Source of the DNA: Patescibacteria group bacterium
Lineage (GTDB): Bacteria > Patescibacteriota > Minisyncoccia > 2-02-FULL-40-12 > IGHO2-01-FULL-4-A
DNA: 64,000 nucleotides
Direction: 5' to 3'
Assembly: GCA_038064015.1 (NCBI GenBank)
Contig: JBBTUB010000015.1
Location: 7,093-71,092, forward strand
Shown piece by piece: positions 1 through 64,000 of the stretch. Positions within the stretch are counted from its first letter, which is position 1. Every line of letters starts with the position of its first letter. Below the pieces are notes generated by a model. The model saw nothing but the letters and a program-made list of their open reading frames with translations, was not told the DNA's origin and did not search any database. A program made the translations under genes and the position numbers.

Positions 1-1
1 G

Positions 2-250
2 GCAAAGTACGAGGCGTTCAACTGGCACGTCATTGAGATCAACGCGCATAATTTTACTGATATCATTGACGCCATCGAAACCGCCAAAGAAATCACCGCA
101 AAGCCCACCTTGATCATCGCCAATACGATCCCCGGCAAGGGAATCAAGAGCATGGAAGGCGATTATCTGTGGCACGGCAAGCCGCCCACTAAAGATGAAG
201 CAAAAGTTTTTATTGAGGAACTGCGCTCGAAGGGAGGTGCGTATGAATAA
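2..250 (+). CDS. transketolase, N-terminal (TPP-binding) subunit, 3' end only (truncated by window start)
   Basis: In-frame translation AKYEAFNWHVIEINAHNFTDIIDAIE...WHGKPPTKDEA ends TAA at 248-250. Matches the C-terminal end of split transketolase N-section. Followed by the C-terminal subunit gene. Confidence 0.7.
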   Translation, partial: AKYEAFNWHVIEINAHNFTDIIDAIETAKEITAKPTLIIANTIPGKGIKSMEGDYLWHGKPPTKDEAKVFIEELRSKGGAYE

Positions 251-509
251 TTGTAAATGTTTTCACCATGGGTTTGCGAAAGTGATGTCGGTGCTGGCGG
301 GGCTGGCGGCGATCGCGTTTTTGTACACCGCATGGTCAGGGAATTTGTTGTTTGACATGCCCGGCGACGGGTATTTTGCCCACGTCGTGGTATTCTCATT
401 GGTAATGTTTGGCACCAAGATGTGCAAGTGCTGCTGTGACGCCGGTTGCGGCAAAGGCTGCGGCTCAGGAATCTGTATGCCAGGCAACAACGACCACAAG
501 ACGATGTAG
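243..509 (+). CDS. small hydrophobic protein with Cys-rich tail (MNNCKCF...KMCKCCCDAGCGKGCGSGICMPG)
   Basis: 88-aa ORF starting at ATG overlapping the tkt-N stop (gtATGAATAA). Two hydrophobic segments followed by a CxC/CCC/CGxGC cluster. Function unknown. Confidence 0.35.
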   Translation: MNNCKCFHHGFAKVMSVLAGLAAIAFLYTAWSGNLLFDMPGDGYFAHVVVFSLVMFGTKMCKCCCDAGCGKGCGSGICMPGNNDHKTM

Positions 510-552
510 TTTCTTCCTCTGGGCCTCTCTGGGCCTAGAGATAAGCAACCAT

Positions 553-1539
553 ATGATCAATCCCGAAGCAAAATTAATTCCGAATCTCTTCGATCCTAAG
601 ATCGAGATGGTCCCGACGCGCGACGGATATGGTCGTGGCGTAGTGGAAGCAGGAGAAAAAGATGAGCGAATCGTCGTGCTGTGCGCCGATCTTTTTGAGT
701 CTACGCGATCGCAGTGGTTTCAAGAAAAATTCCCCAAGCGCGCCATCGAGGTGGGCGTCGCGGAGCAAAACATGGTGACGCTTGCTTCCGGCATGGCGAG
801 CTACGGCAAGATTCCCTTCGCGGCATCGTACGCCGCATTCTCGCCGGGCAGGAACTGGGAACAAATCCGTACCACGATCTGCATCAACAATATGCCGGTC
901 AAAGTCGTCGGCGCGCACGCGGGCATCTCCGTGGGACCCGATGGCGCGACCCACCAAGCCCTTGAAGATATCGCCCTCATGCGGAGCCTGCCTCGCATGA
1001 CCGTCGTCGTGCCATGCGATGCGGTGGAGGCGAAAAAGGCGACCCTCGAGCTTGCCACTAGACCCGGCCCTGGCTATATCCGTATTGGCCGTGAAAAGTC
1101 GCCCGTATTCACGACTCCTGATTCACCGTTTAAAATCGGCCGCGCCGAGGTACTTCGAGAAGGCAAAGACGTGGCGATCATCGGGTGCGGCATATTGCTT
1201 CACAACTGTCTTCTCGCCGCGGAAGAATTGTCAAAAAGCGGCATCGAAGCGGCGGTGATCAACAATCACACGATCAAGCCGATGGACGAAGCCACGATTA
1301 TTGCGGCAGCAAAAAAATGCAAAGCCGTCGTCACCGTGGAAGAGCATCAGGTGATGGCCGGCATGGGATCAGCCGTGGCGGAAGTCCTGGCCCGCAATTG
1401 CCCGACCCCACAGGAATTTGTCGGCATCCATGATCGCTTCGGCGAATCCGGCAAAGCGAGCGAGCTCATCAAGCATTTCCAGCTCGATAGCCCCAGCATC
1501 ATCGCCGCTGTGCATAAGGTGATTAGCAGAAAAATGTAA
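553..1539 (+). CDS. transketolase, C-terminal (pyrimidine-binding + C-terminal domain) subunit
   Basis: MINPEAKLIP...RDGYGRGVVEAGEKDERIVVLCADL...HAGISVGPDGATHQALEDIALMRSLP. ATG at 553, in frame with the 409 ORF. Typical split-transketolase C-section. Confidence 0.85.
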   Translation: MINPEAKLIPNLFDPKIEMVPTRDGYGRGVVEAGEKDERIVVLCADLFESTRSQWFQEKFPKRAIEVGVAEQNMVTLASGMASYGKIPFAASYAAFSPGRNWEQIRTTICINNMPVKVVGAHAGISVGPDGATHQALEDIALMRSLPRMTVVVPCDAVEAKKATLELATRPGPGYIRIGREKSPVFTTPDSPFKIGRAEVLREGKDVAIIGCGILLHNCLLAAEELSKSGIEAAVINNHTIKPMDEATIIAAAKKCKAVVTVEEHQVMAGMGSAVAEVLARNCPTPQEFVGIHDRFGESGKASELIKHFQLDSPSIIAAVHKVISRKM

Positions 1540-1560
1540 CCGGCAGTATACTATCTGCAT

Positions 1561-3135
1561 ATGGAAAAAATACTCAAGACTCTTTTTGGCACAGCAGATC
1601 GAACGGTAGTGTCGGTAATCGTAGGCGTGGTGTTCGTTGGTATGACCGCGTCAGGCGCTATCAATAATCTAGGAGTGGCAATCAATGAGAACCAAGCGGC
1701 GACACCGGAAGCGGCGCTTGATCGCGCTACGATCAATGCCCAGCTGGCAGGAAAGTGCTTTGGCGACAAAACACCGAGGGTATTCTTAACGTGGCCCGCT
1801 ATTAACGGGACGATACAGAAACAAACTGACCGAGGAGCATGGGTCAGTCTTACCAACTCCAACCGCAAGACATTCTATGTTGATTGGGATGCTTCTCTCG
1901 GAACTCAATATGCGTATAGAATCAAGAAATCTCAAAAAACTGTTTCAAATATTCTCAGGCTCCGCGTCACCGCTGCAGGCTGTACCGTAACGCCCATTGC
2001 CGCAGCGGCGACCTCAACCGTTCCGGGACATATAGCGCCTTTCTATACCGATGAAACGATCCGCTTCTCAGTCATCGGCGAACCCAACCGCCCGGTTCAG
2101 TTGTGTTACAAATTTACTTCTAACACAACGCCTCCGAACGGAACTACCGTGTGTGAACCACAAGACGCATCGTTTAATCAAAAGACGACCGTTGATGGAA
2201 CGTGGTCAAAGGAGAAGTCGTTCGGGACGGGTTCAGTTACCGCATGGTTCCTTGTTCAAAACCAAAAAAGCAATGTGCTTCAATTTTCTGTAATCTCACC
2301 CCCAGCGATACCCACTGGACTCACCGCAACACCGGGTTCATTGGCGTGCGACGAAACTCTGACGCCAATCACGTTGACGTGGGATGTAGCTCCTGGCGCC
2401 GTGTCATACACGGTTGGAAAATCCACAGTCTCCGGTGGACCTTATATCACAGTCGCTACTAACCTGACTTCAACAACATATTCCGACCAAGAAAGCAGAT
2501 CGGGACAGTACTACGTCGTAAGCTCTACCGACCAATACGGAAGGGCGAGTCAGTTTTCAGTCGAAGTCTTGGCCGATTTCTTTCCCGGAACCTGCCCGAC
2601 TCCCACACAAAATGCTGATTTGAGTGTTGCTCGTGCTCCAGATTCTCCCGCTAGTACCAATGTATACTGGGGACAAATTGATGTTCCTTTCTCAAAATTA
2701 AGATTCTCGAGCACGCAGGAAGGTTTCTACCTCACGAAATTTACCCTTCGCGGAGGAGGAACGGGCACCCAGGTATCTGATTTCACCGATAACGTTTTAG
2801 AGGTAGGGATCCGCTACCGAAACAAAGCCGGGCAATTAGTAACCAAAAAACAGCTCTTTTCATCCCTCGGAATCGCTACCTTTACATGGCCGACAAGTGA
2901 CCAGGATGCTCCCTATGTGCCAAAGGATAGCGTGGCAGGCATATCCGTGGTTGGTAGTATTAAGTCCGCTGACCAGCAAGTCCGTCCTGAAGGAGCACAA
3001 ATATCAATCGATTTTTCCGGTGAAGCTGGTGACTTCCTTGCACATGGAGAAGACTCGGGAATCGTGCTTGATGGTACCTCACCCTTCATTATCGATATCG
3101 CCGGAAACTCAATGACGGTTTATCAGTCCTTCTAG
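1561..3135 (+). CDS. hypothetical membrane-anchored/secreted protein (N-terminal TM or signal anchor, beta-rich extracellular region)
   Basis: 524-aa ORF. N-terminal hydrophobic helix VVSVIVGVVFVGMTASGAI. Thr/Ser-rich, Ig/FN3-like repeats suggested by repeated T-P-x motifs. No recognisable catalytic motif. Confidence 0.5.
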   Translation: MEKILKTLFGTADRTVVSVIVGVVFVGMTASGAINNLGVAINENQAATPEAALDRATINAQLAGKCFGDKTPRVFLTWPAINGTIQKQTDRGAWVSLTNSNRKTFYVDWDASLGTQYAYRIKKSQKTVSNILRLRVTAAGCTVTPIAAAATSTVPGHIAPFYTDETIRFSVIGEPNRPVQLCYKFTSNTTPPNGTTVCEPQDASFNQKTTVDGTWSKEKSFGTGSVTAWFLVQNQKSNVLQFSVISPPAIPTGLTATPGSLACDETLTPITLTWDVAPGAVSYTVGKSTVSGGPYITVATNLTSTTYSDQESRSGQYYVVSSTDQYGRASQFSVEVLADFFPGTCPTPTQNADLSVARAPDSPASTNVYWGQIDVPFSKLRFSSTQEGFYLTKFTLRGGGTGTQVSDFTDNVLEVGIRYRNKAGQLVTKKQLFSSLGIATFTWPTSDQDAPYVPKDSVAGISVVGSIKSADQQVRPEGAQISIDFSGEAGDFLAHGEDSGIVLDGTSPFIIDIAGNSMTVYQSF

Positions 3136-3144
3136 TCTAGCTCG

Positions 3145-4767
3145 TTAGTACACTTGGTACGCCTCAAGGAGCGCGTCTTCGTAGACCAGCGGGAGTTTTA
3201 ATTTTGCCATATAGCGCTTTAAATCCTGTTCATCGCGGGGGATCAGGATGTAACGGACGTTGAGATTCATAAGGATTTTTTTGCCGTCTTGTGGTGGAGT
3301 TTTGTTGCGAAAGCGTTCGCCTTCAGCAACTAAATCATGGACTACTAGTGTTTTCTCAAGAAAAGTATTAGCACTAATCGTCGGTCGAGTTGTGTATCCA
3401 TCAATCAAAGGATGCCCGTGGATCGTTTGGTAGTAAAGCACCTTGGCAGGAGCATCGCTAATGTCGATGATTGCATACTGATCACGATCCTGGGCGAGTT
3501 GAGTATAAAAAGGCGAGTAGGTGGTCGCCGATACCTCAACCGGAGCAGGGAAGTACTCGATCATAAGCGCGATCAAAAATATGATAGCCATCGCAGTGCC
3601 GCGGCGATACTGGGTGAGTTTGGTAATAGTTTTACTGACTAAGATCCCTAGGCACAGGGAAGTAACAACAAAAAACCGTGCGGGAACACCGGCATACTGA
3701 AGCACCTCGATATGACGGACAAGCCAGTCATAGGGCAAGTGAAATGACGTCACGACGCGGCCCCCGATTTGGAGGTAGGGACCTAAAGAGAGTATGGCAA
3801 ATAGTAAACCGAGAATAGTCCATAACCAAAAGTGGTTTGTCCTGGCTTTCCCGAAGCCCCACAAGAGCAAAAAGATAACGCTAAGCCCGACATACGAACC
3901 GCTTTCACGCCATCCGGGCCAGTGATTCCAATACCATGAGGTAACTTCATGGTACGCGGATCGGCCACCGGGAATGAAAAAGCTTTTCAGATCATTGGAG
4001 TTTTTCAGGGGATCATGTCCAATAACGTCAAGATCTTGGCTTATGCCACGAGCAACCGTACCAAGATATGGCGAGGCAATGAGCGCAGTGAGCACGGCAA
4101 TAAGGACAAGCCGCAGGATGATGCTACGATTTCGCGAAGCTGCTTTGCATGCAAGCTGCCAGATCACCAAAAATCCAAGCATTAAAAACAAAAAGAAAAA
4201 GTAGTACCAATCAAGGTACGCGGTGAGCCCACAGACGATGCCGGCACCGATCCAATCCCAGCGTTTGCCCTCAAGGGTTCGCAAAACGAAAAGCACGGCA
4301 AGCGGGAACACCTCGATCGAAAGCAGGTGCAGATGCCCGTAGAAATGCACGAGGTGATAGGGCGAGAATGAAAATAAAAATCCTCCGATGAATGCCGCCA
4401 GATGATGCTTGGTGATATACCAACAGAGTGCGTACATTGCCAACGCGGCAAATATAAAATGCGCGATGACAAGAACATTGTAGGCTGCAACAAGCCCGAC
4501 GGCATACGAGAGCACGACGCCCACCATAGAATTGAGAAGCGTGAACGTCTGGAGAAGCAGTGAGATGCCATCGGGCCAATGAAGATAGTTCGTATAAAAA
4601 AGATGAGCTCCCGGCTCAGTGATAGCTTTTTTGATCCACCAAAAATTCCACACAAACTGCCACGCGTCGCCATGCCCCGCAAGGCTTCGAAAATTCAAAA
4701 CCAGCGGATAGAGATACGCCAGCGTGAGCGCGCTATACCAAAGTGCGAATTTTTGCCAGGTCTTCAC
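3145..4767 (-). CDS. polytopic membrane protein, putative GT-C-type glycosyltransferase (PMT/ArnT/YfhO-like)
   Basis: 540 aa with more than 10 predicted TM helices N-terminally and a ~150-aa soluble C-terminal domain. Architecture typical of GT-C membrane glycosyltransferases. No database search done. Confidence 0.4.
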   Translation of the reverse strand: MKTWQKFALWYSALTLAYLYPLVLNFRSLAGHGDAWQFVWNFWWIKKAITEPGAHLFYTNYLHWPDGISLLLQTFTLLNSMVGVVLSYAVGLVAAYNVLVIAHFIFAALAMYALCWYITKHHLAAFIGGFLFSFSPYHLVHFYGHLHLLSIEVFPLAVLFVLRTLEGKRWDWIGAGIVCGLTAYLDWYYFFFLFLMLGFLVIWQLACKAASRNRSIILRLVLIAVLTALIASPYLGTVARGISQDLDVIGHDPLKNSNDLKSFFIPGGRSAYHEVTSWYWNHWPGWRESGSYVGLSVIFLLLWGFGKARTNHFWLWTILGLLFAILSLGPYLQIGGRVVTSFHLPYDWLVRHIEVLQYAGVPARFFVVTSLCLGILVSKTITKLTQYRRGTAMAIIFLIALMIEYFPAPVEVSATTYSPFYTQLAQDRDQYAIIDISDAPAKVLYYQTIHGHPLIDGYTTRPTISANTFLEKTLVVHDLVAEGERFRNKTPPQDGKKILMNLNVRYILIPRDEQDLKRYMAKLKLPLVYEDALLEAYQVY

Positions 4768-5275
4768 GGAATAATGGTTCCCAGTTAATATTTCTCAAAA
4801 TTGCCGCGGGATGGTAGGTGATGAGGAATCGGTGGCCGCCTTGCTCCAAAACTCGACCACGATTTTCCGCCATAGTTCCCGTAAGTCCCATACCTGCCAT
4901 GGCGACGCGCCCAACAAGTACAATGAGCGTGGGCTCAACGACGGCAATTTCTTTTTCAATCGAAGGACGGAATTTCGCGATCTCTTCGTCAGTCGGCGTG
5001 CGATTCTTGCCGAGTTCATCTGCTGGCCGATATTTTACAATATTAGAAATATAAAAATCACTTCGCTTCCAGCCGAGCGCTTCAAGCGTCGCGATGAGGA
5101 GCTTTCCCGCGCGCCCGACAAACGGCTTGCCCCGCCGTTCTTCATCTTGCCCCGGAGCTTCTCCGATGATCATGATCTTCGCATCCGGATCACCATCGCT
5201 AAACACGAGCTTTCGACCCGGATAGGCCTTCCTGATGGCCGTCCAGAGATATTCAAGTTTTTGATTTTTCGTCAT
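4733..5275 (-). CDS. uracil-DNA glycosylase, family 4
   Basis: Motif A IMIIGEAPGQDEERRGKPFVGRAGKLL and C-terminal HPAAILR motif characteristic of family 4 UDG. Confidence 0.8.
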   Translation of the reverse strand: MTKNQKLEYLWTAIRKAYPGRKLVFSDGDPDAKIMIIGEAPGQDEERRGKPFVGRAGKLLIATLEALGWKRSDFYISNIVKYRPADELGKNRTPTDEEIAKFRPSIEKEIAVVEPTLIVLVGRVAMAGMGLTGTMAENRGRVLEQGGHRFLITYHPAAILRNINWEPLFREDLAKIRTLV

Positions 5276-5298
5276 TTGTGGTGTAGCCTGAAGATACT

Positions 5299-6888
5299 AT
5301 GAAAAAACTACTTTTAGCAAGCCTCGTCGCCATGGGGATGGTGCTTGGATTAAGTCAAGCGGCTCAAGCAATACCGGGAGCACTCCCCGGAACGTATAAT
5401 CTTCGAGAGGGGGACGTAGTAGGTGCATCTGCTTATGGTGATCCCGATCTTTTCATTATTAACAAAGATGGGTATAAGCGTCTCTTTTTAAATCCAATAA
5501 TTTTTAATTTTTATGGTCACTTGGGTGGGTACTCAAAGGTGAAGCCGATTAGCATTACCGCTCGCGATCAATTTGAAACATCGCTGTTATTCCGCAACTG
5601 CGAAACCAATGCGCAAGCTATATACGCGCTTGAAGTTACTGGGGAAGACACTGGAAAGCTCCATTGGCTGAATATGACCGGCGATGCTGCCGTAGCTCAA
5701 GATTCACAATTCTTTAGAAAAATCTTCTGCATCAACAACAACGAATACAGCTGGTACTCCATGGGTCCCGCTTATACGTCGTTGTCGCAAATTCCTGCAT
5801 ATAGCCGAACGAGTGGCGAACCCATCTCTTCAAACGCACCGTGCAAAGGATATGAAGTGCTTCGTCCGGTGACGACAACCAATAGCACCAAGGTTACATT
5901 TTCCTTCAACACCTCCAATTGCAGTAAAGGCGTAGCCGTTGAAGTGTCTTCGACGGCAAACTTTAGTAGTCGTACGGAAGTAGGAAGAGTATACGCCACG
6001 GGAGAATATACCTTTACTGCTCACGTGCCATCTCCCGCAGGTCAGCAGGTGTATTATCGCATCGTAGACCTTGCAACTATGAATGTGATTATTACAGGAC
6101 AACCATTTACACTTTCTTCGAGTGTCGTTCCAACTCCCACTCCAGGCACGATTGCTCCCGATGATGAACGCTTATACGAAGTCTCCTATATTGTTTTTGG
6201 CGTTGAAGAATACCATGCAGATTATGGGATGTATCCAACCGATATCACGTGGGCAACAATTGGCAAGTACATGAGTAACGACCTCGAGCTGGTCGATCCT
6301 GCCGGTGGCGCGTATGGATACGCCGTAAATGCCGATCGCACCAAATACCATGTATGGGCAAAGCTTAGCGCTTATTCGAATTGGCTCACGGAAGATTCAG
6401 ATTTTAATTCAGCAGCAGTAAATTGGGGGCCACGTCCCGTCGATGGAACCAAAGAAGTATGCAATTCCAGCTATAATTCTTGTATCTTTGACATCGATTC
6501 ATCTTTGCTTGAGTCAGCCAGAAGCAAGGCGCGCGACGCCAAGCGTATCAGTGATGTAAGTCAAATCCGCACGGCCATCGAACTCTATTACGACGACCAT
6601 GGACAATATCCTTCCGATATTACTGATTCGAAGGTGGTAATCTACTTTGCGAGCGGCACTACACCAAAAGACCCTACGACAAATGCAATATATGGCTATG
6701 CCCACAACTCCACGCTCACAAAGTACCAGGTCTGGACGACGCTAGAAGTTAATAACACCAGCGCATTATCATTCGATGCCGATGTCCCAGCCTACTCAAA
6801 CGGCTGGGGTCCTCGCGCTATCAATGGCGATGACTCAATGTGCAGTACCAACACCACGACCTGCATCTTTGACTTGGGTATTCTGTAA
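5299..6888 (+). CDS. secreted protein with Sec signal peptide and two C-terminal pilin-like (GspG/type IV pilin fold) repeats
   Basis: Signal peptide MKKLLLASLVAMGMVLGLSQAAQA. Two repeats of the pilin alpha1-C/loop consensus: ERLYEVSYIVFGVEEYHADYGMYPTDI and DAKRISDVSQIRTAIELYYDDHGQYPSDI. Each is followed by a ...C...C disulfide-pair region (CNSSYNSCIFD / CSTNTTTCIFD). Confidence 0.55.
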   Translation: MKKLLLASLVAMGMVLGLSQAAQAIPGALPGTYNLREGDVVGASAYGDPDLFIINKDGYKRLFLNPIIFNFYGHLGGYSKVKPISITARDQFETSLLFRNCETNAQAIYALEVTGEDTGKLHWLNMTGDAAVAQDSQFFRKIFCINNNEYSWYSMGPAYTSLSQIPAYSRTSGEPISSNAPCKGYEVLRPVTTTNSTKVTFSFNTSNCSKGVAVEVSSTANFSSRTEVGRVYATGEYTFTAHVPSPAGQQVYYRIVDLATMNVIITGQPFTLSSSVVPTPTPGTIAPDDERLYEVSYIVFGVEEYHADYGMYPTDITWATIGKYMSNDLELVDPAGGAYGYAVNADRTKYHVWAKLSAYSNWLTEDSDFNSAAVNWGPRPVDGTKEVCNSSYNSCIFDIDSSLLESARSKARDAKRISDVSQIRTAIELYYDDHGQYPSDITDSKVVIYFASGTTPKDPTTNAIYGYAHNSTLTKYQVWTTLEVNNTSALSFDADVPAYSNGWGPRAINGDDSMCSTNTTTCIFDLGIL

Positions 6889-6949
6889 GCTCTCCAATCT
6901 TTGATTTTTTGGCCAACTTCTGCTATCCTGCCATAGTATTTTTTAGTCT

Positions 6950-7021
6950 GGGCGACTAGTTCAGTGGTAGAACGCGTTCCTGATAAGAACGAGGTCGTAG
7001 GTTCGATTCCTACGTCGCCCA
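6950..7021 (+). tRNA. tRNA-Ile (anticodon GAU)
   Basis: Cloverleaf GGGCGAC/GUCGCCC acceptor, anticodon loop CUGAUAA, T-loop UUCGAUU. No encoded CCA. Confidence 0.85.
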
Positions 7022-7058
7022 CTTTCTTCTTTCTCTTCTTCTTTGGTATACTACATGT

Positions 7059-7886
7059 ATGCTACAAGAACCAACCGATCTTCCGACCGACAAACCTTAC
7101 ATGCCCGGCACGCCGGGGAAGGATTTTCGCTCGACGAAGCGAGAGGCGCTCAATGTCCCTGCCTCCAAACTTCCCCTCGTCGAGGAGCCGGCACATCCCA
7201 ATGATTTTCGACAGTCATTCCACTGGCGTGTATTTCGCATCATCGCGGAGTTCGTGGACGGATGGCAGTTTTTGGGAGATTACAAAAAGATGGTCACGTT
7301 CTTTGGCTCGGCCCGCTTCAAAGAAGATAGCCCATGGTATCAAGAGGCGCGCAAACTCGGCCATGGCCTCGCGGAACTGGGCTTTGATGTGGTGACGGGC
7401 GGGGGACCGGGCATCATGGAGGCCGCCAACCAGGGTGCGCACGAGGTCCATGAGCATTCCGGCGCCTCGATGGAAAACCATAACAAGAAAGTTGGAGACT
7501 CCATCGGCCTCAACATCAAGCTTCCGTTTGAGCAGCGCATCAATCCGTACGTAGACAAGGCGGTGGCATTTCACTATTTTTTCGTCCGGAAAGTCATGCT
7601 CTCGTATTACGCCCAAGCGTATATTTTCTTCCCGGGAGGATTTGGGACGCTCGATGAGGTCTTCGAAATCATCACGCTCATCCAAACCAAAAAGATCACC
7701 AGCCACAGCCCCGTGATCTTGGTGGGCAAAGCGTTCTGGGCACCCCTCTTGCAATGGATCGAGCAGGGGGTCTATGAGCAATTCAGTGCCATTGACCAAG
7801 GGGACATGAAGATTTACAATCTCGTGGATAGCGCTGAAGAAGCGCTTGAGATCATCAAAAAATCTCCTGAACGCACAGAGTTCTAA
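7059..7886 (+). CDS. LOG family protein (TIGR00730 Rossmann-fold nucleotide-binding / cytokinin riboside 5'-monophosphate phosphoribohydrolase-like)
   Basis: MVTFFGSARFKE...GFDVVTGGGPGIMEAANQGA...PGGFGTLDEVFEIITLIQTKK are LOG family signatures (PGGxGTxxE). Confidence 0.8.
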   Translation: MLQEPTDLPTDKPYMPGTPGKDFRSTKREALNVPASKLPLVEEPAHPNDFRQSFHWRVFRIIAEFVDGWQFLGDYKKMVTFFGSARFKEDSPWYQEARKLGHGLAELGFDVVTGGGPGIMEAANQGAHEVHEHSGASMENHNKKVGDSIGLNIKLPFEQRINPYVDKAVAFHYFFVRKVMLSYYAQAYIFFPGGFGTLDEVFEIITLIQTKKITSHSPVILVGKAFWAPLLQWIEQGVYEQFSAIDQGDMKIYNLVDSAEEALEIIKKSPERTEF

Positions 7887-7887
7887 T

Positions 7888-7959
7888 GGGCCGTTAGCTC
7901 AGCGGTAGAGCACCTCATTTGCAATGAGGGGGTCAGCGGTTCAAATCCGCTACGGTCCA
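7888..7959 (+). tRNA. tRNA-Ala (anticodon UGC)
   Basis: Acceptor GGGCCGU/ACGGUCC with G3:U70 identity pair. Anticodon loop UUUGCAA. T-loop UUCAAAU. Confidence 0.85.
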
Positions 7960-7980
7960 CTTCTTCGCTAAAGCTACGAA

Positions 7981-9807
7981 GTGCAAGCACAAGATATCTT
8001 ACAGGGCTTAAACCCCAAACAACAAGAAGCGGTAACGGCCATCGAGGGGCCGGTTTTAATCTTGGCTGGTGCGGGCTCGGGTAAAACGCGCGCGCTTACC
8101 CATCGCATGGCGTACTTGATCGCCTCCGGCGTCAGACCCGAAAATATCTTGGCAGTGACGTTTACCAATAAGGCCGCCGGGGAGATGAAAGAGCGCGTGG
8201 CAAAGCTCTGCGGCCACTCATCATTGCCGCTGGTCGGCACGTTTCATTCAGTTTGCTTGCGCATGCTCCGGCAAGATATCGAAAAACTTGGCTATAGCCG
8301 AAACTTTGTCATCTATGACAGTGACGATCAGCAATCGTTGATCAAAACCACGATGCTGGATGCGGGACTCGATATTAAGAAATGGAGCCCTAAAAGCATG
8401 CTGGGTGCCATCTCTGACCTCAAGAGCGAGCTCATCGGCCCTGAAGAATTCGAGCGCAAAGCCAACGGCTTTAAAGAAACTACGGTCGCCAGCGTCTATG
8501 GCGCGTACCAGGCCGCGCTCACCTATGCCAATGCGCTGGACTTTGATGATCTCATCATGACAACCGTCCGGCTTTTGCGAGAGCATCCCGACACGCTTGA
8601 TAAATACCAGGAACTTTTCAAATACCTCATGATCGATGAGTACCAGGACACCAATCACGCTCAGTATGCGTGGGCGAACTTGCTTGCCAAAAAATACCGC
8701 AACATCGCGGTCGTGGGGGATGATGCCCAGTCAATCTACGGGTGGCGCAAAGCCGATATCCGCAACATTCTTGATTTTGAAAAAGACTATCCTGACGCGA
8801 AGATCATCCTCCTTGAGCAAAACTACCGCTCCACGCAGACCATCCTGCACGCCGCCAATAGCATCATCGGCAACAACAAGAATCAGAAACAAAAAAACTT
8901 GTGGACCGAGAATCATGGCGGCAATCACATTACGATCAAAGAAGCTCATGATGTTGCTGAAGAGGGGGAATATGTCATCAGTAACCTCAAGCCCGGAGCC
9001 ACGATCTTGTATCGCACCCACGCACAATCCCGAGCCATTGAAGAGGCTCTGGTCCGCCACGGGATCGCGTACCACATTCTTGGCGGCACCAAATTCTACG
9101 AGCGACGCGAGATCAAAGACATCCTAGCATACCTGCGCCTCATGATAAACCCGGATGATACGGTAAGTTTTCGGCGTGTGTGTAATACACCGCCCCGTGG
9201 ATTGGGGCCGGTGGCAATCAAAAAGAAAACTGAGCCGTATCAAAAATTCGTCGCATTCTTGGAAGAACTGCGCGCAGAAATAAAAAAACCGCTCGCGGAA
9301 TTCGTCCGGCATGTCATTGCCAAAACAAAGTACGAAGCATATATCCGAGACCGCACCACCGAGGGTGAAGAGCGATGGGAAAATGTGAAAGAACTACTGA
9401 CCGCGGCCGCCGGAAAGGATCTCGAAGCATTCCTCGAAGAAGTCGCTTTGATTCAAGAAACCGACAAATTAAAGGGCGATCACGCCACGGTCAACCTCAT
9501 GACCCTGCATTCCGCCAAAGGCCTGGAGTTCCCGCTGGTTTTTATCATCGGTATGGAAGATGGGGTATTCCCGCACTCGCGAAGCCTTTTCGACCCTATC
9601 CAGCTCGAGGAAGAGCGGCGGCTGTGCTATGTCGGAGTTACCAGGGCACGGGAAGATCTCCATCTGATCTTTTGCCGCCAGCGGGCGCTGTATGGGAGCA
9701 CCCAGATCAACCCACCATCGCGATTTATCTTTGAAATCCCGGAAAGCCTCGTCAAATTCATTCCCGCCGAAGGAAGCGGAGGCCAAGACTATGTCATACG
9801 TTACTAA
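7981..9807 (+). CDS. ATP-dependent DNA helicase, UvrD/PcrA/Rep family (superfamily 1)
   Basis: GTG start. Walker A AGAGSGKTRALTHR. Motifs DEYQDTN, VVGDDAQSIYGWRKAD, LEQNYRST, TLHSAKGLEF, YVGVTRA. 608 aa is short for the family. Confidence 0.85.
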   Translation: MQAQDILQGLNPKQQEAVTAIEGPVLILAGAGSGKTRALTHRMAYLIASGVRPENILAVTFTNKAAGEMKERVAKLCGHSSLPLVGTFHSVCLRMLRQDIEKLGYSRNFVIYDSDDQQSLIKTTMLDAGLDIKKWSPKSMLGAISDLKSELIGPEEFERKANGFKETTVASVYGAYQAALTYANALDFDDLIMTTVRLLREHPDTLDKYQELFKYLMIDEYQDTNHAQYAWANLLAKKYRNIAVVGDDAQSIYGWRKADIRNILDFEKDYPDAKIILLEQNYRSTQTILHAANSIIGNNKNQKQKNLWTENHGGNHITIKEAHDVAEEGEYVISNLKPGATILYRTHAQSRAIEEALVRHGIAYHILGGTKFYERREIKDILAYLRLMINPDDTVSFRRVCNTPPRGLGPVAIKKKTEPYQKFVAFLEELRAEIKKPLAEFVRHVIAKTKYEAYIRDRTTEGEERWENVKELLTAAAGKDLEAFLEEVALIQETDKLKGDHATVNLMTLHSAKGLEFPLVFIIGMEDGVFPHSRSLFDPIQLEEERRLCYVGVTRAREDLHLIFCRQRALYGSTQINPPSRFIFEIPESLVKFIPAEGSGGQDYVIRY

Positions 9808-10546
9808 ACCTAAAAAATCTCTCGGCCAGCATTTTCTGGCCGACGCCAATATTCTAGAAAGCATCGCTCAAGCCGCAGAGATACAGCCCGGTGAGACCGT
9901 CATAGAAGTCGGGCCGGGAACGGGAACGCTTACCGATACGCTTCTGGCGGCGGGTGCGCATGTGATTGCCATTGAAAAAGACGCTGTATTAGCCGCTGAA
10001 CTCAAAGAAAAATATAAAAATAATAAAAACATAGAGATTATTCATGATGACATCTTGACTTGGAACATTGAAAATTCAATGAAAATTGAAAATTTAAAAT
10101 TTAAAATTGTCGGAAATATACCGTATTACTTAACAAGTCATTTAATCAGAACCGTCCTGCAAGAATGGCCACAACCAAAGCTCATCGTTTTCATGGTGCA
10201 AAAAGAAGTTGCGAAGCGCGCGACCGCAAAACCTCCCGAGATGAACATGCTTGCAGTTTTGATCCAATTTTATACTACTCCAACTATCATAAAGATTGTA
10301 AAAGCCGGCAGTTTTCATCCCAGGCCCAGGGTTGACTCGGCTATTATTCGGCTGGTGCCGAGGCATGAAGCGTGGAATAGGAAGCATGAAGCATTTTTCA
10401 AGATAGCCGGAGATGGTTTCAAACATCCCCGTAAAAAACTGTCCAGCAATCTCTCTCGCGAGCTTTTAGAAGCCGCGGGAATTGATCCAAATCGCCGCGC
10501 GGAAACACTCACCCTTGACGAGTGGAAAACTCTCGCAAAAATCTAG
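9791..10546 (+). CDS. rsmA: 16S rRNA (adenine1518/1519-N6)-dimethyltransferase RsmA/KsgA
   Basis: MSYVTKPKKSLGQHFL...VIEVGPGTGTLT...GNIPYYLTS. ATG at 9791 overlaps the helicase 3' end. Contains an AT-rich low-complexity insertion (NIENSMKIENLKFK). Confidence 0.85.
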   Translation: MSYVTKPKKSLGQHFLADANILESIAQAAEIQPGETVIEVGPGTGTLTDTLLAAGAHVIAIEKDAVLAAELKEKYKNNKNIEIIHDDILTWNIENSMKIENLKFKIVGNIPYYLTSHLIRTVLQEWPQPKLIVFMVQKEVAKRATAKPPEMNMLAVLIQFYTTPTIIKIVKAGSFHPRPRVDSAIIRLVPRHEAWNRKHEAFFKIAGDGFKHPRKKLSSNLSRELLEAAGIDPNRRAETLTLDEWKTLAKI

Positions 10547-10569
10547 CAATCATATGCTATACTTAGCGC

Positions 10570-11502
10570 ATGTCGCTGAAGCTTAAATTGCTGCTTTTTG
10601 CTGTAGTGCTTGGCGCACTCGGGCTTTCGTATCGTGCGATCTCCAAGGTCAGTCTTGGTCTTCCCGGAAGCCGTAATCTTGCCGCGAACGTCGTGCTCCC
10701 ACTGGATGCTCCTGATGCTGATCACGACGGCATCCCCGATGACGAGGAGGCACAGCATGACACCGATCCCTTCAAGGCCGATAGTGATGAGGATGGATAT
10801 CTTGACGGGGAAGAAGTGCTCTCCGGTTTTAGTCCGACGGAAAAAGACACGAAGAAAGAACAAGAAGAGAAGAAAAAAAAGGGGAACCTCACTCTGACCT
10901 ACCTCGAAAATATTATCGGCGGTGCGCTGGCAGGAGACTTGGATCCCAACAATCTCGAAACCTATACTGATAACTTGAATCTTACCGCGCTGGGGCTCCT
11001 TGATCGACTGCCTGATAAACTAACTCCTCCACCAACACGTCGCACGCTCACGGTCTTGGACAGCGATGATGCCGAAGAGCAAGAATACTTAGCGAACGCG
11101 GCTAAGTTTGTCAATTTTATTCCACCGCTCAATTTGTCATTTGAACGCATGGTCGCAAACACAAAGGACACTGGAGGATCGCAGGCGATCCAAATGTGGA
11201 AAATGCTGAGCACAATGTTTGACACGGCGGGAAGCAGGATTAATGCCCTGCCCGTCCCACAGGAATTCGTTGCTTGGCATGAAGAAGCGATAACGACGCT
11301 CGGGCGCGGCTCACGGCTCTACGATGCGCTTGGAAAGCTCAAAGAAGATCCACTCCTGGCCATGGCTTCACTTGATACGGTCCCGGATTTTATGGAACGC
11401 ATGATGAAGCTGTCCGATGACCTTAATGCCCTCATGATTGCCAAAAATCATTCTCTACGTGTCCACCCTCCAATAATTTTAAATGTCCCAAAGAAAAAAT
11501 AA
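10570..11502 (+). CDS. hypothetical secreted protein with acidic Ca-binding-like motifs (DADHDGIPDDEE / DSDEDGYLDGEE) and Lys/Glu-rich linker
   Basis: N-terminal signal/TM MSLKLKLLLFAVVLGALGLS. Thrombospondin-type-3-like DxDxDGxxDxxE motifs. First gene of the T4SS-like cluster. Confidence 0.45.
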   Translation: MSLKLKLLLFAVVLGALGLSYRAISKVSLGLPGSRNLAANVVLPLDAPDADHDGIPDDEEAQHDTDPFKADSDEDGYLDGEEVLSGFSPTEKDTKKEQEEKKKKGNLTLTYLENIIGGALAGDLDPNNLETYTDNLNLTALGLLDRLPDKLTPPPTRRTLTVLDSDDAEEQEYLANAAKFVNFIPPLNLSFERMVANTKDTGGSQAIQMWKMLSTMFDTAGSRINALPVPQEFVAWHEEAITTLGRGSRLYDALGKLKEDPLLAMASLDTVPDFMERMMKLSDDLNALMIAKNHSLRVHPPIILNVPKKK

Positions 11503-12604
11503 AATTATCATCCCTGCAATGATTGCCGCGATGCTCATCGGGCATGTAGCTGCAACCCATATCCCTACAGCAAAAGCAGTTTTTGGTATTGGGGATATCG
11601 TACTGGATACCAAGGCCTGGTTCGAAACCATCGATCAGAAGCTTGGGGCAAATGCCGCGAAGATTGCCTCGAAAGAAGTTGCCCGCATGCTCCGCACCCT
11701 CATCATCCACGCGATGGACGGCGGGCCGACATTTGTAACGAACTGGCGCAATCACTCGCGCAAGAGCCTGGATGGCGGAGGAACGATCGCTCGCAATCTG
11801 ATCGGAGAAGCGGCGTTTGGCGTCGATGGAGATCCGACGAGCGCCACCCTGTGCAATTTTTTCCGAGATTCAATCGGCAGTAAATTTAACGCGAAACCGG
11901 TTGATAAAGCTTTTGCGGATATCTCACGGGCATATCGCCTTGACGATGCGGGCACGTATAAACTTTTGACCAAGTGCACCTTGCCAACGACAATTTCAAT
12001 TGGCGGAGTACAGAAACCATTTGAGATTAAGAATTTTCAAGACTCTTTTGAGGGAGGATGGCCAGTCTTTGAAAAACTCCTTGAGCCCAACAATAACTAC
12101 TTTGGGGTATTGTCTATCACGGCCGCGGAGATCGGTAAGCAGCGCGAAGCACAAAAGCAATCGGCGCTCAATGAAGCCATTTCAGGTGGGGGATTTCTCT
12201 CGACCATTACCAAGAGTGGGCAAATCAAGAGTCCTGGAAAGCTCATTGGCGATACGGTAAGTAAACAGGTTGGGAGTATTTTCGATTGTCTCAATACCGT
12301 CATTTCATTTTCTTCCCTTGGGGTATGCATCACGGATTTCTCGATAATTGCCAACCAGGTGACTAATTTTCGCAACATCGCCGAATCCGCCGGGCTTCTG
12401 GATGATGAAAAAAGCGACGATGGAGACGCTGGCGATCCCGTGCCAACACCTGAAGTCGGGCCACCGGTCTGTGATAAAGCGTGTGGGGACGCTGCAGAAG
12501 CCACCTGCAACATGGATCCAAGCGTCAATAGCTCTATTCTCTACGAAGTATGCTTTAACCAAACATTTGATGAATGCAAGATAGAAATGTGCCAAGCGCA
12601 GTAA
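11483..12604 (+). CDS. hypothetical secreted protein, Cys-rich C-terminus
   Basis: 373 aa. N-terminal hydrophobic segment IIIPAMIAAMLIGHVAA. C-terminal CDKACGDAAEATCNMD...CFNQTFDECKIEMC. In T4SS-like cluster; may be a VirB5/VirB8-like accessory component, but there is no motif support. Confidence 0.4.
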   Translation: MSQRKNKIIIPAMIAAMLIGHVAATHIPTAKAVFGIGDIVLDTKAWFETIDQKLGANAAKIASKEVARMLRTLIIHAMDGGPTFVTNWRNHSRKSLDGGGTIARNLIGEAAFGVDGDPTSATLCNFFRDSIGSKFNAKPVDKAFADISRAYRLDDAGTYKLLTKCTLPTTISIGGVQKPFEIKNFQDSFEGGWPVFEKLLEPNNNYFGVLSITAAEIGKQREAQKQSALNEAISGGGFLSTITKSGQIKSPGKLIGDTVSKQVGSIFDCLNTVISFSSLGVCITDFSIIANQVTNFRNIAESAGLLDDEKSDDGDAGDPVPTPEVGPPVCDKACGDAAEATCNMDPSVNSSILYEVCFNQTFDECKIEMCQAQ

Positions 12605-12609
12605 TACTC

Positions 12610-15036
12610 ATGAGATCTAAGAGAATAAAAACAGCCATCGTTGCGCTACTCTTGCTCGCGATGCTCATCACACCGTTGGCGAGTGCGCAGGCGGGATCTT
12701 GGACTGATTATGTGACAGGAATATTAAAAGACGCTGCATGTGCAACGCCACTGGCAATTCTCAATCTAGAGGGGTGCGTTCTTCCGCCTCTTCTCAGCAT
12801 CGTAGGAACTATGGTTTCATGGTCAGCTGCTTTGCTGAATTGGCTTTTGGGGGCAAGCCAAGCTTTAGCGGCTCCCGATATCATCAGGTCATCGTGGGTA
12901 ATTTTTAGAGATTTCGTGAATATGTTTTTTATCCTCGCACTGATTATCATGGCATTTGGCACAATCTTCAATGTTAAAAACTATACGTTTAAAGAATTGT
13001 TTCCTCGATTTCTTTTCTCCGCACTGCTCATCAACTTTAGCTTAGAGATTGGCGTGTACGTACTGCGGGTTGCGAACGGTCTGGCTAGCGTATTTCTTGC
13101 CACCATCGGCGATGTCGGTGCCCGCCTTGCTGATGGACTCTTAATAACCAAAATAGCTTCACCGGAAGGCTTATCGGGAACTGCTGCGGCGGCACTAAAA
13201 GGAGTAGCTAGTGGGCCCGGGACTGCGATCACCATGCTTGCGTTCCTCGTATTCCTTATCATCATTTTGGGAACATTTTTGGCAGCGTCGATATTTATTC
13301 TTGCCCGCATTGTGGTCATTTGGTTTCTGCTTATCGTATCGCCGGTTGCGTGGTTTGGGTACACCTTACCGAGCCTACGGGCTGAGACGTGGAGTAAATG
13401 GTGGAAGGCATTTATCAGCTGGTCGTTTTTCCTCCCGACGTACTTATTTTTCATCATGTTCGCCTCTATTTTGTTGAGTGCGAAGAAGACTGTTGGCCTT
13501 ACCGTTGGAGGATATGATAATACTCTTGCAGCCGGGGACTATGCTAAGGCATTCTTCGAGGTTATCGGCCTCACCGATCTCCTCTTTTTTATTCTAGTCA
13601 TTATCGTACTCTTAGGAGGTATCGCAGCGTCTTTTAAAATCGGAGGGCTTGCCGCCAATGGCGCGGGGGCGGTCATGAGCTTTGCGCATGGGAGAGTGAA
13701 AGCGCTCCCAATTTTCCCCACAAAAGGAGCGGGTGGAAAGTGGGTAGGGAGAAGTATCGGCGATTGGGAGGGGGGCGCCAAGCAGCTTGGTTCTAGAATC
13801 CTGAAGTCCGGAATACCGCCAATCCTACCGGGAGTTGGAAAAATTCCCGGTATTCTTCGAGCGTTATGGACCGGGCAAGAGGGGCAAGAAGTGGCGGAGA
13901 AGGCAGTTGGCCAGAGCCTTCAGAGCACGCTTGGGTATGGCAACCTTGCTGAAGGAATGAAAGCTGAAAAAGCCGCGATTGATCATGCGCGTGAGATGCT
14001 TAAGCATGACCCGAAATTCACAGAAAAACTTCGGGACGCAAAATTAAAAGCAGACCTAGGAGAGGGAACTGATCTCATTGATGGGTTCAATAGAATGAAC
14101 TTTGAAACGATTGCCGAGTATCAGGAGCTTGCTGCAAAAGGCATGCTTTCTCCACAAGCATTGCGTGCCTTTGGCACAAAAATCGGTGATCGTAACTCAG
14201 ATGCCATGAAAGACGTGGGAGAGGCTCTTGCAAAATCAAGTTTCGGCGGATGGAAAGAAGAAGATATTTCTGAATTCTTAAAAGCGAAAGAAGATGGGCC
14301 TTACGACATCAAAGGCATGAAGGGCGCTAGAAAGAAAGGCCATGAATGGCTCATTTCTGACGATGGAAAACGAAGAATGCTTGGGCATGAATCTATAACC
14401 CTTGACGTGGTGAATCAAATGGCGAAGGATTATGGACCAGACTCAAACGAGATGCGTGGAGCTCTTCGCGAAATAGCCACAAAGCGAGCTGATCTTGCCG
14501 GAGAGTACAAAGCAATAGCGAAAGCAAAGGCCGAAGGAAGGGAATCCGCCACGGATGCTGAAGTCACAACTGCTACTCAGGAAGTTATTGAAGACAAAAC
14601 AGAACACGAATTAATGAGTATGAGTAAGATCGCTTTTGGGCAGGAGAGATTCATGCAAGCGGTATTAGGAAAACTTGAAAGCCTGCAATCAAAAGTCCCC
14701 ATGGGAGAATACGAAGATAAGTTCGATGCAGGTGCTATGGCAAAATACGTCCAAGGCATGCGGTCAGCGGGCGCGAGCGTCACAGATTTTCAAGAAAAAA
14801 TGCAGGATTTGACCAACGCACTCGGAAAAAATCGTGACGAACTTACGGTAAAAATACGTAACGCAGAAGGTAGAATTGAAGAAAGATCGATACATAACTA
14901 TAAGGAGGCCCTCGATATGGCCGCAAGCGAGAAGAAAGAGTGGGACATCAGGCGTCAAATTGCGGCTGATGAAAGACGTGATGATGCAAAGTTTGCCCGA
15001 GGGACTCGAGGACGCGGACCTAGAAGAACCACATGA
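12610..15036 (+). CDS. TrbL/VirB6-like polytopic inner-membrane protein with long hydrophilic coiled-coil C-terminal extension
   Basis: ATG at 12610, in frame with the 12574 ORF. Signal peptide, then at least 6 TM helices (aa ~60-360), then a ~440-aa Lys/Glu/Ala-rich tail. Architecture typical of TrbL/VirB6 family. Confidence 0.5.
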   Translation: MRSKRIKTAIVALLLLAMLITPLASAQAGSWTDYVTGILKDAACATPLAILNLEGCVLPPLLSIVGTMVSWSAALLNWLLGASQALAAPDIIRSSWVIFRDFVNMFFILALIIMAFGTIFNVKNYTFKELFPRFLFSALLINFSLEIGVYVLRVANGLASVFLATIGDVGARLADGLLITKIASPEGLSGTAAAALKGVASGPGTAITMLAFLVFLIIILGTFLAASIFILARIVVIWFLLIVSPVAWFGYTLPSLRAETWSKWWKAFISWSFFLPTYLFFIMFASILLSAKKTVGLTVGGYDNTLAAGDYAKAFFEVIGLTDLLFFILVIIVLLGGIAASFKIGGLAANGAGAVMSFAHGRVKALPIFPTKGAGGKWVGRSIGDWEGGAKQLGSRILKSGIPPILPGVGKIPGILRALWTGQEGQEVAEKAVGQSLQSTLGYGNLAEGMKAEKAAIDHAREMLKHDPKFTEKLRDAKLKADLGEGTDLIDGFNRMNFETIAEYQELAAKGMLSPQALRAFGTKIGDRNSDAMKDVGEALAKSSFGGWKEEDISEFLKAKEDGPYDIKGMKGARKKGHEWLISDDGKRRMLGHESITLDVVNQMAKDYGPDSNEMRGALREIATKRADLAGEYKAIAKAKAEGRESATDAEVTTATQEVIEDKTEHELMSMSKIAFGQERFMQAVLGKLESLQSKVPMGEYEDKFDAGAMAKYVQGMRSAGASVTDFQEKMQDLTNALGKNRDELTVKIRNAEGRIEERSIHNYKEALDMAASEKKEWDIRRQIAADERRDDAKFARGTRGRGPRRTT

Positions 15037-15500
15037 CATCCTACACCATCTACATCCCCGGAGAAGTTGATCTCCAAGAGATACTCCAAAGCCCATTGAT
15101 CTGGAAAGAATTTCAGCAACGCTGGGCGGTCGGCTCCCCGCGGCTCTCGGATTTGCTTTTCGGAGTCGACACAATGAACAAGATGATCGATATCAGCGTA
15201 GATTTCGAGCTGACCGATGAGCAGACCGCCAATGTATCTCGCGCGGTACGTGATATTGCGCTAGGCTATGTGTATATTGGCGATTTGGCCGCGGTGTTGC
15301 AAAAGCAACTTGGCATTGAGCAAAAGATTGCTTCGGAAATTGGTGGGAGCGCGTTGGAAATCCTCCGTCCCTGCATGGATGAAATCAAGAAAATCCAGCT
15401 CGCACGCTTTCGAAATCGTATCGAGCAAGCGGCGACAAAGCCGATAGATCAGCCGAAGCAGGAAAACACAAGCAATATTATTAACTTACGAAAACCATGA
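15033..15500 (+). CDS. hypothetical cytoplasmic protein (T4SS-like cluster)
   Basis: 155-aa ORF translationally coupled (ATGA overlap) to the VirB6-like gene. No recognisable motifs. Confidence 0.4.
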   Translation: MTSYTIYIPGEVDLQEILQSPLIWKEFQQRWAVGSPRLSDLLFGVDTMNKMIDISVDFELTDEQTANVSRAVRDIALGYVYIGDLAAVLQKQLGIEQKIASEIGGSALEILRPCMDEIKKIQLARFRNRIEQAATKPIDQPKQENTSNIINLRKP

Positions 15501-15805
15501 GATTCCACGTCCCACAATTCATCGAAAAAGAAAACAAAATCATCGGGCCGTTGACACTCCGGCAATTCCTTTGGCTATTGATTGGCGGAGGGCTGTTCTT
15601 GATCGTAAAGATTTTTCTTTCGGGAATGCCTTTGATAATAGCCCTGGTGGTGATCGCCGCACTTTCCCTGGCCATGGCATATGCTAGAATCAATGATGTA
15701 TCCCTGCCGCGCTACACGCTGATGGCATTTAACTTTCTGATCATGGGAAAGCGCTATACCTACACGAAAGAAGAAAACGAAAATATTACATGGCAAAAAA
15801 AATAG
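15497..15805 (+). CDS. VirB3/PrgI-like small two-TM membrane protein
   Basis: 102 aa with two hydrophobic helices (LWLLIGGGLFLIVKIFL / LIIALVVIAALSLAMAY). Lies immediately upstream of and overlapping the VirB4 gene, as in Gram-positive-type T4SS (PrgI/TcpE position). Confidence 0.4.
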   Translation: MRFHVPQFIEKENKIIGPLTLRQFLWLLIGGGLFLIVKIFLSGMPLIIALVVIAALSLAMAYARINDVSLPRYTLMAFNFLIMGKRYTYTKEENENITWQKK

Positions 15806-16425
15806 GCTCTAACACCAAGCAATTTGTAGACATCGCCGATGTGCGAGGCTCATTAGTCCTGCTCAAAGACGGCTCACTTCGCTCAATTATTTCCGTCGAG
15901 TCGGTGAACTTTGATCTCAAGTCTCCTGACGAGCAGACCGCGATCCTGCAGGGATTCCAGAGCTTGGTCAACGCGCTCGATTTCCCGCTCCAGATCGTGG
16001 TCACGTCACGCACGCTCGATCTCAGTAATTATTTAGAGCTCCTGGAAGTTACCCAAACAAAACTTACCAACGAGTTGCTCAAAACCCAACTCACCGAATA
16101 CGCAAAGTTCATCCAAGACCTCACGAAGCTTGCCAATGTCATGGAAAAGAAATTCTATGTCGTCGTACCATATCATGCCATCGAGGCGGTTAAGAATAAC
16201 ACCGGTTTTTTGGGAAAATTAAAAGACCTCTTCTCCGCCACTCGCCATGCTGCGGCGCTCACGGAAGAAAACGAGAAACAATATGGCAAGCAGGTTGAGC
16301 AGCGGGTTGCTGTCGTGTTGTCGGGGCTTTCGCCGCTTGGCGTGAAAACAAAGCTTCTCGAACACGACGAGCTCTTGCAAATCTTCCAGCGCCTCTATAA
16401 CCCGGGACAAGTTCTCCCCACATAA
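15790..16425 (+). CDS. VirB4-family T4SS ATPase, N-terminal domain fragment (split gene)
   Basis: IADVRGSLVLLKDGSLRSIISVESVNFDLKSPDEQTAILQGFQSLVNAL resembles the N-terminal region of Gram-positive VirB4/TcpF/PrgJ-like proteins. Ends TAA at 16423-16425, 5 nt before the ATPase ORF, which is in another frame. Confidence 0.55.
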   Translation: MAKKIGSNTKQFVDIADVRGSLVLLKDGSLRSIISVESVNFDLKSPDEQTAILQGFQSLVNALDFPLQIVVTSRTLDLSNYLELLEVTQTKLTNELLKTQLTEYAKFIQDLTKLANVMEKKFYVVVPYHAIEAVKNNTGFLGKLKDLFSATRHAAALTEENEKQYGKQVEQRVAVVLSGLSPLGVKTKLLEHDELLQIFQRLYNPGQVLPT

Positions 16426-16430
16426 ACCCA

Positions 16431-18179
16431 ATGGATACCACTCCCCAAGAAAAAACAGTTGATGAAATCCTTGCTCCCTCGGCGGTCTCGCTGGGAGCAA
16501 ACGACATGCAAATCGGCGAAAAGTACGTACGGACGATTTTTGTCGCCACCTATCCACGCTATCTCAATACCGGATGGTTTGCGCCCATTATCAACTTAGA
16601 CAAGGAATTTGACGTTGCTTTTTTCATCCACCCGGAAAATTCCGCCGAGGTACTTAAAAAACTTCGCGACCAGCTTGGCCGTCTTGAAGCGGAAGCTATG
16701 GAAGAACAAGCCGCGGGAAAAGTGCGCAACCCGGCACTCCAGACCGGGATTAACGACATTGAGGAACTGCGGGATGCGCTCCAGCAGGGAACGGAGAAAT
16801 TTTATCAGGTCGGCTTGTATATCACGCTGTACGGCAAGACGCAGCAAGACCTGAATGAGCTTGAAAGCTCAATCCGTGGGACCCTCGAAGCCCAGCTTAT
16901 TTACACGAAGCCGGCAACATTCCGCATGAAGGAAGGCTTTGTCTCAACCTTGCCGTTGGGATTGGACAAACTGAACATCCAAACGTCTCTTAATACCGAG
17001 CCGCTTTCTTCGATGTTTCCGTTTGTTTCGTATGATTTATCGCTGGATCGGGGCATTTTGTACGGGATCAACTTGCACAACAATTCTCTCGTGCTGTTTG
17101 ACCGCTTTTCGCTTGAGAATGCCAACACGATCATCCTCGGCAAATCAGGAGGAGGGAAAAGCTACACGATAAAACTTGAGATCCTACGAAGCCTGATGTT
17201 TGGCACCCAGGTGTTCGTGATCGACCCGGAGAACGAATACAAATACCTCTCGGACATGGTGGGGGGGACTTCCGTGCGCATCTCAATCTCCTCTGAAGAT
17301 CACCTCAACCCCTTTGATCTCCCCAAGCCTCGCGCCGATGAGACGCCGGCCGATGTGCTGCGCTCGCACATCGTTGACTTGGGAGGATTCTTTAAGCTTC
17401 TCATGGGAACTATCACTCCTCAAGAAGATGGGATTCTCGACGAGGCGATCCGGCAAACGTATGCTTCACGCGACATCACCGCTACTTCTGATTTCTCGAA
17501 AATCGAACCTCCGCTGATGTCGGATTTCCAAAGCGTCCTCTCCGGCATGGAGGGAACCGAGTCACTGTTGCTGCGAATCAAAAAATATACCGAGGGAAGT
17601 TTTTCGGGCTTTCTGAATAACCCCACCAATGTACGCCTCGATAACCAATTAATAGTCTTTTCCATCCGGGATATGGAAGATGAGCTGAAGCCGGTCGCCA
17701 TGTATCTGGTGCTGAATTTTATCTGGAGCCAGGTTCGCTCGGAAATACGCCAGCGGTTGCTGATCGTTGACGAAGCGTGGCTCATCATGCGCTACGAGGC
17801 GGGAGGACTTTTTCTTTTCAATATTGCCAAACGCGCGCGGAAATACTACCTTGGGCTTACGGCGGTCTCCCAGGACATCCCGGACTTTATGAGTTCGCAA
17901 TACGGCAAGCCGATTATTACCAACTCATCGCTCCAGATCCTCCTGAAACAGTCACCGACAACGATTGATCTGGTAAAAGACACGTTCCACCTCACGGATG
18001 CTGAGAAATTCTTCTTGCTGGAGGCGCAGGTGGGACATGGGCTTTTCTTCGCTGGAAACAGCCATGTGGCAATTCGGATCATTTCCTCCTATGCTGAAGA
18101 TCAGATCATTACGTCCGACCCGCGCCAAATCCTCGATATCGAGGCGGCAAAGCGCGAGCTGGCGGAACAAGCTTCATAA
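16431..18179 (+). CDS. VirB4-family T4SS ATPase, C-terminal ATPase domain (split gene)
   Basis: Walker A IILGKSGGGKS, Walker B LLIVDEAW, arginine finger region, VFVIDPENEY. YVRTIFVATYPRYLNTGWF motif typical of VirB4. Confidence 0.8.
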   Translation: MDTTPQEKTVDEILAPSAVSLGANDMQIGEKYVRTIFVATYPRYLNTGWFAPIINLDKEFDVAFFIHPENSAEVLKKLRDQLGRLEAEAMEEQAAGKVRNPALQTGINDIEELRDALQQGTEKFYQVGLYITLYGKTQQDLNELESSIRGTLEAQLIYTKPATFRMKEGFVSTLPLGLDKLNIQTSLNTEPLSSMFPFVSYDLSLDRGILYGINLHNNSLVLFDRFSLENANTIILGKSGGGKSYTIKLEILRSLMFGTQVFVIDPENEYKYLSDMVGGTSVRISISSEDHLNPFDLPKPRADETPADVLRSHIVDLGGFFKLLMGTITPQEDGILDEAIRQTYASRDITATSDFSKIEPPLMSDFQSVLSGMEGTESLLLRIKKYTEGSFSGFLNNPTNVRLDNQLIVFSIRDMEDELKPVAMYLVLNFIWSQVRSEIRQRLLIVDEAWLIMRYEAGGLFLFNIAKRARKYYLGLTAVSQDIPDFMSSQYGKPIITNSSLQILLKQSPTTIDLVKDTFHLTDAEKFFLLEAQVGHGLFFAGNSHVAIRIISSYAEDQIITSDPRQILDIEAAKRELAEQAS

Positions 18180-18182
18180 TCC

Positions 18183-18719
18183 ATGGATGCACAAGACAAC
18201 ATCTACTCATTCCAACTTGCGCAAGAGCGGCGGCGGGCGCAGCTTCAGGGCGCCGAAGACCAGGAACAAAAACGCCAAGAACAAGCTGATCAGAAGCTTT
18301 TTAGGAGCGTCTTGAAAATTTCGATTATTTTGGACGCGATTGATATCGTATCACTCGGCACGATCGGCTGGTTTATTGGATGTATTGGAGATCTTTACCT
18401 CTACAAAAAAACTGGCCAATCAAAAGCCGGGCGCGCGCAAAAGAAAAAAATCATCATCGCGATCGTGGGAGAGAAAATTCCGATCGTAAATATTTTGCCC
18501 TTGAGGACGATTATGGCAATATTCTCAAACCCCAAAATTATGGCAAAAATTGCTCAGCGACTGCAGACTGCCAGTAAAATTCTCAACGTCGCCGCTAAAA
18601 TCCCGACACCGATCGCCCCAGAGCTCAAAGCCGCATCAAAAGTCGTAAATCTAGCAAATAGGAGAACTCAGATGGGGGCTCGAATGCTTAATACAAATGT
18701 AACTAATAAAGCGGCATGA
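18183..18719 (+). CDS. hypothetical membrane protein (T4SS-like cluster)
   Basis: 178 aa. Gln/Glu-rich N-terminus, one or two TM helices (ISIILDAIDIVSLGTIGWFIGCIG). Lys-rich. Confidence 0.4.
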   Translation: MDAQDNIYSFQLAQERRRAQLQGAEDQEQKRQEQADQKLFRSVLKISIILDAIDIVSLGTIGWFIGCIGDLYLYKKTGQSKAGRAQKKKIIIAIVGEKIPIVNILPLRTIMAIFSNPKIMAKIAQRLQTASKILNVAAKIPTPIAPELKAASKVVNLANRRTQMGARMLNTNVTNKAA

Positions 18720-19783
18720 AAAACATCATGAAATTCATGCTCTTGCTCTTCGTGGTTGCCGGGGTTTCCTTTGGCGCTTCGCTTGGGTTCAGTCAATGGC
18801 GCGACGCGAGGGTCACTGACAACCTGGACGCCAATGTGCTGCGCAGATTCGAAGGCCGAGAACCTCAACCAACGGAAAAAGGCTCGATCAAGCTGACAAC
18901 CGAGGAGGCGAGTTTTTTCCACGTCATACCCAACAAACAAGAAATTCGCTACTATCATGCCCGGACGGGCCAGATCAAATCTCTATCGTCGGCCAGGACA
19001 GCAAAGCCCGCCCTACTCGCCACGATCAAGCCGCGCGCGAGCGATCTCACGTGGTCACCTGATGGCACGGAAATCATCGCATCGTATGGTACCGAGCGAA
19101 TCTATGTGAACGTGACGGCCAGCACGCAGACCAAGCTCGACGCAAATATCCTCAATCCAAAATTCGGACCGGTATCTGATTCGGTTGCCTATCTTTATTT
19201 CGATAAAAAAACAGAGGCCGGGGTGATCAGCATCGCGGACTCGCAGTTTAAGACCTTTAAGAATCTTCTCAAGACACGCCTGAGCACCTGGGAGATCCAG
19301 TGGGCCGATGAGCGCAAACTTTCACTTCTTGCCGCGCCGCCCTCCTCGCGCCTACAATCCCTCTACCTCCTCACCATCGATCAGGAAGGGCTGGATATAC
19401 TCATCGACTCAAAGACTGACATCGAAACGAATTGGTCGCCCGACGGGCAACACCTTCTGTACTCCCGGAAAACGCAAAACGGGATCGAGCTATTCTTACT
19501 TGATCTTGCCACGCGAGCCGAAAAGCCACTCGAAATATCAAGTATGGCATCGAAATGCGGATGGACCTCTGATAGTAGCACGCTGTATTGCGGAGTCCCG
19601 GAAAAAGACTCTGACGATGCTATACTGAAAATTTCGATGACGGGTACTCAAGAAAAAATCTTTGCCCCCGCCGATGCGGGATTTGTAGATGCACGAAATA
19701 TCGTATACATTCCGATCCAAAACGCATTGCTTTTCAAGAACTTCAAAGACGGGCGGCTCTATCTTTTATCGCTGGCCAAATAA
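18716..19783 (+). CDS. secreted TolB-like beta-propeller protein (PD40/WD40-like repeats)
   Basis: Signal peptide MKNIMKFMLLLFVVAGVSFGASLG. Repeated WSPDGTEII / WSPDGQHLLYS motifs typical of TolB/PD40 beta-propellers. Confidence 0.55.
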   Translation: MKNIMKFMLLLFVVAGVSFGASLGFSQWRDARVTDNLDANVLRRFEGREPQPTEKGSIKLTTEEASFFHVIPNKQEIRYYHARTGQIKSLSSARTAKPALLATIKPRASDLTWSPDGTEIIASYGTERIYVNVTASTQTKLDANILNPKFGPVSDSVAYLYFDKKTEAGVISIADSQFKTFKNLLKTRLSTWEIQWADERKLSLLAAPPSSRLQSLYLLTIDQEGLDILIDSKTDIETNWSPDGQHLLYSRKTQNGIELFLLDLATRAEKPLEISSMASKCGWTSDSSTLYCGVPEKDSDDAILKISMTGTQEKIFAPADAGFVDARNIVYIPIQNALLFKNFKDGRLYLLSLAK

Positions 19784-20978
19784 GGCGCGCCATCAAAAGC
19801 GTGACCAACAATTCGGTAGCGACCGTGTTCCAAGCGGCGGCAGTCGCGCCATATTGGGGGATGAATAGCAGATTTAAGAGGACGTTGATCGCGGCACCGC
19901 ACCCATAGATCCATATTCCTTTCCGTTGAAGATCAAGCGCGATGATCGCGCTCCCAAAAAGATTTCCAAAGAAAATAATACCGATCGAAATGCTTAAGAT
20001 TCGCAATAACGGCACCGCCGCGCTAAATGCCGCATCTCCGATCAGAGCAATGATGGGATTCGCAAAAACAACCAACGCAACCACGGTGAGGGTCGCACCC
20101 GCGCCAAGCCTTCGCGCAGCGCGAAAAAAAACCGGTCGGAATTCGCTTGAACGAAAAGCGAATTTTGATAAAAGCGGCATGATGAGTCCCACATACATCG
20201 CGGGGAAAAATATCACGACTTCCAGCACTTTATAGGCCACGGAGTACATCCCGACTTCAGCCTCACTGCTCATCACCGAGAGCATGACGGTATCGATTTT
20301 AAAATAGACCAGGGTAAACACTAACGATGCCGCGATAGGAAACGCCGAGCGCAACATGCCCTTCCAATACACGACATCGATCTTGAGATGAAATGGTATG
20401 ATGTGGCGCGCGGCGACCACCGTGATGACCATGTGAATTACTTCCGCCACCACGTTAATCCATAGGACGGGGATTAACGCCACCATACCGTACTTCAAGA
20501 GCACCAGGAGCCCCCCAAGCTGAATCCCGCGCGTTATAAAGTCTCCTACGGCTACCACGCCCAGACGCAAATGCTTTTGAAATACTCCCATGAGCACCTG
20601 CGTGATCGACTGCGCCGCGGTCGCCAGAATGACGATCAATATCCCCATCGTTACGACGCTTCCGTACCCAACCAATGGCAGGAGCGCCACGGCGACCGCA
20701 GTAGTTACTCCGATCAATACCAAGCGAAGCGTGACAAGCAGGCCCGTGATGCGCGCTTCATCGGCTCCTTCACGAGAAATTTCACGCGTCAACAGTGTGC
20801 CGATGCCCATATCAGCGGCGATAGAGACAAAAAAGAGATACGCGTAGATCGTACTGTATTGGCCAAACCCCTCCGGCCCCAGTTGCCTCGTTAGAATCGC
20901 GAGGATGATTAACCCGAGCGTGTTGACCGCCGCGCGCGAAAAAAAGGCAATGCCAAAATTGCGCGAGATACTGCTCAT
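19743..20978 (-). CDS. MOP-superfamily flippase (MurJ/Wzx-like polysaccharide or lipid II flippase)
   Basis: 411 aa, about 12 TM helices. N-terminal FFSRAAVNTLGLIILAILTRQLGPEGFGQYSTIYAYLFFV typical of polysaccharide biosynthesis/MurJ family. Confidence 0.65.
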   Translation of the reverse strand: MSSISRNFGIAFFSRAAVNTLGLIILAILTRQLGPEGFGQYSTIYAYLFFVSIAADMGIGTLLTREISREGADEARITGLLVTLRLVLIGVTTAVAVALLPLVGYGSVVTMGILIVILATAAQSITQVLMGVFQKHLRLGVVAVGDFITRGIQLGGLLVLLKYGMVALIPVLWINVVAEVIHMVITVVAARHIIPFHLKIDVVYWKGMLRSAFPIAASLVFTLVYFKIDTVMLSVMSSEAEVGMYSVAYKVLEVVIFFPAMYVGLIMPLLSKFAFRSSEFRPVFFRAARRLGAGATLTVVALVVFANPIIALIGDAAFSAAVPLLRILSISIGIIFFGNLFGSAIIALDLQRKGIWIYGCGAAINVLLNLLFIPQYGATAAAWNTVATELLVTLLMARLIWPAIKDRAARL

Positions 20979-21436
20979 CAGGAAGACGCCAGCTTGATGA
21001 TAATTCTCCGATTCGGTTCTACGCCGATACTTTCTGTCTGGAGCGAGGTATACGAAGCGAGCTTCGTATGAAGTAGCTTACGCTCGTGGGCGCTCATGGG
21101 AGCGAGCGCTTCAGATACCCCCTTGGCGAGCACTCGCTGTGCGGCTTCGTCGGCAAGCTCAAAAAGTTTGATAATATGAGATTTTCGATAATCATCGACA
21201 TCCAGAAAAAAATCCGGCATGGCATGCTCAGCCATCCGGCGCGCACTGAGAAGCCGCACGATATGCTCAAGCGCGTAGAGGTGTTCGCCGCGAGCTCCGA
21301 TCAATGAAGTGAGGGGCTGCGAGGAAGCGATGCGAATCATCGGGAATAGGTCTTCAGTCCACGAACAGCCCGCCTCAAAGCCCGCTCGGGCAAGGATTTC
21401 CTCGGTCGTGGAAAGGATGATTTGTCGCGGATCCAT
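20978..21436 (-). CDS. jag: Jag/KhpB-like R3H RNA-binding protein
   Basis: Located immediately downstream of yidC. KH/R3H-like region (RIIIKLASS, ...ERKLLHTKLASY). Confidence 0.65.
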   Translation of the reverse strand: MDPRQIILSTTEEILARAGFEAGCSWTEDLFPMIRIASSQPLTSLIGARGEHLYALEHIVRLLSARRMAEHAMPDFFLDVDDYRKSHIIKLFELADEAAQRVLAKGVSEALAPMSAHERKLLHTKLASYTSLQTESIGVEPNRRIIIKLASS

Positions 21437-21441
21437 GGGGA

Positions 21442-22143
21442 TTATTGATATCTGCGCCGGATATACACCAGCTCAAAGATAGCAAACGCCGTCGTGGTAA
21501 TCCAGTAGAGGACGAGTCCCGCCGGCAAGCTCCACGAGATGACGACAATCATCACCGGAAAGATATACATCATCTGTTTCGTCATCTTCGCCGCGGCATC
21601 GTTGACCCCCGCGACCGGAGTCTTCTGCAGGCGTGTCGTCAAATATGACTGCACCCCTTGAAGGACACCGGCAATGATCGCCATAACGGGATACTTCTGG
21701 GCGAGGTCGAGAAAACCCAATCCGATATTCCCCAAGCTCCCCGGGTTATGAACGAAGGAATAGAGGCCGGAAAGATTTTCCGGTTTAACGCCATTAATGA
21801 AAACTCTATATAATGCCCAGATCACGGGAAGCTGGATTAATATCGGAAGGCATCCACTGAGCGGGTTCACCTTGTGCTCCTTCCAGAGCGCCATTTGAGC
21901 CTGCGCCAGTCCCTGCTTATCGCCCTTGTGCTTTACTTGCAGTCCCTGAATCTTTGGCTGGATCTCCGCCATCGCTTTTTGAGATCGCAGCGCTTTGAGC
22001 GAGAGGGGAATAAACACGATCCTGATGAGAATCGTGAGGAGGATGATCGCAACTCCAAGGTCATGTCCGGGAATGGTATTATAAATCCCGACCAAAAGGT
22101 TAAACAGGGGGCGATAGAGGATTTCATTGAAAAGAAACATCAT
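21442..22143 (-). CDS. yidC: membrane protein insertase YidC (short Gram-positive/Oxa1 type)
   Basis: LYRPLFNLLVGIYNTIPGHDLGVAIILLTILIRIVFIPLS...MAEIQPKIQGLQ...NPLSGCLPILIQLPVIWALYRV. Confidence 0.85.
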   Translation of the reverse strand: MMFLFNEILYRPLFNLLVGIYNTIPGHDLGVAIILLTILIRIVFIPLSLKALRSQKAMAEIQPKIQGLQVKHKGDKQGLAQAQMALWKEHKVNPLSGCLPILIQLPVIWALYRVFINGVKPENLSGLYSFVHNPGSLGNIGLGFLDLAQKYPVMAIIAGVLQGVQSYLTTRLQKTPVAGVNDAAAKMTKQMMYIFPVMIVVISWSLPAGLVLYWITTTAFAIFELVYIRRRYQ

Positions 22144-22337
22144 GGGTGGCAGGTAAGTAATCGTCGGACACTCGCAACCCCTCCGTCAACCAGTCCAAGG
22201 CGCCGGAGTGAGCGGATCGAGTACTCAGAACACGAAAGTTCATAGCGACAACCGCCGGTTGGACCAAAGGCGGTATGGAGCAGCGGAGAAATCATAGCTT
22301 GATAGGCTCGGATGAGAAAAATAATAACTTGACTCAT
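22140..22337 (-). CDS. yidD: membrane protein insertion efficiency factor YidD
   Basis: [20 protein letters not shown]...GGCRYELSCSEYSIRSLRRLGLVDGGVASVRRLLTCHP is the YidD signature. Confidence 0.8.
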   Translation of the reverse strand: MSQVIIFLIRAYQAMISPLLHTAFGPTGGCRYELSCSEYSIRSLRRLGLVDGGVASVRRLLTCHP

Positions 22338-22567
22338 AAATTTTTTGATGTGTGCTGCAGATCCTCCTTGATTTCTTGAAACCTTTTACCTACGATAGAA
22401 GGCAGGGCGATGATCGCGATGCCGGGCCCTGTGGAGAATGTGTGGATCGTGCGAATTGCTTCTCGAAGTCGCCGCTTGATGAGATTTCGCTGGACCGCTT
22501 TGGCCGCCACTTTCTTGGAAACCACAACTCGAAAGCTCTTTGATGGCTTGATAACTACGTACTTCAC
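22334..22567 (-). CDS. rnpA: ribonuclease P protein component
   Basis: ...[20 protein letters not shown]... (RNR motif region). Position between rpmH and yidD. Start may be a non-ATG codon upstream. Confidence 0.7.
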
Positions 22568-22701
22568 GTAGACAAGCGCTTCCGCCCCTTGGCGCGTCTT
22601 CGCGAGAGAACTTTCTTCCCATTCTTCGTGAGCATGCGCTTTCGGAATCCGTGAGTAGCTTTACGCTTTTTCTTTTTGGGCCGATAGAGTGTTATTTTCA
22701 T
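22564..22701 (-). CDS. rpmH: 50S ribosomal protein L34
   Basis: Reverse-strand translation [48 protein letters not shown] at 22701..22699, TGA stop at 22566..22564. Confidence 0.85.
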
Positions 22702-22810
22702 ATATGTAGAGTATCACTTTTTTAAGTAATAGTCAAAAATAGCAGCCTATGAACATGTTATCAACTTCATCATCGTTCCCAGTCTTCCTCCCTTCACCTA
22801 TACTACCTTT

Positions 22811-24181
22811 ATGACGAACGAGGAGTTATGGAAAATCGTACTGACGGAAATGGAGCTCTCCTTATCGCGGGCAAACTTCACGACATGGTTCAAAGGAACG
22901 AATCTCCTGGCCAACGCGAACGGCTGCATGATGGTGAGCGTCCCCAATGGATTTATCAAGGAGTGGCTTGAGAACAAGTTCAATAAACAGATCTTTCACA
23001 TCATCAGGCAACATCATCCCGAAGTCCGGGAAATTAAGTACACCATTGGCATGTCGCGCCCCGAAGCGGTTTTGAGTAAGCGTGACTTCGTCCAGTTCAT
23101 CCCGGAACAACTCGTAAAAGAAGCCGCTCCGGAAGACGTTAACGCGGTGACGAACTTCAACAAACGCTATACATTTGATTCATTCGTCGTTGGGCCAAAC
23201 AACGAACTCGCCCATGCCGCAAGCCTCGCGGTCGCTAAAAAGCCGGGGCATCTCTATAATCCCTTGTTTTTGTATGGCGGCGTAGGGCTTGGCAAAACCC
23301 ACCTGCTCCAGGCAACCGGGAATTATATCGCGCACACGATGCCGGAGAAGAAAATGTGCTACATTTCCACCGAGCGGCTCGTAGCTCAAATCGTAGAGTC
23401 ATTTAAGAATAGGACTACTGAGCACTTGAAGCAGAAATTCCACGGACTTGATGTGTTGGTCGTGGATGATATCCAGTTTCTTTCGGGGAAAACCACGACC
23501 CAGGATATTTTCTTTTCGATATTCAATGAGCTTTACGCGAAAAATCGGCAGATTATTCTTTCTTCAGACCGGCCACCAAGCACGATTGCCGCACTCGAAG
23601 AGCGGCTCCGCTCGCGTTTTGAGGGCGGCATGATCGCCGATATCGGCATCCCGGAATATGAGACCCGTCTTGCGATTCTCGCCATGAAGGCAAAGGAAAA
23701 GAATTTTGAGATTGATGCTGAGTCACTTGACTATATTGCTTCAAATATCCAGAAAAATATCCGAGAACTCGAAGGCGCGCTCAACCGCATCATCGCATTT
23801 GGGCAGATTTACAACAAAACCCCAGCACTCAAAGAAATCAAGCAGCTCCTCGGCACCTACGTGAATGCCCCGTATCGAAAGCCCACCTCTCAATCAGTCA
23901 TCAAGTCCGTAGCGGACTTTTATCGCATCGCCCAAACCGACCTGGTAAAGCGCAGCCGCCGCAAGGAAGTGGTGCGTCCACGCCAAATCGCCATGTTTTT
24001 ACTCCGTGAAGAAGTGAAGTACTCATTCCCGGAAATCGGCGCAAGGCTGGGCGGGCGCGATCATTCAACGGTGATCCATGCATGCACTAAGATCAAAGAA
24101 GAAGAGCTTAATAATGACACTACCCGGCAAGAATTAAATCTGATCAAAGAGCGTATTTATCAAAATTTTGAAACTGCGTGA
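22811..24181 (+). CDS. dnaA: chromosomal replication initiator protein DnaA
   Basis: Walker A GGVGLGKTHLLQA, Walker B VLVVDDIQFL, sensor motifs, C-terminal DNA-binding helix (RKEVVRPRQIAMFLLREEVKYSFPEIG). TGA stop. Confidence 0.95.
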   Translation: MTNEELWKIVLTEMELSLSRANFTTWFKGTNLLANANGCMMVSVPNGFIKEWLENKFNKQIFHIIRQHHPEVREIKYTIGMSRPEAVLSKRDFVQFIPEQLVKEAAPEDVNAVTNFNKRYTFDSFVVGPNNELAHAASLAVAKKPGHLYNPLFLYGGVGLGKTHLLQATGNYIAHTMPEKKMCYISTERLVAQIVESFKNRTTEHLKQKFHGLDVLVVDDIQFLSGKTTTQDIFFSIFNELYAKNRQIILSSDRPPSTIAALEERLRSRFEGGMIADIGIPEYETRLAILAMKAKEKNFEIDAESLDYIASNIQKNIRELEGALNRIIAFGQIYNKTPALKEIKQLLGTYVNAPYRKPTSQSVIKSVADFYRIAQTDLVKRSRRKEVVRPRQIAMFLLREEVKYSFPEIGARLGGRDHSTVIHACTKIKEEELNNDTTRQELNLIKERIYQNFETA

Positions 24182-24318
24182 AATGTTAATAACTACTATC
24201 CACATCACTATCAACACGAGCACCCACAGTAATTTATGTTAATAATAACTAAGTAACTCTCACTAATTCATCCTTATCCACTATCTTATCCCTTCTTATA
24301 GTAGTATATAATATATCT
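24182..24318. promoter_or_regulatory. candidate oriC: AT-rich dnaA-dnaN spacer with DnaA boxes and putative DUE
   Basis: tATCCACA at 24197-24204, TTATCCACT at 24274-24282, and an AT-rich run tatagtagtatataatatatct at 24296-24318. Conserved rpmH-rnpA<->dnaA-dnaN arrangement. Confidence 0.6.
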
Positions 24319-25407
24319 ATGAAGATAATAATAAACCAAAATAAATTACAACTTGCTGTGCGTTCCGTGGAACGAGTGGTTTCGAAAAACGTTTCACTCC
24401 CGATTCTAAACACGATTCTTATTAAAACCGAAGGGGGACGCGTGAAGCTTACCACCACAAATTTAGAAGTCGGCATTCATTACTTTATCGGCGCTAAAAT
24501 CGAGGAAGAAGGGGTGATTGCGGTGCCGGCGCGCGTATTCTCTGAGTTTATCGGGAATATCCAAGATGAAAAAATAACTCTGAGCACCGAGCGGAATACC
24601 TTACTGGTAAATTCCGAACACTACCAGACGAAAATCCTCGGCATGGGGGCCGAAGAATTTCCAATTATTCCCACATTGCATAATGCGATAGAATTTAAAA
24701 TTCCAGTTACCGTTCTGAAGCAAGCACTCGGAAGTGTACTGGATTCCACCTCACTCTTGGAGACTCGACCGGAGCTTACGGGCGTATTCATCGCCGTGGA
24801 GCCTACGAGCCTGACGTGCGCCGCCACAGATAGCTTTCGCTTATCGGAGTATGTGGCCGCAGTAAAGACCGGCGCGAGTAAGTCTTTCATTCTTCCGCGC
24901 ACCACCGCGCTGGAAGTGATGCGGCTGGCGAGTGAGCATGAGGGAGGCGCAGAGATTGCCGTTTCAGAAAACCAAATTTCGGTACGGGGGGATGACTTTG
25001 AGCTCATCTCGCGGCTTATTGACGGGAGGTATCCTGAATACAAGAAAATAATTCCCGAAAAATACACCCAAGAAGTCACGGTGGGGAAACAGGAGCTCGA
25101 GCGCGCAGTCCGTATGGCGAGTATTTTTTCCTCAAGTATTTCCGATCTCCTCGTCAAAGTATCAAAAACTTCTATGGTATTAACAGCAAAAAACAGTGAC
25201 CGGGGAGAAATCGATGCCCAGCTTCCTTGTTCAGGAACGACCTCGCCGTTTGAAGTTTCAGTGAATTATCGGTATCTCTTGGATGGGCTCAAGGTGATCT
25301 CGGCCGGGGATGTGATACTCGGGTATACGGGCCCCGGGAGCCCCCTGGTAGTCAGAGGAGCCGGGCAGGACCACCAGCTCTACGTCATTATGCCCTTGCG
25401 GACATGA
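24319..25407 (+). CDS. dnaN: DNA polymerase III beta sliding clamp
   Basis: MKIIINQNKLQLAVRSVERVVSKNVSLPILNTILIKT... Three-domain beta-clamp length (362 aa). Immediately follows dnaA. Confidence 0.9.
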   Translation: MKIIINQNKLQLAVRSVERVVSKNVSLPILNTILIKTEGGRVKLTTTNLEVGIHYFIGAKIEEEGVIAVPARVFSEFIGNIQDEKITLSTERNTLLVNSEHYQTKILGMGAEEFPIIPTLHNAIEFKIPVTVLKQALGSVLDSTSLLETRPELTGVFIAVEPTSLTCAATDSFRLSEYVAAVKTGASKSFILPRTTALEVMRLASEHEGGAEIAVSENQISVRGDDFELISRLIDGRYPEYKKIIPEKYTQEVTVGKQELERAVRMASIFSSSISDLLVKVSKTSMVLTAKNSDRGEIDAQLPCSGTTSPFEVSVNYRYLLDGLKVISAGDVILGYTGPGSPLVVRGAGQDHQLYVIMPLRT

Positions 25408-25637
25408 AGGCCTTAGGATTTAGCAAGCTCAAAGCGAAGCTGGCAGCCCAAGCCCAAAGAGATAAAGAACTTCGAGAAATAATTGCCGGACTGGTGGATA
25501 TTTCGCAATTGAAGGAAATTTCCCGCTCACCACGTGCGATCGTGTTAGTCGCCGCGAATAAAGTATTCGCGCAAGAATTGTTTTTTAAAAAAGAAGCATT
25601 GCAACGCATGTTTTCCTGCGAAGTCGTTATAAAATAG
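25404..25637 (+). CDS. small protein, possible DUF721/DciA-like (helicase-loader family)
   Basis: 77 aa, overlapping the dnaN stop (ATGA). ...PRAIVLVAANKVFAQELFFKKEALQRMF resembles the DUF721 core (L-V-V-xx-ss-W-xx-EL-f-k). Position after dnaN is typical for DciA. Confidence 0.4.
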   Translation: MKALGFSKLKAKLAAQAQRDKELREIIAGLVDISQLKEISRSPRAIVLVAANKVFAQELFFKKEALQRMFSCEVVIK

Positions 25638-27825
25638 GGGGAGCCGTCACGAAGGGAACGGGAGTAGAGGATGCGCCCGGTTCCGAAGTTGGTTCGGCAG
25701 AAGGAGTAGGTTGCTGGCCTGTCTCCGTTACCCATTGCTGGACTGCGCTTTCCCAGTTGCGGAACATGCGGTCATTTTGGTTGATGTAGTAGAGGATCGA
25801 GTGAATCTCTCCATCGGGGCCATGATAGTCCCCGTTCATCATCGGGCGGTCATCAATGACCGGATTGGGCTTCCTGAAGTATTCTACGGGAGTTTTTTGC
25901 AGGGCGCGTCGCATGTACTCATTCCACACGGGGCCGGCAGCCGAAGCTCCGGCTCCGGCGGCGGTCATTGGGGAGTCGTCGTTGTTGCCGGTCCAGATAC
26001 CCGTCACCAGCGACGGCGTGTAGCCGATCAGCCACCCATCGCGGTTATTCTGTGTCGTCCCGGTTTTTGCGGCCGCGGGGCGTCCGGGGAGGACGAGTGA
26101 ATTATTAAATCCAAACGCCGGCGCACGCGCGTTGTTGTCGGAGAGAATGTCGGAAATCATCCGCGCGACCTGGGAAGGAAGTACCCGCTCGTCTTCGGGC
26201 TGGTACTCTTCCAGGATGGAGCCATCCGCAGTGGTGATTTTAAGAATGAATGTCGTGGGATTGCGAACGCCATCATTCGCGAAGACGCCGTAGCCTGAGA
26301 CCATGTCAATGAGACTCACTCCCGTGCCACCAAGGACCACGGAGAGCCCGTACGTCGTCTGTGGGTCCAGAGAGGCAAGTCCCATGCTGTGCGCGGTCTC
26401 GATGGTGTCCGTAATTCCCGCGAGATAGAATGCTTTGACGGCGGGGATATTGAGTGACCTTGCCAAGGCCTGCCGGATCGTGACCGGTCCCGAGAACGTT
26501 CCGCTGTAATTGCGGGGGTGATAACATGGCCCTGTGCCGTATGATTGGCCTCCTGATGGGTCGCAGGTAGGGTTAAACTCCGTCTTGAGGTCAAAGAGTA
26601 CCGTAGAGTCGCTATAGCCCTTGAGGAATGCTGTGGCGTACGCGAACGGCTTAAATGACGACCCCGGCTGTCGGATGTTGCTCAACGCGACATTGTAGTT
26701 GCCTTTTCTCTCGATCTTAAAATAATCCCGAGATCCGACGAGCGCGAGAAGCTGACCGGTCTTCGGGTCAATCGATACGAGCGACATATTGTCCGCTTTG
26801 TATTTCTTCTCGTTAATGTCGCCATACTTGGTGACAAGTTCCTGAGCGATATCTTGCTTCTCTTTGTCCAGGGTTGTGATTACTTTGAGCCCTCCATTTT
26901 CAACAAGCTCTTCGCCATACTTACTGATCAAGTATTCTTTTACCATGATCACAAAGTGCGCGGCGGGGAAGCGGTCTTCGGCTTCTTTGAATTTTGGAGC
27001 GTCTTGGATAGCGGTGTCATATTCCGCTTCCGTGATCATGCCGAGTTCCTTCATGCGCCGCAATACATACTGCTGTCGATTGGTAAGTTGGTCGACGTGA
27101 TTGCCATAGGGCGAATAATAGCTTGGTGCCTTGGGGAGTGCGGCGAGCGTCGCGGCCTCGGAGAGGGTCAACTCGATCGCGGGTTTGCCGAAAAAAGTCT
27201 GGCTGGCAGCTTCGATCCCGTATGCGTTGGATCCATAGGGGATTTGGTTGAGGTACATCCAGAAGATCTGGTCTTTTGAGTAGGCGCGCTCGATCTGGAT
27301 CGCGAGGATCATCTCTTTGATTTTACGGGTGATGGTCCGATCATCGCCAACGATCGCTTTTTTAACCAGCTGTTGTGTGATGGAAGATCCTCCCTGGGCG
27401 ACCTCAAAACTGCTGACGTCATGCCAGATCGCTCGGGCGATGCCGCGGAGGTTGATTCCCGAGTGGTCATAAAATCCCCAATCTTCCGTGGCGAGCGTCG
27501 CATTTTTTACGGAATCGGGGATTTGTTCCCACGACACGATCGTTCGCTTTTCTTCGCCGTGAACGTCGTAGAGGACCGTGACTCCGGTCCGGTCATAGAT
27601 CTTCGTGGATTCATTGATGTGGCGCACCGAAAGGATCGAAGGATCGGGAACCTGAAATATGAAATAGGTCACGACCACGACCGCAATGACCACGCAGCCC
27701 GCGGCAATTCCTCCGAGTGTCCAAAAAAACCGCTTCCAATTGCGCGGCTTGATGTATCTGACATAAAAAGACCGCGCGAGCCGGTAGAGCGAAGCAAGAA
27801 AATCTTGTACCTTTTTAAGTGTCAT
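25627..27825 (-). CDS. class A penicillin-binding protein (PBP1A; glycosyltransferase GT51 + transpeptidase)
   Basis: N-terminal TM. GT51 motifs EDWGFYDHSGINLRGIARA and QGGSSITQQL. Transpeptidase SxxK (PGSSFKP), SxN, KTGT(T) motifs. Confidence 0.9.
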   Translation of the reverse strand: MTLKKVQDFLASLYRLARSFYVRYIKPRNWKRFFWTLGGIAAGCVVIAVVVVTYFIFQVPDPSILSVRHINESTKIYDRTGVTVLYDVHGEEKRTIVSWEQIPDSVKNATLATEDWGFYDHSGINLRGIARAIWHDVSSFEVAQGGSSITQQLVKKAIVGDDRTITRKIKEMILAIQIERAYSKDQIFWMYLNQIPYGSNAYGIEAASQTFFGKPAIELTLSEAATLAALPKAPSYYSPYGNHVDQLTNRQQYVLRRMKELGMITEAEYDTAIQDAPKFKEAEDRFPAAHFVIMVKEYLISKYGEELVENGGLKVITTLDKEKQDIAQELVTKYGDINEKKYKADNMSLVSIDPKTGQLLALVGSRDYFKIERKGNYNVALSNIRQPGSSFKPFAYATAFLKGYSDSTVLFDLKTEFNPTCDPSGGQSYGTGPCYHPRNYSGTFSGPVTIRQALARSLNIPAVKAFYLAGITDTIETAHSMGLASLDPQTTYGLSVVLGGTGVSLIDMVSGYGVFANDGVRNPTTFILKITTADGSILEEYQPEDERVLPSQVARMISDILSDNNARAPAFGFNNSLVLPGRPAAAKTGTTQNNRDGWLIGYTPSLVTGIWTGNNDDSPMTAAGAGASAAGPVWNEYMRRALQKTPVEYFRKPNPVIDDRPMMNGDYHGPDGEIHSILYYINQNDRMFRNWESAVQQWVTETGQQPTPSAEPTSEPGASSTPVPFVTAPPIL

Positions 27826-27863
27826 GGTTGTAATTCTGCCACGAAATCGCTATAGTTACAAGC

Positions 27864-29021
27864 ATGGAAGACCGAGAAGATTTAATAAAAAGGATATTTC
27901 ATAAAGCCGTGATGGCCGAGGCGTATCCTGATAAAAAATCAGTCCAGGAGCGCTTGCTCAAAGAATCCGGTCTAGTATTTTATTATGGAATCGATCCGAC
28001 AGGTCCCGATGTCCACTTAGGACATGTTGTTCAGTTGCTTTTACTCAAGCGACTTATTAAGCTTGGGCACAAGGCAATTTTATTGTTCGGCGATTTTACT
28101 GCCCGCATAGGAGACCCTACCGGAAAAGACACGACTCGTCGCCCTCTTTCCGAAGAAGAAATCCAGAAGAATTTATCGACGTATCTGGTTCAAGTCGAAA
28201 AAATTCTCGAAAAAGGGTCCTTTGAAGTGCGACACAATCAAACGTGGCTTGCGCCAGTGACATTTACTGAAATATTAAAGTTGGCGGGACATTTCACGGT
28301 GCAGCAGATGATCGAGCGGGATATGTTTCAAAGAAGAATTTCTGAAGGCAAACCGATCGGACTTCATGAATTTTTATACCCGCTTATGCAAGGATATGAT
28401 TCTGTCGCTATGGATGTTGATGGAGAGATCGGGGGGAACGACCAGACATTCAACATGTTAGTAGGCAGAGACTTACTTAAAACTATTAAAAGAAAAGACA
28501 AGATTGTCATTACAACTCGGTTGCTTACTGACCGCACGGGCAAGAAAATGAGCAAGAGCGAGGGGAGTCTCATTGCGATAGCTGACCCTCCAGAGATTGT
28601 TTATGAAAAAGTCATGAATGCCATCCCCGATGACATGGTGCCTTCGATTTTTGAGATGTGTACGGAAGTTCCTCTTGAGGAAATCAATCCTGAAGAAAAT
28701 CGTGAGTCTCACGAGAAGCTAGCTTTTGAACTTACGCGCATGTTTCATTCACAAGAGGCTGCTGAAAAGGCGCGGGACGTATTCTTGCAGACCGCAAGCG
28801 GCGAATACGAGAGAGAAAGTATGCCAACTGGGCCAACACAAATCACCAAATTTTTAGTTGACAATGGTGTAGCAGGAACCAGCGGAGAAGCCCAGGGACT
28901 TATAAGACAGGGTGTGGTTTTTAAAAATGGCATACTACTCCAGAAAGTTGAAAAGGTAGGACCCGGTGATAAAATTTCTGTGGGGAAACGAATTAAGATC
29001 AAAATCCCCGAGAAAAAATAA
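27864..29021 (+). CDS. tyrS: tyrosyl-tRNA synthetase (short form with C-terminal S4-like domain)
   Basis: YYGIDPTGPDVHLGHVVQLL (HIGH-type), GDFTARIGDPTGKD, KMSKSEG. C-terminal S4-like ...VDNGVAGTSGEAQGLIRQGVVFKNG. Confidence 0.8.
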   Translation: MEDREDLIKRIFHKAVMAEAYPDKKSVQERLLKESGLVFYYGIDPTGPDVHLGHVVQLLLLKRLIKLGHKAILLFGDFTARIGDPTGKDTTRRPLSEEEIQKNLSTYLVQVEKILEKGSFEVRHNQTWLAPVTFTEILKLAGHFTVQQMIERDMFQRRISEGKPIGLHEFLYPLMQGYDSVAMDVDGEIGGNDQTFNMLVGRDLLKTIKRKDKIVITTRLLTDRTGKKMSKSEGSLIAIADPPEIVYEKVMNAIPDDMVPSIFEMCTEVPLEEINPEENRESHEKLAFELTRMFHSQEAAEKARDVFLQTASGEYERESMPTGPTQITKFLVDNGVAGTSGEAQGLIRQGVVFKNGILLQKVEKVGPGDKISVGKRIKIKIPEKK

Positions 29022-29024
29022 AAT

Positions 29025-29047
29025 CCCCCGCCAAGGCGGGGGGTTTT
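29025..29047 (+). terminator. rho-independent terminator after tyrS
   Basis: cccccgcc-aa-ggcgggggg hairpin followed by TTTT, directly after the tyrS stop. Confidence 0.6.
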
Positions 29048-29175
29048 GGGCTAGGCTTCTTCCTCTTCTTCTTTTTCTTCTTCAGTATCGTCATCATCTT
29101 CGTCTTCTTCTTCTTTTTCCCCCTCTTCCCCCCCTTCCCCTTCGTCTGCCATGAGCAGATAATTTAATAGGTTTT

Positions 29176-29664
29176 TCATGCCCCGTATCTTACCGTATTG
29201 GCACAGCAAATTGCAAGTGCCAGGGCATCGGCCACGTCGTCGGGCTTGGGAGGCGCCTTGAGCCCCAGGATCATCGTCACCATGCGTTCCACTTGCGCCT
29301 TATCCGCCCGGCCATAGCCCGAGATCGCTTGCTTGACCTGAAGCGGGGTGAACTCGCGTATCTCAACACCCGCTTGGGCCGCCGCCAAAAGCAGTACGCC
29401 GCGAATTTCGCTGACTTGCATGACGGTTTTTGCGTTTTTAAAAAAGAACAGCGTTTCCAGCGAGACGATGTCCGGCTTCTGTTTTTTTATCAGCTTTGAA
29501 AAAAAATCAAAAACATCGTTGACGCGATCACGATTGTGAATATTACTCTTTGTTCTGAACGCGCCAAAATCAATCGCCGACAAGCCGTCAATAATTCCCC
29601 AGCCGATCAGGCTCGTGCCGGGGTCAATTCCGAGAATTCGTAGGGACGCGGACTTCTTTGACAT
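29176..29664 (-). CDS. ruvC: Holliday junction resolvase RuvC
   Basis: MSKKSASLRILGIDPGTSLIGWGIIDG... with catalytic D8, E, D, D pattern. Start taken at MSKKS. Confidence 0.85.
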   Translation of the reverse strand: MSKKSASLRILGIDPGTSLIGWGIIDGLSAIDFGAFRTKSNIHNRDRVNDVFDFFSKLIKKQKPDIVSLETLFFFKNAKTVMQVSEIRGVLLLAAAQAGVEIREFTPLQVKQAISGYGRADKAQVERMVTMILGLKAPPKPDDVADALALAICCANTVRYGA

Positions 29665-30106
29665 CGTCGTTTTCTTCAAGTTTCTCAATTAAGATTTTAG
29701 TCTCCTCATCCATAGGCATCGGATAATCAGGGATCCATTCCACCATCTTTGCGTTATGCTCTCCGAGAATATTCTTGATTTCTCCGATCGCGCGGTTTTT
29801 GTTGTCGGTAATTCCTTCGATGGTCAGGCCGATACCGCTTTTTGTAAGCGCTTTCACGGTGATCTCAAAAAGCTCGCTTCCTTTTTCACTGGCGCGCTTG
29901 ATCGCCCGCTCGATATTTTCTTTGGGCATATTCGCCGCCCGCGCCCGCTCAATCATGCCCGCCAAGGCCGCATTAGCCGCCGGATCCGCTCCTTTTTTAG
30001 CCGCAATCGAAATCAGCTTCCCGAGCTTGCTAAACTCTTGACCACGTTTAACATCGGTTATCCCTTTTTGTCTTCGTATCTGACTCCATTTACTATGTCC
30101 TGACAT
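29624..30106 (-). CDS. yebC: YebC/PmpR-family transcriptional regulator (domain-reduced, 160 aa)
   Basis: MSGHSKWSQIRRQKGITDVKRGQEFSKLGKLISIAAKKGADPAANAALAGMIERARAANMPKENIERAIKRA. Lacks about 80 aa of the central domain relative to the E. coli homologue. Confidence 0.75.
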   Translation of the reverse strand: MSGHSKWSQIRRQKGITDVKRGQEFSKLGKLISIAAKKGADPAANAALAGMIERARAANMPKENIERAIKRASEKGSELFEITVKALTKSGIGLTIEGITDNKNRAIGEIKNILGEHNAKMVEWIPDYPMPMDEETKILIEKLEENDDVKEVRVPTNSRN

Positions 30107-30118
30107 GCTGAGATTCTA

Positions 30119-30826
30119 TCACTGGCTGGCAGTGATTTCCATGGTTGCTTGGCCGCTGGCAGTTTGGCCGTCCTTGGCGCACGAGAGCTTGATTGTCGCG
30201 GTTCCGGTCTTGGTGTTCCAGTTGATTCCCCAGGACCAGGTGACCGTGCCGTCATCAAGCGCGGTTTTGGGCCCGAGGTCTTTTGAAGTAGAAACTGATC
30301 CGCTGGGGAGCGTAACTTCGACCGTACACTCTGCGGCCGCGGCGGTCTGGATCTTGACCGTGGCGGTTTGTTTTTGAGCTACCGGCGACGAGAGCGCAAG
30401 AAGCGTGAGGCTGATGCCCGATGCCTCCGGCGTGGGCGTAACCGTAGGAGTCAGCGTCGGAGTGGGAGTTAGAGTAGGAGCCCCGACGTCCGACGGGGTC
30501 GGAGTCGGGGAGCCGACCGAAAGCGTCGGCTTCGGCGTCGGTGTACGAATAGCCGTAGGAGTTGCTGTAGGTGTCGCAGAAGGCAACGCCGATGGCGTCA
30601 GGAGCGTTTGGGGGACCAAGAGCGTTTCAGTCGGTGATGGGCTTGGCGTCGATGTTGGTGTCGGGCTGGTTTTCTTGAGCAATGCGCCACTGTGTACATA
30701 GATGTCAGCTTGTTGAGCTTGAGGCAGTGAGGAAGTCAGGGCTTCATTGCCTTGCGGAGAGCCAAGCATCCACACAATACTGATCGTTCCAATGAAGGCG
30801 CCGAGTGCGATGAGGGCTTTATTCAT
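30119..30826 (-). CDS. secreted protein with Pro/Thr-rich linker
   Basis: Signal peptide [34 protein letters not shown]...[14 protein letters not shown] low-complexity linker. C-terminal globular domain. Confidence 0.5.
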
Positions 30827-31385
30827 GGATTTCTACGTCGTTGGGATGAGCTTTTATAAACTGATTATGCGCTTCCATGATGATGTCTTTGACCTGGTTG
30901 GGATGAGGGATTTGCTTGAAGAAAAACTTTTCACTGGTCCCCGCCGTTTGTACCTCCAAATTCCCGTAATCCAGAAAGGTGGGGATGACTCCCGTGATAT
31001 CTACGGAGATGTCTTGGATTTTTGAGAGATGCAATTCGGCTACCGTGCGCCGGAAAAATCCATGCTGTTCGCTGTCGATAACTCGATGATCCGTCACGAT
31101 CCAGACATCAAGTAGGTACATGGTGATCGTATAAAAAAGCCCATACCACCAGAATAGGTAAAAAATCGCGGTAAGAAGTGAGTAGTACTCGGCAAAGGGT
31201 AGCGAAACCCGAACGTAGCCAATCAGAATTGAGAGAATCAAAGGAATCAAGGCCATGAGCGCAAAACCTACGATTTGTACGAATAGCACGAACCAGTGCC
31301 GATGCAAGAGTAAGAGCACACTCTCGTACGACTTCTTCCCTTCAAATGTGTATTCGGTCTGCGTGAGAAAAGAGAACATGCTCAT
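30819..31385 (-). CDS. membrane protein with bacterial PH domain (bPH_2/YdbS-YdbT-like, DUF304)
   Basis: Two TM helices followed by ...[43 protein letters not shown]... typical of bPH_2. Confidence 0.6.
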
Positions 31386-31562
31386 GTGGCGTTGAGGTAG
31401 GTTACGAAAAGATACAAGAACAAAACTACCGAGCCCGCAAAAAATACAAAGGCTACGGCCTTGGGGCGGTTGCCGACGCCAAATCTAATCAAGTGGTAGA
31501 GGATGATAAAAGCACCGATCCAGTATATCAGGAGTGCCGCGGCGAAAACGATGAGCGGCAGC

Positions 31563-32582
31563 CTAGAGGAGAGTTGGTCGAGAAATGGTGGCAAGGCCAA
31601 GATGTTTACGAGCTTCGTCAGTTATCATTCTACCACGAGCCGTCCGAGTCAAAAAGCCCAGGCGCATCAGGTAGGGTTCATAGACCTCCTCGATGGTATC
31701 GTCTTCTTCACCGATGGCGGCGGCGATTGACTTAAGGCCCGCGGGGCCGCCCTGAAAGTTCTCTGCGATGGTGCTCAGAATCTTCCGGTCGGTAATCTCA
31801 AGTCCCAGCTCATCGATGCCTAACAATGCAAGCGCTTCGCGAGCTACTGCGGCGCTGAGCATTGCGTGGTCTTTGACTTGGGCGAAATCCCGAAGGCGCT
31901 TGAGCAGCCGATTGGCGATGCGCGGGGTAAATCGTGAAGCCTGCGCGAGAATATCAAGTGCCGCCTCGTCGATCGGAACGTCAAGAAGCTTCGCGGAGCG
32001 CCGGATGATTTCTTTCATCTCACCGTGGGTATAAAACTCAAGCTTGTACTGGGCGCCGAAGCGTGAGCGAAAGGGATTGGCCAATAATGATATCCTGGTT
32101 GTCGCAGCAATTAACGTAAAACGTGGAAGTGCGACTTGAAGTGTTTTTGCGGAGGTGCCTTTCCCGATGATGATGTCGAGCTGGTAGTTTTCCATCGCCG
32201 GGTAGAGTGTTTCCTCGACGGCTTTGTTGAGCCGATGCACCTCGTCGATAAAGAGGAAGTCGCCATCGTTGAGGCCCGTCAAGATCGAGCCGATATCGCC
32301 TGCTTTTTCAAGCGCGGTGCCCGACGTAATACGAATCCCCGCGCCAAATTCCTTGGCGATAATGTAGGCGAGTGTGGTCTTGCCCAGGCCCGATGGCCCA
32401 TGGATCAGGATATGCTCCAGCGGATCCTTGCGCTTGCGGGCGGCGCCGACCAAAATGCTTAAGTTTTTCTTGGTTTGCTCTTGGCCGATGTACTCGTCAA
32501 AGCGGACCGGGCGAAGTGCCATATCCAGGGCCTTTTCGTCTTGGTCTTTTGGGAGATCCGGTTTGTGCGTAGGGCTTGACAT
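31563..32582 (-). CDS. ruvB: Holliday junction branch-migration helicase RuvB
   Basis: HILIHGPSGLGKTTLAYIIAKE, DEVHRL, sensor and arginine-finger motifs, C-terminal winged helix. Confidence 0.9.
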   Translation of the reverse strand: MSSPTHKPDLPKDQDEKALDMALRPVRFDEYIGQEQTKKNLSILVGAARKRKDPLEHILIHGPSGLGKTTLAYIIAKEFGAGIRITSGTALEKAGDIGSILTGLNDGDFLFIDEVHRLNKAVEETLYPAMENYQLDIIIGKGTSAKTLQVALPRFTLIAATTRISLLANPFRSRFGAQYKLEFYTHGEMKEIIRRSAKLLDVPIDEAALDILAQASRFTPRIANRLLKRLRDFAQVKDHAMLSAAVAREALALLGIDELGLEITDRKILSTIAENFQGGPAGLKSIAAAIGEEDDTIEEVYEPYLMRLGFLTRTARGRMITDEARKHLGLATISRPTLL

Positions 32583-32808
32583 TACCTGTTATTTTAGATA
32601 CAATACTGTTGTAGAATATTGAAAACCTCTGAAACCTGTAGGCAAATTGAGGCTTCTTAACACTTTGTCTCAATCGGAGTGCTTTCGCAGATGGGTGATT
32701 TGGCTCCGGCTGAATCATGCCTCGGTGGTACTCTCATCCGGGTCTCCCATTGATCCGGCCTTGCCTACGGGTTTTAGGGGTTTTTCTTGTCCTGAGCCCG
32801 TCGAAGGA

Positions 32809-34452
32809 TTACTCTCCTATGACCCGCATAACTTCATCGATTGACGTGATCCCATGGGCTGCCTTCATCAAAGCGTCTTGCAACATGGTTGTCAATCCTT
32901 TTTGAATCGCCATCTCCTGGACTTCGGCAAGTGCGGGGGATTTTAAGATTAATTTTTGCATATCGGCATCGATCTCAAATATTTCATAGGCTCCCACCCG
33001 TCCCTTATAGCCGCTGTTATTGCACGCTTGGCACCCTGCTGAGTAAAAAATCTCCATCTTCTCGTTGATTTCTGGAGCGGTTACGATCGAGGGCAGGCGC
33101 GCGAGATGTCGCTTGAGTAATTCATAGTCTTCGTGCTTGATCGGCGTCTTCTTTTTGCACGCCTCGCATAAGCGTCGCACGAGGCGCTGGGCCATGGCCG
33201 CATTGATCGCCGGAGCGATCGTAACCGGGCGCACGCCAAGGTCGATCAGGCGGGGGATGGTTCCCGCCGCGTTGTTGGTATGGATCGTCGAAAGCACCAG
33301 GTGACCGGTCAGTGCCGCTTGCATGGCGATCTCAGCAGTTTCTTGATCGCGGATTTCGCCGACAAGGATCGCGTCCGGGTCTTGGCGGACGATCGAGCGA
33401 AGTCCCGCCGCAAACGTGTAGCCCGCTTTCGTATTGACCTGGGTCTGACTAATTCCCTGGATATGGTACTCAATAGGATCCTCGATCGTGATGATTTTGA
33501 TGTCGGGAGTGTTGATGTGTTTTACAAAAGCATACAGGGTGGTTGTTTTTCCTGATCCGGTGGGACCGGTAGTAAGAATGGTGCCGGTATTTTTTTGTAA
33601 AAGTTTTTTGATAAGGGCCAGGGTATCTTCGCGCATGCCAAGGTCCTCCAATTTCTGGCGTATGGAAGATGGATCTAGGATACGCATGACGATGTTTTCA
33701 CCATAGGCGCCCGGCAAGATGGAAACGCGCACCTCAATATCTTTTTCTTTCAGGCGGATCGTAAATCTTCCATCCTGGGGAGTTTGGTGGACATTGATTT
33801 TGAGTCCGGAATCTAATTTGATTCTGGATAAAATGCTCGGGAATCCCGCAGGAGAAAAATTAACCACATCGGTGAGAACGCCGTCGAGACGATAGCGAAG
33901 ACGGATGGTATGCTCTTCAGGCTCGAAGTGGATATCAGAGGCTCCAATTTTGAGGGCCCCCGCAATGAGGGCGTTGATCACCTGTGTGATCGGGAGCACG
34001 GTGATGCGCTCCTGCAAATCCTTCATGCCTTGAATCTGATTCTGCAGATTCAAAATTTCTTCCTCGCTGATGCTCATCACTCCCCGAGCTTCTAGGGAGG
34101 TTTTTTTCTTGAGTTTGTATCGCTCCAATGCAAGGTTGAGGCTATGAAGCGATGTCACGACCATATTCGTACTCAGGCCCCTTTGGGTGAGGTTTTGCAG
34201 GATTGACTGAAGATGTGGGTTTGCCGGATCAAGAACGGCAATAGTGATCAAAGCTCCGTTTTTGGAAATTGCCGCAACATTAGCTTTTCGAGCATCCGCT
34301 TCGTCAATAAGAAAAAGGGCGCTGTTATCTATTGGGAATGCGCCAAGATTAATGTATTGCAAGCCTGCCTGTTGGGCGATTTGCTTGGAATTGGCCTCGA
34401 GGCGGCGATCCTCAATCTCCGTCATTTTTTTATCGATGTCGGTCTCTGACAT
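32809..34452 (-). CDS. GspE/PilB-family secretion ATPase (type IV pilus assembly / T2SS ATPase)
   Basis: Walker A GPTGSGKTTTLYA, Asp box, Walker B ILVGEIRD, His box, tetracysteine CEACK...CQAC zinc motif. N-terminal GSPII-like domain. Confidence 0.85.
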   Translation of the reverse strand: MSETDIDKKMTEIEDRRLEANSKQIAQQAGLQYINLGAFPIDNSALFLIDEADARKANVAAISKNGALITIAVLDPANPHLQSILQNLTQRGLSTNMVVTSLHSLNLALERYKLKKKTSLEARGVMSISEEEILNLQNQIQGMKDLQERITVLPITQVINALIAGALKIGASDIHFEPEEHTIRLRYRLDGVLTDVVNFSPAGFPSILSRIKLDSGLKINVHQTPQDGRFTIRLKEKDIEVRVSILPGAYGENIVMRILDPSSIRQKLEDLGMREDTLALIKKLLQKNTGTILTTGPTGSGKTTTLYAFVKHINTPDIKIITIEDPIEYHIQGISQTQVNTKAGYTFAAGLRSIVRQDPDAILVGEIRDQETAEIAMQAALTGHLVLSTIHTNNAAGTIPRLIDLGVRPVTIAPAINAAMAQRLVRRLCEACKKKTPIKHEDYELLKRHLARLPSIVTAPEINEKMEIFYSAGCQACNNSGYKGRVGAYEIFEIDADMQKLILKSPALAEVQEMAIQKGLTTMLQDALMKAAHGITSIDEVMRVIGE

Positions 34453-34547
34453 ACTCCAAGCCTATCATAGTTGACTCTCTTTTTGAATCTTGGTAGACTG
34501 AGCGTATCAAAGTTCTCCCGCCTTGGCGGGATTCATGTTGAAAAACC

Positions 34548-35711
34548 ATGCTTGATACCAAACAATTTATCTCGGCGATGAAGCAAATCGCCGAAGAAAA
34601 AGGCATCGCCGAAGAAAAGGTGCTGGACACGATCCAGCTTGCCATCGCTGCCGCGTACAAAAAGGACTTTGGCGAAAAGGGCCAAGATATTCGAGCAAAG
34701 CTTGATCCGGAAACCGGGAACGTTGGAATTACGCAAATCAAGACGGTGATTGAGGGTACCGACGAAGAGGGATACATTACCGGCCCGACGGATTTTTTAA
34801 AAACTCAAGAAGAAGGAGCGGGAGAAGAATCACGCCTCAAGTTCAATCCGGAAAAGCATATTACGCTTGAAGAGGTGAAGAAGTTAAAAAAGAAGCTGGC
34901 GCTCGGTGAGGAGCTGGTTATCGAGCTGGAGTCCAAAACAGAATTTGGTCGCATCGCGGCGCAGACTGCCAAGCAGGTTGTGATCCAGCGGTTGCGCGAG
35001 ATCGAGCGGGAGGCGATCATGGCGGAGTTCAAAGGCCGGGAAGGTGAAGTGATATCAGGCATCATCCAGCGCAACGAAGGCCGCATGATTTATGTGGATC
35101 TTGGGCGTACCAATGGCCTGCTTCCGCCTCCCGAGCAGGTAGAGCGGGAGAATTATCGCATCGGAGCTCGTATGCGCCTCTACATCGTGCGTGTGGAAGA
35201 AACCAATCGCGGTCCAGCCATCATCTTATCCCGTTCCCACCCAAAGTTTCTTATGCGCCTGTTCGCGTTTGAAGTTCCTGAAATAGAATCCGGCTCAGTA
35301 GAAATCAAGGCCATTGCCCGGGAAGCTGGCTCGCGATCCAAGATTGCCGTCGTATCGCATGAGGATGGTGTTGATCCCATCGGCTCACTCGTGGGACAAA
35401 AAGGGGTCCGTGTCCAGACCGTGATCAATGAGCTTGGCGGAGAGAAGATCGATATTATCGAATGGAATGATGATCCCCAGCGATTTATCGCGCATGCCCT
35501 CGCACCGGCAAAGATCCTCGCCGTAAAAGTCATCGATGAAGCCGCGAAGCACGCGGTCGTGGAAGTCGCCGAAGACCAATTCTCATTGGCGATCGGGAAG
35601 CGAGGCCAGAATGTCCGGCTTGCCGCGAAGCTGTCGGGCTGGAGGATCGATGTCCGCGGCCCGGAAGGGCAGATTACTGCCGAAGAAGCGCTTGCTGAGA
35701 AACCCGCATGA
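34548..35711 (+). CDS. nusA: transcription termination/antitermination factor NusA
   Basis: N-terminal RNAP-binding domain, S1 domain (GEVISGIIQRNEGRMIYVDLG), two KH domains (GSLVGQKGVRVQTVINEL, LAIGKRGQNVRLAAKLSG). Confidence 0.85.
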   Translation: MLDTKQFISAMKQIAEEKGIAEEKVLDTIQLAIAAAYKKDFGEKGQDIRAKLDPETGNVGITQIKTVIEGTDEEGYITGPTDFLKTQEEGAGEESRLKFNPEKHITLEEVKKLKKKLALGEELVIELESKTEFGRIAAQTAKQVVIQRLREIEREAIMAEFKGREGEVISGIIQRNEGRMIYVDLGRTNGLLPPPEQVERENYRIGARMRLYIVRVEETNRGPAIILSRSHPKFLMRLFAFEVPEIESGSVEIKAIAREAGSRSKIAVVSHEDGVDPIGSLVGQKGVRVQTVINELGGEKIDIIEWNDDPQRFIAHALAPAKILAVKVIDEAAKHAVVEVAEDQFSLAIGKRGQNVRLAAKLSGWRIDVRGPEGQITAEEALAEKPA

Positions 35712-36736
35712 CGTCAGCGATCCGAAAAATTGACGCTTCCAGCGTTGAGGTGACGATAGAACTGGGGTCAAACGACCTCAAGGGGTACGTGGGTAAAGCC
35801 GAGGAGCGCATCGCTCAATCACTTAATCTTGAAGGGTTTCGGAAAGGCAAAGTTCCTCCTGAAGCAATTCGCCAGCGCGTTGGTGAGGCCGAGTTGCGCG
35901 AGGAAGCGCTCCAGATTGCAGTCCAAGAAAGCCTGGAAGAAGCAATCCAAAAAGAGGGCCTTGATGTCCTCGATCAGAGTAATTTCAGTATTAAAGATAA
36001 TACCCCCGAAAAGCTTCGGTACGTGCTTACGCTGACGCTTTACCCCAAGGTTACTTTGGGAAACTACCGAGGCATCGAAATAATAAAGCAGTCGCACGAG
36101 GTGAGCGACGCGGAGCTCCAGAAGGTTCTTGACGATCTGGTGGCGTCTCGGCGTTCGGGTGATATAACTCCTGAGCTCAATGACGAATTCGCAAAAAGCC
36201 TCGGTCATTTCGCTTCGCTGGAAGATTTAAAGTCCGGTGTCAAAACGGGATTGCTGCAAGAAAAGCAACTGCGAGAGCGTGATCGTGTTCGAGGCGAGGT
36301 GCTCAAAGCGATCATCGCCACGTCAAAGCTCGATGTTCCTAAGCTCATGATTGAGCGCCAGCTTGACGGGATGATCGCGAACTTTGATGAAGAGCTTCAC
36401 GCGCAGGGCATGGAGCTTGGCCCCTACCTGGCGCGTATCAAGAAAACGCAGGATCAGCTTCGCGCCGAGTGGTATCCGAAAGCCGAAGACCAGGTCAAAA
36501 TGACGCTCGTGCTCCACGCCGTGGGAAAAGCGGAGAAGATCACGATCACCGCGGCGGAGCTCCAGGAGGCGCTTGAGCTTCGTCTCCAGCAGTATCTTGC
36601 GGGCCGAAAGGAAGCCGGGACCGCCGAGGCGCTCAAAGATCTTGATCTGGAGCGAATCAAGCGAGGGCTATTCGGTAGCCTCTTGAATGAAAAGATTTTT
36701 GTGTTTCTCGAATCGAGTGCTATACTGACTTCGTGA
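35708..36736 (+). CDS. tig: trigger factor (lacking PPIase domain)
   Basis: Signature LEGFRKGKVP in the N-terminal ribosome-binding domain. 342 aa, with no FKBP-type PPIase domain apparent. Gene order after nusA is unusual. Confidence 0.65.
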   Translation: MTSAIRKIDASSVEVTIELGSNDLKGYVGKAEERIAQSLNLEGFRKGKVPPEAIRQRVGEAELREEALQIAVQESLEEAIQKEGLDVLDQSNFSIKDNTPEKLRYVLTLTLYPKVTLGNYRGIEIIKQSHEVSDAELQKVLDDLVASRRSGDITPELNDEFAKSLGHFASLEDLKSGVKTGLLQEKQLRERDRVRGEVLKAIIATSKLDVPKLMIERQLDGMIANFDEELHAQGMELGPYLARIKKTQDQLRAEWYPKAEDQVKMTLVLHAVGKAEKITITAAELQEALELRLQQYLAGRKEAGTAEALKDLDLERIKRGLFGSLLNEKIFVFLESSAILTS

Positions 36737-37056
36737 TATTTTCCACGAGATATTCTTATATCGTTTTGTGTGTCGGCCTTGCAGCCGTATTTTTTTGGTT
36801 CGGTATTAATAAATTCATCCACCCTGGAACTCAGCTCATCTACATCGGAACTCAGTTTGGCTACATCCAGGGGATTTTTGAGGTCCTGATCGGGTTGAGC
36901 CTTGTAAGTGGGGTCTTTACGAGATTTTTCTCGCTCCTGGGCGTTGTACTGCTTGTCGCAATCATCGTGGTCGCGGGCTTCAATGAGATTGCGGTTCGTG
37001 ATCTGGGACTCATCGGCGGGCTCTTGGCCATCTTCTTGTGGCCCGAGCGCCGGTAA
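36733..37056 (+). CDS. small DoxX-like membrane protein
   Basis: 107 aa, 3-4 TM helices (VLCVGLAAVFFWFGINKF..., GLSLVSGVFTRFFSLLGVVLLV...). Translationally coupled to downstream DsbA-like gene. Confidence 0.4.
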   Translation: MIFSTRYSYIVLCVGLAAVFFWFGINKFIHPGTQLIYIGTQFGYIQGIFEVLIGLSLVSGVFTRFFSLLGVVLLVAIIVVAGFNEIAVRDLGLIGGLLAIFLWPERR

Positions 37057-37070
37057 GGTATACTTCGTTT

Positions 37071-37781
37071 ATGGAAATTCCCGAAACACCGCCCGCAATG
37101 TTTACTCCTCCGGTCCGTCCGCCGTGGACCTACGCCGCGCTTCCGGTAGCCTTGGTGATCGCGGCCGTACTCATCGCCGGAAGCCTCGTATACACCAAAG
37201 GAGGCCCTCAAAAAGCCAGCGGCGGCCCCAAGACAGGCACGATCAATTATACCGTCGACGATCTCAAGATCTGGGCAGGCAAAATAAAAGGCATTGATAA
37301 AAAAGCATTTGCGACATGCCTTGATTCCGATAAGTATGCGGCTCGAGTCAAGCAAGATATGGAAAGCGGCTCGGCGCTTGGTGTAGATGGCACACCGTCA
37401 TTCTTTATCAATGGCACCCCCCTGGTTGGCGCACAGCCTATTGACCAATTTCGAGCGGCGATTGAGCAAGCGAAGACAAATCCGGGAAAAAAAATCAGCC
37501 TTGGAGCAGAAGATCATATCCTCGGCATGGAGAGCGCGCCGGTGACGATTGTCGAATATAGCGATTTTCAGTGCCCGTTTTGCCGGACATTTTTTGATCA
37601 GACCTACGGCCAGCTTAAAAAAGAATACATCGACACCGGTGTCGTAAAGCTTGCCTATCGCCATTTCCCACTGGGCTTTCATGCAGCCGCTCAAAAATCA
37701 GCGGAGGCCACCGAGTGTGCCAATGATCAAGGCAAATTCTGGGAGATGCATGACGCGATATTCTCGTTGCAGGCAAAATGA
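37071..37781 (+). CDS. DsbA/BdbD-family thiol:disulfide oxidoreductase, membrane-anchored
   Basis: N-terminal TM. Thioredoxin-fold CxxC active site FQCPFCRTFF. ...GVDGTPSFFINGT... typical DsbA C-terminal motif. Confidence 0.7.
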   Translation: MEIPETPPAMFTPPVRPPWTYAALPVALVIAAVLIAGSLVYTKGGPQKASGGPKTGTINYTVDDLKIWAGKIKGIDKKAFATCLDSDKYAARVKQDMESGSALGVDGTPSFFINGTPLVGAQPIDQFRAAIEQAKTNPGKKISLGAEDHILGMESAPVTIVEYSDFQCPFCRTFFDQTYGQLKKEYIDTGVVKLAYRHFPLGFHAAAQKSAEATECANDQGKFWEMHDAIFSLQAK

Positions 37782-38824
37782 AGCGTGTGTATCTTGACCA
37801 CGCCGCAGGGATTGGAAATCCTTCTTCAGTACATCACGAAGGGCGCAAGGCAAAAAAAATACTCGACGACGCCCGCGCCAAGATTGGCGCAGTTTTAAAC
37901 TGCCGGGCCGAAGAAATTATTTTCACGGGGTCTGGAACTGAAGCCAATAATCTGGCAATTTTTGGTGTACCATCGGGGCATATCATCTCAACGAATATCG
38001 AGCATCACTCAGTGCTTCGGCCCTTGGAGAAACGCGGCAACGTTACGTTTGTGCCGGTGAAGCCAAATGGCATCATAAATCCTGACGATATTGCCAAGGC
38101 ACTTCGGCCCGATACGGTTTTAGTCTCAGTCATCTATGCCAACAATGAGATCGGCACGACCCAGCCGATTCGTGCCATTAAGAAAATCATCGGCAACGTG
38201 TTGTTACACACTGACGCGTGCCAGGCAGCCGGGTATCTGGATATTAATGTCCAAAATCTTGGCGTAGATCTCATGACGATCAATGGGGCCAAGATATATG
38301 GCCCCCAGGGCACGGGCGTGCTCTTCGTGCGCCGCGGTACTCGGCTCATGCCGATAATTCTTGGCGGCGATCAGGAGCGCGGACTGCGAGCAGGGACGCA
38401 GAATCCGGTTTTAATTGCCGACTTTGCCAAAGCGCTTAAGCTTGCCGAGAAAAAACGAGAAAAAGAATCAGCGCGCCTGATCAATCTCCGCGATTGGTTC
38501 ATTGCCCAGCTTCCCGACGCAAAGCTCAATGGCGATCCCGTCCAGCGCCTTCCCAACAATATTAATATTTCTTTTGATGATATCGATGGCGAGATGCTTA
38601 TGCTCGCGCTTGACCTCAAAGGCATTGCGGTCTCCACCGGCGCCGCCTGCACCGTGACAAGCACTGAGCCGTCCCACGTGTTGCAGGCGCTACACGCTAC
38701 ACGGGACACGTTACACGATCAGGGCAACATCCGCCTTACCCTCGGCCGCTCAACCACCAAAAAAGACCTGGAGTACACACTCCAAGTCCTCAAAAAAGAA
38801 GTCGCGCGATTGCGATCGCTTTAA
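37778..38824 (+). CDS. cysteine desulfurase (class V aminotransferase, IscS/NifS-like, short)
   Basis: MKRVYLDHAAG...SVHHEGRKA...IIFTGSGTEANN; 348 aa (short for the family). Confidence 0.75.
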   Translation: MKRVYLDHAAGIGNPSSVHHEGRKAKKILDDARAKIGAVLNCRAEEIIFTGSGTEANNLAIFGVPSGHIISTNIEHHSVLRPLEKRGNVTFVPVKPNGIINPDDIAKALRPDTVLVSVIYANNEIGTTQPIRAIKKIIGNVLLHTDACQAAGYLDINVQNLGVDLMTINGAKIYGPQGTGVLFVRRGTRLMPIILGGDQERGLRAGTQNPVLIADFAKALKLAEKKREKESARLINLRDWFIAQLPDAKLNGDPVQRLPNNINISFDDIDGEMLMLALDLKGIAVSTGAACTVTSTEPSHVLQALHATRDTLHDQGNIRLTLGRSTTKKDLEYTLQVLKKEVARLRSL

Positions 38825-39261
38825 TTTTTCCAGAAGCGGTTTTTCTCTCGAAGATACGTCTCAGCCCAAAGCGCGAGCGTAGCGTGATGGGGTTCGGGAA
38901 GCTTGGTGAGTGGAAACCATCCGATCTCATCTACCTTGTCAGGTTCCATATTTTTTGGATTCCCTTGAGTGATTCGGCAGACGTACTGGATCGATACCCA
39001 ATGCTGCTTTTCCTCCGTAAGGAAAGTCTCATCGGTGCCAAATGCTCCCAATATCTCCACCTCAACTCCAAACTCTTCGCGAATTTCTCGACAGATTGCA
39101 TTTCGTGAGTTTTCCCCAAATTCAATAATCCCGCCAGGACGATTCCAATACCCGATCAGATTACGGCTTTTCAGGCCGCGTTTCATTAAGAGCGTCTCAT
39201 CTTTTTCATTGACGATTAGCCCTCCGACTCCGACGCCGATATAATCTACGCCCGGTTGCAT
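38821..39261 (-). CDS. NUDIX hydrolase
   Basis: Nudix box GGIIEFGENSRNAICREIREEFGVEV (Gx5Ex7REUxEExGU). Confidence 0.75.
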   Translation of the reverse strand: MQPGVDYIGVGVGGLIVNEKDETLLMKRGLKSRNLIGYWNRPGGIIEFGENSRNAICREIREEFGVEVEILGAFGTDETFLTEEKQHWVSIQYVCRITQGNPKNMEPDKVDEIGWFPLTKLPEPHHATLALWAETYLREKNRFWKN

Positions 39262-39896
39262 TAGGAAGTTTTTTTATTAAAATGTATGGATATAAGTCCA
39301 TTAATGACAATCACGATCGTGTAAAAGAAGAGGCTCATTTGCATGATGGTCGTTATCCTTGCAAGAGAACTGACGGGATAAATATCGCCATATCCGACCG
39401 TAATGTAGGTGGCAAAACTAAAGTAAAGACTATCAAGGATATGCAAGGGATGAGAAAAAGACTCCGGATTGGCAATCGAAATCATTTGATACCAAAGAGC
39501 AAAAATAAGAACGAGTTGCATGACGTTAAGAGCGAACATGACGATGAGCCATTCACCGCGTTTTTGAGGATCATGAAAAAGAGAGAAGATTCTCCCGCGG
39601 TTGAAAATAAAATTGCGTGAATACACAATCATAAATTCAAGAACACGCTGTACGAGTAGTATGCAGATGATGACGCCTAACCAATAGGGGATGTATTGGA
39701 TCGTAAGAAGAAGACCAAAACACACGAACGTGATAACGATCATCATCACCTCCAACTTAATAAAAATCCGCTCGTCTGATTTCTTAAAAAACCATTGAGC
39801 GAATGTAAAGTTTCGATTTCCCCACTCGATACATCGGCTAAACCAAGAAATAATAAAGCTATGCTCCGAATGATGATGAAGTTCTTGTACAATGTG
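39261..39896 (-). CDS. potassium channel family protein (pore loop TVGYGD)
   Basis: Selectivity filter FSFATYITVGYGDIYPVS flanked by TM helices. The longest ORF (to 39920) would overlap tRNA-Lys, so the true start is probably internal. Confidence 0.6.
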   Translation of the reverse strand, partial: HIVQELHHHSEHSFIISWFSRCIEWGNRNFTFAQWFFKKSDERIFIKLEVMMIVITFVCFGLLLTIQYIPYWLGVIICILLVQRVLEFMIVYSRNFIFNRGRIFSLFHDPQKRGEWLIVMFALNVMQLVLIFALWYQMISIANPESFSHPLHILDSLYFSFATYITVGYGDIYPVSSLARITTIMQMSLFFYTIVIVINGLISIHFNKKTS

Positions 39897-39969
39897 TGCG
39901 CCCGGTTGGAGTCGAACCAACGACCTTCTCCTTAAGAGGGAGCAGCTCTACCAACTGAGCTACGGGCGC
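39897..39969 (-). tRNA. tRNA-Lys (anticodon CUU)
   Basis: Acceptor GCGCCCG/CGGGCGC. Anticodon loop CUCUUAA. T-loop UUCGACU. G27:A43 mismatch. Confidence 0.8.
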
Positions 39970-39999
39970 CGTGAAAAAATCCTAGCAGATTTTTTCACA

Positions 40000-40650
40000 C
40001 TATTCCAGTTCCGCTTCGATCGCGATGCGGTTTTTTGAGCTGCCGATGGGCCAGCAGGTGACGATGGCAAGAATAGGTTTCGCGTTGTTTTCTAATTCCG
40101 CAAGTCGCGCGTTACCGTCGGCTTCGAGCGGATTGAAGACGATGGACTGCTTCATACGATAGTTAAAAACTCTTCCGTCGCTGTACTTGACCGAGATGCG
40201 ATCTCCCGGCACGAGCTTGCCAATGAGCGCGCAGGGAGCGCCGTATTTGTTGTATTGCCACGGATAGAGCGAGCTGTGGCAGAGTACCGCCGAAAGACCG
40301 CCTTGGCCGGGTTTTGTGGTGGGAGAATAGTGTACCATGCCACCGGTGAGGTTTTTGTAGATGTCATCGGCATTAGCACCTACGCCAAATACGATCGGCA
40401 CCGAGACGTTTATTTTCTCGATCGTGATGGTTGCCTGATTCGGGAGTGGCTGTTGGTCAATCGTGGATACGGGCAGCAAGATGGGCTGGATCAGCGCGAG
40501 GCCGGATGCCGCAACCTTATGGTCATCCGGCTTCACGCGCTCAAACCAGTACTGCGCGTTGATATAGATCACCGGCCCGTTGACGAATACATATACCGCC
40601 ACCGCGGAGACGATGAATGCTTTGATAAAGCGAACGAGCATGGTGCTCAT
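40000..40650 (-). CDS. sortase-family transpeptidase
   Basis: N-terminal TM anchor. Catalytic His (AVLCHSS), TLxTC-like active site ILAIVTCWP, conserved Arg (KNRIAIEAEL). Confidence 0.7.
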   Translation of the reverse strand: MSTMLVRFIKAFIVSAVAVYVFVNGPVIYINAQYWFERVKPDDHKVAASGLALIQPILLPVSTIDQQPLPNQATITIEKINVSVPIVFGVGANADDIYKNLTGGMVHYSPTTKPGQGGLSAVLCHSSLYPWQYNKYGAPCALIGKLVPGDRISVKYSDGRVFNYRMKQSIVFNPLEADGNARLAELENNAKPILAIVTCWPIGSSKNRIAIEAELE

Positions 40651-40659
40651 ATACGGCTA

Positions 40660-43600
40660 TTATACCACGAAGTTAAACTTGTTCTTGTTCGCTTTTGCTT
40701 TTCCTACGATGCTCCACGCTTCATGCTTGCGGAAGAATCCGGTTTGCGTGTAGGCCATATAGCCAAGTGCGAGGGCGACGGTCAAGGCGAGTGAGAGTGC
40801 CACCGTACTGCCGGCACCGGTCTTGGGATCGGCGATGCCCACGAGCACGGAGCCATTATGGACTTTGATCGGAAGATCGTCGTGGATTTCGCCGATATTA
40901 TCTGCTCTTGTGTAGGCGACGTTGGTCATCGGGGTCACGCCTTTGGCAAAGTAGTCGGCATACTTGACGACTGCGTTGAATCGTACGATTGCTTCCTGAT
41001 TGGGCGCGAGTGAACCGATGTTAATGCCACCGCTGATGATGCCATCGGCGACCAAGTTGCCATTGAGGCTCGTGGTGTTATTGATGTACTGCAAGCCGTG
41101 TGGCAAGGTATCGCGTACGATCACGTTGTTCGCGGTGACCGAAGAGGTATTGCGAACGCGGATAAAGAAGTCTAGCGTATCACCGGGAGCGGCCTTCAGG
41201 GAGTTCTGCTCATTGATTTCTCCTTTGCTGACATTGCGACCCGTCTTGTGGATCGTGAGGCCGTAGCTCGGGGTGCTGTTGACGTAGACCGTGCAGGTCG
41301 CGTAGCCGTGCGCATTGTCAGATACGCTGATCGCGTAGGTGCCCGCTGCGTTGAAGCTCGTTGAGAATGAGCTTCCGGTGCCGCTGGTGCGCGTGCTATT
41401 GGCGGCATACCAGGAGTATGTTCCCGTGCCATTGTGGGCATTGAGGTACACAGTTTGGTACACGTTGGCGTACTGATAGGAAGGCGTGCAGTAAAGCTGC
41501 GACGTTTGCCGAGTGACATGGATCTGCGCGGTATCGTAGATTTGTGTGATGCCATCCGCGCGAGCGTAGCCATAGTTGGTAAGGGTGAGTGTGTTGTTGC
41601 TGAATTGGGCGCTATCGGAAACTTGCGCTCGGAAGATGATGGTTTTCGTCTGGCCGGGAGTCAGCGTGTTGATGTTGATCCCGCTGGTCGTAATCCCATC
41701 GCCGTAGTTGACGCCATCAACTTTAGTAGATCCACTCAGATACGTAACGTACGGAGGCAACGTGTCGGAGACGATCACGTTGTTGATGTTCGCACTGCCG
41801 GTATTGGTCACGCGAAGCATGAACTCTACCATATCCTGCGGCTGGGCATTGACTGACTCCGCTTCGCCATATCCGCGCGTGATGTTTGAAACACGCTTGC
41901 TGATTGAGAGCTGGCCCTGGTTGGGCTGGACATAGACTGAGCAGGTGTCGCTTTGATTGCCGCTGGTGACTGTAACGATCTTGGTGCCGGTGCTCCCGTA
42001 GGTCGTGCTAAAGCTTGAGCCGGTATTGCCGGAAGGATTGCCGGTGGGTGCTGACCAGCTGTAGGTGCCATTTCCGCCGGTTGCGGAGAAACTGACATAC
42101 TGATTCATGTTTATATTTTGGTTCGAGGGACTGCATACCACGACTGGAGTGTTTTTGGTTACTAAGACTGATGCCTGGGCACTCAAGGTCGAGGTGCCAT
42201 CTGCGCGCGCGTAGGCCGTATTAACGAGCGTCTCGGTACCAATACTGAATTGACTATCGCCAGCGACTTGAGCGCGGAAGCGAATTTCCCGAGTCTGGCC
42301 GGAAACCGTCGTATTGATGTTGATGCCGCCATTGACGAAGTTATCGCTGGCAGTCGAGCCATCAACCGTTACTGAGCCACTGATGAAGTTGAGGCGGCCG
42401 GGAAGCGTATCGCTCACAAAGGTATTGGTCGCGCTGCCGGTGCCGCTGTTGGTTACTCGGATGACAAACTCAACCGTATTGCCGGGAATAGCAGTAACCG
42501 ACGTCGCTTCTCCGGAGTTTTGGGTTACATTGAGAACACGCTTTGAGATGCTCAATGACGGAGTAAGGTCGGTGTGGCTTTGCACTTTGTCAAACGCGGC
42601 GCATACTGCGGTGAGACTATTGTGGCTTGAATTGTCAGGATGCGCGGCATGTGCCGGAATGATCGTCGAGACCGCTGAGCCGAGCACGAGGGCGGTGTTC
42701 ACGATATCATTGCGAACATAGCTCTGGTTTTGAGGAATGTCTCTGCTCGCATTGGTGCGGGCAACCATGTTGCCATTGCTGCCTTTCAGTTCAAGATAGT
42801 ACTGTTCACGCTGTTGGTTTTCCTGATTCGGGTGATCGTCAAAAGACTCCAGCGTTACCCGGTAGGTGCCGGCGGGAAGCGAGGCATGTGCGTTCTCTTG
42901 CGTGCGGCGTCCGGCGCCGGACTTTGAGCTCATCCAGACGTTGTTGGGATCGTTGATGCCGTTGTGAAACTTGACGAGCGTGCGGCTCTCGTAGCCCGCA
43001 GGTGTCGCTGGCCCAAGGTTGCAGTTCAATGAGGTGAGATCGGTATTTGGAGTAGGACGAGGGGTCGGAGTGGGAGTGGCGATTACTTCAGGGGCGACAA
43101 CACGAACCTTAAACGTAATGTAGCGGAGGTGTTCGTAACAGCCCTGTTGATTGCCTAAGTTGATGGTTTCGTGATTGCCGATGGAACGGGTTGTTCCCAC
43201 CTGGCTAAGATCATCCCGCAGGATTCGCAACGTGCCGGGAATGATTTCCAGGGTTTCATCTGCACTGGTTTTAAAAAGATATCCGCCGCTGATCTTGGAA
43301 GCGTTGTCAGCCTTCGCATCAACGTAGACGCCGTGGCTTGTGCCCGTGCCGGCATCCGTGCGAATTTCCACTCGGACATTTTTAGCGGTCGTGATGCCGT
43401 CGATTCCCGTATCGAGGGCGCCATTATGCACATAGATGCGTACGGTACCTTCTTGGCCGGCATGGAGTGTCGTGCCTTGCTCAAGCTGGGCATCGCTCAT
43501 GGGGTATGAGCCGCCATCAGCTTTTCCTGAAACCAGGGGATAGTCGCCACAAGCATCTGAACCCGTGTAGTCAACCGGGAAAGGATTTAAGCGTGCCCCA

Positions 43601-43770
43601 TTTTTATAGGTGGTGCAATCCGTCGCGGATACGTTGCTGGGCGTCGACAGCGCCAAGCCAAAAGCCACTCCTGCGAGAGCTACTGCTACGACTGCGAGAC
43701 TCACTTTCATATTGCGAATACTCATACTATTTTTTCGGTATTCCAGGCCCATTACCTCCGGAATACACAA
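40660..43770 (-). CDS. large cell-surface protein with three DUF11 (TIGR01451 conserved repeat) domains and C-terminal sorting-signal-like anchor
   Basis: 1036 aa. Signal peptide. Three repeats of ...V(T/R)N(S/T)GxxxxxNxxVxDTLPxxLxxxxGSxxVDG. PTPTP linker. C-terminal IADPKTGAGS + hydrophobic helix + basic tail (RKHEAW...KAKANKNK). Confidence 0.7.
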   Translation of the reverse strand: MCIPEVMGLEYRKNSMSIRNMKVSLAVVAVALAGVAFGLALSTPSNVSATDCTTYKNGARLNPFPVDYTGSDACGDYPLVSGKADGGSYPMSDAQLEQGTTLHAGQEGTVRIYVHNGALDTGIDGITTAKNVRVEIRTDAGTGTSHGVYVDAKADNASKISGGYLFKTSADETLEIIPGTLRILRDDLSQVGTTRSIGNHETINLGNQQGCYEHLRYITFKVRVVAPEVIATPTPTPRPTPNTDLTSLNCNLGPATPAGYESRTLVKFHNGINDPNNVWMSSKSGAGRRTQENAHASLPAGTYRVTLESFDDHPNQENQQREQYYLELKGSNGNMVARTNASRDIPQNQSYVRNDIVNTALVLGSAVSTIIPAHAAHPDNSSHNSLTAVCAAFDKVQSHTDLTPSLSISKRVLNVTQNSGEATSVTAIPGNTVEFVIRVTNSGTGSATNTFVSDTLPGRLNFISGSVTVDGSTASDNFVNGGININTTVSGQTREIRFRAQVAGDSQFSIGTETLVNTAYARADGTSTLSAQASVLVTKNTPVVVCSPSNQNINMNQYVSFSATGGNGTYSWSAPTGNPSGNTGSSFSTTYGSTGTKIVTVTSGNQSDTCSVYVQPNQGQLSISKRVSNITRGYGEAESVNAQPQDMVEFMLRVTNTGSANINNVIVSDTLPPYVTYLSGSTKVDGVNYGDGITTSGININTLTPGQTKTIIFRAQVSDSAQFSNNTLTLTNYGYARADGITQIYDTAQIHVTRQTSQLYCTPSYQYANVYQTVYLNAHNGTGTYSWYAANSTRTSGTGSSFSTSFNAAGTYAISVSDNAHGYATCTVYVNSTPSYGLTIHKTGRNVSKGEINEQNSLKAAPGDTLDFFIRVRNTSSVTANNVIVRDTLPHGLQYINNTTSLNGNLVADGIISGGINIGSLAPNQEAIVRFNAVVKYADYFAKGVTPMTNVAYTRADNIGEIHDDLPIKVHNGSVLVGIADPKTGAGSTVALSLALTVALALGYMAYTQTGFFRKHEAWSIVGKAKANKNKFNFVV

Positions 43771-43901
43771 TTAATTATTTTTTGTTCTCCGACGAACACG
43801 ACTGATGCTTTTCTTGAGAACCAATCGTGTTGGTCTGAAATTGTTGTTGGGGGCAGGTGGGAGGAGGACGCGGTGGTCGCTCCCACCTGCGCTCCCGAGG
43901 A

Positions 43902-44678
43902 CTAGATGTTGTTCCCTTGAACTCGGCTCTGATTCTGCTTGTGGGCCTGGCCGTTCAGGATGATGCCGAGCACGGTGCCGGCGCCCCCCACGATCGGGAT
44001 CCCGATGCAGACCTTCTTGTGGCGTCCGCACCAGGAGCGCTTCTTGACCACGACGGGTGGCGTCGCTGGACACGTCGGACAGGTGGGACAGTTCGGGCAG
44101 GACTCCTTCACGATCCGCTCCACCTCCTTCGTAACGATCCTTTCGACAGTTTGAGGTGGGGGAAGGTAGGCATCACCCGCTGTTACCTTGTTGCCGCACC
44201 GGTCGACCACGAGGATGTTGCAAAGTTTACCGCGGTCGGGGAGCTCTGAGCAGGACGACTCCTTGACGTGGACTGCTTCTCCTGGCTTCAAGGTCACAAC
44301 CGTAGAGTTGCAGTGGGCATCGAGGAACGAGACCACTGCAGGCTTCACGAGGTGGACGCCGAGTTGGCCGGGTTGTTGCCAGCTTGCGAGGAACCCTCGC
44401 TTGCTCTGGGGGTTGGATCGGATGATCTTGTCCGAGTCCTGATCCCGCATGTCTTTGCTGTTCTTGATGCACAGTGCCGGAATTTCCGTAGACCGATTGT
44501 AGTAGTCGGGCGTGGGTAAGTCGGTATTGAGCTCACAACGGCAGGGGCTTCCAGCACTCGTTGTCTCACTCGTGTCCTTTGGTGCTGCCGCCTTGGTGGG
44601 CGGGGCGACCACGACCACGAATAGGAGTTCGAGCAATGCCGCGAGAAGAAGACGACGCAAACGGAGACTGAGCATCAT
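43902..44678 (-). CDS. hypothetical secreted Cys-rich protein with C-terminal TM; GC-rich, probably horizontally acquired
   Basis: 258 aa. Signal peptide (LLLAALLELLFVVVVA), CPNCPTCPTCP motif, C-terminal helix VCIGIPIVGGAGTVLGIIL. Local GC and GC3 clearly higher than flanks. Confidence 0.5.
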   Translation of the reverse strand: MMLSLRLRRLLLAALLELLFVVVVAPPTKAAAPKDTSETTSAGSPCRCELNTDLPTPDYYNRSTEIPALCIKNSKDMRDQDSDKIIRSNPQSKRGFLASWQQPGQLGVHLVKPAVVSFLDAHCNSTVVTLKPGEAVHVKESSCSELPDRGKLCNILVVDRCGNKVTAGDAYLPPPQTVERIVTKEVERIVKESCPNCPTCPTCPATPPVVVKKRSWCGRHKKVCIGIPIVGGAGTVLGIILNGQAHKQNQSRVQGNNI

Positions 44679-44880
44679 GGCAACGGCCTTTTTTCCTGGT
44701 TCGGAGTTGACTGATCTGAGTTTTGAAGAACACTATTTTTGCCTGCACTTGCCGACAAATAGCTATAACCGATCCGGTTCCAGCTATCTGCGGGTAAATA
44801 AATAGCCTCTTTCAGGCTGAACGTACTATACACCACTGGAAAATTAAAGTCAAGTGTGGTAGGGTAAATGGTGAATCCAC

Positions 44881-44952
44881 GCGCCCGTGGTGAAATGGAT
44901 ATCACGACAGGCTTCGAACCTGTTGTTCCAAGTTCGAGTCTTGGCGGGCGCA
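44881..44952 (+). tRNA. tRNA-Arg (anticodon UCG)
   Basis: Acceptor GCGCCCG/CGGGCGC. Anticodon loop CUUCGAA. T-loop UUCGAGU. Confidence 0.8.
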
Positions 44953-45004
44953 CTTCGGTCTGGTGACCTCAGCACTTCCTCGCTCTCGCTCGGTCGCACC
45001 TAGC

Positions 45005-45035
45005 AAAAAACCTTCCCCAAGTGGGAAGGTTTTTT
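45005..45035. terminator. bidirectional rho-independent terminator
   Basis: aaaaaaccttcccc-aagt-gggaaggttttttgttttt: perfect hairpin flanked by A-run and T-run, between tRNA-Arg (+) and the 3D-domain gene (-). Confidence 0.65.
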
Positions 45036-45039
45036 GTTT

Positions 45040-45597
45040 TTAGGATCCGAGAACTTCGATACGTACCGTGCGGCGGCCCCAATTGATCGCGTCGGGCTTA
45101 TGCTCAAACCATACGTCAACGCGATCAGAGAAGCGTCTTGCCATGCGGTCATGGACGACGAAGACCTTGTCACCATAATAGTCGGGGATTCTAATTTCCG
45201 TACCAAAGGGTAAGAAGTTTGCAGCAACCATACCCCAATATACGCGTGAGCCGTCAGCGGCGATAAACGGCGTGCTGTCAGTTTGCGCCTCTTCGGAGTT
45301 GTATCCGGTAGAAGTTACAAACATTTCCCGGGCGACGGCGAGTGTCGCGCCGCGGACTGCCTGAATGGCGGGCGCCGCGGATTGTACCGGAGCGTAGTGC
45401 GCCACGAGGAAATTATCCTGGACGATCACCGCTTTGCCAGTCTCGGTGAACTCAATGACGCCTGATTGTGTAGCCGTGACATAGGGTTGCTGGCTCGCAG
45501 AAGCAATTGACTCATCTTCTTGGGCCGCGAGAACGATACCAGTAAACGTGAGAGAGATAATCTTCGCGGCGATAAAGGCTTTCTTAAACGTAGTCAT
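45040..45597 (-). CDS. secreted 3D-domain protein (MltA/YocH-like cell-wall-binding domain)
   Basis: Signal peptide. ...TSTGYNSEEAQTDSTPFIAADGSRV...VAANFLPFGTEIRIPDYYGDKVFVVHDRMARRFSDRVDVWF resembles the 3D domain with conserved Asp residues. Confidence 0.6.
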   Translation of the reverse strand: MTTFKKAFIAAKIISLTFTGIVLAAQEDESIASASQQPYVTATQSGVIEFTETGKAVIVQDNFLVAHYAPVQSAAPAIQAVRGATLAVAREMFVTSTGYNSEEAQTDSTPFIAADGSRVYWGMVAANFLPFGTEIRIPDYYGDKVFVVHDRMARRFSDRVDVWFEHKPDAINWGRRTVRIEVLGS

Positions 45598-45696
45598 AGG
45601 TTTATAAAAAGTGGCTTATTAGGCCACTTTCTTGCTAAAATCTACCCTACTTAATCGTATGGGTATATAATAGCATATCTAGACTATGAAGTCAAG

Positions 45697-46581
45697 TTAT
45701 CGAGCCACGACGGTGACTACTAAAATGAGGATGATCAGCGGCATGAGAAACCCTAGAACCGTCAGCCAGGTGATCAGTTTTTTGTCTTTTTGCGCTTCCG
45801 CACCTAATATCACCTGGCCTTTTATGGATTTGAGGTTCGTATAGATTCTTAGGCTGAATAACATAGCAAAGGGAGTGATCACGATCGAGAGAAGCTGCTG
45901 GAGGATTTGCAACACTGCTTCGACGCCGGTGCCTTCGAGCGCGAGAGCTGATCCGATGCTGGCAAAGATTATAAAAACAATATAGATACCGCCAACGATG
46001 AGTCCCATCAACAAAGTTCGTCCGAAAACCGGCCACCAATAGTTGCGGGCGTATTCGCGGCTTTTCAGGAGCGCCTGGAATCCCCGATCGCCTTCGCTCA
46101 AAAAGATATAGAGCGCAAACATAAACCAGACTGAAAAGATGATGCCGGGAATCACGCCGAGCAAAAACCCTCCAATGGCGATTACTCCCGAAATGAAAGA
46201 GATCCAAAAATATGAACCGATCTTTCTCCATGATTGGCGAAAAGACTCTTGAACCCCGACTCCTTCGCTTGCGTGAACCATGGCATAGAGCAATGCGACG
46301 GCACTCCAGAGGTAGATGATGATGGCCGCTATGATAGCGATGATGAGCACCATGATGCCTCCTCCGGCTACCAGATACGAAGAACGGAGCGTGTCTTGGC
46401 CGAGCAGGGCACCACCGACTCCGAAAGCAACCAGCAAGAGCGTGACGATCGTCGGGATCACCGAGATGCCGATATAGGTCCAAAACCGCTGGGTATAGTC
46501 ACCCCAGGTTTCCTTCAAAAGTTTTCCGGTGCCGGGTAGCATGGGTCGTAGCACGGGTGCAGACATAGTCGGTTCGTCCAT
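45697..46581 (-). CDS. hypothetical polytopic membrane protein
   Basis: 294 aa with about 6-7 TM helices. The 45692-46483 His/Arg-rich ORF is an alternative frame of the same strand and was rejected. Confidence 0.5.
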   Translation of the reverse strand: MDEPTMSAPVLRPMLPGTGKLLKETWGDYTQRFWTYIGISVIPTIVTLLLVAFGVGGALLGQDTLRSSYLVAGGGIMVLIIAIIAAIIIYLWSAVALLYAMVHASEGVGVQESFRQSWRKIGSYFWISFISGVIAIGGFLLGVIPGIIFSVWFMFALYIFLSEGDRGFQALLKSREYARNYWWPVFGRTLLMGLIVGGIYIVFIIFASIGSALALEGTGVEAVLQILQQLLSIVITPFAMLFSLRIYTNLKSIKGQVILGAEAQKDKKLITWLTVLGFLMPLIILILVVTVVAR

Positions 46582-46606
46582 AAAAAAGTTGGTTAATTGT
46601 ACTCAG

Positions 46607-46677
46607 AGCGGGTAAGGGGAGTCGAACCCCTGTTCACTGATTGGCAACCAGTCGTAATACCGTTATACGATACCCGC
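46607..46677 (-). tRNA. tRNA-Gly (anticodon GCC)
   Basis: Acceptor GCGGGUA/UACCCGC. Anticodon loop UUGCCAA. T-arm AGGGG-UUCGACU-CCCCU. Confidence 0.8.
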
Positions 46678-46678
46678 T

Positions 46679-47350
46679 TTACACTTTGGGATTATAGAGC
46701 ATCCCCTGGTAAATTTCAATCCATTTCAATAGTTTTTCTTTAAGTTTTCGGCTATGGATCAAAATCATACATGATCCTGAAGAGAATCGCTTCGTGGTCT
46801 TGGCACGCTTAATGATAATAGATTTCTGGAATAACGCAGCTGGAATTCCTAAAAGTTTCGCCCACGTGCTTTTTTGGACGGAATCAATCAAGTCAGGATA
46901 GAGAATGAGGCGCATCTTTATCTGTTCCTCGTTGGCAAGCTCATTGGTTAGCAGAAACGAGCGAAATGCCCGAATCATTTCATGATCGTTGCTCGTGAAG
47001 CGAACTTGGCTGTTTGCGGACGAAGTATCCCCTCGTGTCCAGTAGAGCACGATGCCCGCAAGAAAACGGGCTTGTTTGCTCAGTTCAAGAAAATCTTTTA
47101 TTGCCTCGGTGCGATATTGGTTATGCACACCCTGCCAGTATCGGCGTACAGCTTTAGGAAGTTGTCTGGCTCGGACTTTCGCTTCTTGCGCCGCTTGCGA
47201 AGTGCGCTGCGTACGGACTTTTTGAGACCACGTTTCTTGAGAAAACCAAGAACTGAGCGTACTTTTAGGAACTCCAAATTTCTTGCTAATTTCCGTATAG
47301 CTTTTTCCGGCCTCGCGCATTTCCTTGGCTTTTTGACGCTCTTTTCTCAT
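46679..47350 (-). CDS. HTH-domain protein, possibly mobile-element/homing-endonuclease related
   Basis: N-terminal HTH (GKSYTEISKKFGVPKSTLSSW). Downstream FLAGIVLYWTRGD is only weakly LAGLIDADG-like. Lies between tRNA-Gly and tRNA-Phe. Confidence 0.4.
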   Translation of the reverse strand: MRKERQKAKEMREAGKSYTEISKKFGVPKSTLSSWFSQETWSQKVRTQRTSQAAQEAKVRARQLPKAVRRYWQGVHNQYRTEAIKDFLELSKQARFLAGIVLYWTRGDTSSANSQVRFTSNDHEMIRAFRSFLLTNELANEEQIKMRLILYPDLIDSVQKSTWAKLLGIPAALFQKSIIIKRAKTTKRFSSGSCMILIHSRKLKEKLLKWIEIYQGMLYNPKV

Positions 47351-47454
47351 AATGTTGATAAGTATCGTATACCTACTTATTAGGTGTACATATAATTATA
47401 TACAGTAGTTCAGTTTTTACTATGCCTTTTTGTGGATAGTGGTTGATAACCAAA

Positions 47455-47486
47455 GAAAAAGACCCTTTTAGGGGGGGTCTTTTTTG
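47455..47486. terminator. rho-independent terminator downstream of tRNA-Phe
   Basis: aaaaagaccc-tttta-gggggggtctttttt hairpin with flanking A-run and T-run. Confidence 0.55.
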
Positions 47487-47491
47487 TTCTG

Positions 47492-47566
47492 TGGTGCCGC
47501 GGGTCGGAATTGAACCGACGACCACATCCTCTTCAGGGATATGCTCTACCACTGAGCTACCGCGGC
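47492..47566 (-). tRNA. tRNA-Phe (anticodon GAA), CCA encoded
   Basis: Acceptor GCCGCGG/CCGCGGC. Anticodon loop CUGAAGA. T-loop UUCAAUU. 3' ACCA encoded. Confidence 0.85.
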
Positions 47567-47593
47567 ATCTATAATTCGGTTCTTGAGAACCGG

Positions 47594-47665
47594 TGGGCGC
47601 GCCCAGACTCGAACTGGGAACCTTTTCTACGTCAAAGAAACGCTCTACCATTGAGCTACGCGCCC
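47594..47665 (-). tRNA. tRNA-Val (anticodon GAC)
   Basis: Acceptor GGGCGCG/CGCGCCC. Anticodon loop UUGACGU. T-loop UUCGAGU. Confidence 0.85.
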
Positions 47666-47765
47666 TACACCTACATCTCTACTGAGTCCCGACGCAGTAG
47701 GTCGGGACCCCGACTGAAACGTCGGGGCTAAGCGCGCGCAATCTGGCGAAGGTATTCTACCAGAG

Positions 47766-48212
47766 CTATTTTAGGAGGTCAAAGTATTCTTTGAGAGCTT
47801 GGAATGTGGCGCTGCCATCATCGAGTTTCGAGTAGTCATCTTTAGTCACCCATTCGTAGCCCGAGTGTTCGTAACTTAATCTCACTTCACCGGATTTGTA
47901 GGCACATTGAAATCCAACATTATACACGAGCATTCCCGGGGTTCTGGATCTGGCTCCCAGTTTTCGAAAGTAGATACAGAAAGGCTTGCCGATCTCAATC
48001 TCCAATCCGCATTCTTCTCGGACTTCTCGCCGAAGTGATTCAAAAAAATTAACTCCGTCATCTTCCTGAATTCTTCCTCCAGGCAAATCGATATAATTTG
48101 ACTCTCCAGCTTCGGAGTCAGAATCTTTGCCATGAAGCACTAATAACTTTCCAGCCTTATCAATAAACGCCTTCTGACCTACGAAGAAGAGTTGATTTTC
48201 AGTTTCGGCCAT
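47766..48212 (-). CDS. NUDIX hydrolase
   Basis: Nudix box GGRIQEDDGVNFFESLRREVREECGLEI. Followed on its strand by two tandem hairpins (cccgac..gtcggg) acting as a terminator. Confidence 0.75.
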   Translation of the reverse strand: MAETENQLFFVGQKAFIDKAGKLLVLHGKDSDSEAGESNYIDLPGGRIQEDDGVNFFESLRREVREECGLEIEIGKPFCIYFRKLGARSRTPGMLVYNVGFQCAYKSGEVRLSYEHSGYEWVTKDDYSKLDDGSATFQALKEYFDLLK

Positions 48213-48262
48213 ATATTAATAGGTTAGCATCTCAAGAGGGGCAAGATCGTAGGCTTTACTGA

Positions 48263-48802
48263 TTATGGTGATACCTCTTTTTTGGGATGTCTATATATTT
48301 TGTAGCCAATGAATAAAATTAATAGGACGATTATTAGAAAGGGCGTTACTGGTCCGAGAAAAAATAAGATATTGAAAAGAAGAATGTCTTTTTGACCTTC
48401 TGATAGCAAACTCGTGTTACTGCAGAGACTTACCGACAAATCACCATTATCTGTGTAGGCGTACACCATGTATTCTCCGCCCTTTTGAAACTCATAACCA
48501 CAACTGACCTCGCTTGAGGCGGTAGTAATGGTTATTTTTTTGTCATGAACGCCCTTGTATGATTTATAAACTTCAAAGCTTACCTTTACCGGATCCATGC
48601 TGCTGGTTATAGGTTTTGACCAGGTGACTTCAGTAACGCGGCCAGAAAAAATGTCATCATAGCCAAAATAAGAGAAAATTGCCGGTCGTGGTTGCATACA
48701 GGAGCATGCATACGCGGTAGGAATTTTGAAAGTAGCAAATAAAACAAAAGAACTTGCCAGAGTTACTAAGCCAAGTTTTGTAAGTTGTTTCAAGCGATTC
48801 AT
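48263..48802 (-). CDS. hypothetical membrane-anchored protein (N-terminal signal/lipobox-like, C-terminal TM)
   Basis: Start taken at MNRLKQ to avoid tRNA-Leu. LVTLASSFVLFATFKIPTAYAC signal. C-terminal helix ILLFNILFFLGPVTPFLIIVLLILFIGY. Confidence 0.4.
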   Translation of the reverse strand: MNRLKQLTKLGLVTLASSFVLFATFKIPTAYACSCMQPRPAIFSYFGYDDIFSGRVTEVTWSKPITSSMDPVKVSFEVYKSYKGVHDKKITITTASSEVSCGYEFQKGGEYMVYAYTDNGDLSVSLCSNTSLLSEGQKDILLFNILFFLGPVTPFLIIVLLILFIGYKIYRHPKKEVSP

Positions 48803-48805
48803 TTG

Positions 48806-48890
48806 TGCGGGCGAGAGGATTCGAACCTCCATAGGGTTGCCCCTGCTACCACCTCAAGGTAGTGCGTCTAGCCAATTTCGCCACGCCCGC
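48806..48890 (-). tRNA. tRNA-Leu (anticodon GAG), long variable arm
   Basis: Acceptor GCGGGCG/CGCCCGC. Anticodon loop UUGAGGU. 15-nt variable arm. T-loop UUCGAAU. Confidence 0.8.
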
Positions 48891-48897
48891 ATATTTC

Positions 48898-49548
48898 TCA
48901 AAAGAACTTCATTCCAATAGCTTTCTCGATTTTCAATCGTTTCCGTGATAGACAAACAACCCGCTTATCATAATACATTTTTGGCAGTAATTGCAATGAT
49001 TCACCCTTGGCGTACTTGAGCTGATAGGCAGTTCCTTTTCCGCCTTTGCCCGTAAGATGGCCAGAGACTCCAGTATGGAGCTTTATTGTTTCTCTAAGCC
49101 ATTGAATATGCTTGAGGCTGGCCGATACAAACACCGTGTAGAACATGAAGCTTGATCGCCATCGTGGATCCATGTATGAATAAAATGATCCATCTCCATC
49201 AAAGCAACCGCGCAAGAAATCAAAAAAGTATTCTTCGGGAATTTTAAGTGCTCCCATCGTTTTCGACTTTGCAGGCGTCAAACCAATCTCCATCAGATAA
49301 CGATAAAAGAGCACGTCTCCGAACTGAACATGAAAATATTTTTTCTCTTCGGAATATCCCCGAGATTTTTTGCCAATTTTCACCGTGAGTCCCAGACAAT
49401 CAACAAAGTTGTTGGCTTGCTCGATGTCTTTCGTAGTTAGACTCAAATGCCTCCCGTCATTGTAAAGACATCCATCAGTAGTTATGAGGCCTATCGCGTA
49501 GGCGAATTTAGGAGACCATTCTATTTTGATCGTACCTAACGGTCTCAT
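48898..49548 (-). CDS. double-motif LAGLIDADG homing endonuclease, free-standing
   Basis: Motif 1 YAIGLITTDGCL and motif 2 FLRGCFDGDGSF about 100 aa apart. 216 aa. Located between tRNA-Leu and rplS. Confidence 0.75.
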   Translation of the reverse strand: MRPLGTIKIEWSPKFAYAIGLITTDGCLYNDGRHLSLTTKDIEQANNFVDCLGLTVKIGKKSRGYSEEKKYFHVQFGDVLFYRYLMEIGLTPAKSKTMGALKIPEEYFFDFLRGCFDGDGSFYSYMDPRWRSSFMFYTVFVSASLKHIQWLRETIKLHTGVSGHLTGKGGKGTAYQLKYAKGESLQLLPKMYYDKRVVCLSRKRLKIEKAIGMKFF

Positions 49549-49624
49549 TCGTCTAATTATACCTCAAACCCTCCGTGGCTACCAGAAGAATTATGAACAA
49601 TATTTAATTGTCATCGAGAAAAGC

Positions 49625-49996
49625 CTACTGAGTTGCAACTTCGGCGGCAGGAGAGACCGCAACTTTTGCGATTTCGAGGATCTTGGTTTTCTTGCGGGTC
49701 TCGCGGGCGGTTTTGGTGCGGAGGTAGTAAAGCTTGGCGCGGCGGACTTTGGAGTTCTTGGTCACCTCAAACTGCGCGATGGTGGGCAGATGGAGCGGGA
49801 AAATACGCTCAACACCGATGCCGTTGGAAATCTTGCGGACGGTAATCGTCGCGTTGGCACCCGAGCCGTGTTTGCGCGCGATAATGATCCCCTCAAAAAT
49901 TTGAATGCGAGATTTCTCTCCTTCTTGGATTTTCTGGTGGACGCGCACCGTGGCGCCGGGGCGGAGCGTGCTGAAGTCTTTGGTGGTATTAGTCAT
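49625..49996 (-). CDS. rplS: 50S ribosomal protein L19
   Basis: ...[41 protein letters not shown]... is the L19 signature. Confidence 0.9.
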
Positions 49997-50712
49997 AGCT
50001 TTGCTATCGTATCTGATTTTAGGAAATTCGTCAATTCATCGGGCATGTCCGCCTCAAGCGTCATGGCTTGGCCCTGCTGGGTCGTAAATGAAAGTTGCTT
50101 GGCATGGAGAAACAGCCGGCCAAGCTCGGGAGGGCACGTGCGAGACTTCTCGGCATAGATCGGGTCGCAGACGATGGGGTGGCCGATGGAGCGCAGATGG
50201 ATGCGGATCTGATGAGTACGGCCGGTCTTTGGGGAGACCTCGAGGAGAGTATAGTTCTCGAAGCGCTCGAGCACTCGATACTCGGTCAGTGCTGCGCGCT
50301 CGTGCGTCTTGCCTTCGCGGGGAGGGCGCATGCTTTGGCGGGTGCCGAACTTGAAGAGTGGCGCGTCGATAATCCCCTGATCATTTTTTACCGATCCATA
50401 AACAAGAGCAGCATATTTTTTAGTAATCAGACGATCATGAAAGAGGTGCTTATAGTAGACAAACGCCTCTTGGTTTTTGACCAGCAAGAGCAAACCTGAG
50501 GTTTCTTTGTCGATGCGGTGGACGATGCCGGGGCGGGTTAAATCCTCTCCGACTTCTTTTGCCTCGGGGTATTTCTCTAAAAACCACGACAGCACGCTTG
50601 GCCGCTGATCATCTTTGTTGCGAGGATGCGTCAGAAGTCCGGAGGGCTTGTTGATGACGACAAAGTCAGGGGAGTCGTAGACGGTGGATGGGTTATTTAA
50701 TGAAGGATTCAA
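49993..50712 (-). CDS. RluA-family pseudouridine synthase
   Basis: Catalytic motif [19 protein letters not shown] (HRLDxxTSG). Confidence 0.85.
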
Positions 50713-51040
50713 TGGTTTTTCTCAACTCTCGATTCGCAATTTCAGTAATACTTCTTTGACCCGCGGCAATATCTTGAAGCCTAGTAATCGCATCCGTAAC
50801 ATCCTTGCGATCGTCAGGAGACATTACAGGATCAGAAACGACAGCCTCTCGTAACTTGAATGTTAGTTCGGCTAAATTTTCTATATTTAATAGCCATGTC
50901 AGGTTTTTCTCGATTATTTCATGAACCAAAAACTCTCCTCGCATGAGCGTTCTTTGCTCACCAGAAACTTTGGAGTCGGCGTTGTTGAGTATTCTTTTGC
51001 GGGCTTCATCACCGAAGGCTTCTCTACCAGTTGTCATAGT
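50693..51040 (-). CDS. hypothetical protein
   Basis: ORF start trimmed to MTTGREAF (ATG at 51040) because the longer N-terminus overlaps a tRNA remnant. No motifs recognised. Confidence 0.35.
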   Translation of the reverse strand, partial: TMTTGREAFGDEARKRILNNADSKVSGEQRTLMRGEFLVHEIIEKNLTWLLNIENLAELTFKLREAVVSDPVMSPDDRKDVTDAITRLQDIAAGQRSITEIANRELRKTIESFIK

Positions 51041-51060
51041 GCGCGCTGAGGGATTCGGCT
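51041..51060 (-). repeat. tRNA-Val 3'-end remnant (20-nt exact copy of the T-arm/acceptor 3' half of tRNA-Val(UAC))
   Basis: agtgcgcgctgagggattcg at 51041-51060 is identical to 51183-51202. The remnant does not fold into a full cloverleaf. Confidence 0.5.
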
Positions 51061-51185
51061 TCGACTCTCGGCTCGCCGTCGCTCGCCTCGGTCTAGCCAC
51101 CGCCTCGCGTTATGATGTACTCATCATAACATGCTCCGGCGTTCTCATCCCTCCGCACGTCACGCCGGTGACGTGCTCATCGCAG

Positions 51186-51258
51186 TGCGCGCTGAGGGAT
51201 TCGAACCCCCGACCCTCTCGGTGTAAACGAGATGCTCTAACCGCTGAGCTAAGCGCGC
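51186..51258 (-). tRNA. tRNA-Val (anticodon UAC)
   Basis: Acceptor GCGCGCU/AGCGCGC. Anticodon loop UUUACAC. T-arm GGGGG-UUCGAAU-CCCUC. Confidence 0.85.
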
Positions 51259-51264
51259 CGACAG

Positions 51265-51336
51265 TGGGCGTGCCAGGGATCGAACCTGGGACCCGCGACT
51301 TATAAGATCGCTGCTCTACCGCTGAGCTACACGCCC
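51265..51336 (-). tRNA. tRNA with anticodon UAU (tRNA-Ile2-like, reads AUA)
   Basis: Acceptor GGGCGUG/CACGCCC. Anticodon stem GCGAU/GUCGC (one G:U). Loop CUUAUAA. T-loop UUCGAUC. Confidence 0.6.
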
Positions 51337-51340
51337 ACAC

Positions 51341-53158
51341 CTACCCTATTAAAGCATAGAGCTCCTTTTGTTCCAATGTTTCTTTGGCGATCAACTCTTT
51401 GGCGATGCGATTGAGCACTTCGATTTTTTTCGTGATGACCTCTTTGGCTTTTTTGAGCGCTTTACTCAAAAGCGCCTTAACCTCTACGTCGATCTGGTAG
51501 GCAATTTCATTAGAATAATTTTTTTGATGCCCGAAGTCCCGTCCCATAAACACCATCTCGTCTTTTTCTCCGAATACCGATGGGCCGATTTTCGCCGACA
51601 TACCAAACTCTGTGACCATTCGGTGGGCGAGATCTGAGGCGACTTTCAGATCATTGGAAGCGCCGGTGGTGAGTTCTTTGAAAACAATCTGTTCAGCCAT
51701 GTAGCCGCCCATGAGCACGGCGAGTTCGGCTTCAAATTCCGACTTAGTTTTGAGCATACGGTCTTCAGAGGGAAGCTTCAGCGTATAGCCTCCCGCACGC
51801 CCGCGCGATACGATGGACACTTTGTGGACCGGATCGGCGTGAGGAACCGAGACGGCAACCAACGCGTGGCCCGCTTCATGATAGGCGGTAATTTCTTTTT
51901 CCTTGGGATTCATCACCTTTGATTTGCGCTCCGGCCCAAGCATGACTTTCTCGACCGCTTGAAGAATATCAATTTGCATGATTTGGGATTGATTTTTGCG
52001 AGCGGCAAGGATGGCGCCTTCGTTGATGAGGTTGGCGAGATCAGCGCCGGAAAATCCCGGCGTGCGCTCGGCGACGACGCGCAGATTCACGTCCCGCCCA
52101 AGCGGTTTTTCAGCGGCATGGATTTTGAGGATCGCTTCGCGGTCTTTGAGTGATGGCTCATCCAGGATAATCCGGCGATCAAAGCGTCCGGGGCGCAAGA
52201 GGGCGGGATCCAGAATATCAGGACGGTTCGTCGCGGCCATGACGATCACGGCTGTATCCGTATCGAAGCCATCCATCTCGACAAGAATTTGATTGAGGGT
52301 TTGCTCGCGCTCGTCATGGCCGCCGCCCATGCCCGCGCCGCGATGGCGTCCGACGGCGTCAATCTCGTCGACGAAGATGATTGCAGGCGAATTTTTCTTG
52401 GCAGCTTCAAAGGTATCGCGCACTCTGGTAGCACCAACGCCGACAAACATCTCCACAAATTCCGATCCGGATACGAAGTAAAAAGGGACGTTGGCTTCGT
52501 TGGCGACGGCTTTGGCCAAGAGGGTTTTGCCGGTTCCGGGCGTGCCGACCAGGAGGAAGCCGCGCGGCATCCGGGCACCGAGGCGCTTGAACTTGGTCGG
52601 GTCGCGCAAAAACTCCACGATTTCGACGACCTCTTCTTTCGCTTCAATTAAGCCGGCGACGTCTTTGAAGGTAACTTTCTTTTTGGTAATATCCGTGCCG
52701 GCAAGGCGAGCTTTTGATTTTCCAAAATTCATCGCTCCCATCGCGCCTTTTTGGGCTGAGCGGAACATGAACCAAAACAATAGCCCAATGAACAGAAACG
52801 GCAGGACGATTTGGACGATGGCCGGAAGATAGCCAAAGAAGCCTTCTTCCTTGATCGTGATCTCTATTTTTTTCAGCTGGGCTTCGTCAGCGCCGAGGTT
52901 TTTGAGTGTTTCGCTGGGCGCGGCATTGGGCTCGGCTTTGACGGTTTCCTTGCCCTTATCGTCTCGGAGCTCAACGGTAAAGGTGCCGCCCTGCACCGTG
53001 AGCGTCTTCACGGAACCTTCGTTGATTTGCGTGATGAGCTTGCTCAGCGAGATTTCTTCTTTTTTGCCGCCTCGATCCGGGCTGAATCCCGCGATCAGGC
53101 TGGAGATCACGAGGAGGACCACAAAAATGAGGAGGATGTACTTAAGAAGTGACTTCAT
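51341..53158 (-). CDS. ftsH: ATP-dependent zinc metalloprotease FtsH
   Basis: N-terminal TM pair. AAA+ Walker [17 protein letters not shown]. Zn motif HEAGHALVA. Confidence 0.9.
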
Positions 53159-54350
53159 CTAATTGCTTGGAGATGGTCAAAAGCATTTTATGATCTTTGG
53201 GATCAAGAGAAACGATGGCGACCGGAATCTGGGCGCCAACTTTGACGACTTCTGAAGGTTTTTTATTATCAAATTCCGCCAATGGCACAAGGCCGGTGAT
53301 TTCTTCGTCGAGGCTTACCAGGGCGCCATAGTTGGTCAGTTTCACCACTTTGCCCGTCAGATTCTGACCGACGCTGTATCGCTCGGGAGCCTTTTCCCAC
53401 GGGTCGGTTTTGAGCGCTTTGAGCGAAAGTGAAACCTTGCCACCTTCAATACTGATAATCTTCGCCGACACCGCTTGTCCGCTGGCCAAGAAATCACGAG
53501 GATTGTCGATGATTTTCCAGTCAATCTCCGAAATATGGATTAAGCCTTCAAGCTTGGTGGTCGAGGCCGCTTCTTTTGGCTTCAAAAGTACGAATGCTCC
53601 AAAGTCGGTGACGTCCGTGATCGTGCCTTCGACAATCTCGCCGAGCGTAAATTTCGCGAGTTCTTCTTGAATGTTTGCTTCCCCGATCGCTTTTTCTGAA
53701 ACGATCAATCGGTTTTCATCCTCGGAAAAATCAAGGATTTTGACTTGAAACTCAGCATTGCGGAATTTTTGGAGCGCCTGGACGATCTTGGTCGTATCAC
53801 CGCCTTCGACTTTCGGATAGTGGTCGGGAGACAGCTGTGAGAGTGGCAAGAAGCCCTGGACGCCGTTGAGCTCCACAATCAACCCACCCTTATTAATATT
53901 AACGATTTTCGTCGAAATTATTTCACCTTTGTCTTTCTTTTCCTTGATATCTTCCCAGGCGGTCGTGCGCTGGGCGCGCTTGAGGGAGAGATCGCGATAG
54001 CCAAGCCCGTCTTCATCCTCAATATCAAGAAATACCGCCGAGATTTGCTGGCCGGCCTGGAGTGCTTTTTGCAACGAGGTATTGTCGTAAAATTCTCCCG
54101 GGTAGACGATGCCGGTGCCCAAGGATCCGAGGTCGATCATGACCGCGTTCTTGCTAACGCTCAAAATTTCTCCCTGGACGACACTCCCCGGCTTGGGAAG
54201 GTCGATGTCAGTTTTCGCCAGTAGGTCTTTCATAGAAAGACCGGGCTCCGTAGGTAAAATTATAGGATCCATAAGTTTCAAGAGTCTATCATGTTTTTTT
54301 TGTGCTGGCAATCCTGGTATACTGGGATCATGAAATCGTGGCACGCGCAT
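53142..54350 (-). CDS. rpsA: 30S ribosomal protein S1-like (multiple S1 RNA-binding domains)
   Basis: At least four S1-fold repeats (e.g. GSVVQGEILSVSKNAVMIDLG, GEIISTKIVNINKGGLIVEL, GEIVEGTITDVTDFGAFVLL, GQNLTGKVVKLTNYGALVSL). Confidence 0.75.
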   Translation of the reverse strand: MRVPRFHDPSIPGLPAQKKHDRLLKLMDPIILPTEPGLSMKDLLAKTDIDLPKPGSVVQGEILSVSKNAVMIDLGSLGTGIVYPGEFYDNTSLQKALQAGQQISAVFLDIEDEDGLGYRDLSLKRAQRTTAWEDIKEKKDKGEIISTKIVNINKGGLIVELNGVQGFLPLSQLSPDHYPKVEGGDTTKIVQALQKFRNAEFQVKILDFSEDENRLIVSEKAIGEANIQEELAKFTLGEIVEGTITDVTDFGAFVLLKPKEAASTTKLEGLIHISEIDWKIIDNPRDFLASGQAVSAKIISIEGGKVSLSLKALKTDPWEKAPERYSVGQNLTGKVVKLTNYGALVSLDEEITGLVPLAEFDNKKPSEVVKVGAQIPVAIVSLDPKDHKMLLTISKQLDEVTS

Positions 54351-55181
54351 CTCTTGCGTACCGAGGTGATGGTTTTTTTGCTGGGGTTGGCGATTTTCGC
54401 CGAGATTGCCTTTCTCGCAGCTGTTTTTGTGGTGCTTCCGGAGTCAGGATTTCTCGCGCTGATCGCTCCCGATGCTTTGACCCGATCGGCAAACGCGGCA
54501 CGGCAAGACACTCAAAGCCCCGTACTGATTACCAATCCGCTCCTTACCAAAGCTGCCCAGCTCAAAGCCAATGACATGGCTACCAAAAGCTATTTCGCTC
54601 ATACGAGTCCGGCGGGTGTTACCCCCTGGTATTGGCTTGATCAGGTTGGGTATCGCTATAGCAGTGCGGGAGAGAATCTCGCGGTTGATTTTATCGACTC
54701 AAGCGACGTGCACCAGGCGTGGATGAATTCTCCCGGCCACCGCGCGAATATTCTCAATGCCGGATATACCGAAATCGGCATCGCGACGGCCACGGGGATT
54801 TATAAAGGCCACGAGACTGTTTTTGCGGTGCAGTTTTTTGGGAAACCCCGTAATACAACATCCGATAGCGGCTCTGCGAGCCGCATCGCGAAGCAGTCGG
54901 ATGTTGATATACGGGGAAACCCCGTGTTCTCGTTCTCGGTCGCTCAAGCGGAGGAATCCGGTGCTGCGGCAACGCTTGCCGCAAGCCCTCGAAAAGTCAC
55001 AAATTACGGCTTTGCCGTTGTCGGCATCTTGATCGTATTGGCGCTGGGGTTGACCATCCTCATCCGCATGGAACTTCCTCACCCTCAAAAAGCTATTTTG
55101 CCCATGGCAACGATTGCGATCATCATCTCGTTTATTCTGATCAATCACAAGATCGCTCTGGCAGGGCTGCAGATTCTTTGA
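54330..55181 (+). CDS. CAP/SCP/PR-1 domain protein (YkwD-like), membrane-anchored at both ends
   Basis: CAP motifs HTSPAGV...GENLA...WMNSPGHRANIL...YTEIGIA. N-terminal and C-terminal hydrophobic helices. Start taken at MKSWHAH (ATG 54330). Confidence 0.6.
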   Translation: MKSWHAHLLRTEVMVFLLGLAIFAEIAFLAAVFVVLPESGFLALIAPDALTRSANAARQDTQSPVLITNPLLTKAAQLKANDMATKSYFAHTSPAGVTPWYWLDQVGYRYSSAGENLAVDFIDSSDVHQAWMNSPGHRANILNAGYTEIGIATATGIYKGHETVFAVQFFGKPRNTTSDSGSASRIAKQSDVDIRGNPVFSFSVAQAEESGAAATLAASPRKVTNYGFAVVGILIVLALGLTILIRMELPHPQKAILPMATIAIIISFILINHKIALAGLQIL

Positions 55182-55191
55182 ATGTAAAAGG

Positions 55192-55821
55192 CTATTCTGG
55201 TTTTCCGAGATTCACCCACGTAGTATTCCAGATCCACGAATTGCCGTCCTTATCGAGCAATGCGGTGTGATGCCACTGGACAATATCATCAGCCGCAATC
55301 GGGGCATCAAAACTTTCCTCGCGAACCCATGTTTTTGAGTTGAAGTACCGGTACCAGGCGTCGCCCTTGTTGGTCAGGACATGGATCACATTCCAGTCGC
55401 CGTCAACGAAGGCGATATCCCCGCCGCCGGTAATGCCTTGCGGGCCCTGCGGTCCGGCATCGCCTTTTTCGCCACGTTCGCCCTGATCACCCGTAGCGCC
55501 CTTCTCGCCTTTAGTACCTTGGGTTCCGCTAGCCCCTTTTTCACCGGCAACACCCTTATCGCCCTTGAGACCCTGCGGTCCGGTAGCGCCTCGGTCTCCC
55601 TTAGGACCCTGCGCGCCTTGCGCATTCCAACTCAAAAGGGCATCGTTTTTTGTGCACTTTGCCGCCGTGAAGCCGTTCTTACCTACCACAACTGCCGTCC
55701 CATTTTTTCGGATGCACACACTGATCGTGCTATCCGCTGCGCGAGCGTGGTGAAAAGCCGCGATGCCTCCGACTGCCAATATACCACCACTTAACAGTCC
55801 AATAAGAAAATATTTTTTCAT
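55192..55821 (-). CDS. secreted collagen-like triple-helix repeat protein
   Basis: Signal peptide. About 23 uninterrupted G-X-Y triplets (GAQGPKGDRGATGPQGLKGDKG...GPQGPQGITGG). C-terminal globular domain. Confidence 0.7.
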   Translation of the reverse strand: MKKYFLIGLLSGGILAVGGIAAFHHARAADSTISVCIRKNGTAVVVGKNGFTAAKCTKNDALLSWNAQGAQGPKGDRGATGPQGLKGDKGVAGEKGASGTQGTKGEKGATGDQGERGEKGDAGPQGPQGITGGGDIAFVDGDWNVIHVLTNKGDAWYRYFNSKTWVREESFDAPIAADDIVQWHHTALLDKDGNSWIWNTTWVNLGKPE

Positions 55822-55893
55822 ATTTCGCTATTGTAACACAGGAATAGCCACGTCAAGTGTACAAGTTTATAAAAAAAGAGTATTGATAGAATT

Positions 55894-57873
55894 ATGAGAA
55901 AAATACTCGTGTTCGCGATTGCGCTATTGTTCGTGGTGATCTTGTCGACGCCTAAAGTTGCAGAAGCGGCCGATCTGTTTTCAGATGGATTTGAAAGTGA
56001 TGATTTTACAAATTGGACCAGTGCCGGATCAAAGTGGTCTGTCATCAACGGCGCCTCCGGAGCTCATAGTGGAACCAAACGTGCAGAAGTTAAGGGTGGC
56101 GGTGCTACCAACGACTCACTCCTTAAACAAATTTCGACGACGGGTAATCAAAATATCTCACTTTCTTATTGGTATAAGATTAACAGTGCACTCGAGAGCA
56201 GTGACCATGTAGTTGCAGAATGGAGTGTTGATGGTTCTTCTTGGACTACTTTGGCCGATTATGCTGGCCTTGCCGCAGGAGCATGGACTCAGGAAACTTT
56301 TAATTTGCCTTCGTCAGCAGATGATAGTACTAACTTTCAATTTAGATTTCGAGCAACTCTCAATGCTGGGAACGATGAATTTGAGCTCGATGACGTTGAG
56401 CTTATTGGAAGTTTCATTCCTACGCCAACACCCACCGCTACTCCCACCCCAACCCTGACACCTTCTGATACCCCAACTCCGACTCCTACGCCGACAGCAA
56501 CTCCTACTCCCAGTGCTACTCCTTCGGCTACCCCAACTCCCACGACAACTCCTACCCCCTATATCCAAATCGATACAATTAATGGCTCCTCTGGTCCTTT
56601 TACCTGCGAAGAAGGGAGTCCATTCCCTAACCTGGTTGAAATCACCGGATCAGGTTTGGGTAAGATCCCTCCCGGTCAAGTTGATCAATATTATATACAA
56701 ATAACTTGGGGAGATTCCACGATTGATGATGCTGTCTCCGCAAGTTTTTCCACGGCTGATAACGATGGATACTTTACCTTTAACTTTGAGGCATCGCATT
56801 CGTATACTACTGACGGTTCAGTAGCAATTTCGCCCCGTTTGTATCACAGCACTCCTCCTGGCAACGATGGAGCAGGTTCCACCGCTTCTTCGAGTTCAAC
56901 CGTGTGCGTTGAAGGCCAGCCATCGCCAAGTCCCACGCCAACCGCATCTCCGACTCCAGTACCTTCGACGGACGTTATCGTGACGAAAGCTACGGGCGGG
57001 GAAGCAATTCCTGATACGACCGTGGGGGGAGCATTCACCCAGCTAACCGGGCCGACAATAACCGAGCAGGATGCAGGGCAGATTGGTAGTGGAAGCTTCA
57101 TGCTGAATATTCCCAGCGGCTTTATCTTTGATGACAGTGCTATCGTCACCGCAAGCATCAGTAATTACGGAAATTGTAATGGAGAAGGCAATGCCATGCT
57201 TCAGGTTGGAAATCCAGCAGTGACGAGCACGACCATCACGATTGATGTCCAACAGTCTTCACGAAATAATTGCTATGGTGGCATAACCTTTGCGGGAATT
57301 GGGGTGCAGCCTACCGCAGTTGCGTCGGTGTCAGGAGATATCATGGCAAGCGGGACTTCAGTAATCTCTGGGGTTACTGCTTCCACGAGTTTCGGTACCT
57401 TAACTGAAACGCTCTCGGCGACTCCTACCCCAACCCCGACTCCCACGCCCGAAAGCGGAGGAGGTGGCGGAGGCGGGAGCTTCAATACTCCTACTCCGAC
57501 GCCGACTCCGTCAGCTTCACCCACGCCAACCGCTACGCCGACACCGAGCGGTGAAGTTCTGGGAGCGACTGCTACCCCAACCCCCAGACCGCAGGTAGTG
57601 ATCCCAGGCACACAAAGAATCCCAACTCCGACTCCTACGCCTACCCCAGCACCTTCGGTTACCCCGACCCCGCCAACCGGCGCGGTGCTTGGCGAGACAT
57701 TTCCCTCGGCTGGCTTTTGCTCGGCGACTCGAGACAAAGTCATGCTTGTTATAGCTCTTCTCTTGATCCCCCTCTCGATTATCGTTCGCCTTGGAATGAA
57801 CAATACGCAGTGGTTCGCTATCCTCCTGATTATTGGTCTGATCCTCCTTGGAATTACGCTTTTTGTGTGCTAA
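55894..57873 (+). CDS. surface protein: N-terminal jelly-roll (ConA/LamG-like) domain, PT-rich linkers, C-terminal TM anchor
   Basis: Signal peptide. [16 protein letters not shown]...[10 protein letters not shown] domain. (TPTP)n linkers at aa ~180-215 and ~520-580. C-terminal hydrophobic helices. Confidence 0.5.
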
Positions 57874-57882
57874 GCTAGGGGC

Positions 57883-58515
57883 ATGAACATTAGCTGGTAC
57901 GGACAAGCTTGTTTTCGGCTTGAGAGCAAAGATCTTCGCGTTCTCATTGACCCGTTTTCCAAAAAAATCGGCCTTCGGGAGCCTCGCATCAACGATACGA
58001 TCGTACTCGTGACGCATGAGCACGACGATCATAACAATACCGAGAACGCCGGAGAAGCGTTTGTCGTGCGCGGGCCGGGTGAGTATGAAAAATCAGGCGT
58101 CCAGATCGTCGGCATCTCTTCATTTCACGATGATACGCAAGGCAGTGAGCGCGGACTCAATACGATCTATGTGGTGAAATTTGAAGACATCACGCTGTGT
58201 CATCTTGGCGACCTCGGGCAGCGAGAGTTGACTGCCGAGCAAGTTGAAATGATCGGGAATGTCGATATTTTGTTGGTGCCCGTCGGTGGCGTCTATACGA
58301 TTGACGGCAAGCAAGCCGCAGGCATCATCAAGCAAATCGAGCCGAAGATTATTATTCCGATGCACTACAAAGTCTCAGGGCTTACGATTGACCTGGAGCC
58401 TGCGACGGCGTTTTTAAAAGAGATCGGCATCAAGCCTGAGGAAGTCGAGACCTACCGGATCAACGCCAAGTCGCTACCACAAGAAGAGATGAAGCTCGTG
58501 ATGTTTAAACTATGA
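57883..58515 (+). CDS. MBL-fold metallo-hydrolase
   Basis: MNISWYGQACFRLE... and metal-binding motif VTHEHDDH (HxHxDH). Confidence 0.75.
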   Translation: MNISWYGQACFRLESKDLRVLIDPFSKKIGLREPRINDTIVLVTHEHDDHNNTENAGEAFVVRGPGEYEKSGVQIVGISSFHDDTQGSERGLNTIYVVKFEDITLCHLGDLGQRELTAEQVEMIGNVDILLVPVGGVYTIDGKQAAGIIKQIEPKIIIPMHYKVSGLTIDLEPATAFLKEIGIKPEEVETYRINAKSLPQEEMKLVMFKL

Positions 58516-58832
58516 AACTTCTTGATGAAATTCGCCAGCAGCCGCACCACATCCGTAAGATTTTTATGTGGTCCATGGTCGCGATAAGTTTTTCGATCGT
58601 CGGGCTTACCTACGTCAATTCCACCAAGAAGCAAATCGTCGCCTTGATGAATCCTCAAGACGCTTCGACCACGGGGGAACCGGCAATTCCTGAGCGCTCT
58701 CCGTTCGCCCTGATCGGCGATGCATTCTCAAGCTTGCGGGCTAATATTTCAGAATTGATCGGTCGCAACACGCAAGAGCCTATCACTTCTCAAGCAACCC
58801 CGACTCCCGTACCGGCTCAAAAACTTCCCTAA
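58512..58832 (+). CDS. small hypothetical membrane protein
   Basis: 106 aa with one TM helix ([19 protein letters not shown]). Translationally coupled between MBL hydrolase and gyrA. Confidence 0.35.
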
Positions 58833-58834
58833 CC

Positions 58835-61261
58835 ATGGCAATTCTCAACGGCACCATCAAGCCTCGCGAAATCGTCACTGAAATGCAAGACTCGTATTTG
58901 GATTACGCGATGAGCGTGATCGTCGCGCGCGCCCTGCCGGATGTTCGCGATGGATTTAAGCCGGTGCATCGCCGGATTCTCTATGCCATGCACGAGATGG
59001 GCCTGCGGCCCGGCGCCAAGTATCAAAAATCCGCCAAGGTGGTCGGGTATGTGCTGGGACAATTTCATCCGCATGGCGACACCGCCGCCTATGACTCGAT
59101 GGTGCGCATGGCGCAGGAATTTTCGCTGCGCTATCCGCTCGTGGACGGGCAGGGGAACTTTGGCTCGATCGACGGAGACGGCGCTGCCGCGTACCGATAT
59201 ACCGAGGCGCGCCTGGCGCCGATCGCCGAGCTCATGCTTCAGGATATCGAGAAAGAAACGGTGGACTTCGTGGATAACTTTGACGGCAGTACTAAGGAAC
59301 CCACAGTGCTCCCCAGCCGCATTCCCAACTTACTACTCAATGGTTCCATGGGCATCGCGGTCGGCATGACGACCAATATCCCGCCGCACAACCTTACCGA
59401 AGTGCTCAACGCACTCATGCATTTGATCGAAAAACCAAGCGCTTCCGTAGAGGACATCATGCAATTTATCAAAGGCCCGGATTTTCCGACGGGAGGCTCT
59501 ATTTACAGTGAAAAAGATATCCTCACGGCCTACGCGACGGGCAAAGGCCCGATCGTGATGCGTGGCAAAGCCGATATCATTGAGTCCGAGAAGCGAGGCT
59601 TTCAGATCATCATTTCCGAGATTCCCTATCAGGTGAACAAGGCCGAGCTGATTATCCATATCGCCGAGCTGGTGCGGGATAAAAAGCTCCTCGGCATCAA
59701 AGATGTTCGCGATGAGTCGGACCGAGAAGGCCTTCGCGTCGCCATTGACCTGAAGCAAGATGCATTTCCGCGCAAGGTGCTCAACCAGCTCTACAAATAC
59801 ACCGAGCTCCAAAAGTCATTTCACGTCAACATGATCGGCCTGGTTGATGGGATCCAGCCGCAAATTTTGGGCCTCAAGACGATGCTCGAGCAGTTCATCG
59901 CGCACCGGCAAGTCGTGGTCACGCGGCGCTCGCAGTACGATTTGCGCAAAGCCAAAGAGCGCGCGCATATCCTGGAGGGACTTTCCAAAGCGCTCGACCA
60001 CATTGACGAGATTATCAAGATCATCAAGAAATCCGAGTCTCGCGAGGATGCGGCGGCAAACCTTATTAAGCGATTCAAGTTTTCCGATCGGCAAACCGTT
60101 GCGATCTTGGACATGCGGCTCCAGACGCTCGCGGGGCTGGAGCGCAAGAAGATCGAAGACGAGCTCAAAGAGAAAAAAGAACTGATCGCGTTTCTTGAAG
60201 ATCTCCTCGCTCATCCAAAGAAAATCCTTGCGGTTATCAAGAAAGAATTTGAGGAGGTCAGGGAAAAATACGGCGATGAGCGTCGCACGCAAGTAGTCAA
60301 AACGGCCGTCCGTGAGATCGGCGATGAAGAGCTGATCCCGGAAGAGGAGTCACTTTTCATGATCACCTATGGCGGCTACATCAAGCGCATGCCACCTGCC
60401 ACGCTCAAAGCCCAGAAGCGCGGCGGCAAGGGCCTCATCGGCATGGCGACCAAGGAAGAAGATGCCGTGCTGCATTTCTTTATCGCCAACACGCATGACG
60501 ACATCATGTTTTTCACCAACTCCGGCAAAGTATTTCAGACCAAGGGCTACGAAGTGCCTGAGTCCGCCCGACAAGCCAAGGGCAAGGCGCTCGTCAATTT
60601 TTTGCAAATCTCTCCGAGTGACCGTATTACGGGCATTATTCCGCTTTCCAAGGATAAAAAATCAGCGGCGAAATATCTTTTCATGACAACGGCCAACGGC
60701 GTTATCAAAAAAGTCGAGACGACCGAATTCACCCAGATCCGGCGCAATGGCATGGCGGCAATCAAGCTCCATGGCGATGATGAGCTCAAATGGGTGAAGT
60801 CCACATCCGGTTCCGATGAAATTATTTTGACGACCTCCGACGGCTCGGCGGTACGCTTCAAAGAAAAGGACGTCCGTCCCATGGGACGGGGCGCGGCCGG
60901 CGTGATCGGGATCCGCCTGGATAAGGGCGCCAAAGTCGTCGGCGCGGATGTTGTCACGGGGACGCACCTTCTCGCGGTCATGGCCAATGGCTACGGTAAA
61001 CGCACCAAGCTCACCGAATACAAAGTGCAGAAGCGCGGCGGAAAGGGAATTCTGACCGCCAAGATCACGAGCAAGACCGGCGAATTGGTTTCTGCCTATG
61101 TGGTCAATGAAGAGGACGAAGAAATTATCGCTGTGTCTCAAAAAGGCGTGGTCATCCGCACCGCGCTCAATACGATTTCAATCCTCGGCCGCGCCACGCA
61201 AGGCGTGCGCATCATGAAAATGGAAGCTGGGGATAAGGTTGCCTCGGTAGTAGTGGTATAA
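58835..61261 (+). CDS. gyrA: DNA gyrase subunit A
   Basis: ...[29 protein letters not shown]... Active-site Tyr region ([11 protein letters not shown]). GyrA-box-containing C-terminal beta-pinwheel. No gyrB adjacent in the window. Confidence 0.9.
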
Positions 61262-61268
61262 TACGATT

Positions 61269-61772
61269 GTGGCAGAAACTGGATTTTTTAATCCGCAGGA
61301 ACTCCAACAACTCATCGGTATCCAAGAAGGCATGAAGGTTGCCGATTTTGGCTCGGGCTCGGGAGAAGTCGCGGTGATGATCGCACGGATCGTCGGCGCC
61401 GATGGAGTGGTAACGGCGATCGATGTGCTTCCCAGCGCTTTGGAGTCGCTTGCCGCGCGAGCTGCGCACGAGAACTTGCAAAATATCCAAGCCGTGCGAG
61501 CTGATCTTGAAGTTCCAGGGAGCTCGCGGCTCCCCGATGCTTCGCAAGATGTCGTATACCTCGGCAATATTCTCTGGCAGTCGCCAAAAAAGTCAGAAAT
61601 TCTTGCGGAAGCCGTCCGCGTACTAAAATCCGGCGGCGTGCTTGCGGTCGTCGAGTGGCGTGATCGCATTCCCCAGCAAGAACTCAAAGAACTATTGGCT
61701 GCGACCGGATTGCAAGAAATCATCGACTTTCCGGCAGGGACATATCACTACGGCATGAAGGGGAAAAAATAA
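61269..61772 (+). CDS. class I SAM-dependent methyltransferase
   Basis: Motif I VADFGSGSGEVAVMIA. Post-I acidic residue (AIDV). Confidence 0.7.
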   Translation: MAETGFFNPQELQQLIGIQEGMKVADFGSGSGEVAVMIARIVGADGVVTAIDVLPSALESLAARAAHENLQNIQAVRADLEVPGSSRLPDASQDVVYLGNILWQSPKKSEILAEAVRVLKSGGVLAVVEWRDRIPQQELKELLAATGLQEIIDFPAGTYHYGMKGKK

Positions 61773-61773
61773 C

Positions 61774-63090
61774 ATGGATCGGCGCAAACTTATCTACATC
61801 ATCGGGGGAGTGCTCGGAGGAATCCTACTCCTCGTACTTTTTTTTGTGCTGGTGGGTGGTGATGCGCCGAAGGCTCAAAAAGCCAATCTTGCCATGTGGG
61901 GGCCGTTTGATGAGCCGAGCTACTACGCTCAGGTTATCCGCGACTACCGAAAAGTAAATCCCAATATAAGTGTCACCTACACTCAGATTCCCGCCCAGGA
62001 CTATGAACAGCGCCTTATTAGCGCGTTTGCTGCCGGCAACGGCCCTGACATCTGGTTGATGCACAATACTTGGCTGCCCAAGCATCAGGATAAGATCCAG
62101 CCGTTGCCTACCAAAATTAAGGGTGTGAAAGAGCCACTATTTACTTTCAAGAATTTTCAAGATCAATTTGTTGATGTTGCAGTGGCAGATCTCACGAGAG
62201 GGGAAACTATATACGCCCTGCCGCTCTATATTGATACCTTGGCCCTTTACTACAACAAAGATCTTTTTAATACCGCGGGAATTGCTACGCCACCTCGGAC
62301 GTGGGAAGACTTTGTTCGAAATGTTCCCCTCCTGACCTCACGTGATACTGCTGACAATATTGTCCGGTCCGCCGCGGCGATCGGGACCTCCAAAAACATC
62401 AATCGCTCTACCGATATACTCATGCTCCTCATGCTCCAAAGCGGAGTACGTATGACCGATAAAGATAATGCCGGAGCAACTTTTGCAAAACAGGTGGACG
62501 GGCTTAATGTAGGAGAGTTGGCAGTGCAATTTTATACTGACTTTGCCAATCTATCCAAGCCTGACCGCTACACCTGGAACGATCGGCAAAAGTACTCGAT
62601 CGATGCGTTTGCCGATGGGAATACCGCGATGATGCTCAACTACTCTCATCACATCCAAACGCTGCGAGCCAAAGCGCCCCGATTAAATTTTGGCATTGCC
62701 CCGGTCCCTCAGCCCGAGAAAGCGACTATTGGGGTTAATTTTGCCAATTACTGGGCGCCTACGGTAGCAAAGCAGTCAAATTATGGTCTCGAAGCGTGGC
62801 AGTTTCTTATCTATTTGTCGGGTACCGACGGAGCTATTTCCTATCTCGATGCTTCTCTTCGTCCCACGGCTCGGCGCGACTTGATCGAGCGACAAAAAAA
62901 TGACGCAGATCTTGGCACGTTTGCTCACCAAGCGCTCACGGCGCGATCGTGGTACCAAGTGGACAATGTCTCGATTGAGACGCTTTTTGCCAAGCTGATC
63001 GATGATGTGAATTTCAATCGGGCCACGATCCGAGACGCGCTCAAGGAAGCGGAGTCACAAGTGAGTGTCATCATGAGTAAATCGCCATGA
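61774..63090 (+). CDS. extracellular solute-binding protein (ABC transporter substrate-binding, family 1-like), TM-anchored
   Basis: N-terminal TM. ...LAMWGPFDEPSYYAQVIRDYRKVNPNISVTY... typical sugar-type SBP N-terminus. Confidence 0.65.
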   Translation: MDRRKLIYIIGGVLGGILLLVLFFVLVGGDAPKAQKANLAMWGPFDEPSYYAQVIRDYRKVNPNISVTYTQIPAQDYEQRLISAFAAGNGPDIWLMHNTWLPKHQDKIQPLPTKIKGVKEPLFTFKNFQDQFVDVAVADLTRGETIYALPLYIDTLALYYNKDLFNTAGIATPPRTWEDFVRNVPLLTSRDTADNIVRSAAAIGTSKNINRSTDILMLLMLQSGVRMTDKDNAGATFAKQVDGLNVGELAVQFYTDFANLSKPDRYTWNDRQKYSIDAFADGNTAMMLNYSHHIQTLRAKAPRLNFGIAPVPQPEKATIGVNFANYWAPTVAKQSNYGLEAWQFLIYLSGTDGAISYLDASLRPTARRDLIERQKNDADLGTFAHQALTARSWYQVDNVSIETLFAKLIDDVNFNRATIRDALKEAESQVSVIMSKSP

Positions 63091-63983
63091 AAAGCATAGG
63101 TACTAAAATTTTCCTTGTTTTTTTTCTCGGGCTTTTGTTTTTTAGCATGGCAGTGCCGGCACAAGCGGCACTGGTAACCTGCGGACTCAAGTCGCAGGAT
63201 GTCAAAGAAACATCCGAGATCGAAGGAGCCTGTACCATCTGCGACATACTGAAGCTTCTCAAAAACATCGTCGATTATATTTCATTTACGCTGGTACCGA
63301 TTTTTGCCGGAGTGATGATTCTCGTGTCTGGCTTGATCATAGTTCTTGGCGGTGCAAAGCCCGAGATGGTCACGCAAGGGAGATCCATGCTTACCAACAC
63401 GCTCATTGGTGTTGCGATTATTTATAGTTCGTATATGATCACGAACTTCATCATCAAATCCGTGGCCGGTGAGAGCGATGTGGCCACGAGTTGGTTTAAG
63501 CTTGATTGCCAAGTTCCTGTTCCTGCTCCTAGTTCGACGCCGTTGCCGGGCCTTGGCGAGCTTTGCAATGATTTACCCAAGCTTGCTCAAGCGAACCGCG
63601 CCCGGTATCCGAAGGGGAATGCTCCAGAGCTCAACACGCTGATCAGTTGTATAAAAGATAAGCTCCCAGGGAAAGATTTTGGAAGTCAGGCAACCTATGA
63701 CTCCAATGAGATATGCAATTACCTTCGCGGAGATGAGCGTTTTTGCGGGACAACCTGCAACCATCGACGAAGCTCATGCCATTATGGCGGGACGACGGGA
63801 AGAGATGGCGCACTTGCGGTGGATTTTGGGAACGAGAAAATTGGAGATGAGATTATCGCCGCGGCCAAAGCGTGTGGTGCGAAAAGCGCCCGGTGTGAAA
63901 CGCCAACCGGTGATTCTGCAGCATGCTCCGCAGTGGGTGTGAATCATATCCACATCAGTGCCGCGAGTTGCGACACGAATTAA
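63087..63983 (+). CDS. hypothetical secreted/membrane protein with signal peptide + two-helix hairpin (VirB2/TrbC-pilin-like topology) and Cys-rich C-terminal domain
   Basis: Signal peptide ...AVPAQA. CxxxC (CTICD). Two hydrophobic helices separated by a short loop. C-terminal domain with multiple Cys. Confidence 0.4.
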   Translation: MKSIGTKIFLVFFLGLLFFSMAVPAQAALVTCGLKSQDVKETSEIEGACTICDILKLLKNIVDYISFTLVPIFAGVMILVSGLIIVLGGAKPEMVTQGRSMLTNTLIGVAIIYSSYMITNFIIKSVAGESDVATSWFKLDCQVPVPAPSSTPLPGLGELCNDLPKLAQANRARYPKGNAPELNTLISCIKDKLPGKDFGSQATYDSNEICNYLRGDERFCGTTCNHRRSSCHYGGTTGRDGALAVDFGNEKIGDEIIAAAKACGAKSARCETPTGDSAACSAVGVNHIHISAASCDTN

Positions 63984-64000
63984 TAATTATTGTATACTTA

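Follow-up and report, generated by a model that had tools for sequence, protein, structure and literature searches.

A Cys-rich gene with a predicted head-stalk-anchor architecture

The window, the whole 64-kb stretch of DNA analyzed here, comes from a Hainich groundwater Patescibacteria MAG. On its minus strand, an ORF at positions 43902–44678 encodes a protein of 258 aa, identical to that of the public record MEK7583148.1. GC content at codon positions 1, 2 and 3 is 0.587, 0.459 and 0.737, a periodicity that real genes show, and we therefore take the ORF to be a real gene; the public record, the homologs of its head and an AF2 model (see below) support the same call.

An N-terminal hydrophobic signal (residues 5–28, in a signal peptide spanning residue 1 to about 33) precedes a head of roughly 125 aa (residues about 45–176). 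The stalk (residues 177–221) consists of a VERIVTKE/VERIVKES repeat and then CPNCPTCPTCP, a hinge-like Cys-Pro repeat located by translation (residues 194–204, encoded at 44068–44100 on the minus strand). The protein ends with a C-terminal TM helix (residues 223–241) and a weakly basic tail of 17 aa terminating in QGNNI. With 13 Cys (5.0%), it has the highest Cys content among all window ORFs. The preliminary description of the locus had proposed a real gene with a signal peptide, abundant Cys, the CPNCPTCPTCP motif and a C-terminal TM helix, and all of these are seen in the translation. The basic residues of KKRSWCGRHKK fall on the predicted outer face of the TM helix, an unusual charge distribution, and a search of the protein for a sorting signal (an LPXTG-like or TG-type motif ahead of the TM helix) found none. 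From this architecture and from the gene order described below, we infer a type-I membrane-anchored surface protein displayed outside the cell. Pfam and NCBIfam scans of the protein gave no match, and a word-index homology search with the whole protein across 5.8 billion proteins retrieved itself alone.

Next to the gene lies a tRNA-Arg(tcg) (44881–44953, plus strand; ARAGORN and Rfam) that is transcribed away from it, with the 5′ end of the tRNA facing the ORF at lower coordinates. A consensus scan detected a promoter-like site, TTGACT-17 nt-TATAGT (44825–44853, minus strand; 10/12 matches, a pattern match only), which faces the head gene and predicts a leader of about 145 nt. At the other end, 12 nt past the stop, an inverted repeat forms a GC-rich hairpin (43853–43890, minus strand) of 11 perfect pairs and a 16-nt loop, whose folding energy is −31.4 kcal/mol versus −14.1 ± 2.3 for shuffles. 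No T tract follows this hairpin, which makes separate transcription of the head gene uncertain. A comparable hairpin is found directly 3′ of the equivalent gene in most loci examined, with a T tract in several; the hairpin of the window is probably a partial terminator or an mRNA 3′-end stabilizer between the head gene and the adhesin gene.

Inverted-repeat and terminator scans also identified a bidirectional intrinsic terminator (45004–45036; 14-bp perfect arms with A6 and T6 flanks) between tRNA-Arg and a convergent gene. The strong bidirectional terminator of the preliminary description thus exists, but it sits on the far side of the tRNA, outside the interval described. The convergent gene (45040–45597, minus strand), a conserved left-hand neighbor, encodes a cell-wall-binding-like 3D-domain protein: it has weak NCBIfam matches to the C-termini of EntA/EntB, and its homologs carry the source name "3D domain-containing protein".

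The head belongs to a rare family with a shared architecture

An exhaustive HMMER (phmmer) search found 13 homologous clusters (E 5e-19 to 1e-7, 32–47% identity over residues about 45–180). We defined the head family as the window protein and these 13 distant homolog clusters, 14 members in all (alignments A1–A3). Where the organism is named, the hosts are Patescibacteria group, Saccharibacteria and Minisyncoccia MAGs. Judged by this homology, the head belongs to a rare, undescribed family of ultra-small groundwater bacteria (Patescibacteria). The homology search suggested in the preliminary description was thus rewarded with distant relatives, but not with any close homolog besides the protein itself.

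All ten invariant head columns (I86, P90, G95, W100, E134, R160, C161, N163, K164 and G168; alignments A1 and A2) are present in the window protein, as are the family motifs DSDxIIRxNPQSxRGFxxWLQPGQ, GExVVxD and ILAVxRCxNKVxxG, spread over about 120 aa. Every member follows the signal-head-stalk plan, and in 11/13 homologs, as in the window protein, a low-complexity stalk is followed by a hydrophobic C-terminal anchor segment; in P0011 and P0014, the longest two, the C-terminus is a long low-complexity tail in which no hydrophobic anchor aligns. Pfam Collagen (PF01391) forms the stalk in 6/14 members, all six among the 13 homologs. By Pfam the window protein has no Gly-X-Y/collagen repeats, and the CPxC run stands in its stalk instead. 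A collagen-repeat protein encoded elsewhere in the window (55192–55821) was considered as a paralog and found to be unrelated (hhalign probability 3%).

The head Cys count is odd (1, 3 or 7) in 13/13 full-length members, with seven Cys in the window head. The AF2 model of the head has a pLDDT of 91.9 and a pTM of 0.85. Foldseek queries of the PDB, one with the full model and one with only the head, returned nothing significant (best E 0.16 and 0.3), and a sequence-profile search of the PDB gave collagen noise and no real match. A BFVD structure search and Pfam and NCBIfam scans of the family members likewise produced no match to the head.

The head gene opens an adhesin-sortase cassette

Downstream of the head gene lies a gene for a fibrillar adhesin of about 1030 aa (40660–43770, minus strand), recognized by its CLIPPER/DUF11 repeats and PKD domain (Pfam, NCBIfam). 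PMC12617251 describes CLIPPER as an isopeptide-bonded domain of fibrillar adhesin stalks. The C-terminus of the adhesin comprises an LPXTG-like sorting signal, DPKTGAG, followed by a TM segment, a basic tail and KNKFNFVV. The third gene (40000–40650, minus strand) encodes a sortase (Pfam Sortase, E 2.6e-16) that scores under every NCBIfam class cut-off and is assigned to none of classes A–F. Head-stalk-anchor gene, adhesin and sortase thus follow one another from 44678 to 40000. A dsbA gene, encoding DsbA, is located at 37038–37781, 6 kb from the head-stalk-anchor gene.

The head gene and a CLIPPER adhesin are found together in seven other independent loci (L002/L003, L004/L005, L006, L007, L008/L010, L013 and L014), with L012 as an exception to this order. 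The sortase, counted in these seven where the contig reaches far enough, lies behind the adhesin in most and upstream in one. The xxTG[AG]G sorting signal is common to the cassette adhesins, and several end in KNKFNF[VI]. The cassette also occurs in distant Patescibacteria without an adjoining tRNA. This recurrent order shows the head-stalk-anchor gene to be the first member of a predicted surface cassette found across Patescibacteria. In the literature searched for CLIPPER/DUF11, Patescibacteria and sortase, the CLIPPER paper came up but nothing on a head gene-adhesin-sortase cassette.

A GC-rich gene with native-like codon usage

With a GC content of 0.595 and a GC3 of 0.74, the head gene is the highest of about 55 window ORFs on both measures. 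It is also the GC maximum of all 777-nt sliding windows (mean 0.506, sd 0.035), the next-highest value being 0.593 in a PBP gene. Its GC3 corresponds to z = 2.2–2.3 among 51 ORFs, and 51 draws from a normal distribution would include a value at least this high with a probability of about 0.5. Among the other ORFs, the highest GC3 is found in likely well-expressed core genes (0.69 for both L19 and gyrA). In a PCA of RSCU, the head gene falls within the native high-GC3 group of gyrA, L19, sortase and adhesin (PC1 z = 1.0); its RSCU correlates with that of the native high-GC3 genes at 0.64, versus 0.76–0.89 for the native genes. The third-position C fraction (0.44) equals that of the neighbors, and G3 alone is raised. 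Three distant family members (L002, L007 and L008) have no GC excess. The clearly elevated GC and GC3 of the preliminary description therefore hold as a window maximum and as a peak of sliding GC, but the deviation between genes is modest, the GC3 excess is statistically unremarkable and the codon usage, in the native RSCU cluster, does not look alien.

No att repeat or integrase at the tRNA

The same description had taken composition and position as signs of a foreign gene inserted next to a tRNA. The ORF does adjoin tRNA-Arg(tcg), but it is the 5′ end of the tRNA that points toward it. Islands from tRNA-targeting integrases lie on the 3′ side of the tRNA, so that reading the locus as such an island fails. 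Proximity to a tRNA carries little information in itself, since the 64-kb window contains 10 of them; its Rfam scan gave tRNAs and no other match.

Direct repeats of an att type were searched for and none was found. The 21-nt 3′ end of tRNA-Arg, allowing ≤3 mismatches, matches itself and the T-arm of tRNA-Val and nowhere else; within 43600–45200, the best repeat between the flanks is 12 nt with an 83% match, which is chance level; and in a blastn of the region against the 64-kb window, no segment of the ORF recurs. No integrase or mobility gene is present among the neighbors (Pfam), the ORF being the sole gene between tRNA and adhesin, and tblastn found no phage or plasmid homologs of the protein. 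We also considered the gene as the target of a diversity-generating retroelement and rejected this, as there is no template repeat in the 64 kb and no RT among the Pfam-annotated window ORFs. Altogether, with a tRNA adjacency that is ancestral (see below), integration at the tRNA as the mechanism that brought in the head gene is largely refuted.

The interval between tRNA-Arg and adhesin varies among related loci

The 3D-domain gene served as an unbiased probe for syntenic loci. Six independent related loci share the order 3D-domain gene, tRNA-Arg(tcg), slot, adhesin, and the position and orientation of tRNA-Arg are as in the window in L006, L015, L016, L017, L019 and L020. This common gene order indicates that the tRNA-Arg adjacency is ancestral.

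The slot itself differs from locus to locus. L006 alone has a recognizable ortholog, with the same head and an apparent frameshift; orthologs in all relatives at the syntenic position, which would have refuted the preliminary description, are not seen. Other heads occupy the slots of L015 and L018, unrelated genes that of L017, and no ORF was called in those of L016 and L019/L020. The L018 slot protein has no detectable homology to the head family. That of L015 combines a CPECPTCQVCP stalk and an anchor related to those of the window protein (BLASTP 33% over 76 aa, E 2e-5; hhalign) with a head in which faint motif-like remnants, IGRNPVVKGG and VVIDCGNP, can be seen. These other heads may have been replaced, or may have diverged beyond recognition. 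Among the variable loci, the flanks of the slot are 45–70% (3D-domain protein), 34–62% (adhesin) and 42–67% (sortase) identical.

Slot ORFs have a GC3 of 0.69–0.77 versus 0.41–0.75 for the flanks, and every called slot ORF is GC-rich, a count based on the window, L006, L015, L017 and L018, the syntenic loci being short metagenomic contigs. In L006 and L018, G3 and C3 of the slot ORF both exceed the flanks by 0.1–0.15, a contrast much stronger than in the window. Since any called slot ORF is GC-rich, the compositional signal belongs to the gene class and the slot. The slot thus combines gene turnover and odd composition, yet without island integration. Both the turnover of the slot content and its distinct composition are compatible with exchange between related lineages.

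Discussion

The explanation that we favor as a whole, with moderate confidence, is a surface head-stalk-anchor protein, first in its cassette, encoded in a hypervariable GC-rich slot: the interval between tRNA-Arg and adhesin would be an old one, where replacement or loss of heads far outpaces the divergence of the flanks. Long spurious ORFs are common in GC-rich DNA, several overlap this ORF in other frames, and the L006 ortholog appears frameshifted, all of which would suit an open frame that arose by chance, or a pseudogene decaying in what remains of a GC-rich intergenic region. We consider this extremely improbable, given the strong GC3 periodicity, the coherent architecture, the conserved gene neighborhood, the confident AF2 fold and a head kept with its invariant residues in 14 clusters; the conservation refutes it. 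An origin in a GC-richer donor, with integration of the foreign gene at tRNA-Arg as a small genomic islet in the lineage of the window, is very unlikely as well. The GC and GC3 maxima, the lack of any close homolog in 5.8 billion proteins, an RSCU correlation somewhat under that of native genes and the several syntenic relatives without the gene would fit such an origin. Against it stand the position on the 5′ side of the tRNA; the negative searches for an att repeat, an integrase and a phage or plasmid homolog; the L006 ortholog at the same place, which with 41% identity versus 27–45% for its flanks has diverged about as far as they have; homologs that, where the organism is named, are all from Patescibacteria and in the same adhesin-sortase cassette; and a GC3 (z 2.2) that the highest of 51 genes would reach with P about 0.5, accompanied by native codon usage.

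It is unlikely, though credible, that the gene is simply native and vertically inherited, its GC3 reflecting expression codon bias and a Pro/Gly/Ala/Arg-rich composition, and the differences between relatives reflecting fast divergence under diversifying selection, with no exchange. The ORF clusters with likely well-expressed high-GC3 genes (L19, gyrA), its dominant codons end in C as in its neighbors, a promoter-like site of its own and the hairpin fit high separate expression, and the L015 head keeps faint family-like motifs. However, G3 and C3 are both raised in L006 and L018, a pattern pointing to mutation or recombination more than to translation, and distant family members lack the GC excess. 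The slots of L016, L017 and L019, with no such ORF or with unrelated genes, show real gain and loss, and a different head on a window-type stalk and anchor in L015 suggests module shuffling.

Under the favored explanation of a surface protein in a hypervariable slot, the predicted plan is a signal peptide, a globular beta-rich head, an extended stalk, a TM anchor and a short tail. Seven head Cys would allow three disulfides and one unpaired Cys, the latter being the family-invariant Cys of the RCxNK motif. The stalk may act as an oligomerizing spacer, and a trimer is implied by the collagen triple-helix repeats in the stalks of relatives. In the window protein, the hinge-like CPxCPxCPxCP run could cross-link parallel chains through disulfides formed by DsbA. 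Surface display, oligomerization through CPxC and cooperation with the adhesin are read from architecture and gene order; the protein would act with adhesin and sortase in surface attachment, with a host or partner cell as the probable target. The most likely source of the GC-richness is recurrent replacement of alleles, or recombination, between related lineages, to which codon bias from high expression perhaps adds.

A bolder and improbable possibility is that the head-stalk-anchor protein is a dedicated membrane-tethered acceptor, or dock, of the neighboring adhesin. The sortase would join the TG sorting signal of the adhesin to the invariant Lys of the RCxNK motif or, alternatively, a disulfide with the adhesin would form at the invariant unpaired Cys. 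An oligomeric membrane-anchored stalk, not peptidoglycan, would then carry the fibrillar adhesin, and the GC-rich heads would be alleles swapped by recombination among Patescibacteria under host or phage pressure. If true, this would be a sortase-dependent surface organelle of a new kind, its base being polymorphic.

Streptococcal Scl1/Scl2 and BclA of Bacillus, in which a terminal globular head on a trimeric collagen-like stalk is tethered to the surface, share with the head family a signal, a variable globular head, a stalk and a tether, and the stalk is collagen in 6/14 family members. They differ in that the tether of the window family is a TM helix with a conserved tail, not an LPXTG wall anchor; the window protein has a CPxC run and no collagen repeat, its trimer is only predicted, and neither sequence nor fold detectably relates its head to a PDB entry. 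The immunoglobulin hinge (CPPCP in IgG1, repeated CPRCP in IgG3) is an interchain disulfide module, and Cys-Pro-x-Cys-Pro repeats similarly connect a globular domain to the remaining chain in the window protein and in that of L015; this is an analogy with no homology claimed, and the bacterial interchain disulfides are presumptive. As in Gram-positive sortase adhesin or pilus loci, an adhesin with a TG signal is clustered with a sortase, but here the head-stalk-anchor protein lacks a sorting motif and is no recognizable pilin. To our knowledge, described sortase loci do not include a conserved accessory membrane protein like this one. Finally, the slot resembles tRNA-associated islands in adjoining a tRNA, in its local GC deviation and in its variable content among relatives; it differs as a single gene on the 5′ side, with no repeats or integrase, in an old syntenic block. 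A nearby tRNA and a GC deviation are thus insufficient for calling an integrated island, a caution that applies generally.

Patescibacteria live attached to other microbes, and we know of few of their attachment molecules apart from type IV pili. From the locus come a small undescribed family, whose head is confidently predicted and is without a relative of solved structure; a conserved surface module of three genes (head-stalk-anchor protein, CLIPPER adhesin and sortase); and, at a fixed landmark of the chromosome, a hypervariable slot of odd composition. A specificity determinant facing hosts or phages would be expected to show such a pattern, and the module offers concrete candidates for attachment studies in cultivable Saccharibacteria.

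A GC-rich gene for a predicted cysteine-rich surface protein beside tRNA-Arg

The interval 43771-44952 holds a single gene, on the minus strand at 43902-44678 (258 aa), with its 200-nt leader region; tRNA-Arg(tcg) lies on the plus strand at 44881-44953. GC at the three codon positions (0.587/0.459/0.737) shows the periodicity typical of genuine coding sequence. The product contains 13 cysteines (5.0%, the highest among window ORFs), an N-terminal hydrophobic signal, the direct repeat VERIVTKE/VERIVKES, a CPNCPTCPTCP run (residues 194-204) and a C-terminal part comprising a basic stretch, a Gly-rich transmembrane (TM) helix (223-241) and a tail of 17 residues; the preliminary description of the sequence was largely accurate. 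A promoter-like pattern (TTGACT, 17 nt, TATAGT; 44853-44825) is directed toward the ORF, and a GC hairpin with 11-bp perfect pairing and no T tract (43853-43890) lies 12 bases past its stop, with a folding energy of -31 kcal/mol vs -14 ± 2 in shuffles. The strong bidirectional terminator said to flank the ORF, the sole canonical one, exists at 45004-45036 but lies on the far side of the tRNA. MEK7583148.1, from a Patescibacteria group bacterium MAG, is identical to the window protein, as is a protein on a contig that derives from Hainich groundwater (well H51, 0.1-um fraction; site described in PMC8672522).

The other window genes include dnaA, dnaN, a type-IV-secretion-like cluster (12574-19783; PrgI-family protein, VirB4/TraG-type ATPase and several large hypotheticals), PilB, DsbA and sortase, with a separate T4SS-pilin-domain protein (Cys 4.7%) at 63087-63983. 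dnaA and dnaN (22811-25407) are immediately preceded, on the opposite strand, by yidC and an R3H (Jag-like) gene; the replication origin region probably falls inside the window. At 6950-7960, tRNA-Ile(gat) and tRNA-Ala(tgc), a pair usual in rRNA spacers, lie on either side of a LOG-family (Lysine_decarbox) gene; the Rfam scan of the whole window yielded no rRNA. Two long ORFs next to this group, 1561-3135 and 5299-6888, show neither Pfam match nor GC3 periodicity and so may not be genes.

Composition and position do not support a tRNA-targeted insertion

Among ∼55 ORFs this one ranks first in GC (0.595) and in GC3, and it is also the GC peak over the full set of 777-nt windows (mean 0.506, sd 0.035), the second-highest (0.593) falling inside the PBP gene. 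The elevation first taken to indicate foreign origin is therefore a true window maximum, but a modest one: with a between-gene sd of GC3s of 0.079 in this heterogeneous window, the ORF stands at z = 2.2-2.3, which the maximum of 51 normal values attains with P ∼0.5. In a PCA of RSCU, axis 1 follows GC3 (r = 0.92) and places the ORF at z = 1.0, grouped with the native gyrA, L19, FtsH, sortase and adhesin genes; it is not outlying on axes 2 and 3. Its C3 fraction is the same as its neighbors', and G3 alone is raised. The lowest-GC3 ORFs (0.36-0.46 vs mean 0.55), at 39261-39920 and 47766-49548 and also at 46679-47350 and 50693-51100, include an HTH protein, hypotheticals and a LAGLIDADG-like ORF (among the low-GC genes at 39261-39920 and 47766-49548). 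They diverge from the bulk more than ORF 43902-44678 does, toward low rather than high GC3, and make stronger candidates for mobile or foreign DNA.

The mechanism proposed earlier, a horizontally acquired islet at a tRNA, is unsupported. The ORF lies on the 5' side of tRNA-Arg, whereas tRNA-targeted insertions are expected on the 3' side, the side on which a small GIY-YIG endonuclease gene abuts tRNA-Arg in the related locus L019 (2077-2322; likewise L020). No relevant copy of the tRNA-Arg 3' end was found as a direct repeat, no part of the ORF region is repeated across the window, Pfam annotation of the surrounding genes revealed no integrase, and no phage or plasmid homologues of the protein were found. 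With 10 tRNA genes in 64 kb, tRNA adjacency is commonplace.

The interval between tRNA-Arg and the adhesin gene is a variable slot

The underlying intuition of variable, compositionally distinct DNA was nevertheless upheld by comparison with relatives. As a probe blind to the target gene we used the 3D-domain gene beyond the tRNA (45040-45597), which retrieved relatives 55-70% identical in the 3D protein. Six independent loci (L006 included) have, in order, the 3D gene, an opposite-strand tRNA-Arg(tcg), the slot and a CLIPPER adhesin. L006 (3D protein 45% identical to the window's) holds a recognizable orthologue whose head is 41% identical and shares the six extra Cys; the gene appears to be frameshifted close to the signal peptide. 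L015 (70%) encodes a 229-aa protein whose head is not recognized by the head-family HMM and which resembles the window protein in stalk, pre-TM motif, TM and tail (CPECPTCQVCP / FWCFRSWKHGLVC / ...QGNDIN vs CPNCPTCPTCP / RSWCGRHKKVC / ...QGNNI; 33% over 76 aa, E 2e-5). L018 (55%) has a 260-aa protein of the same plan, with undetectable homology to the head family. The slot holds clan-AA protease-like and DUF5678 genes on the other strand and a GC-rich 93-aa ORF in L017 (56%), 600 nt without an ORF in L019/L020 (55%), and is empty in L016 (69%). Set against flank identities of 45-70% (3D), 34-62% (adhesin) and 42-67% (sortase), these contents indicate that the slot is evolving far faster than its surroundings, via replacement, loss or both.

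In L017 (7139-7781), the clan-AA (DTGF) aspartic-protease-like ORF overlaps the DUF5678 ORF, and together they resemble a two-gene module of the selfish or toxin-antitoxin-like kind. In the close relative L016 (459-4436), the adhesin starts at ∼residue 236 of the window adhesin (first ∼240 residues missing) and an rve-type transposase gene immediately precedes the 3D gene; a deletion linked to a mobile element may account for this.

The slot ORF has a GC/GC3 of 0.60/0.74 in the window (flanks 0.54/0.59 for 3D, 0.54/0.64 for the adhesin), 0.59/0.69 in L006 (0.42-0.45/0.41-0.43), where the sharp edges of the GC-rich block coincide with the gene, 0.59/0.77 in L018 (0.48-0.51/0.47-0.60), 0.63/0.76 for the 93-aa ORF of L017 (0.53/0.59-0.65) and 0.65/0.77 in the GC-rich genome of L015 (0.59-0.61/0.74-0.75). 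Distant family members at other genomic positions (L002, L007, L008) have no GC excess. The excess is thus reproducible and stronger in relatives, and is a property of the slot rather than of one recent insertion. It may stem from GC-richer relatives (the L015 lineage, for example) through repeated import or recombination, from a recombination hotspot subject to GC-biased gene conversion, or from codon selection for high expression; G3 and C3 are both raised in L006 and L018, which fits import, recombination or gene conversion better than codon selection.

A head family with exchangeable stalks

Pfam and NCBIfam gave no match to the window protein. An exhaustive HMMER scan over 1.84 billion cluster representatives returned 13 relatives (E 5e-19 to 1e-7), 32-47% identical over residues ∼45-180 alone. 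All members share a signal peptide, this conserved head and a low-complexity stalk; 11 of the 13 relatives continue with K/R-x-W, a TM segment and a short tail, while the two longest, P0011 and P0014, have long low-complexity tails instead. Stalks are interchangeable, consisting of Pfam Collagen repeats in six members, of (E/Q)KPV-type repeats in others and of a CPxC run in the window protein. Among the residues invariant in the head are W100, E134 and the motif R160-C161-x-N163-K164, which directly precedes the stalk. Since the head Cys count is odd in 13/13 full-length members (1, 3 or 7), the invariant Cys probably has no pairing partner inside the monomer. AlphaFold2 with the family alignment predicts a compact beta-rich head (pLDDT 91.9, pTM 0.85).

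After the TM helix, P-x-K-T-W/Y occurs in P0003, P0006, P0007, P0008 and P0010 (alignment columns 540-565), with the variant PTKTN in P0002, and the window tail QSRVQGNNI is similar to QKPNVQGNG of P0012. Such conservation points to a partner at the membrane's inner face or to an unrecognized sorting signal. Elsewhere, the region 54291-55821 carries a CAP (cysteine-rich secretory protein family) gene next to one for a further collagen-stalk surface protein (209 aa), which has its anchor at the N terminus, Pfam Collagen repeats and a globular C-terminal portion and is unrelated to the head family (hhalign probability 3%).

Linkage to an adhesin and a sortase

Downstream of the window gene, and on its strand, come an adhesin gene and then a sortase gene. 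In the adhesin (∼1030 aa), CLIPPER/DUF11 repeats are combined with a PKD domain and a sorting signal of the form DPKTGAG-TM-basic; the CLIPPER domain builds stalks of fibrillar adhesins and is isopeptide-bonded (PMC12617251). This arrangement recurs in all sufficiently long homologue loci (L002/L003, L004/L005 with two adhesins and the sortase upstream, L006, L007, L008/L010, L013, L014) but L012; named hosts are one Saccharibacteria MAG and one Minisyncoccia MAG. The adhesins are orthologous: all have the motif NPFPV-Y-G-x-C-x-D-Y/F-P near the N terminus and the signal xxTG[AG]G, and several terminate in KNKFNF[VI]. Immediately after the head-stalk-anchor gene, most of the examined loci have a strong hairpin, in several cases with a T tract, suggesting that this gene is transcribed above, or apart from, the adhesin gene. 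L012, a Patescibacteria-like contig, is a further sharp compositional mosaic, with a GC-rich (∼0.60) ORF patchwork (2215-3189 and 5031-7521) amid genes of 0.33-0.41 GC; its P0014 (528 aa) has a very long Gly/Asn/Ser-rich tail, and no adhesin follows the gene.

The window protein would be exported and its signal cleaved, the C-terminal helix being retained as an anchor with the head facing outward. Bacterial collagen-like proteins form parallel trimers, as the collagen stalks of the relatives would too; in the manner of an immunoglobulin hinge, the CPxCPxCPxCP run would lock parallel chains through disulfides, and a DsbA gene is present at 37038-37781. A bolder and rather improbable reading makes the invariant Lys or Cys of RCxNK the point at which the adhesin is covalently attached. 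The strict linkage to adhesin and sortase suggests that the three proteins would act jointly in a surface attachment structure. Altogether, the window gene fits best as a variant within the head-stalk-anchor class of surface proteins known from bacteria, and founds a small undescribed family in Patescibacteria.

Follow-up and report, generated by a model that had tools for sequence, protein, structure and literature searches.

A tRNA-Ile gene with the anticodon UAU, located beside ftsH in the genome of a Patescibacteria group bacterium, is quite likely to read AUA codons by direct pairing of U34 with A, replacing the role of tRNA-Ile2(CAU) and the lysidine synthetase TilS, which together read AUA in most bacteria. 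The gene specifies a genuine tRNA of canonical form that is conserved and subject to structural selection, and the tilS/CAU arrangement has been displaced at this locus; the tRNA is proposed to be the sole or principal decoder of AUA. Comparison of the 64,000-nucleotide stretch of contig that carries the gene (hereafter the window) with 80 FtsH loci from GTDB species representatives, each scanned for tRNAs, indicates that a large bacterial group probably reads AUA without lysidine modification.

ARAGORN places a tRNA-Ile gene (anticodon TAT) on the minus strand of the window at 51264-51336, and the Rfam model RF00005 covers 51265-51336 of the same strand with 70.2 bits (gathering score 29, E = 2.8e-13). 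The first-pass annotation of this DNA had placed the gene at 51265-51336 and had read its loop as CUUAUAA with anticodon UAU; the coordinates are correct, the strand, which it left unstated, is minus, and ARAGORN, Rfam and the fold agree on loop and anticodon, ARAGORN returning the same anticodon (tat) and a cloverleaf rather than any different assignment. The minus-strand sequence, GGGCGUGUAGCUCAGCGGUAGAGCAGCGAUCUUAUAAGUCGCGGGUCCCAGGUUCGAUCCCUGGCACGCCCA, has a length of 72-73 nt and canonical form according to ARAGORN and Rfam, with an anticodon loop of 7 nt (C-U-U-A-U-A-A) and A73 as its discriminator; ARAGORN, the fold and the sequence show neither an intron nor an encoded CCA. The cloverleaf fold has a stability of -31.2 kcal/mol (z = -3.15), equalled by 0 of 200 shuffled sequences. 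Assignment of the isotype by similarity to E. coli tRNAs was dropped, there being no significant match to the E. coli isoleucine tRNAs (the best match of any kind is to tRNA-Val, E = 0.1).

Ten tRNA genes were found in the window by ARAGORN, none of them with a CAU anticodon. Among them is tRNA-Ile(GAU) (6950-7022, plus strand; ARAGORN, Rfam and alignment with the UAU tRNA), the major isoleucine tRNA, which reads AUU and AUC and, with the UAU tRNA, completes isoleucine decoding of the AUN box; in the alignment, the acceptor stems of the two tRNAs resemble each other. On the plus strand at 6950-7960, this tRNA-Ile(GAU) and a tRNA-Ala(UGC), the usual pair of the 16S-23S spacer, are split by an ORF of 828 nt (7059-7886) belonging to the LOG or 'possible lysine decarboxylase' family, and rRNA genes were not detected in any part of the window.

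The tRNA-Ile(UAU) gene begins 4 nt past the TAG stop codon of ftsH (51341-53158, minus strand, 605 aa, 791.9 bits to TIGR01241, with Pfam domains Peptidase_M41 and AAA) on the same strand. The first 17 nt of ftsH are shared with an S1-domain (rpsA-like) gene (53142-54350, minus strand; gene call, Pfam S1 139.8 bits, NCBIfam S1 models), which the public assembly calls as 376 aa with an end near 54272. A tRNA-Val(UAC) gene (51185-51258, minus strand; ARAGORN, Rfam) sits 6 nt downstream of A73 of tRNA-Ile(UAU), and the Ile(UAU)-Val pair, with a UAC or GAC anticodon in tRNA-Val, recurs in loci L003, L006, L012, L018, L025, L258 and L327. A promoter scan located 0 sigma-70-like sites between ftsH and the tRNAs; thus, as the simplest reading, the tRNAs are probably co-transcribed with rpsA-ftsH and cut out by RNase P. 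The window also contains dnaA, dnaN, yidC, jag, gyrA, ruvABC-type genes, nusA, trigger factor and rplS, which identify it as core chromosome around the replication origin and not a mobile element. Exact protein matches locate this DNA on contig CAYIGI010000003.1 (70.9 kb) of the MAG GCA_964362975.1 and in several assemblies from Hainich groundwater filtered at 0.1 um.

The 3' half of tRNA-Val(UAC) has a degenerate second copy at 51038-51080 (minus strand), 146 nt downstream of the intact gene; the two share an exact repeat of 20 nt (51038-51057 and 51184-51203), and the partial copy runs right up to the ATG (51037) with which the following ORF begins. The spacer of approximately 105 nt that follows tRNA-Val matches no Rfam family and includes two perfect hairpins (CACGTCAC...GTGACGTG and GTTATGATG...CATCATAAC). 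An integration or duplication event at tRNA-Val could have left the partial copy and spacer behind.

Several other features of the window and of the contigs that extend it may be recorded here. A free-standing LAGLIDADG-type ORF (48898-49548, minus strand) lies between rplS and a tRNA-Leu(GAG) gene, and two more LAGLIDADG ORFs (256-870 and 1619-2278) are present on L088, which extends approximately 10 kb upstream of the window; the latter two could be rRNA intron endonucleases, which are typical of CPR bacteria. A set of genes resembling those of type IV secretion or conjugation is located at 10570-19783 and 63087-63983 (both plus strand) and continues into L084 (10919-12087); it includes a VirB4/TraG-type P-loop ATPase (16431-18179), a PrgI-family protein (15497-15805), a TSP3-repeat protein and, at the right end of the window, four TrbC/T4SS-pilin paralogues in a row. 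A protein of 209 aa with collagen triple-helix (G-X-Y) repeats (55192-55821, minus strand) is encoded next to a CAP/YkwD-family secreted protein and a choice-of-anchor-J or CBM-like protein of 659 aa, and the three genes may constitute a small surface-protein cluster.

A tRNA-Ile(TAT) gene is present near ftsH in 26 of the 80 fetched loci (the copy in L063 is cut by the contig end), all of them from Patescibacteria with Parcubacteria/Paceibacteria-type labels (Nomura-, Taylor- and Jorgensenbacteria, Minisyncoccales, Paceibacterota), and near ftsH in none of the Chloroflexota loci of the set. Approximately 17 of the clade's tRNA-Ile(UAU) genes are no more than 1 kb downstream of ftsH on the same strand, often with tRNA-Val next to them. 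The first-pass annotation had described a genomically encoded UAU anticodon as rare, which is true of characterised bacteria; in this lineage, by contrast, all 27 sampled clade members, including the window, bear the gene near ftsH. Relatives of its FtsH place the organism within the Patescibacteria (CPR), with the nearest species representative only 67% identical.

Twenty-six complete tRNA sequences (the window and 25 orthologous loci) were aligned. Within this alignment, 99.2% of cells are paired, 17 of 21 pairs have undergone compensatory double changes, a number reached in 0 of 500 shuffles, and loop positions 32-37 (C-U-U-A-U-A) are invariant while the stems vary. The covariation and the invariant loop indicate selected, functional genes, so that, with the ARAGORN and Rfam results, the pseudogene alternative named by the first-pass annotation is rejected. 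A search of metagenomes with a degenerate UAU-tRNA pattern gave at least 120 loci in which phage and cellular tRNAs are mixed, and which serve as a replication sample only; ftsH adjoins the UAU tRNA in 19 of 120 among the matches listed, other Hainich contigs included.

The larger UAU subclade has a conserved order of tmRNA, ftsH and tRNA-Ile(UAU), the tmRNA gene being found approximately 0.5-3 kb upstream of ftsH in L031, L038, L046, L052, L060, L061, L066, L073 and L077, on the same strand as ftsH in L066 and mostly on the opposite strand in the others. L066 also has, by ARAGORN, a tRNA-Ser(ACU) gene (10145-10232, minus strand) adjoining tRNA-Ser(GCU); the ACU anticodon, starting with A, is very rare in bacteria.

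In the best neighbour-joining tree of FtsH (81 sequences, 609 columns), all 27 bearers of the UAU tRNA form one clade, with the unplaced taxon L048 and a Moranbacteria-like group having tilS-ftsH as its neighbours. Bootstrap values are 100% for the larger subclade of 19 taxa and 69% for the subclade of 8 taxa that includes the window. Strict monophyly of the UAU bearers is found in the best tree, yet the two subclades are joined in just 41-42% of bootstrap replicates (67% if L048 is allowed inside), and therefore a single origin is not established: it is the result of the best tree, and two origins would be possible on this one protein.

The neighbourhood of ftsH differs between the UAU clade and TilS-bearing CPR bacteria, in which the gene order is S1-tilS-ftsH. 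An ORF with a PP-loop lies directly upstream of ftsH in nine other CPR loci (Moranbacteria, Kazan, Doudnabacteria and Peregrinibacteria among them) and six Chloroflexota loci, and the ten such ORFs that were scanned are TilS according to the NCBIfam model TIGR02432 (156-206 bits, cutoff 93.6). The S1-domain gene and ftsH have nothing between them in the window, in several members of the clade and in the majority of the other CPR loci; the ORF directly upstream of ftsH in the window, considered as a candidate tilS, is the S1-domain protein by Pfam and NCBIfam. A TilS HMM built locally from the PP-loop ORFs upstream of ftsH had no match in the ftsH loci of the UAU clade, and this HMM and the PP-loop motif found nothing in the six-frame translation of the window. 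Near ftsH, tilS is present in 0 of 27 members of the UAU clade versus 9 of 26 other CPR (Fisher p = 7e-4, a statistic that ignores kinship). The HMM likewise detected no TilS in 1.7 Mb of further UAU-anchored DNA (approximately 2 Mb of UAU-linked DNA in total). The contig extensions L084 and L088 (approximately 7 kb and 10 kb beyond the window) contain neither TilS nor tRNA genes; the window and these extensions cover about 80 kb of the organism's DNA, with no TilS match and no CAU tRNA. A tRNA with a CAU anticodon is absent from the ftsH loci of the UAU clade as well.

Three of the TilS-bearing loci have a CAU tRNA downstream of ftsH (L034, 86.5% identical to an E. coli tRNA-Ile with E = 1e-15; L009, approximately 80% identical; L016, 81% identical), and the E. 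coli gene matched by those of L034 and L009 has the anticodon CAT and adjoins mug; it is presumably ileX. The window tRNA occupies the same slot after ftsH that tRNA-Ile2(CAU) occupies in these TilS-bearing CPR relatives. The order tilS-ftsH-tRNA-Ile2(CAU) in these relatives corresponds to ftsH-tRNA-Ile(UAU) in the UAU clade, and an in-place change of C34 to U34 with subsequent loss of tilS is the most economical history. Descent from Ile2(CAU) or Ile1(GAU) could not be decided by sequence identity, since the values are too close for clear discrimination (0.64-0.66 to CAU tRNAs of the Ile2 type versus 0.60 to Ile-GAU), and identity alone is no proof; position favours descent from tRNA-Ile2(CAU). 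Loss of tilS, which the first-pass annotation had named, beside a distinct modification system, as one of two possible implications of the anticodon, gains circumstantial support, with the CAU slot taken by a UAU tRNA and tilS missing from S1-tilS-ftsH.

In four Chloroflexota loci (L033, L041, L056 and L078), the tilS ORF upstream of ftsH has, directly before its start or overlapping it, a tRNA gene with a CAU anticodon, and enzyme and possible substrate may thus be neighbours; the CAU tRNA of L056 resembles an initiator tRNA, and therefore not all of these are tRNA-Ile2.

An unlikely alternative, though one to be taken seriously, is that tilS and tRNA-Ile2(CAU) are located elsewhere in the genome and the UAU tRNA is an extra reader of AUA, as tilS and tRNA-Ile(TAT) coexist in Lactobacillus plantarum and L. 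casei (PMC3575796). The DNA covered is less than about 10% of the genome, and 17 other CPR loci, like many Chloroflexota loci, have neither tilS nor a UAU tRNA near ftsH, which shows that the position of tilS is not fixed. Against redundancy, tilS is gone from its conserved slot between the S1-domain gene and ftsH, the UAU tRNA holds the slot of tRNA-Ile2(CAU), and the approximately 2 Mb of UAU-linked DNA searched is devoid of TilS matches. When 5.8 billion proteins were compared with a TilS profile, 7282 matched, and the named proteins among the best 120 of these belong to Moranbacteria, Peregrinibacteria or generic group labels, with no named lineage of the UAU clade, a result that is consistent with absence of TilS but weak. 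Redundancy for a single codon would also be less likely in the strongly reduced genomes of CPR bacteria.

Position 38 of the tRNA varies within the clade: among the 26 aligned tRNAs it is A in the window, L003, L005, L012 and L025, C in 19 others and U in two. Since C38 is present in each of the two FtsH subclades, the change seems to have recurred, whereas A38 is kept in all tRNA-Ile2(CAU) genes of the TilS-bearing relatives. This recurrent loss of A38 suggests, as a hypothesis only, that the anticodon loop may have been re-tuned after the switch from CAU to UAU.

The variation at position 38, in suggesting a tuning of decoding, is also one argument for a second and rather doubtful alternative, in which a modification of U34 (pseudouridine, as in the psi-A-psi anticodon of eukaryotes, or something new) restricts pairing to A, as a distinct system in place of lysidine. 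A plain U34 is able to pair with G by wobble, and in Mycoplasma mobile avoidance of AUG requires a special property of the ribosome; moreover, an RluA-family pseudouridine synthase is encoded two genes downstream of the tRNA in the window. This RluA-like gene, however, lies close to the tRNA in just 2 of the 27 loci, those of the window and its closest relative, and scores as a generic enzyme of the RluA subfamily (RluD-like) acting on rRNA or tRNA, so it was rejected as a dedicated, linked modifier of U34. No other conserved candidate gene accompanies the tRNA, no gene for modification of U34 was found in the window, and the sole characterised bacterial case has an unmodified U34.

That the gene is a tRNA-Ile(TAT) of a phage or mobile element, or a decaying pseudogene without a decoding role in the host, is very improbable. 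Phage tRNA-Ile(TAT) genes have the same anticodon and are common in environmental sequence, with at least 120 generic UAU-pattern tRNA genes on viral contigs, so that tRNA genes with UAU are not in themselves rare among sequences, and partial tRNA genes such as the 3' half of tRNA-Val downstream can occur at integration sites. The window tRNA, in contrast to these genes in their viral context, is set in core chromosome; its synteny with ftsH extends over 27 genomes and 19 independent metagenome contigs, versus 0 of the 120 viral contigs listed; none of the 120 viral matches listed matches it beyond approximately 20 nt; and its covariation pattern is that of a selected tRNA. The absence of ftsH adjacency and of any close match among the viral sequences listed leads to rejection of a phage origin.

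The codon AUA is in use, as the first-pass annotation had proposed checking: in 59 non-overlapping ORFs of the window there are 141 AUA codons (7.2 per 1000), 9.3% of all isoleucine codons. Its meaning was read from the alignment of FtsH from 81 genomes: for each codon, the columns in which it is used by members of the clade were compared with the residue of the outgroup. In ftsH of the clade, the 249 AUA codons have a profile like those of AUU and AUC, and at columns conserved to at least 80% they coincide with isoleucine 49 times, valine 8 times, leucine 3 times, phenylalanine once and methionine never, while AUG in the same test coincides with methionine 81 times. Thus, AUA means isoleucine, which supports the isotype assignment. 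At equal GC content, the share of AUA among isoleucine codons is higher in the UAU clade than in TilS-bearing CPR by +0.108 (p = 3e-4, again ignoring kinship), which would be the expected outcome if AUA is less constrained once its decoder is directly encoded. Reassignment of AUA, for example to methionine, with the tRNA charged with another amino acid, is scarcely credible: lack of significant similarity to E. coli isoleucine tRNAs does leave the isotype resting on the anticodon, but the conserved FtsH columns, the A73 discriminator and the acceptor stem like that of tRNA-Ile(GAU) in the window all speak for isoleucine.

The preferred reading, in which tRNA-Ile(UAU) has taken over AUA, suggests the following mechanism. 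An ancestor of the Patescibacteria clade would have changed C34 to U34 in its tRNA-Ile2 gene in place and would have lost tilS afterwards. The tRNA would be transcribed with rpsA-ftsH and processed, CCA being added post-transcriptionally, and would be charged by an isoleucyl-tRNA synthetase (IleRS) that accepts U34, which by analogy with M. mobile might have Arg or Lys where the E. coli enzyme has Trp905, or might be of the eukaryote type. Misreading of AUG through U-G wobble may be limited by competition from tRNA-Met, by features of the ribosome or anticodon loop, or by a modification of U34. No ileS is present in the window or any fetched locus, where matches to class Ia synthetases are to LeuRS and ValRS only; the IleRS candidates given by KMSKS and jackhmmer screens of all fetched DNA turned out to be RecG, LeuRS and ValRS.

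Encoded UAU anticodons without tilS have precedents in bacteria. M. mobile, Bifidobacterium and Neorickettsia have no tilS and use tRNA-Ile(UAU) (PMC3575796; PMC8450103); published cases amount to nine species in three clades (PMC3575796), with counts of 19 species in tRNADB-CE and 17 genomes in the tRNAscan-SE 2.0 survey (PMC8450103), and tilS has been described in about 98% of bacterial genomes. M. mobile (Taniguchi et al. 2013, PMC3575796) resembles the present case in its encoded UAU, its canonical tRNA without an intron, AUA as isoleucine and a reduced genome. Its U34 is unmodified, Arg865 of its IleRS (E. coli Trp905) confers recognition of UAU, and its ribosome rejects AUG (PMC3575796); these properties were shown by experiment in M. 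mobile. TilS is absent genome-wide from M. mobile but here from a conserved locus, and M. mobile is a single species within the Mollicutes, while here every sampled member of a large Patescibacteria clade has the UAU tRNA. Bifidobacterium and Neorickettsia are similar in having tRNA-Ile(UAU) in place of tilS and tRNA-Ile2(CAU) at the level of a lineage, although the absence of tilS is read here at the locus, and they rely on a eukaryote-type IleRS (PMC3575796), a horizontally acquired type-2 enzyme (PMC3575796; PMC8450103).

The canonical system of tRNA-Ile2(CAU) with TilS shares with the window tRNA its codon, its S1/tilS/ftsH/tRNA neighbourhood and the position after ftsH (L034, L009 and L016), but the window tRNA has its TAT anticodon in the DNA and no TilS in the neighbourhood. 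In Bacillus subtilis, the tRNA-Ile1(UAU) suppressor of a tilS deletion demonstrates that one anticodon change to UAU can make TilS dispensable (Fabret 2011; Kohrer 2013, PMC3919564); it was a laboratory mutation of tRNA-Ile1(GAU), while here similarity is indecisive and position points to tRNA-Ile2(CAU). Direct reading by UAU instead of by a modified C34 is also found in archaea (Nanoarchaeum, an ultra-small episymbiont like the bacteria of this lineage, and Korarchaeum) and eukaryotes, which are other domains of life, and the eukaryotic tRNA has an intron and psi-A-psi, unlike the window tRNA, which has no intron.

Full-text literature searches returned no paper linking lysidine or TilS with CPR or Patescibacteria. 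The use of tRNA-Ile(UAU) without tilS is already known in bacteria, and the Patescibacteria lineage, for which no published report was found, is notable for the clade-wide extent of the arrangement. It is somewhat more probable than its opposite that a class-level radiation of Patescibacteria (Paceibacteria-type: Nomura-, Taylor- and Jorgensenbacteria, Minisyncoccales and relatives) no longer uses the lysidine system and reads AUA by tRNA-Ile(UAU) with co-adapted devices for fidelity, which may be an IleRS variant, a property of the ribosome, the recurrent change of A38 to C38 or a new modification of U34.

The window also encodes a tRNA-Arg(UCG) (44881-44953, plus strand), which is found in L003 as well (12747-12819). 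In most bacteria, CGU, CGC and CGA are read by tRNA-Arg(ACG) deaminated by TadA, and tRNA-Arg(UCG) is known from Mollicutes that have lost TadA. Beside tRNA-Ile(UAU), this gene may be another instance in which the genome decodes without a tRNA modification.

TilS is regarded as an essential, nearly universal and bacteria-specific enzyme and has been discussed as an antibiotic target. If a major radiation of Patescibacteria is indeed without TilS, the known lysidine-free bacteria, now a handful of species, would include a large clade that far exceeds every other natural group of this kind, and tRNA-Ile(UAU) together with the absence of tilS would be a simple genomic marker for that clade. Its members would then offer many natural replicates of how U34 avoids AUG and how IleRS accepts U34. 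The finding agrees with a more general tendency of reduced genomes towards decoding that spares modifications, of which the tRNA-Arg(UCG) of the window may be another example.
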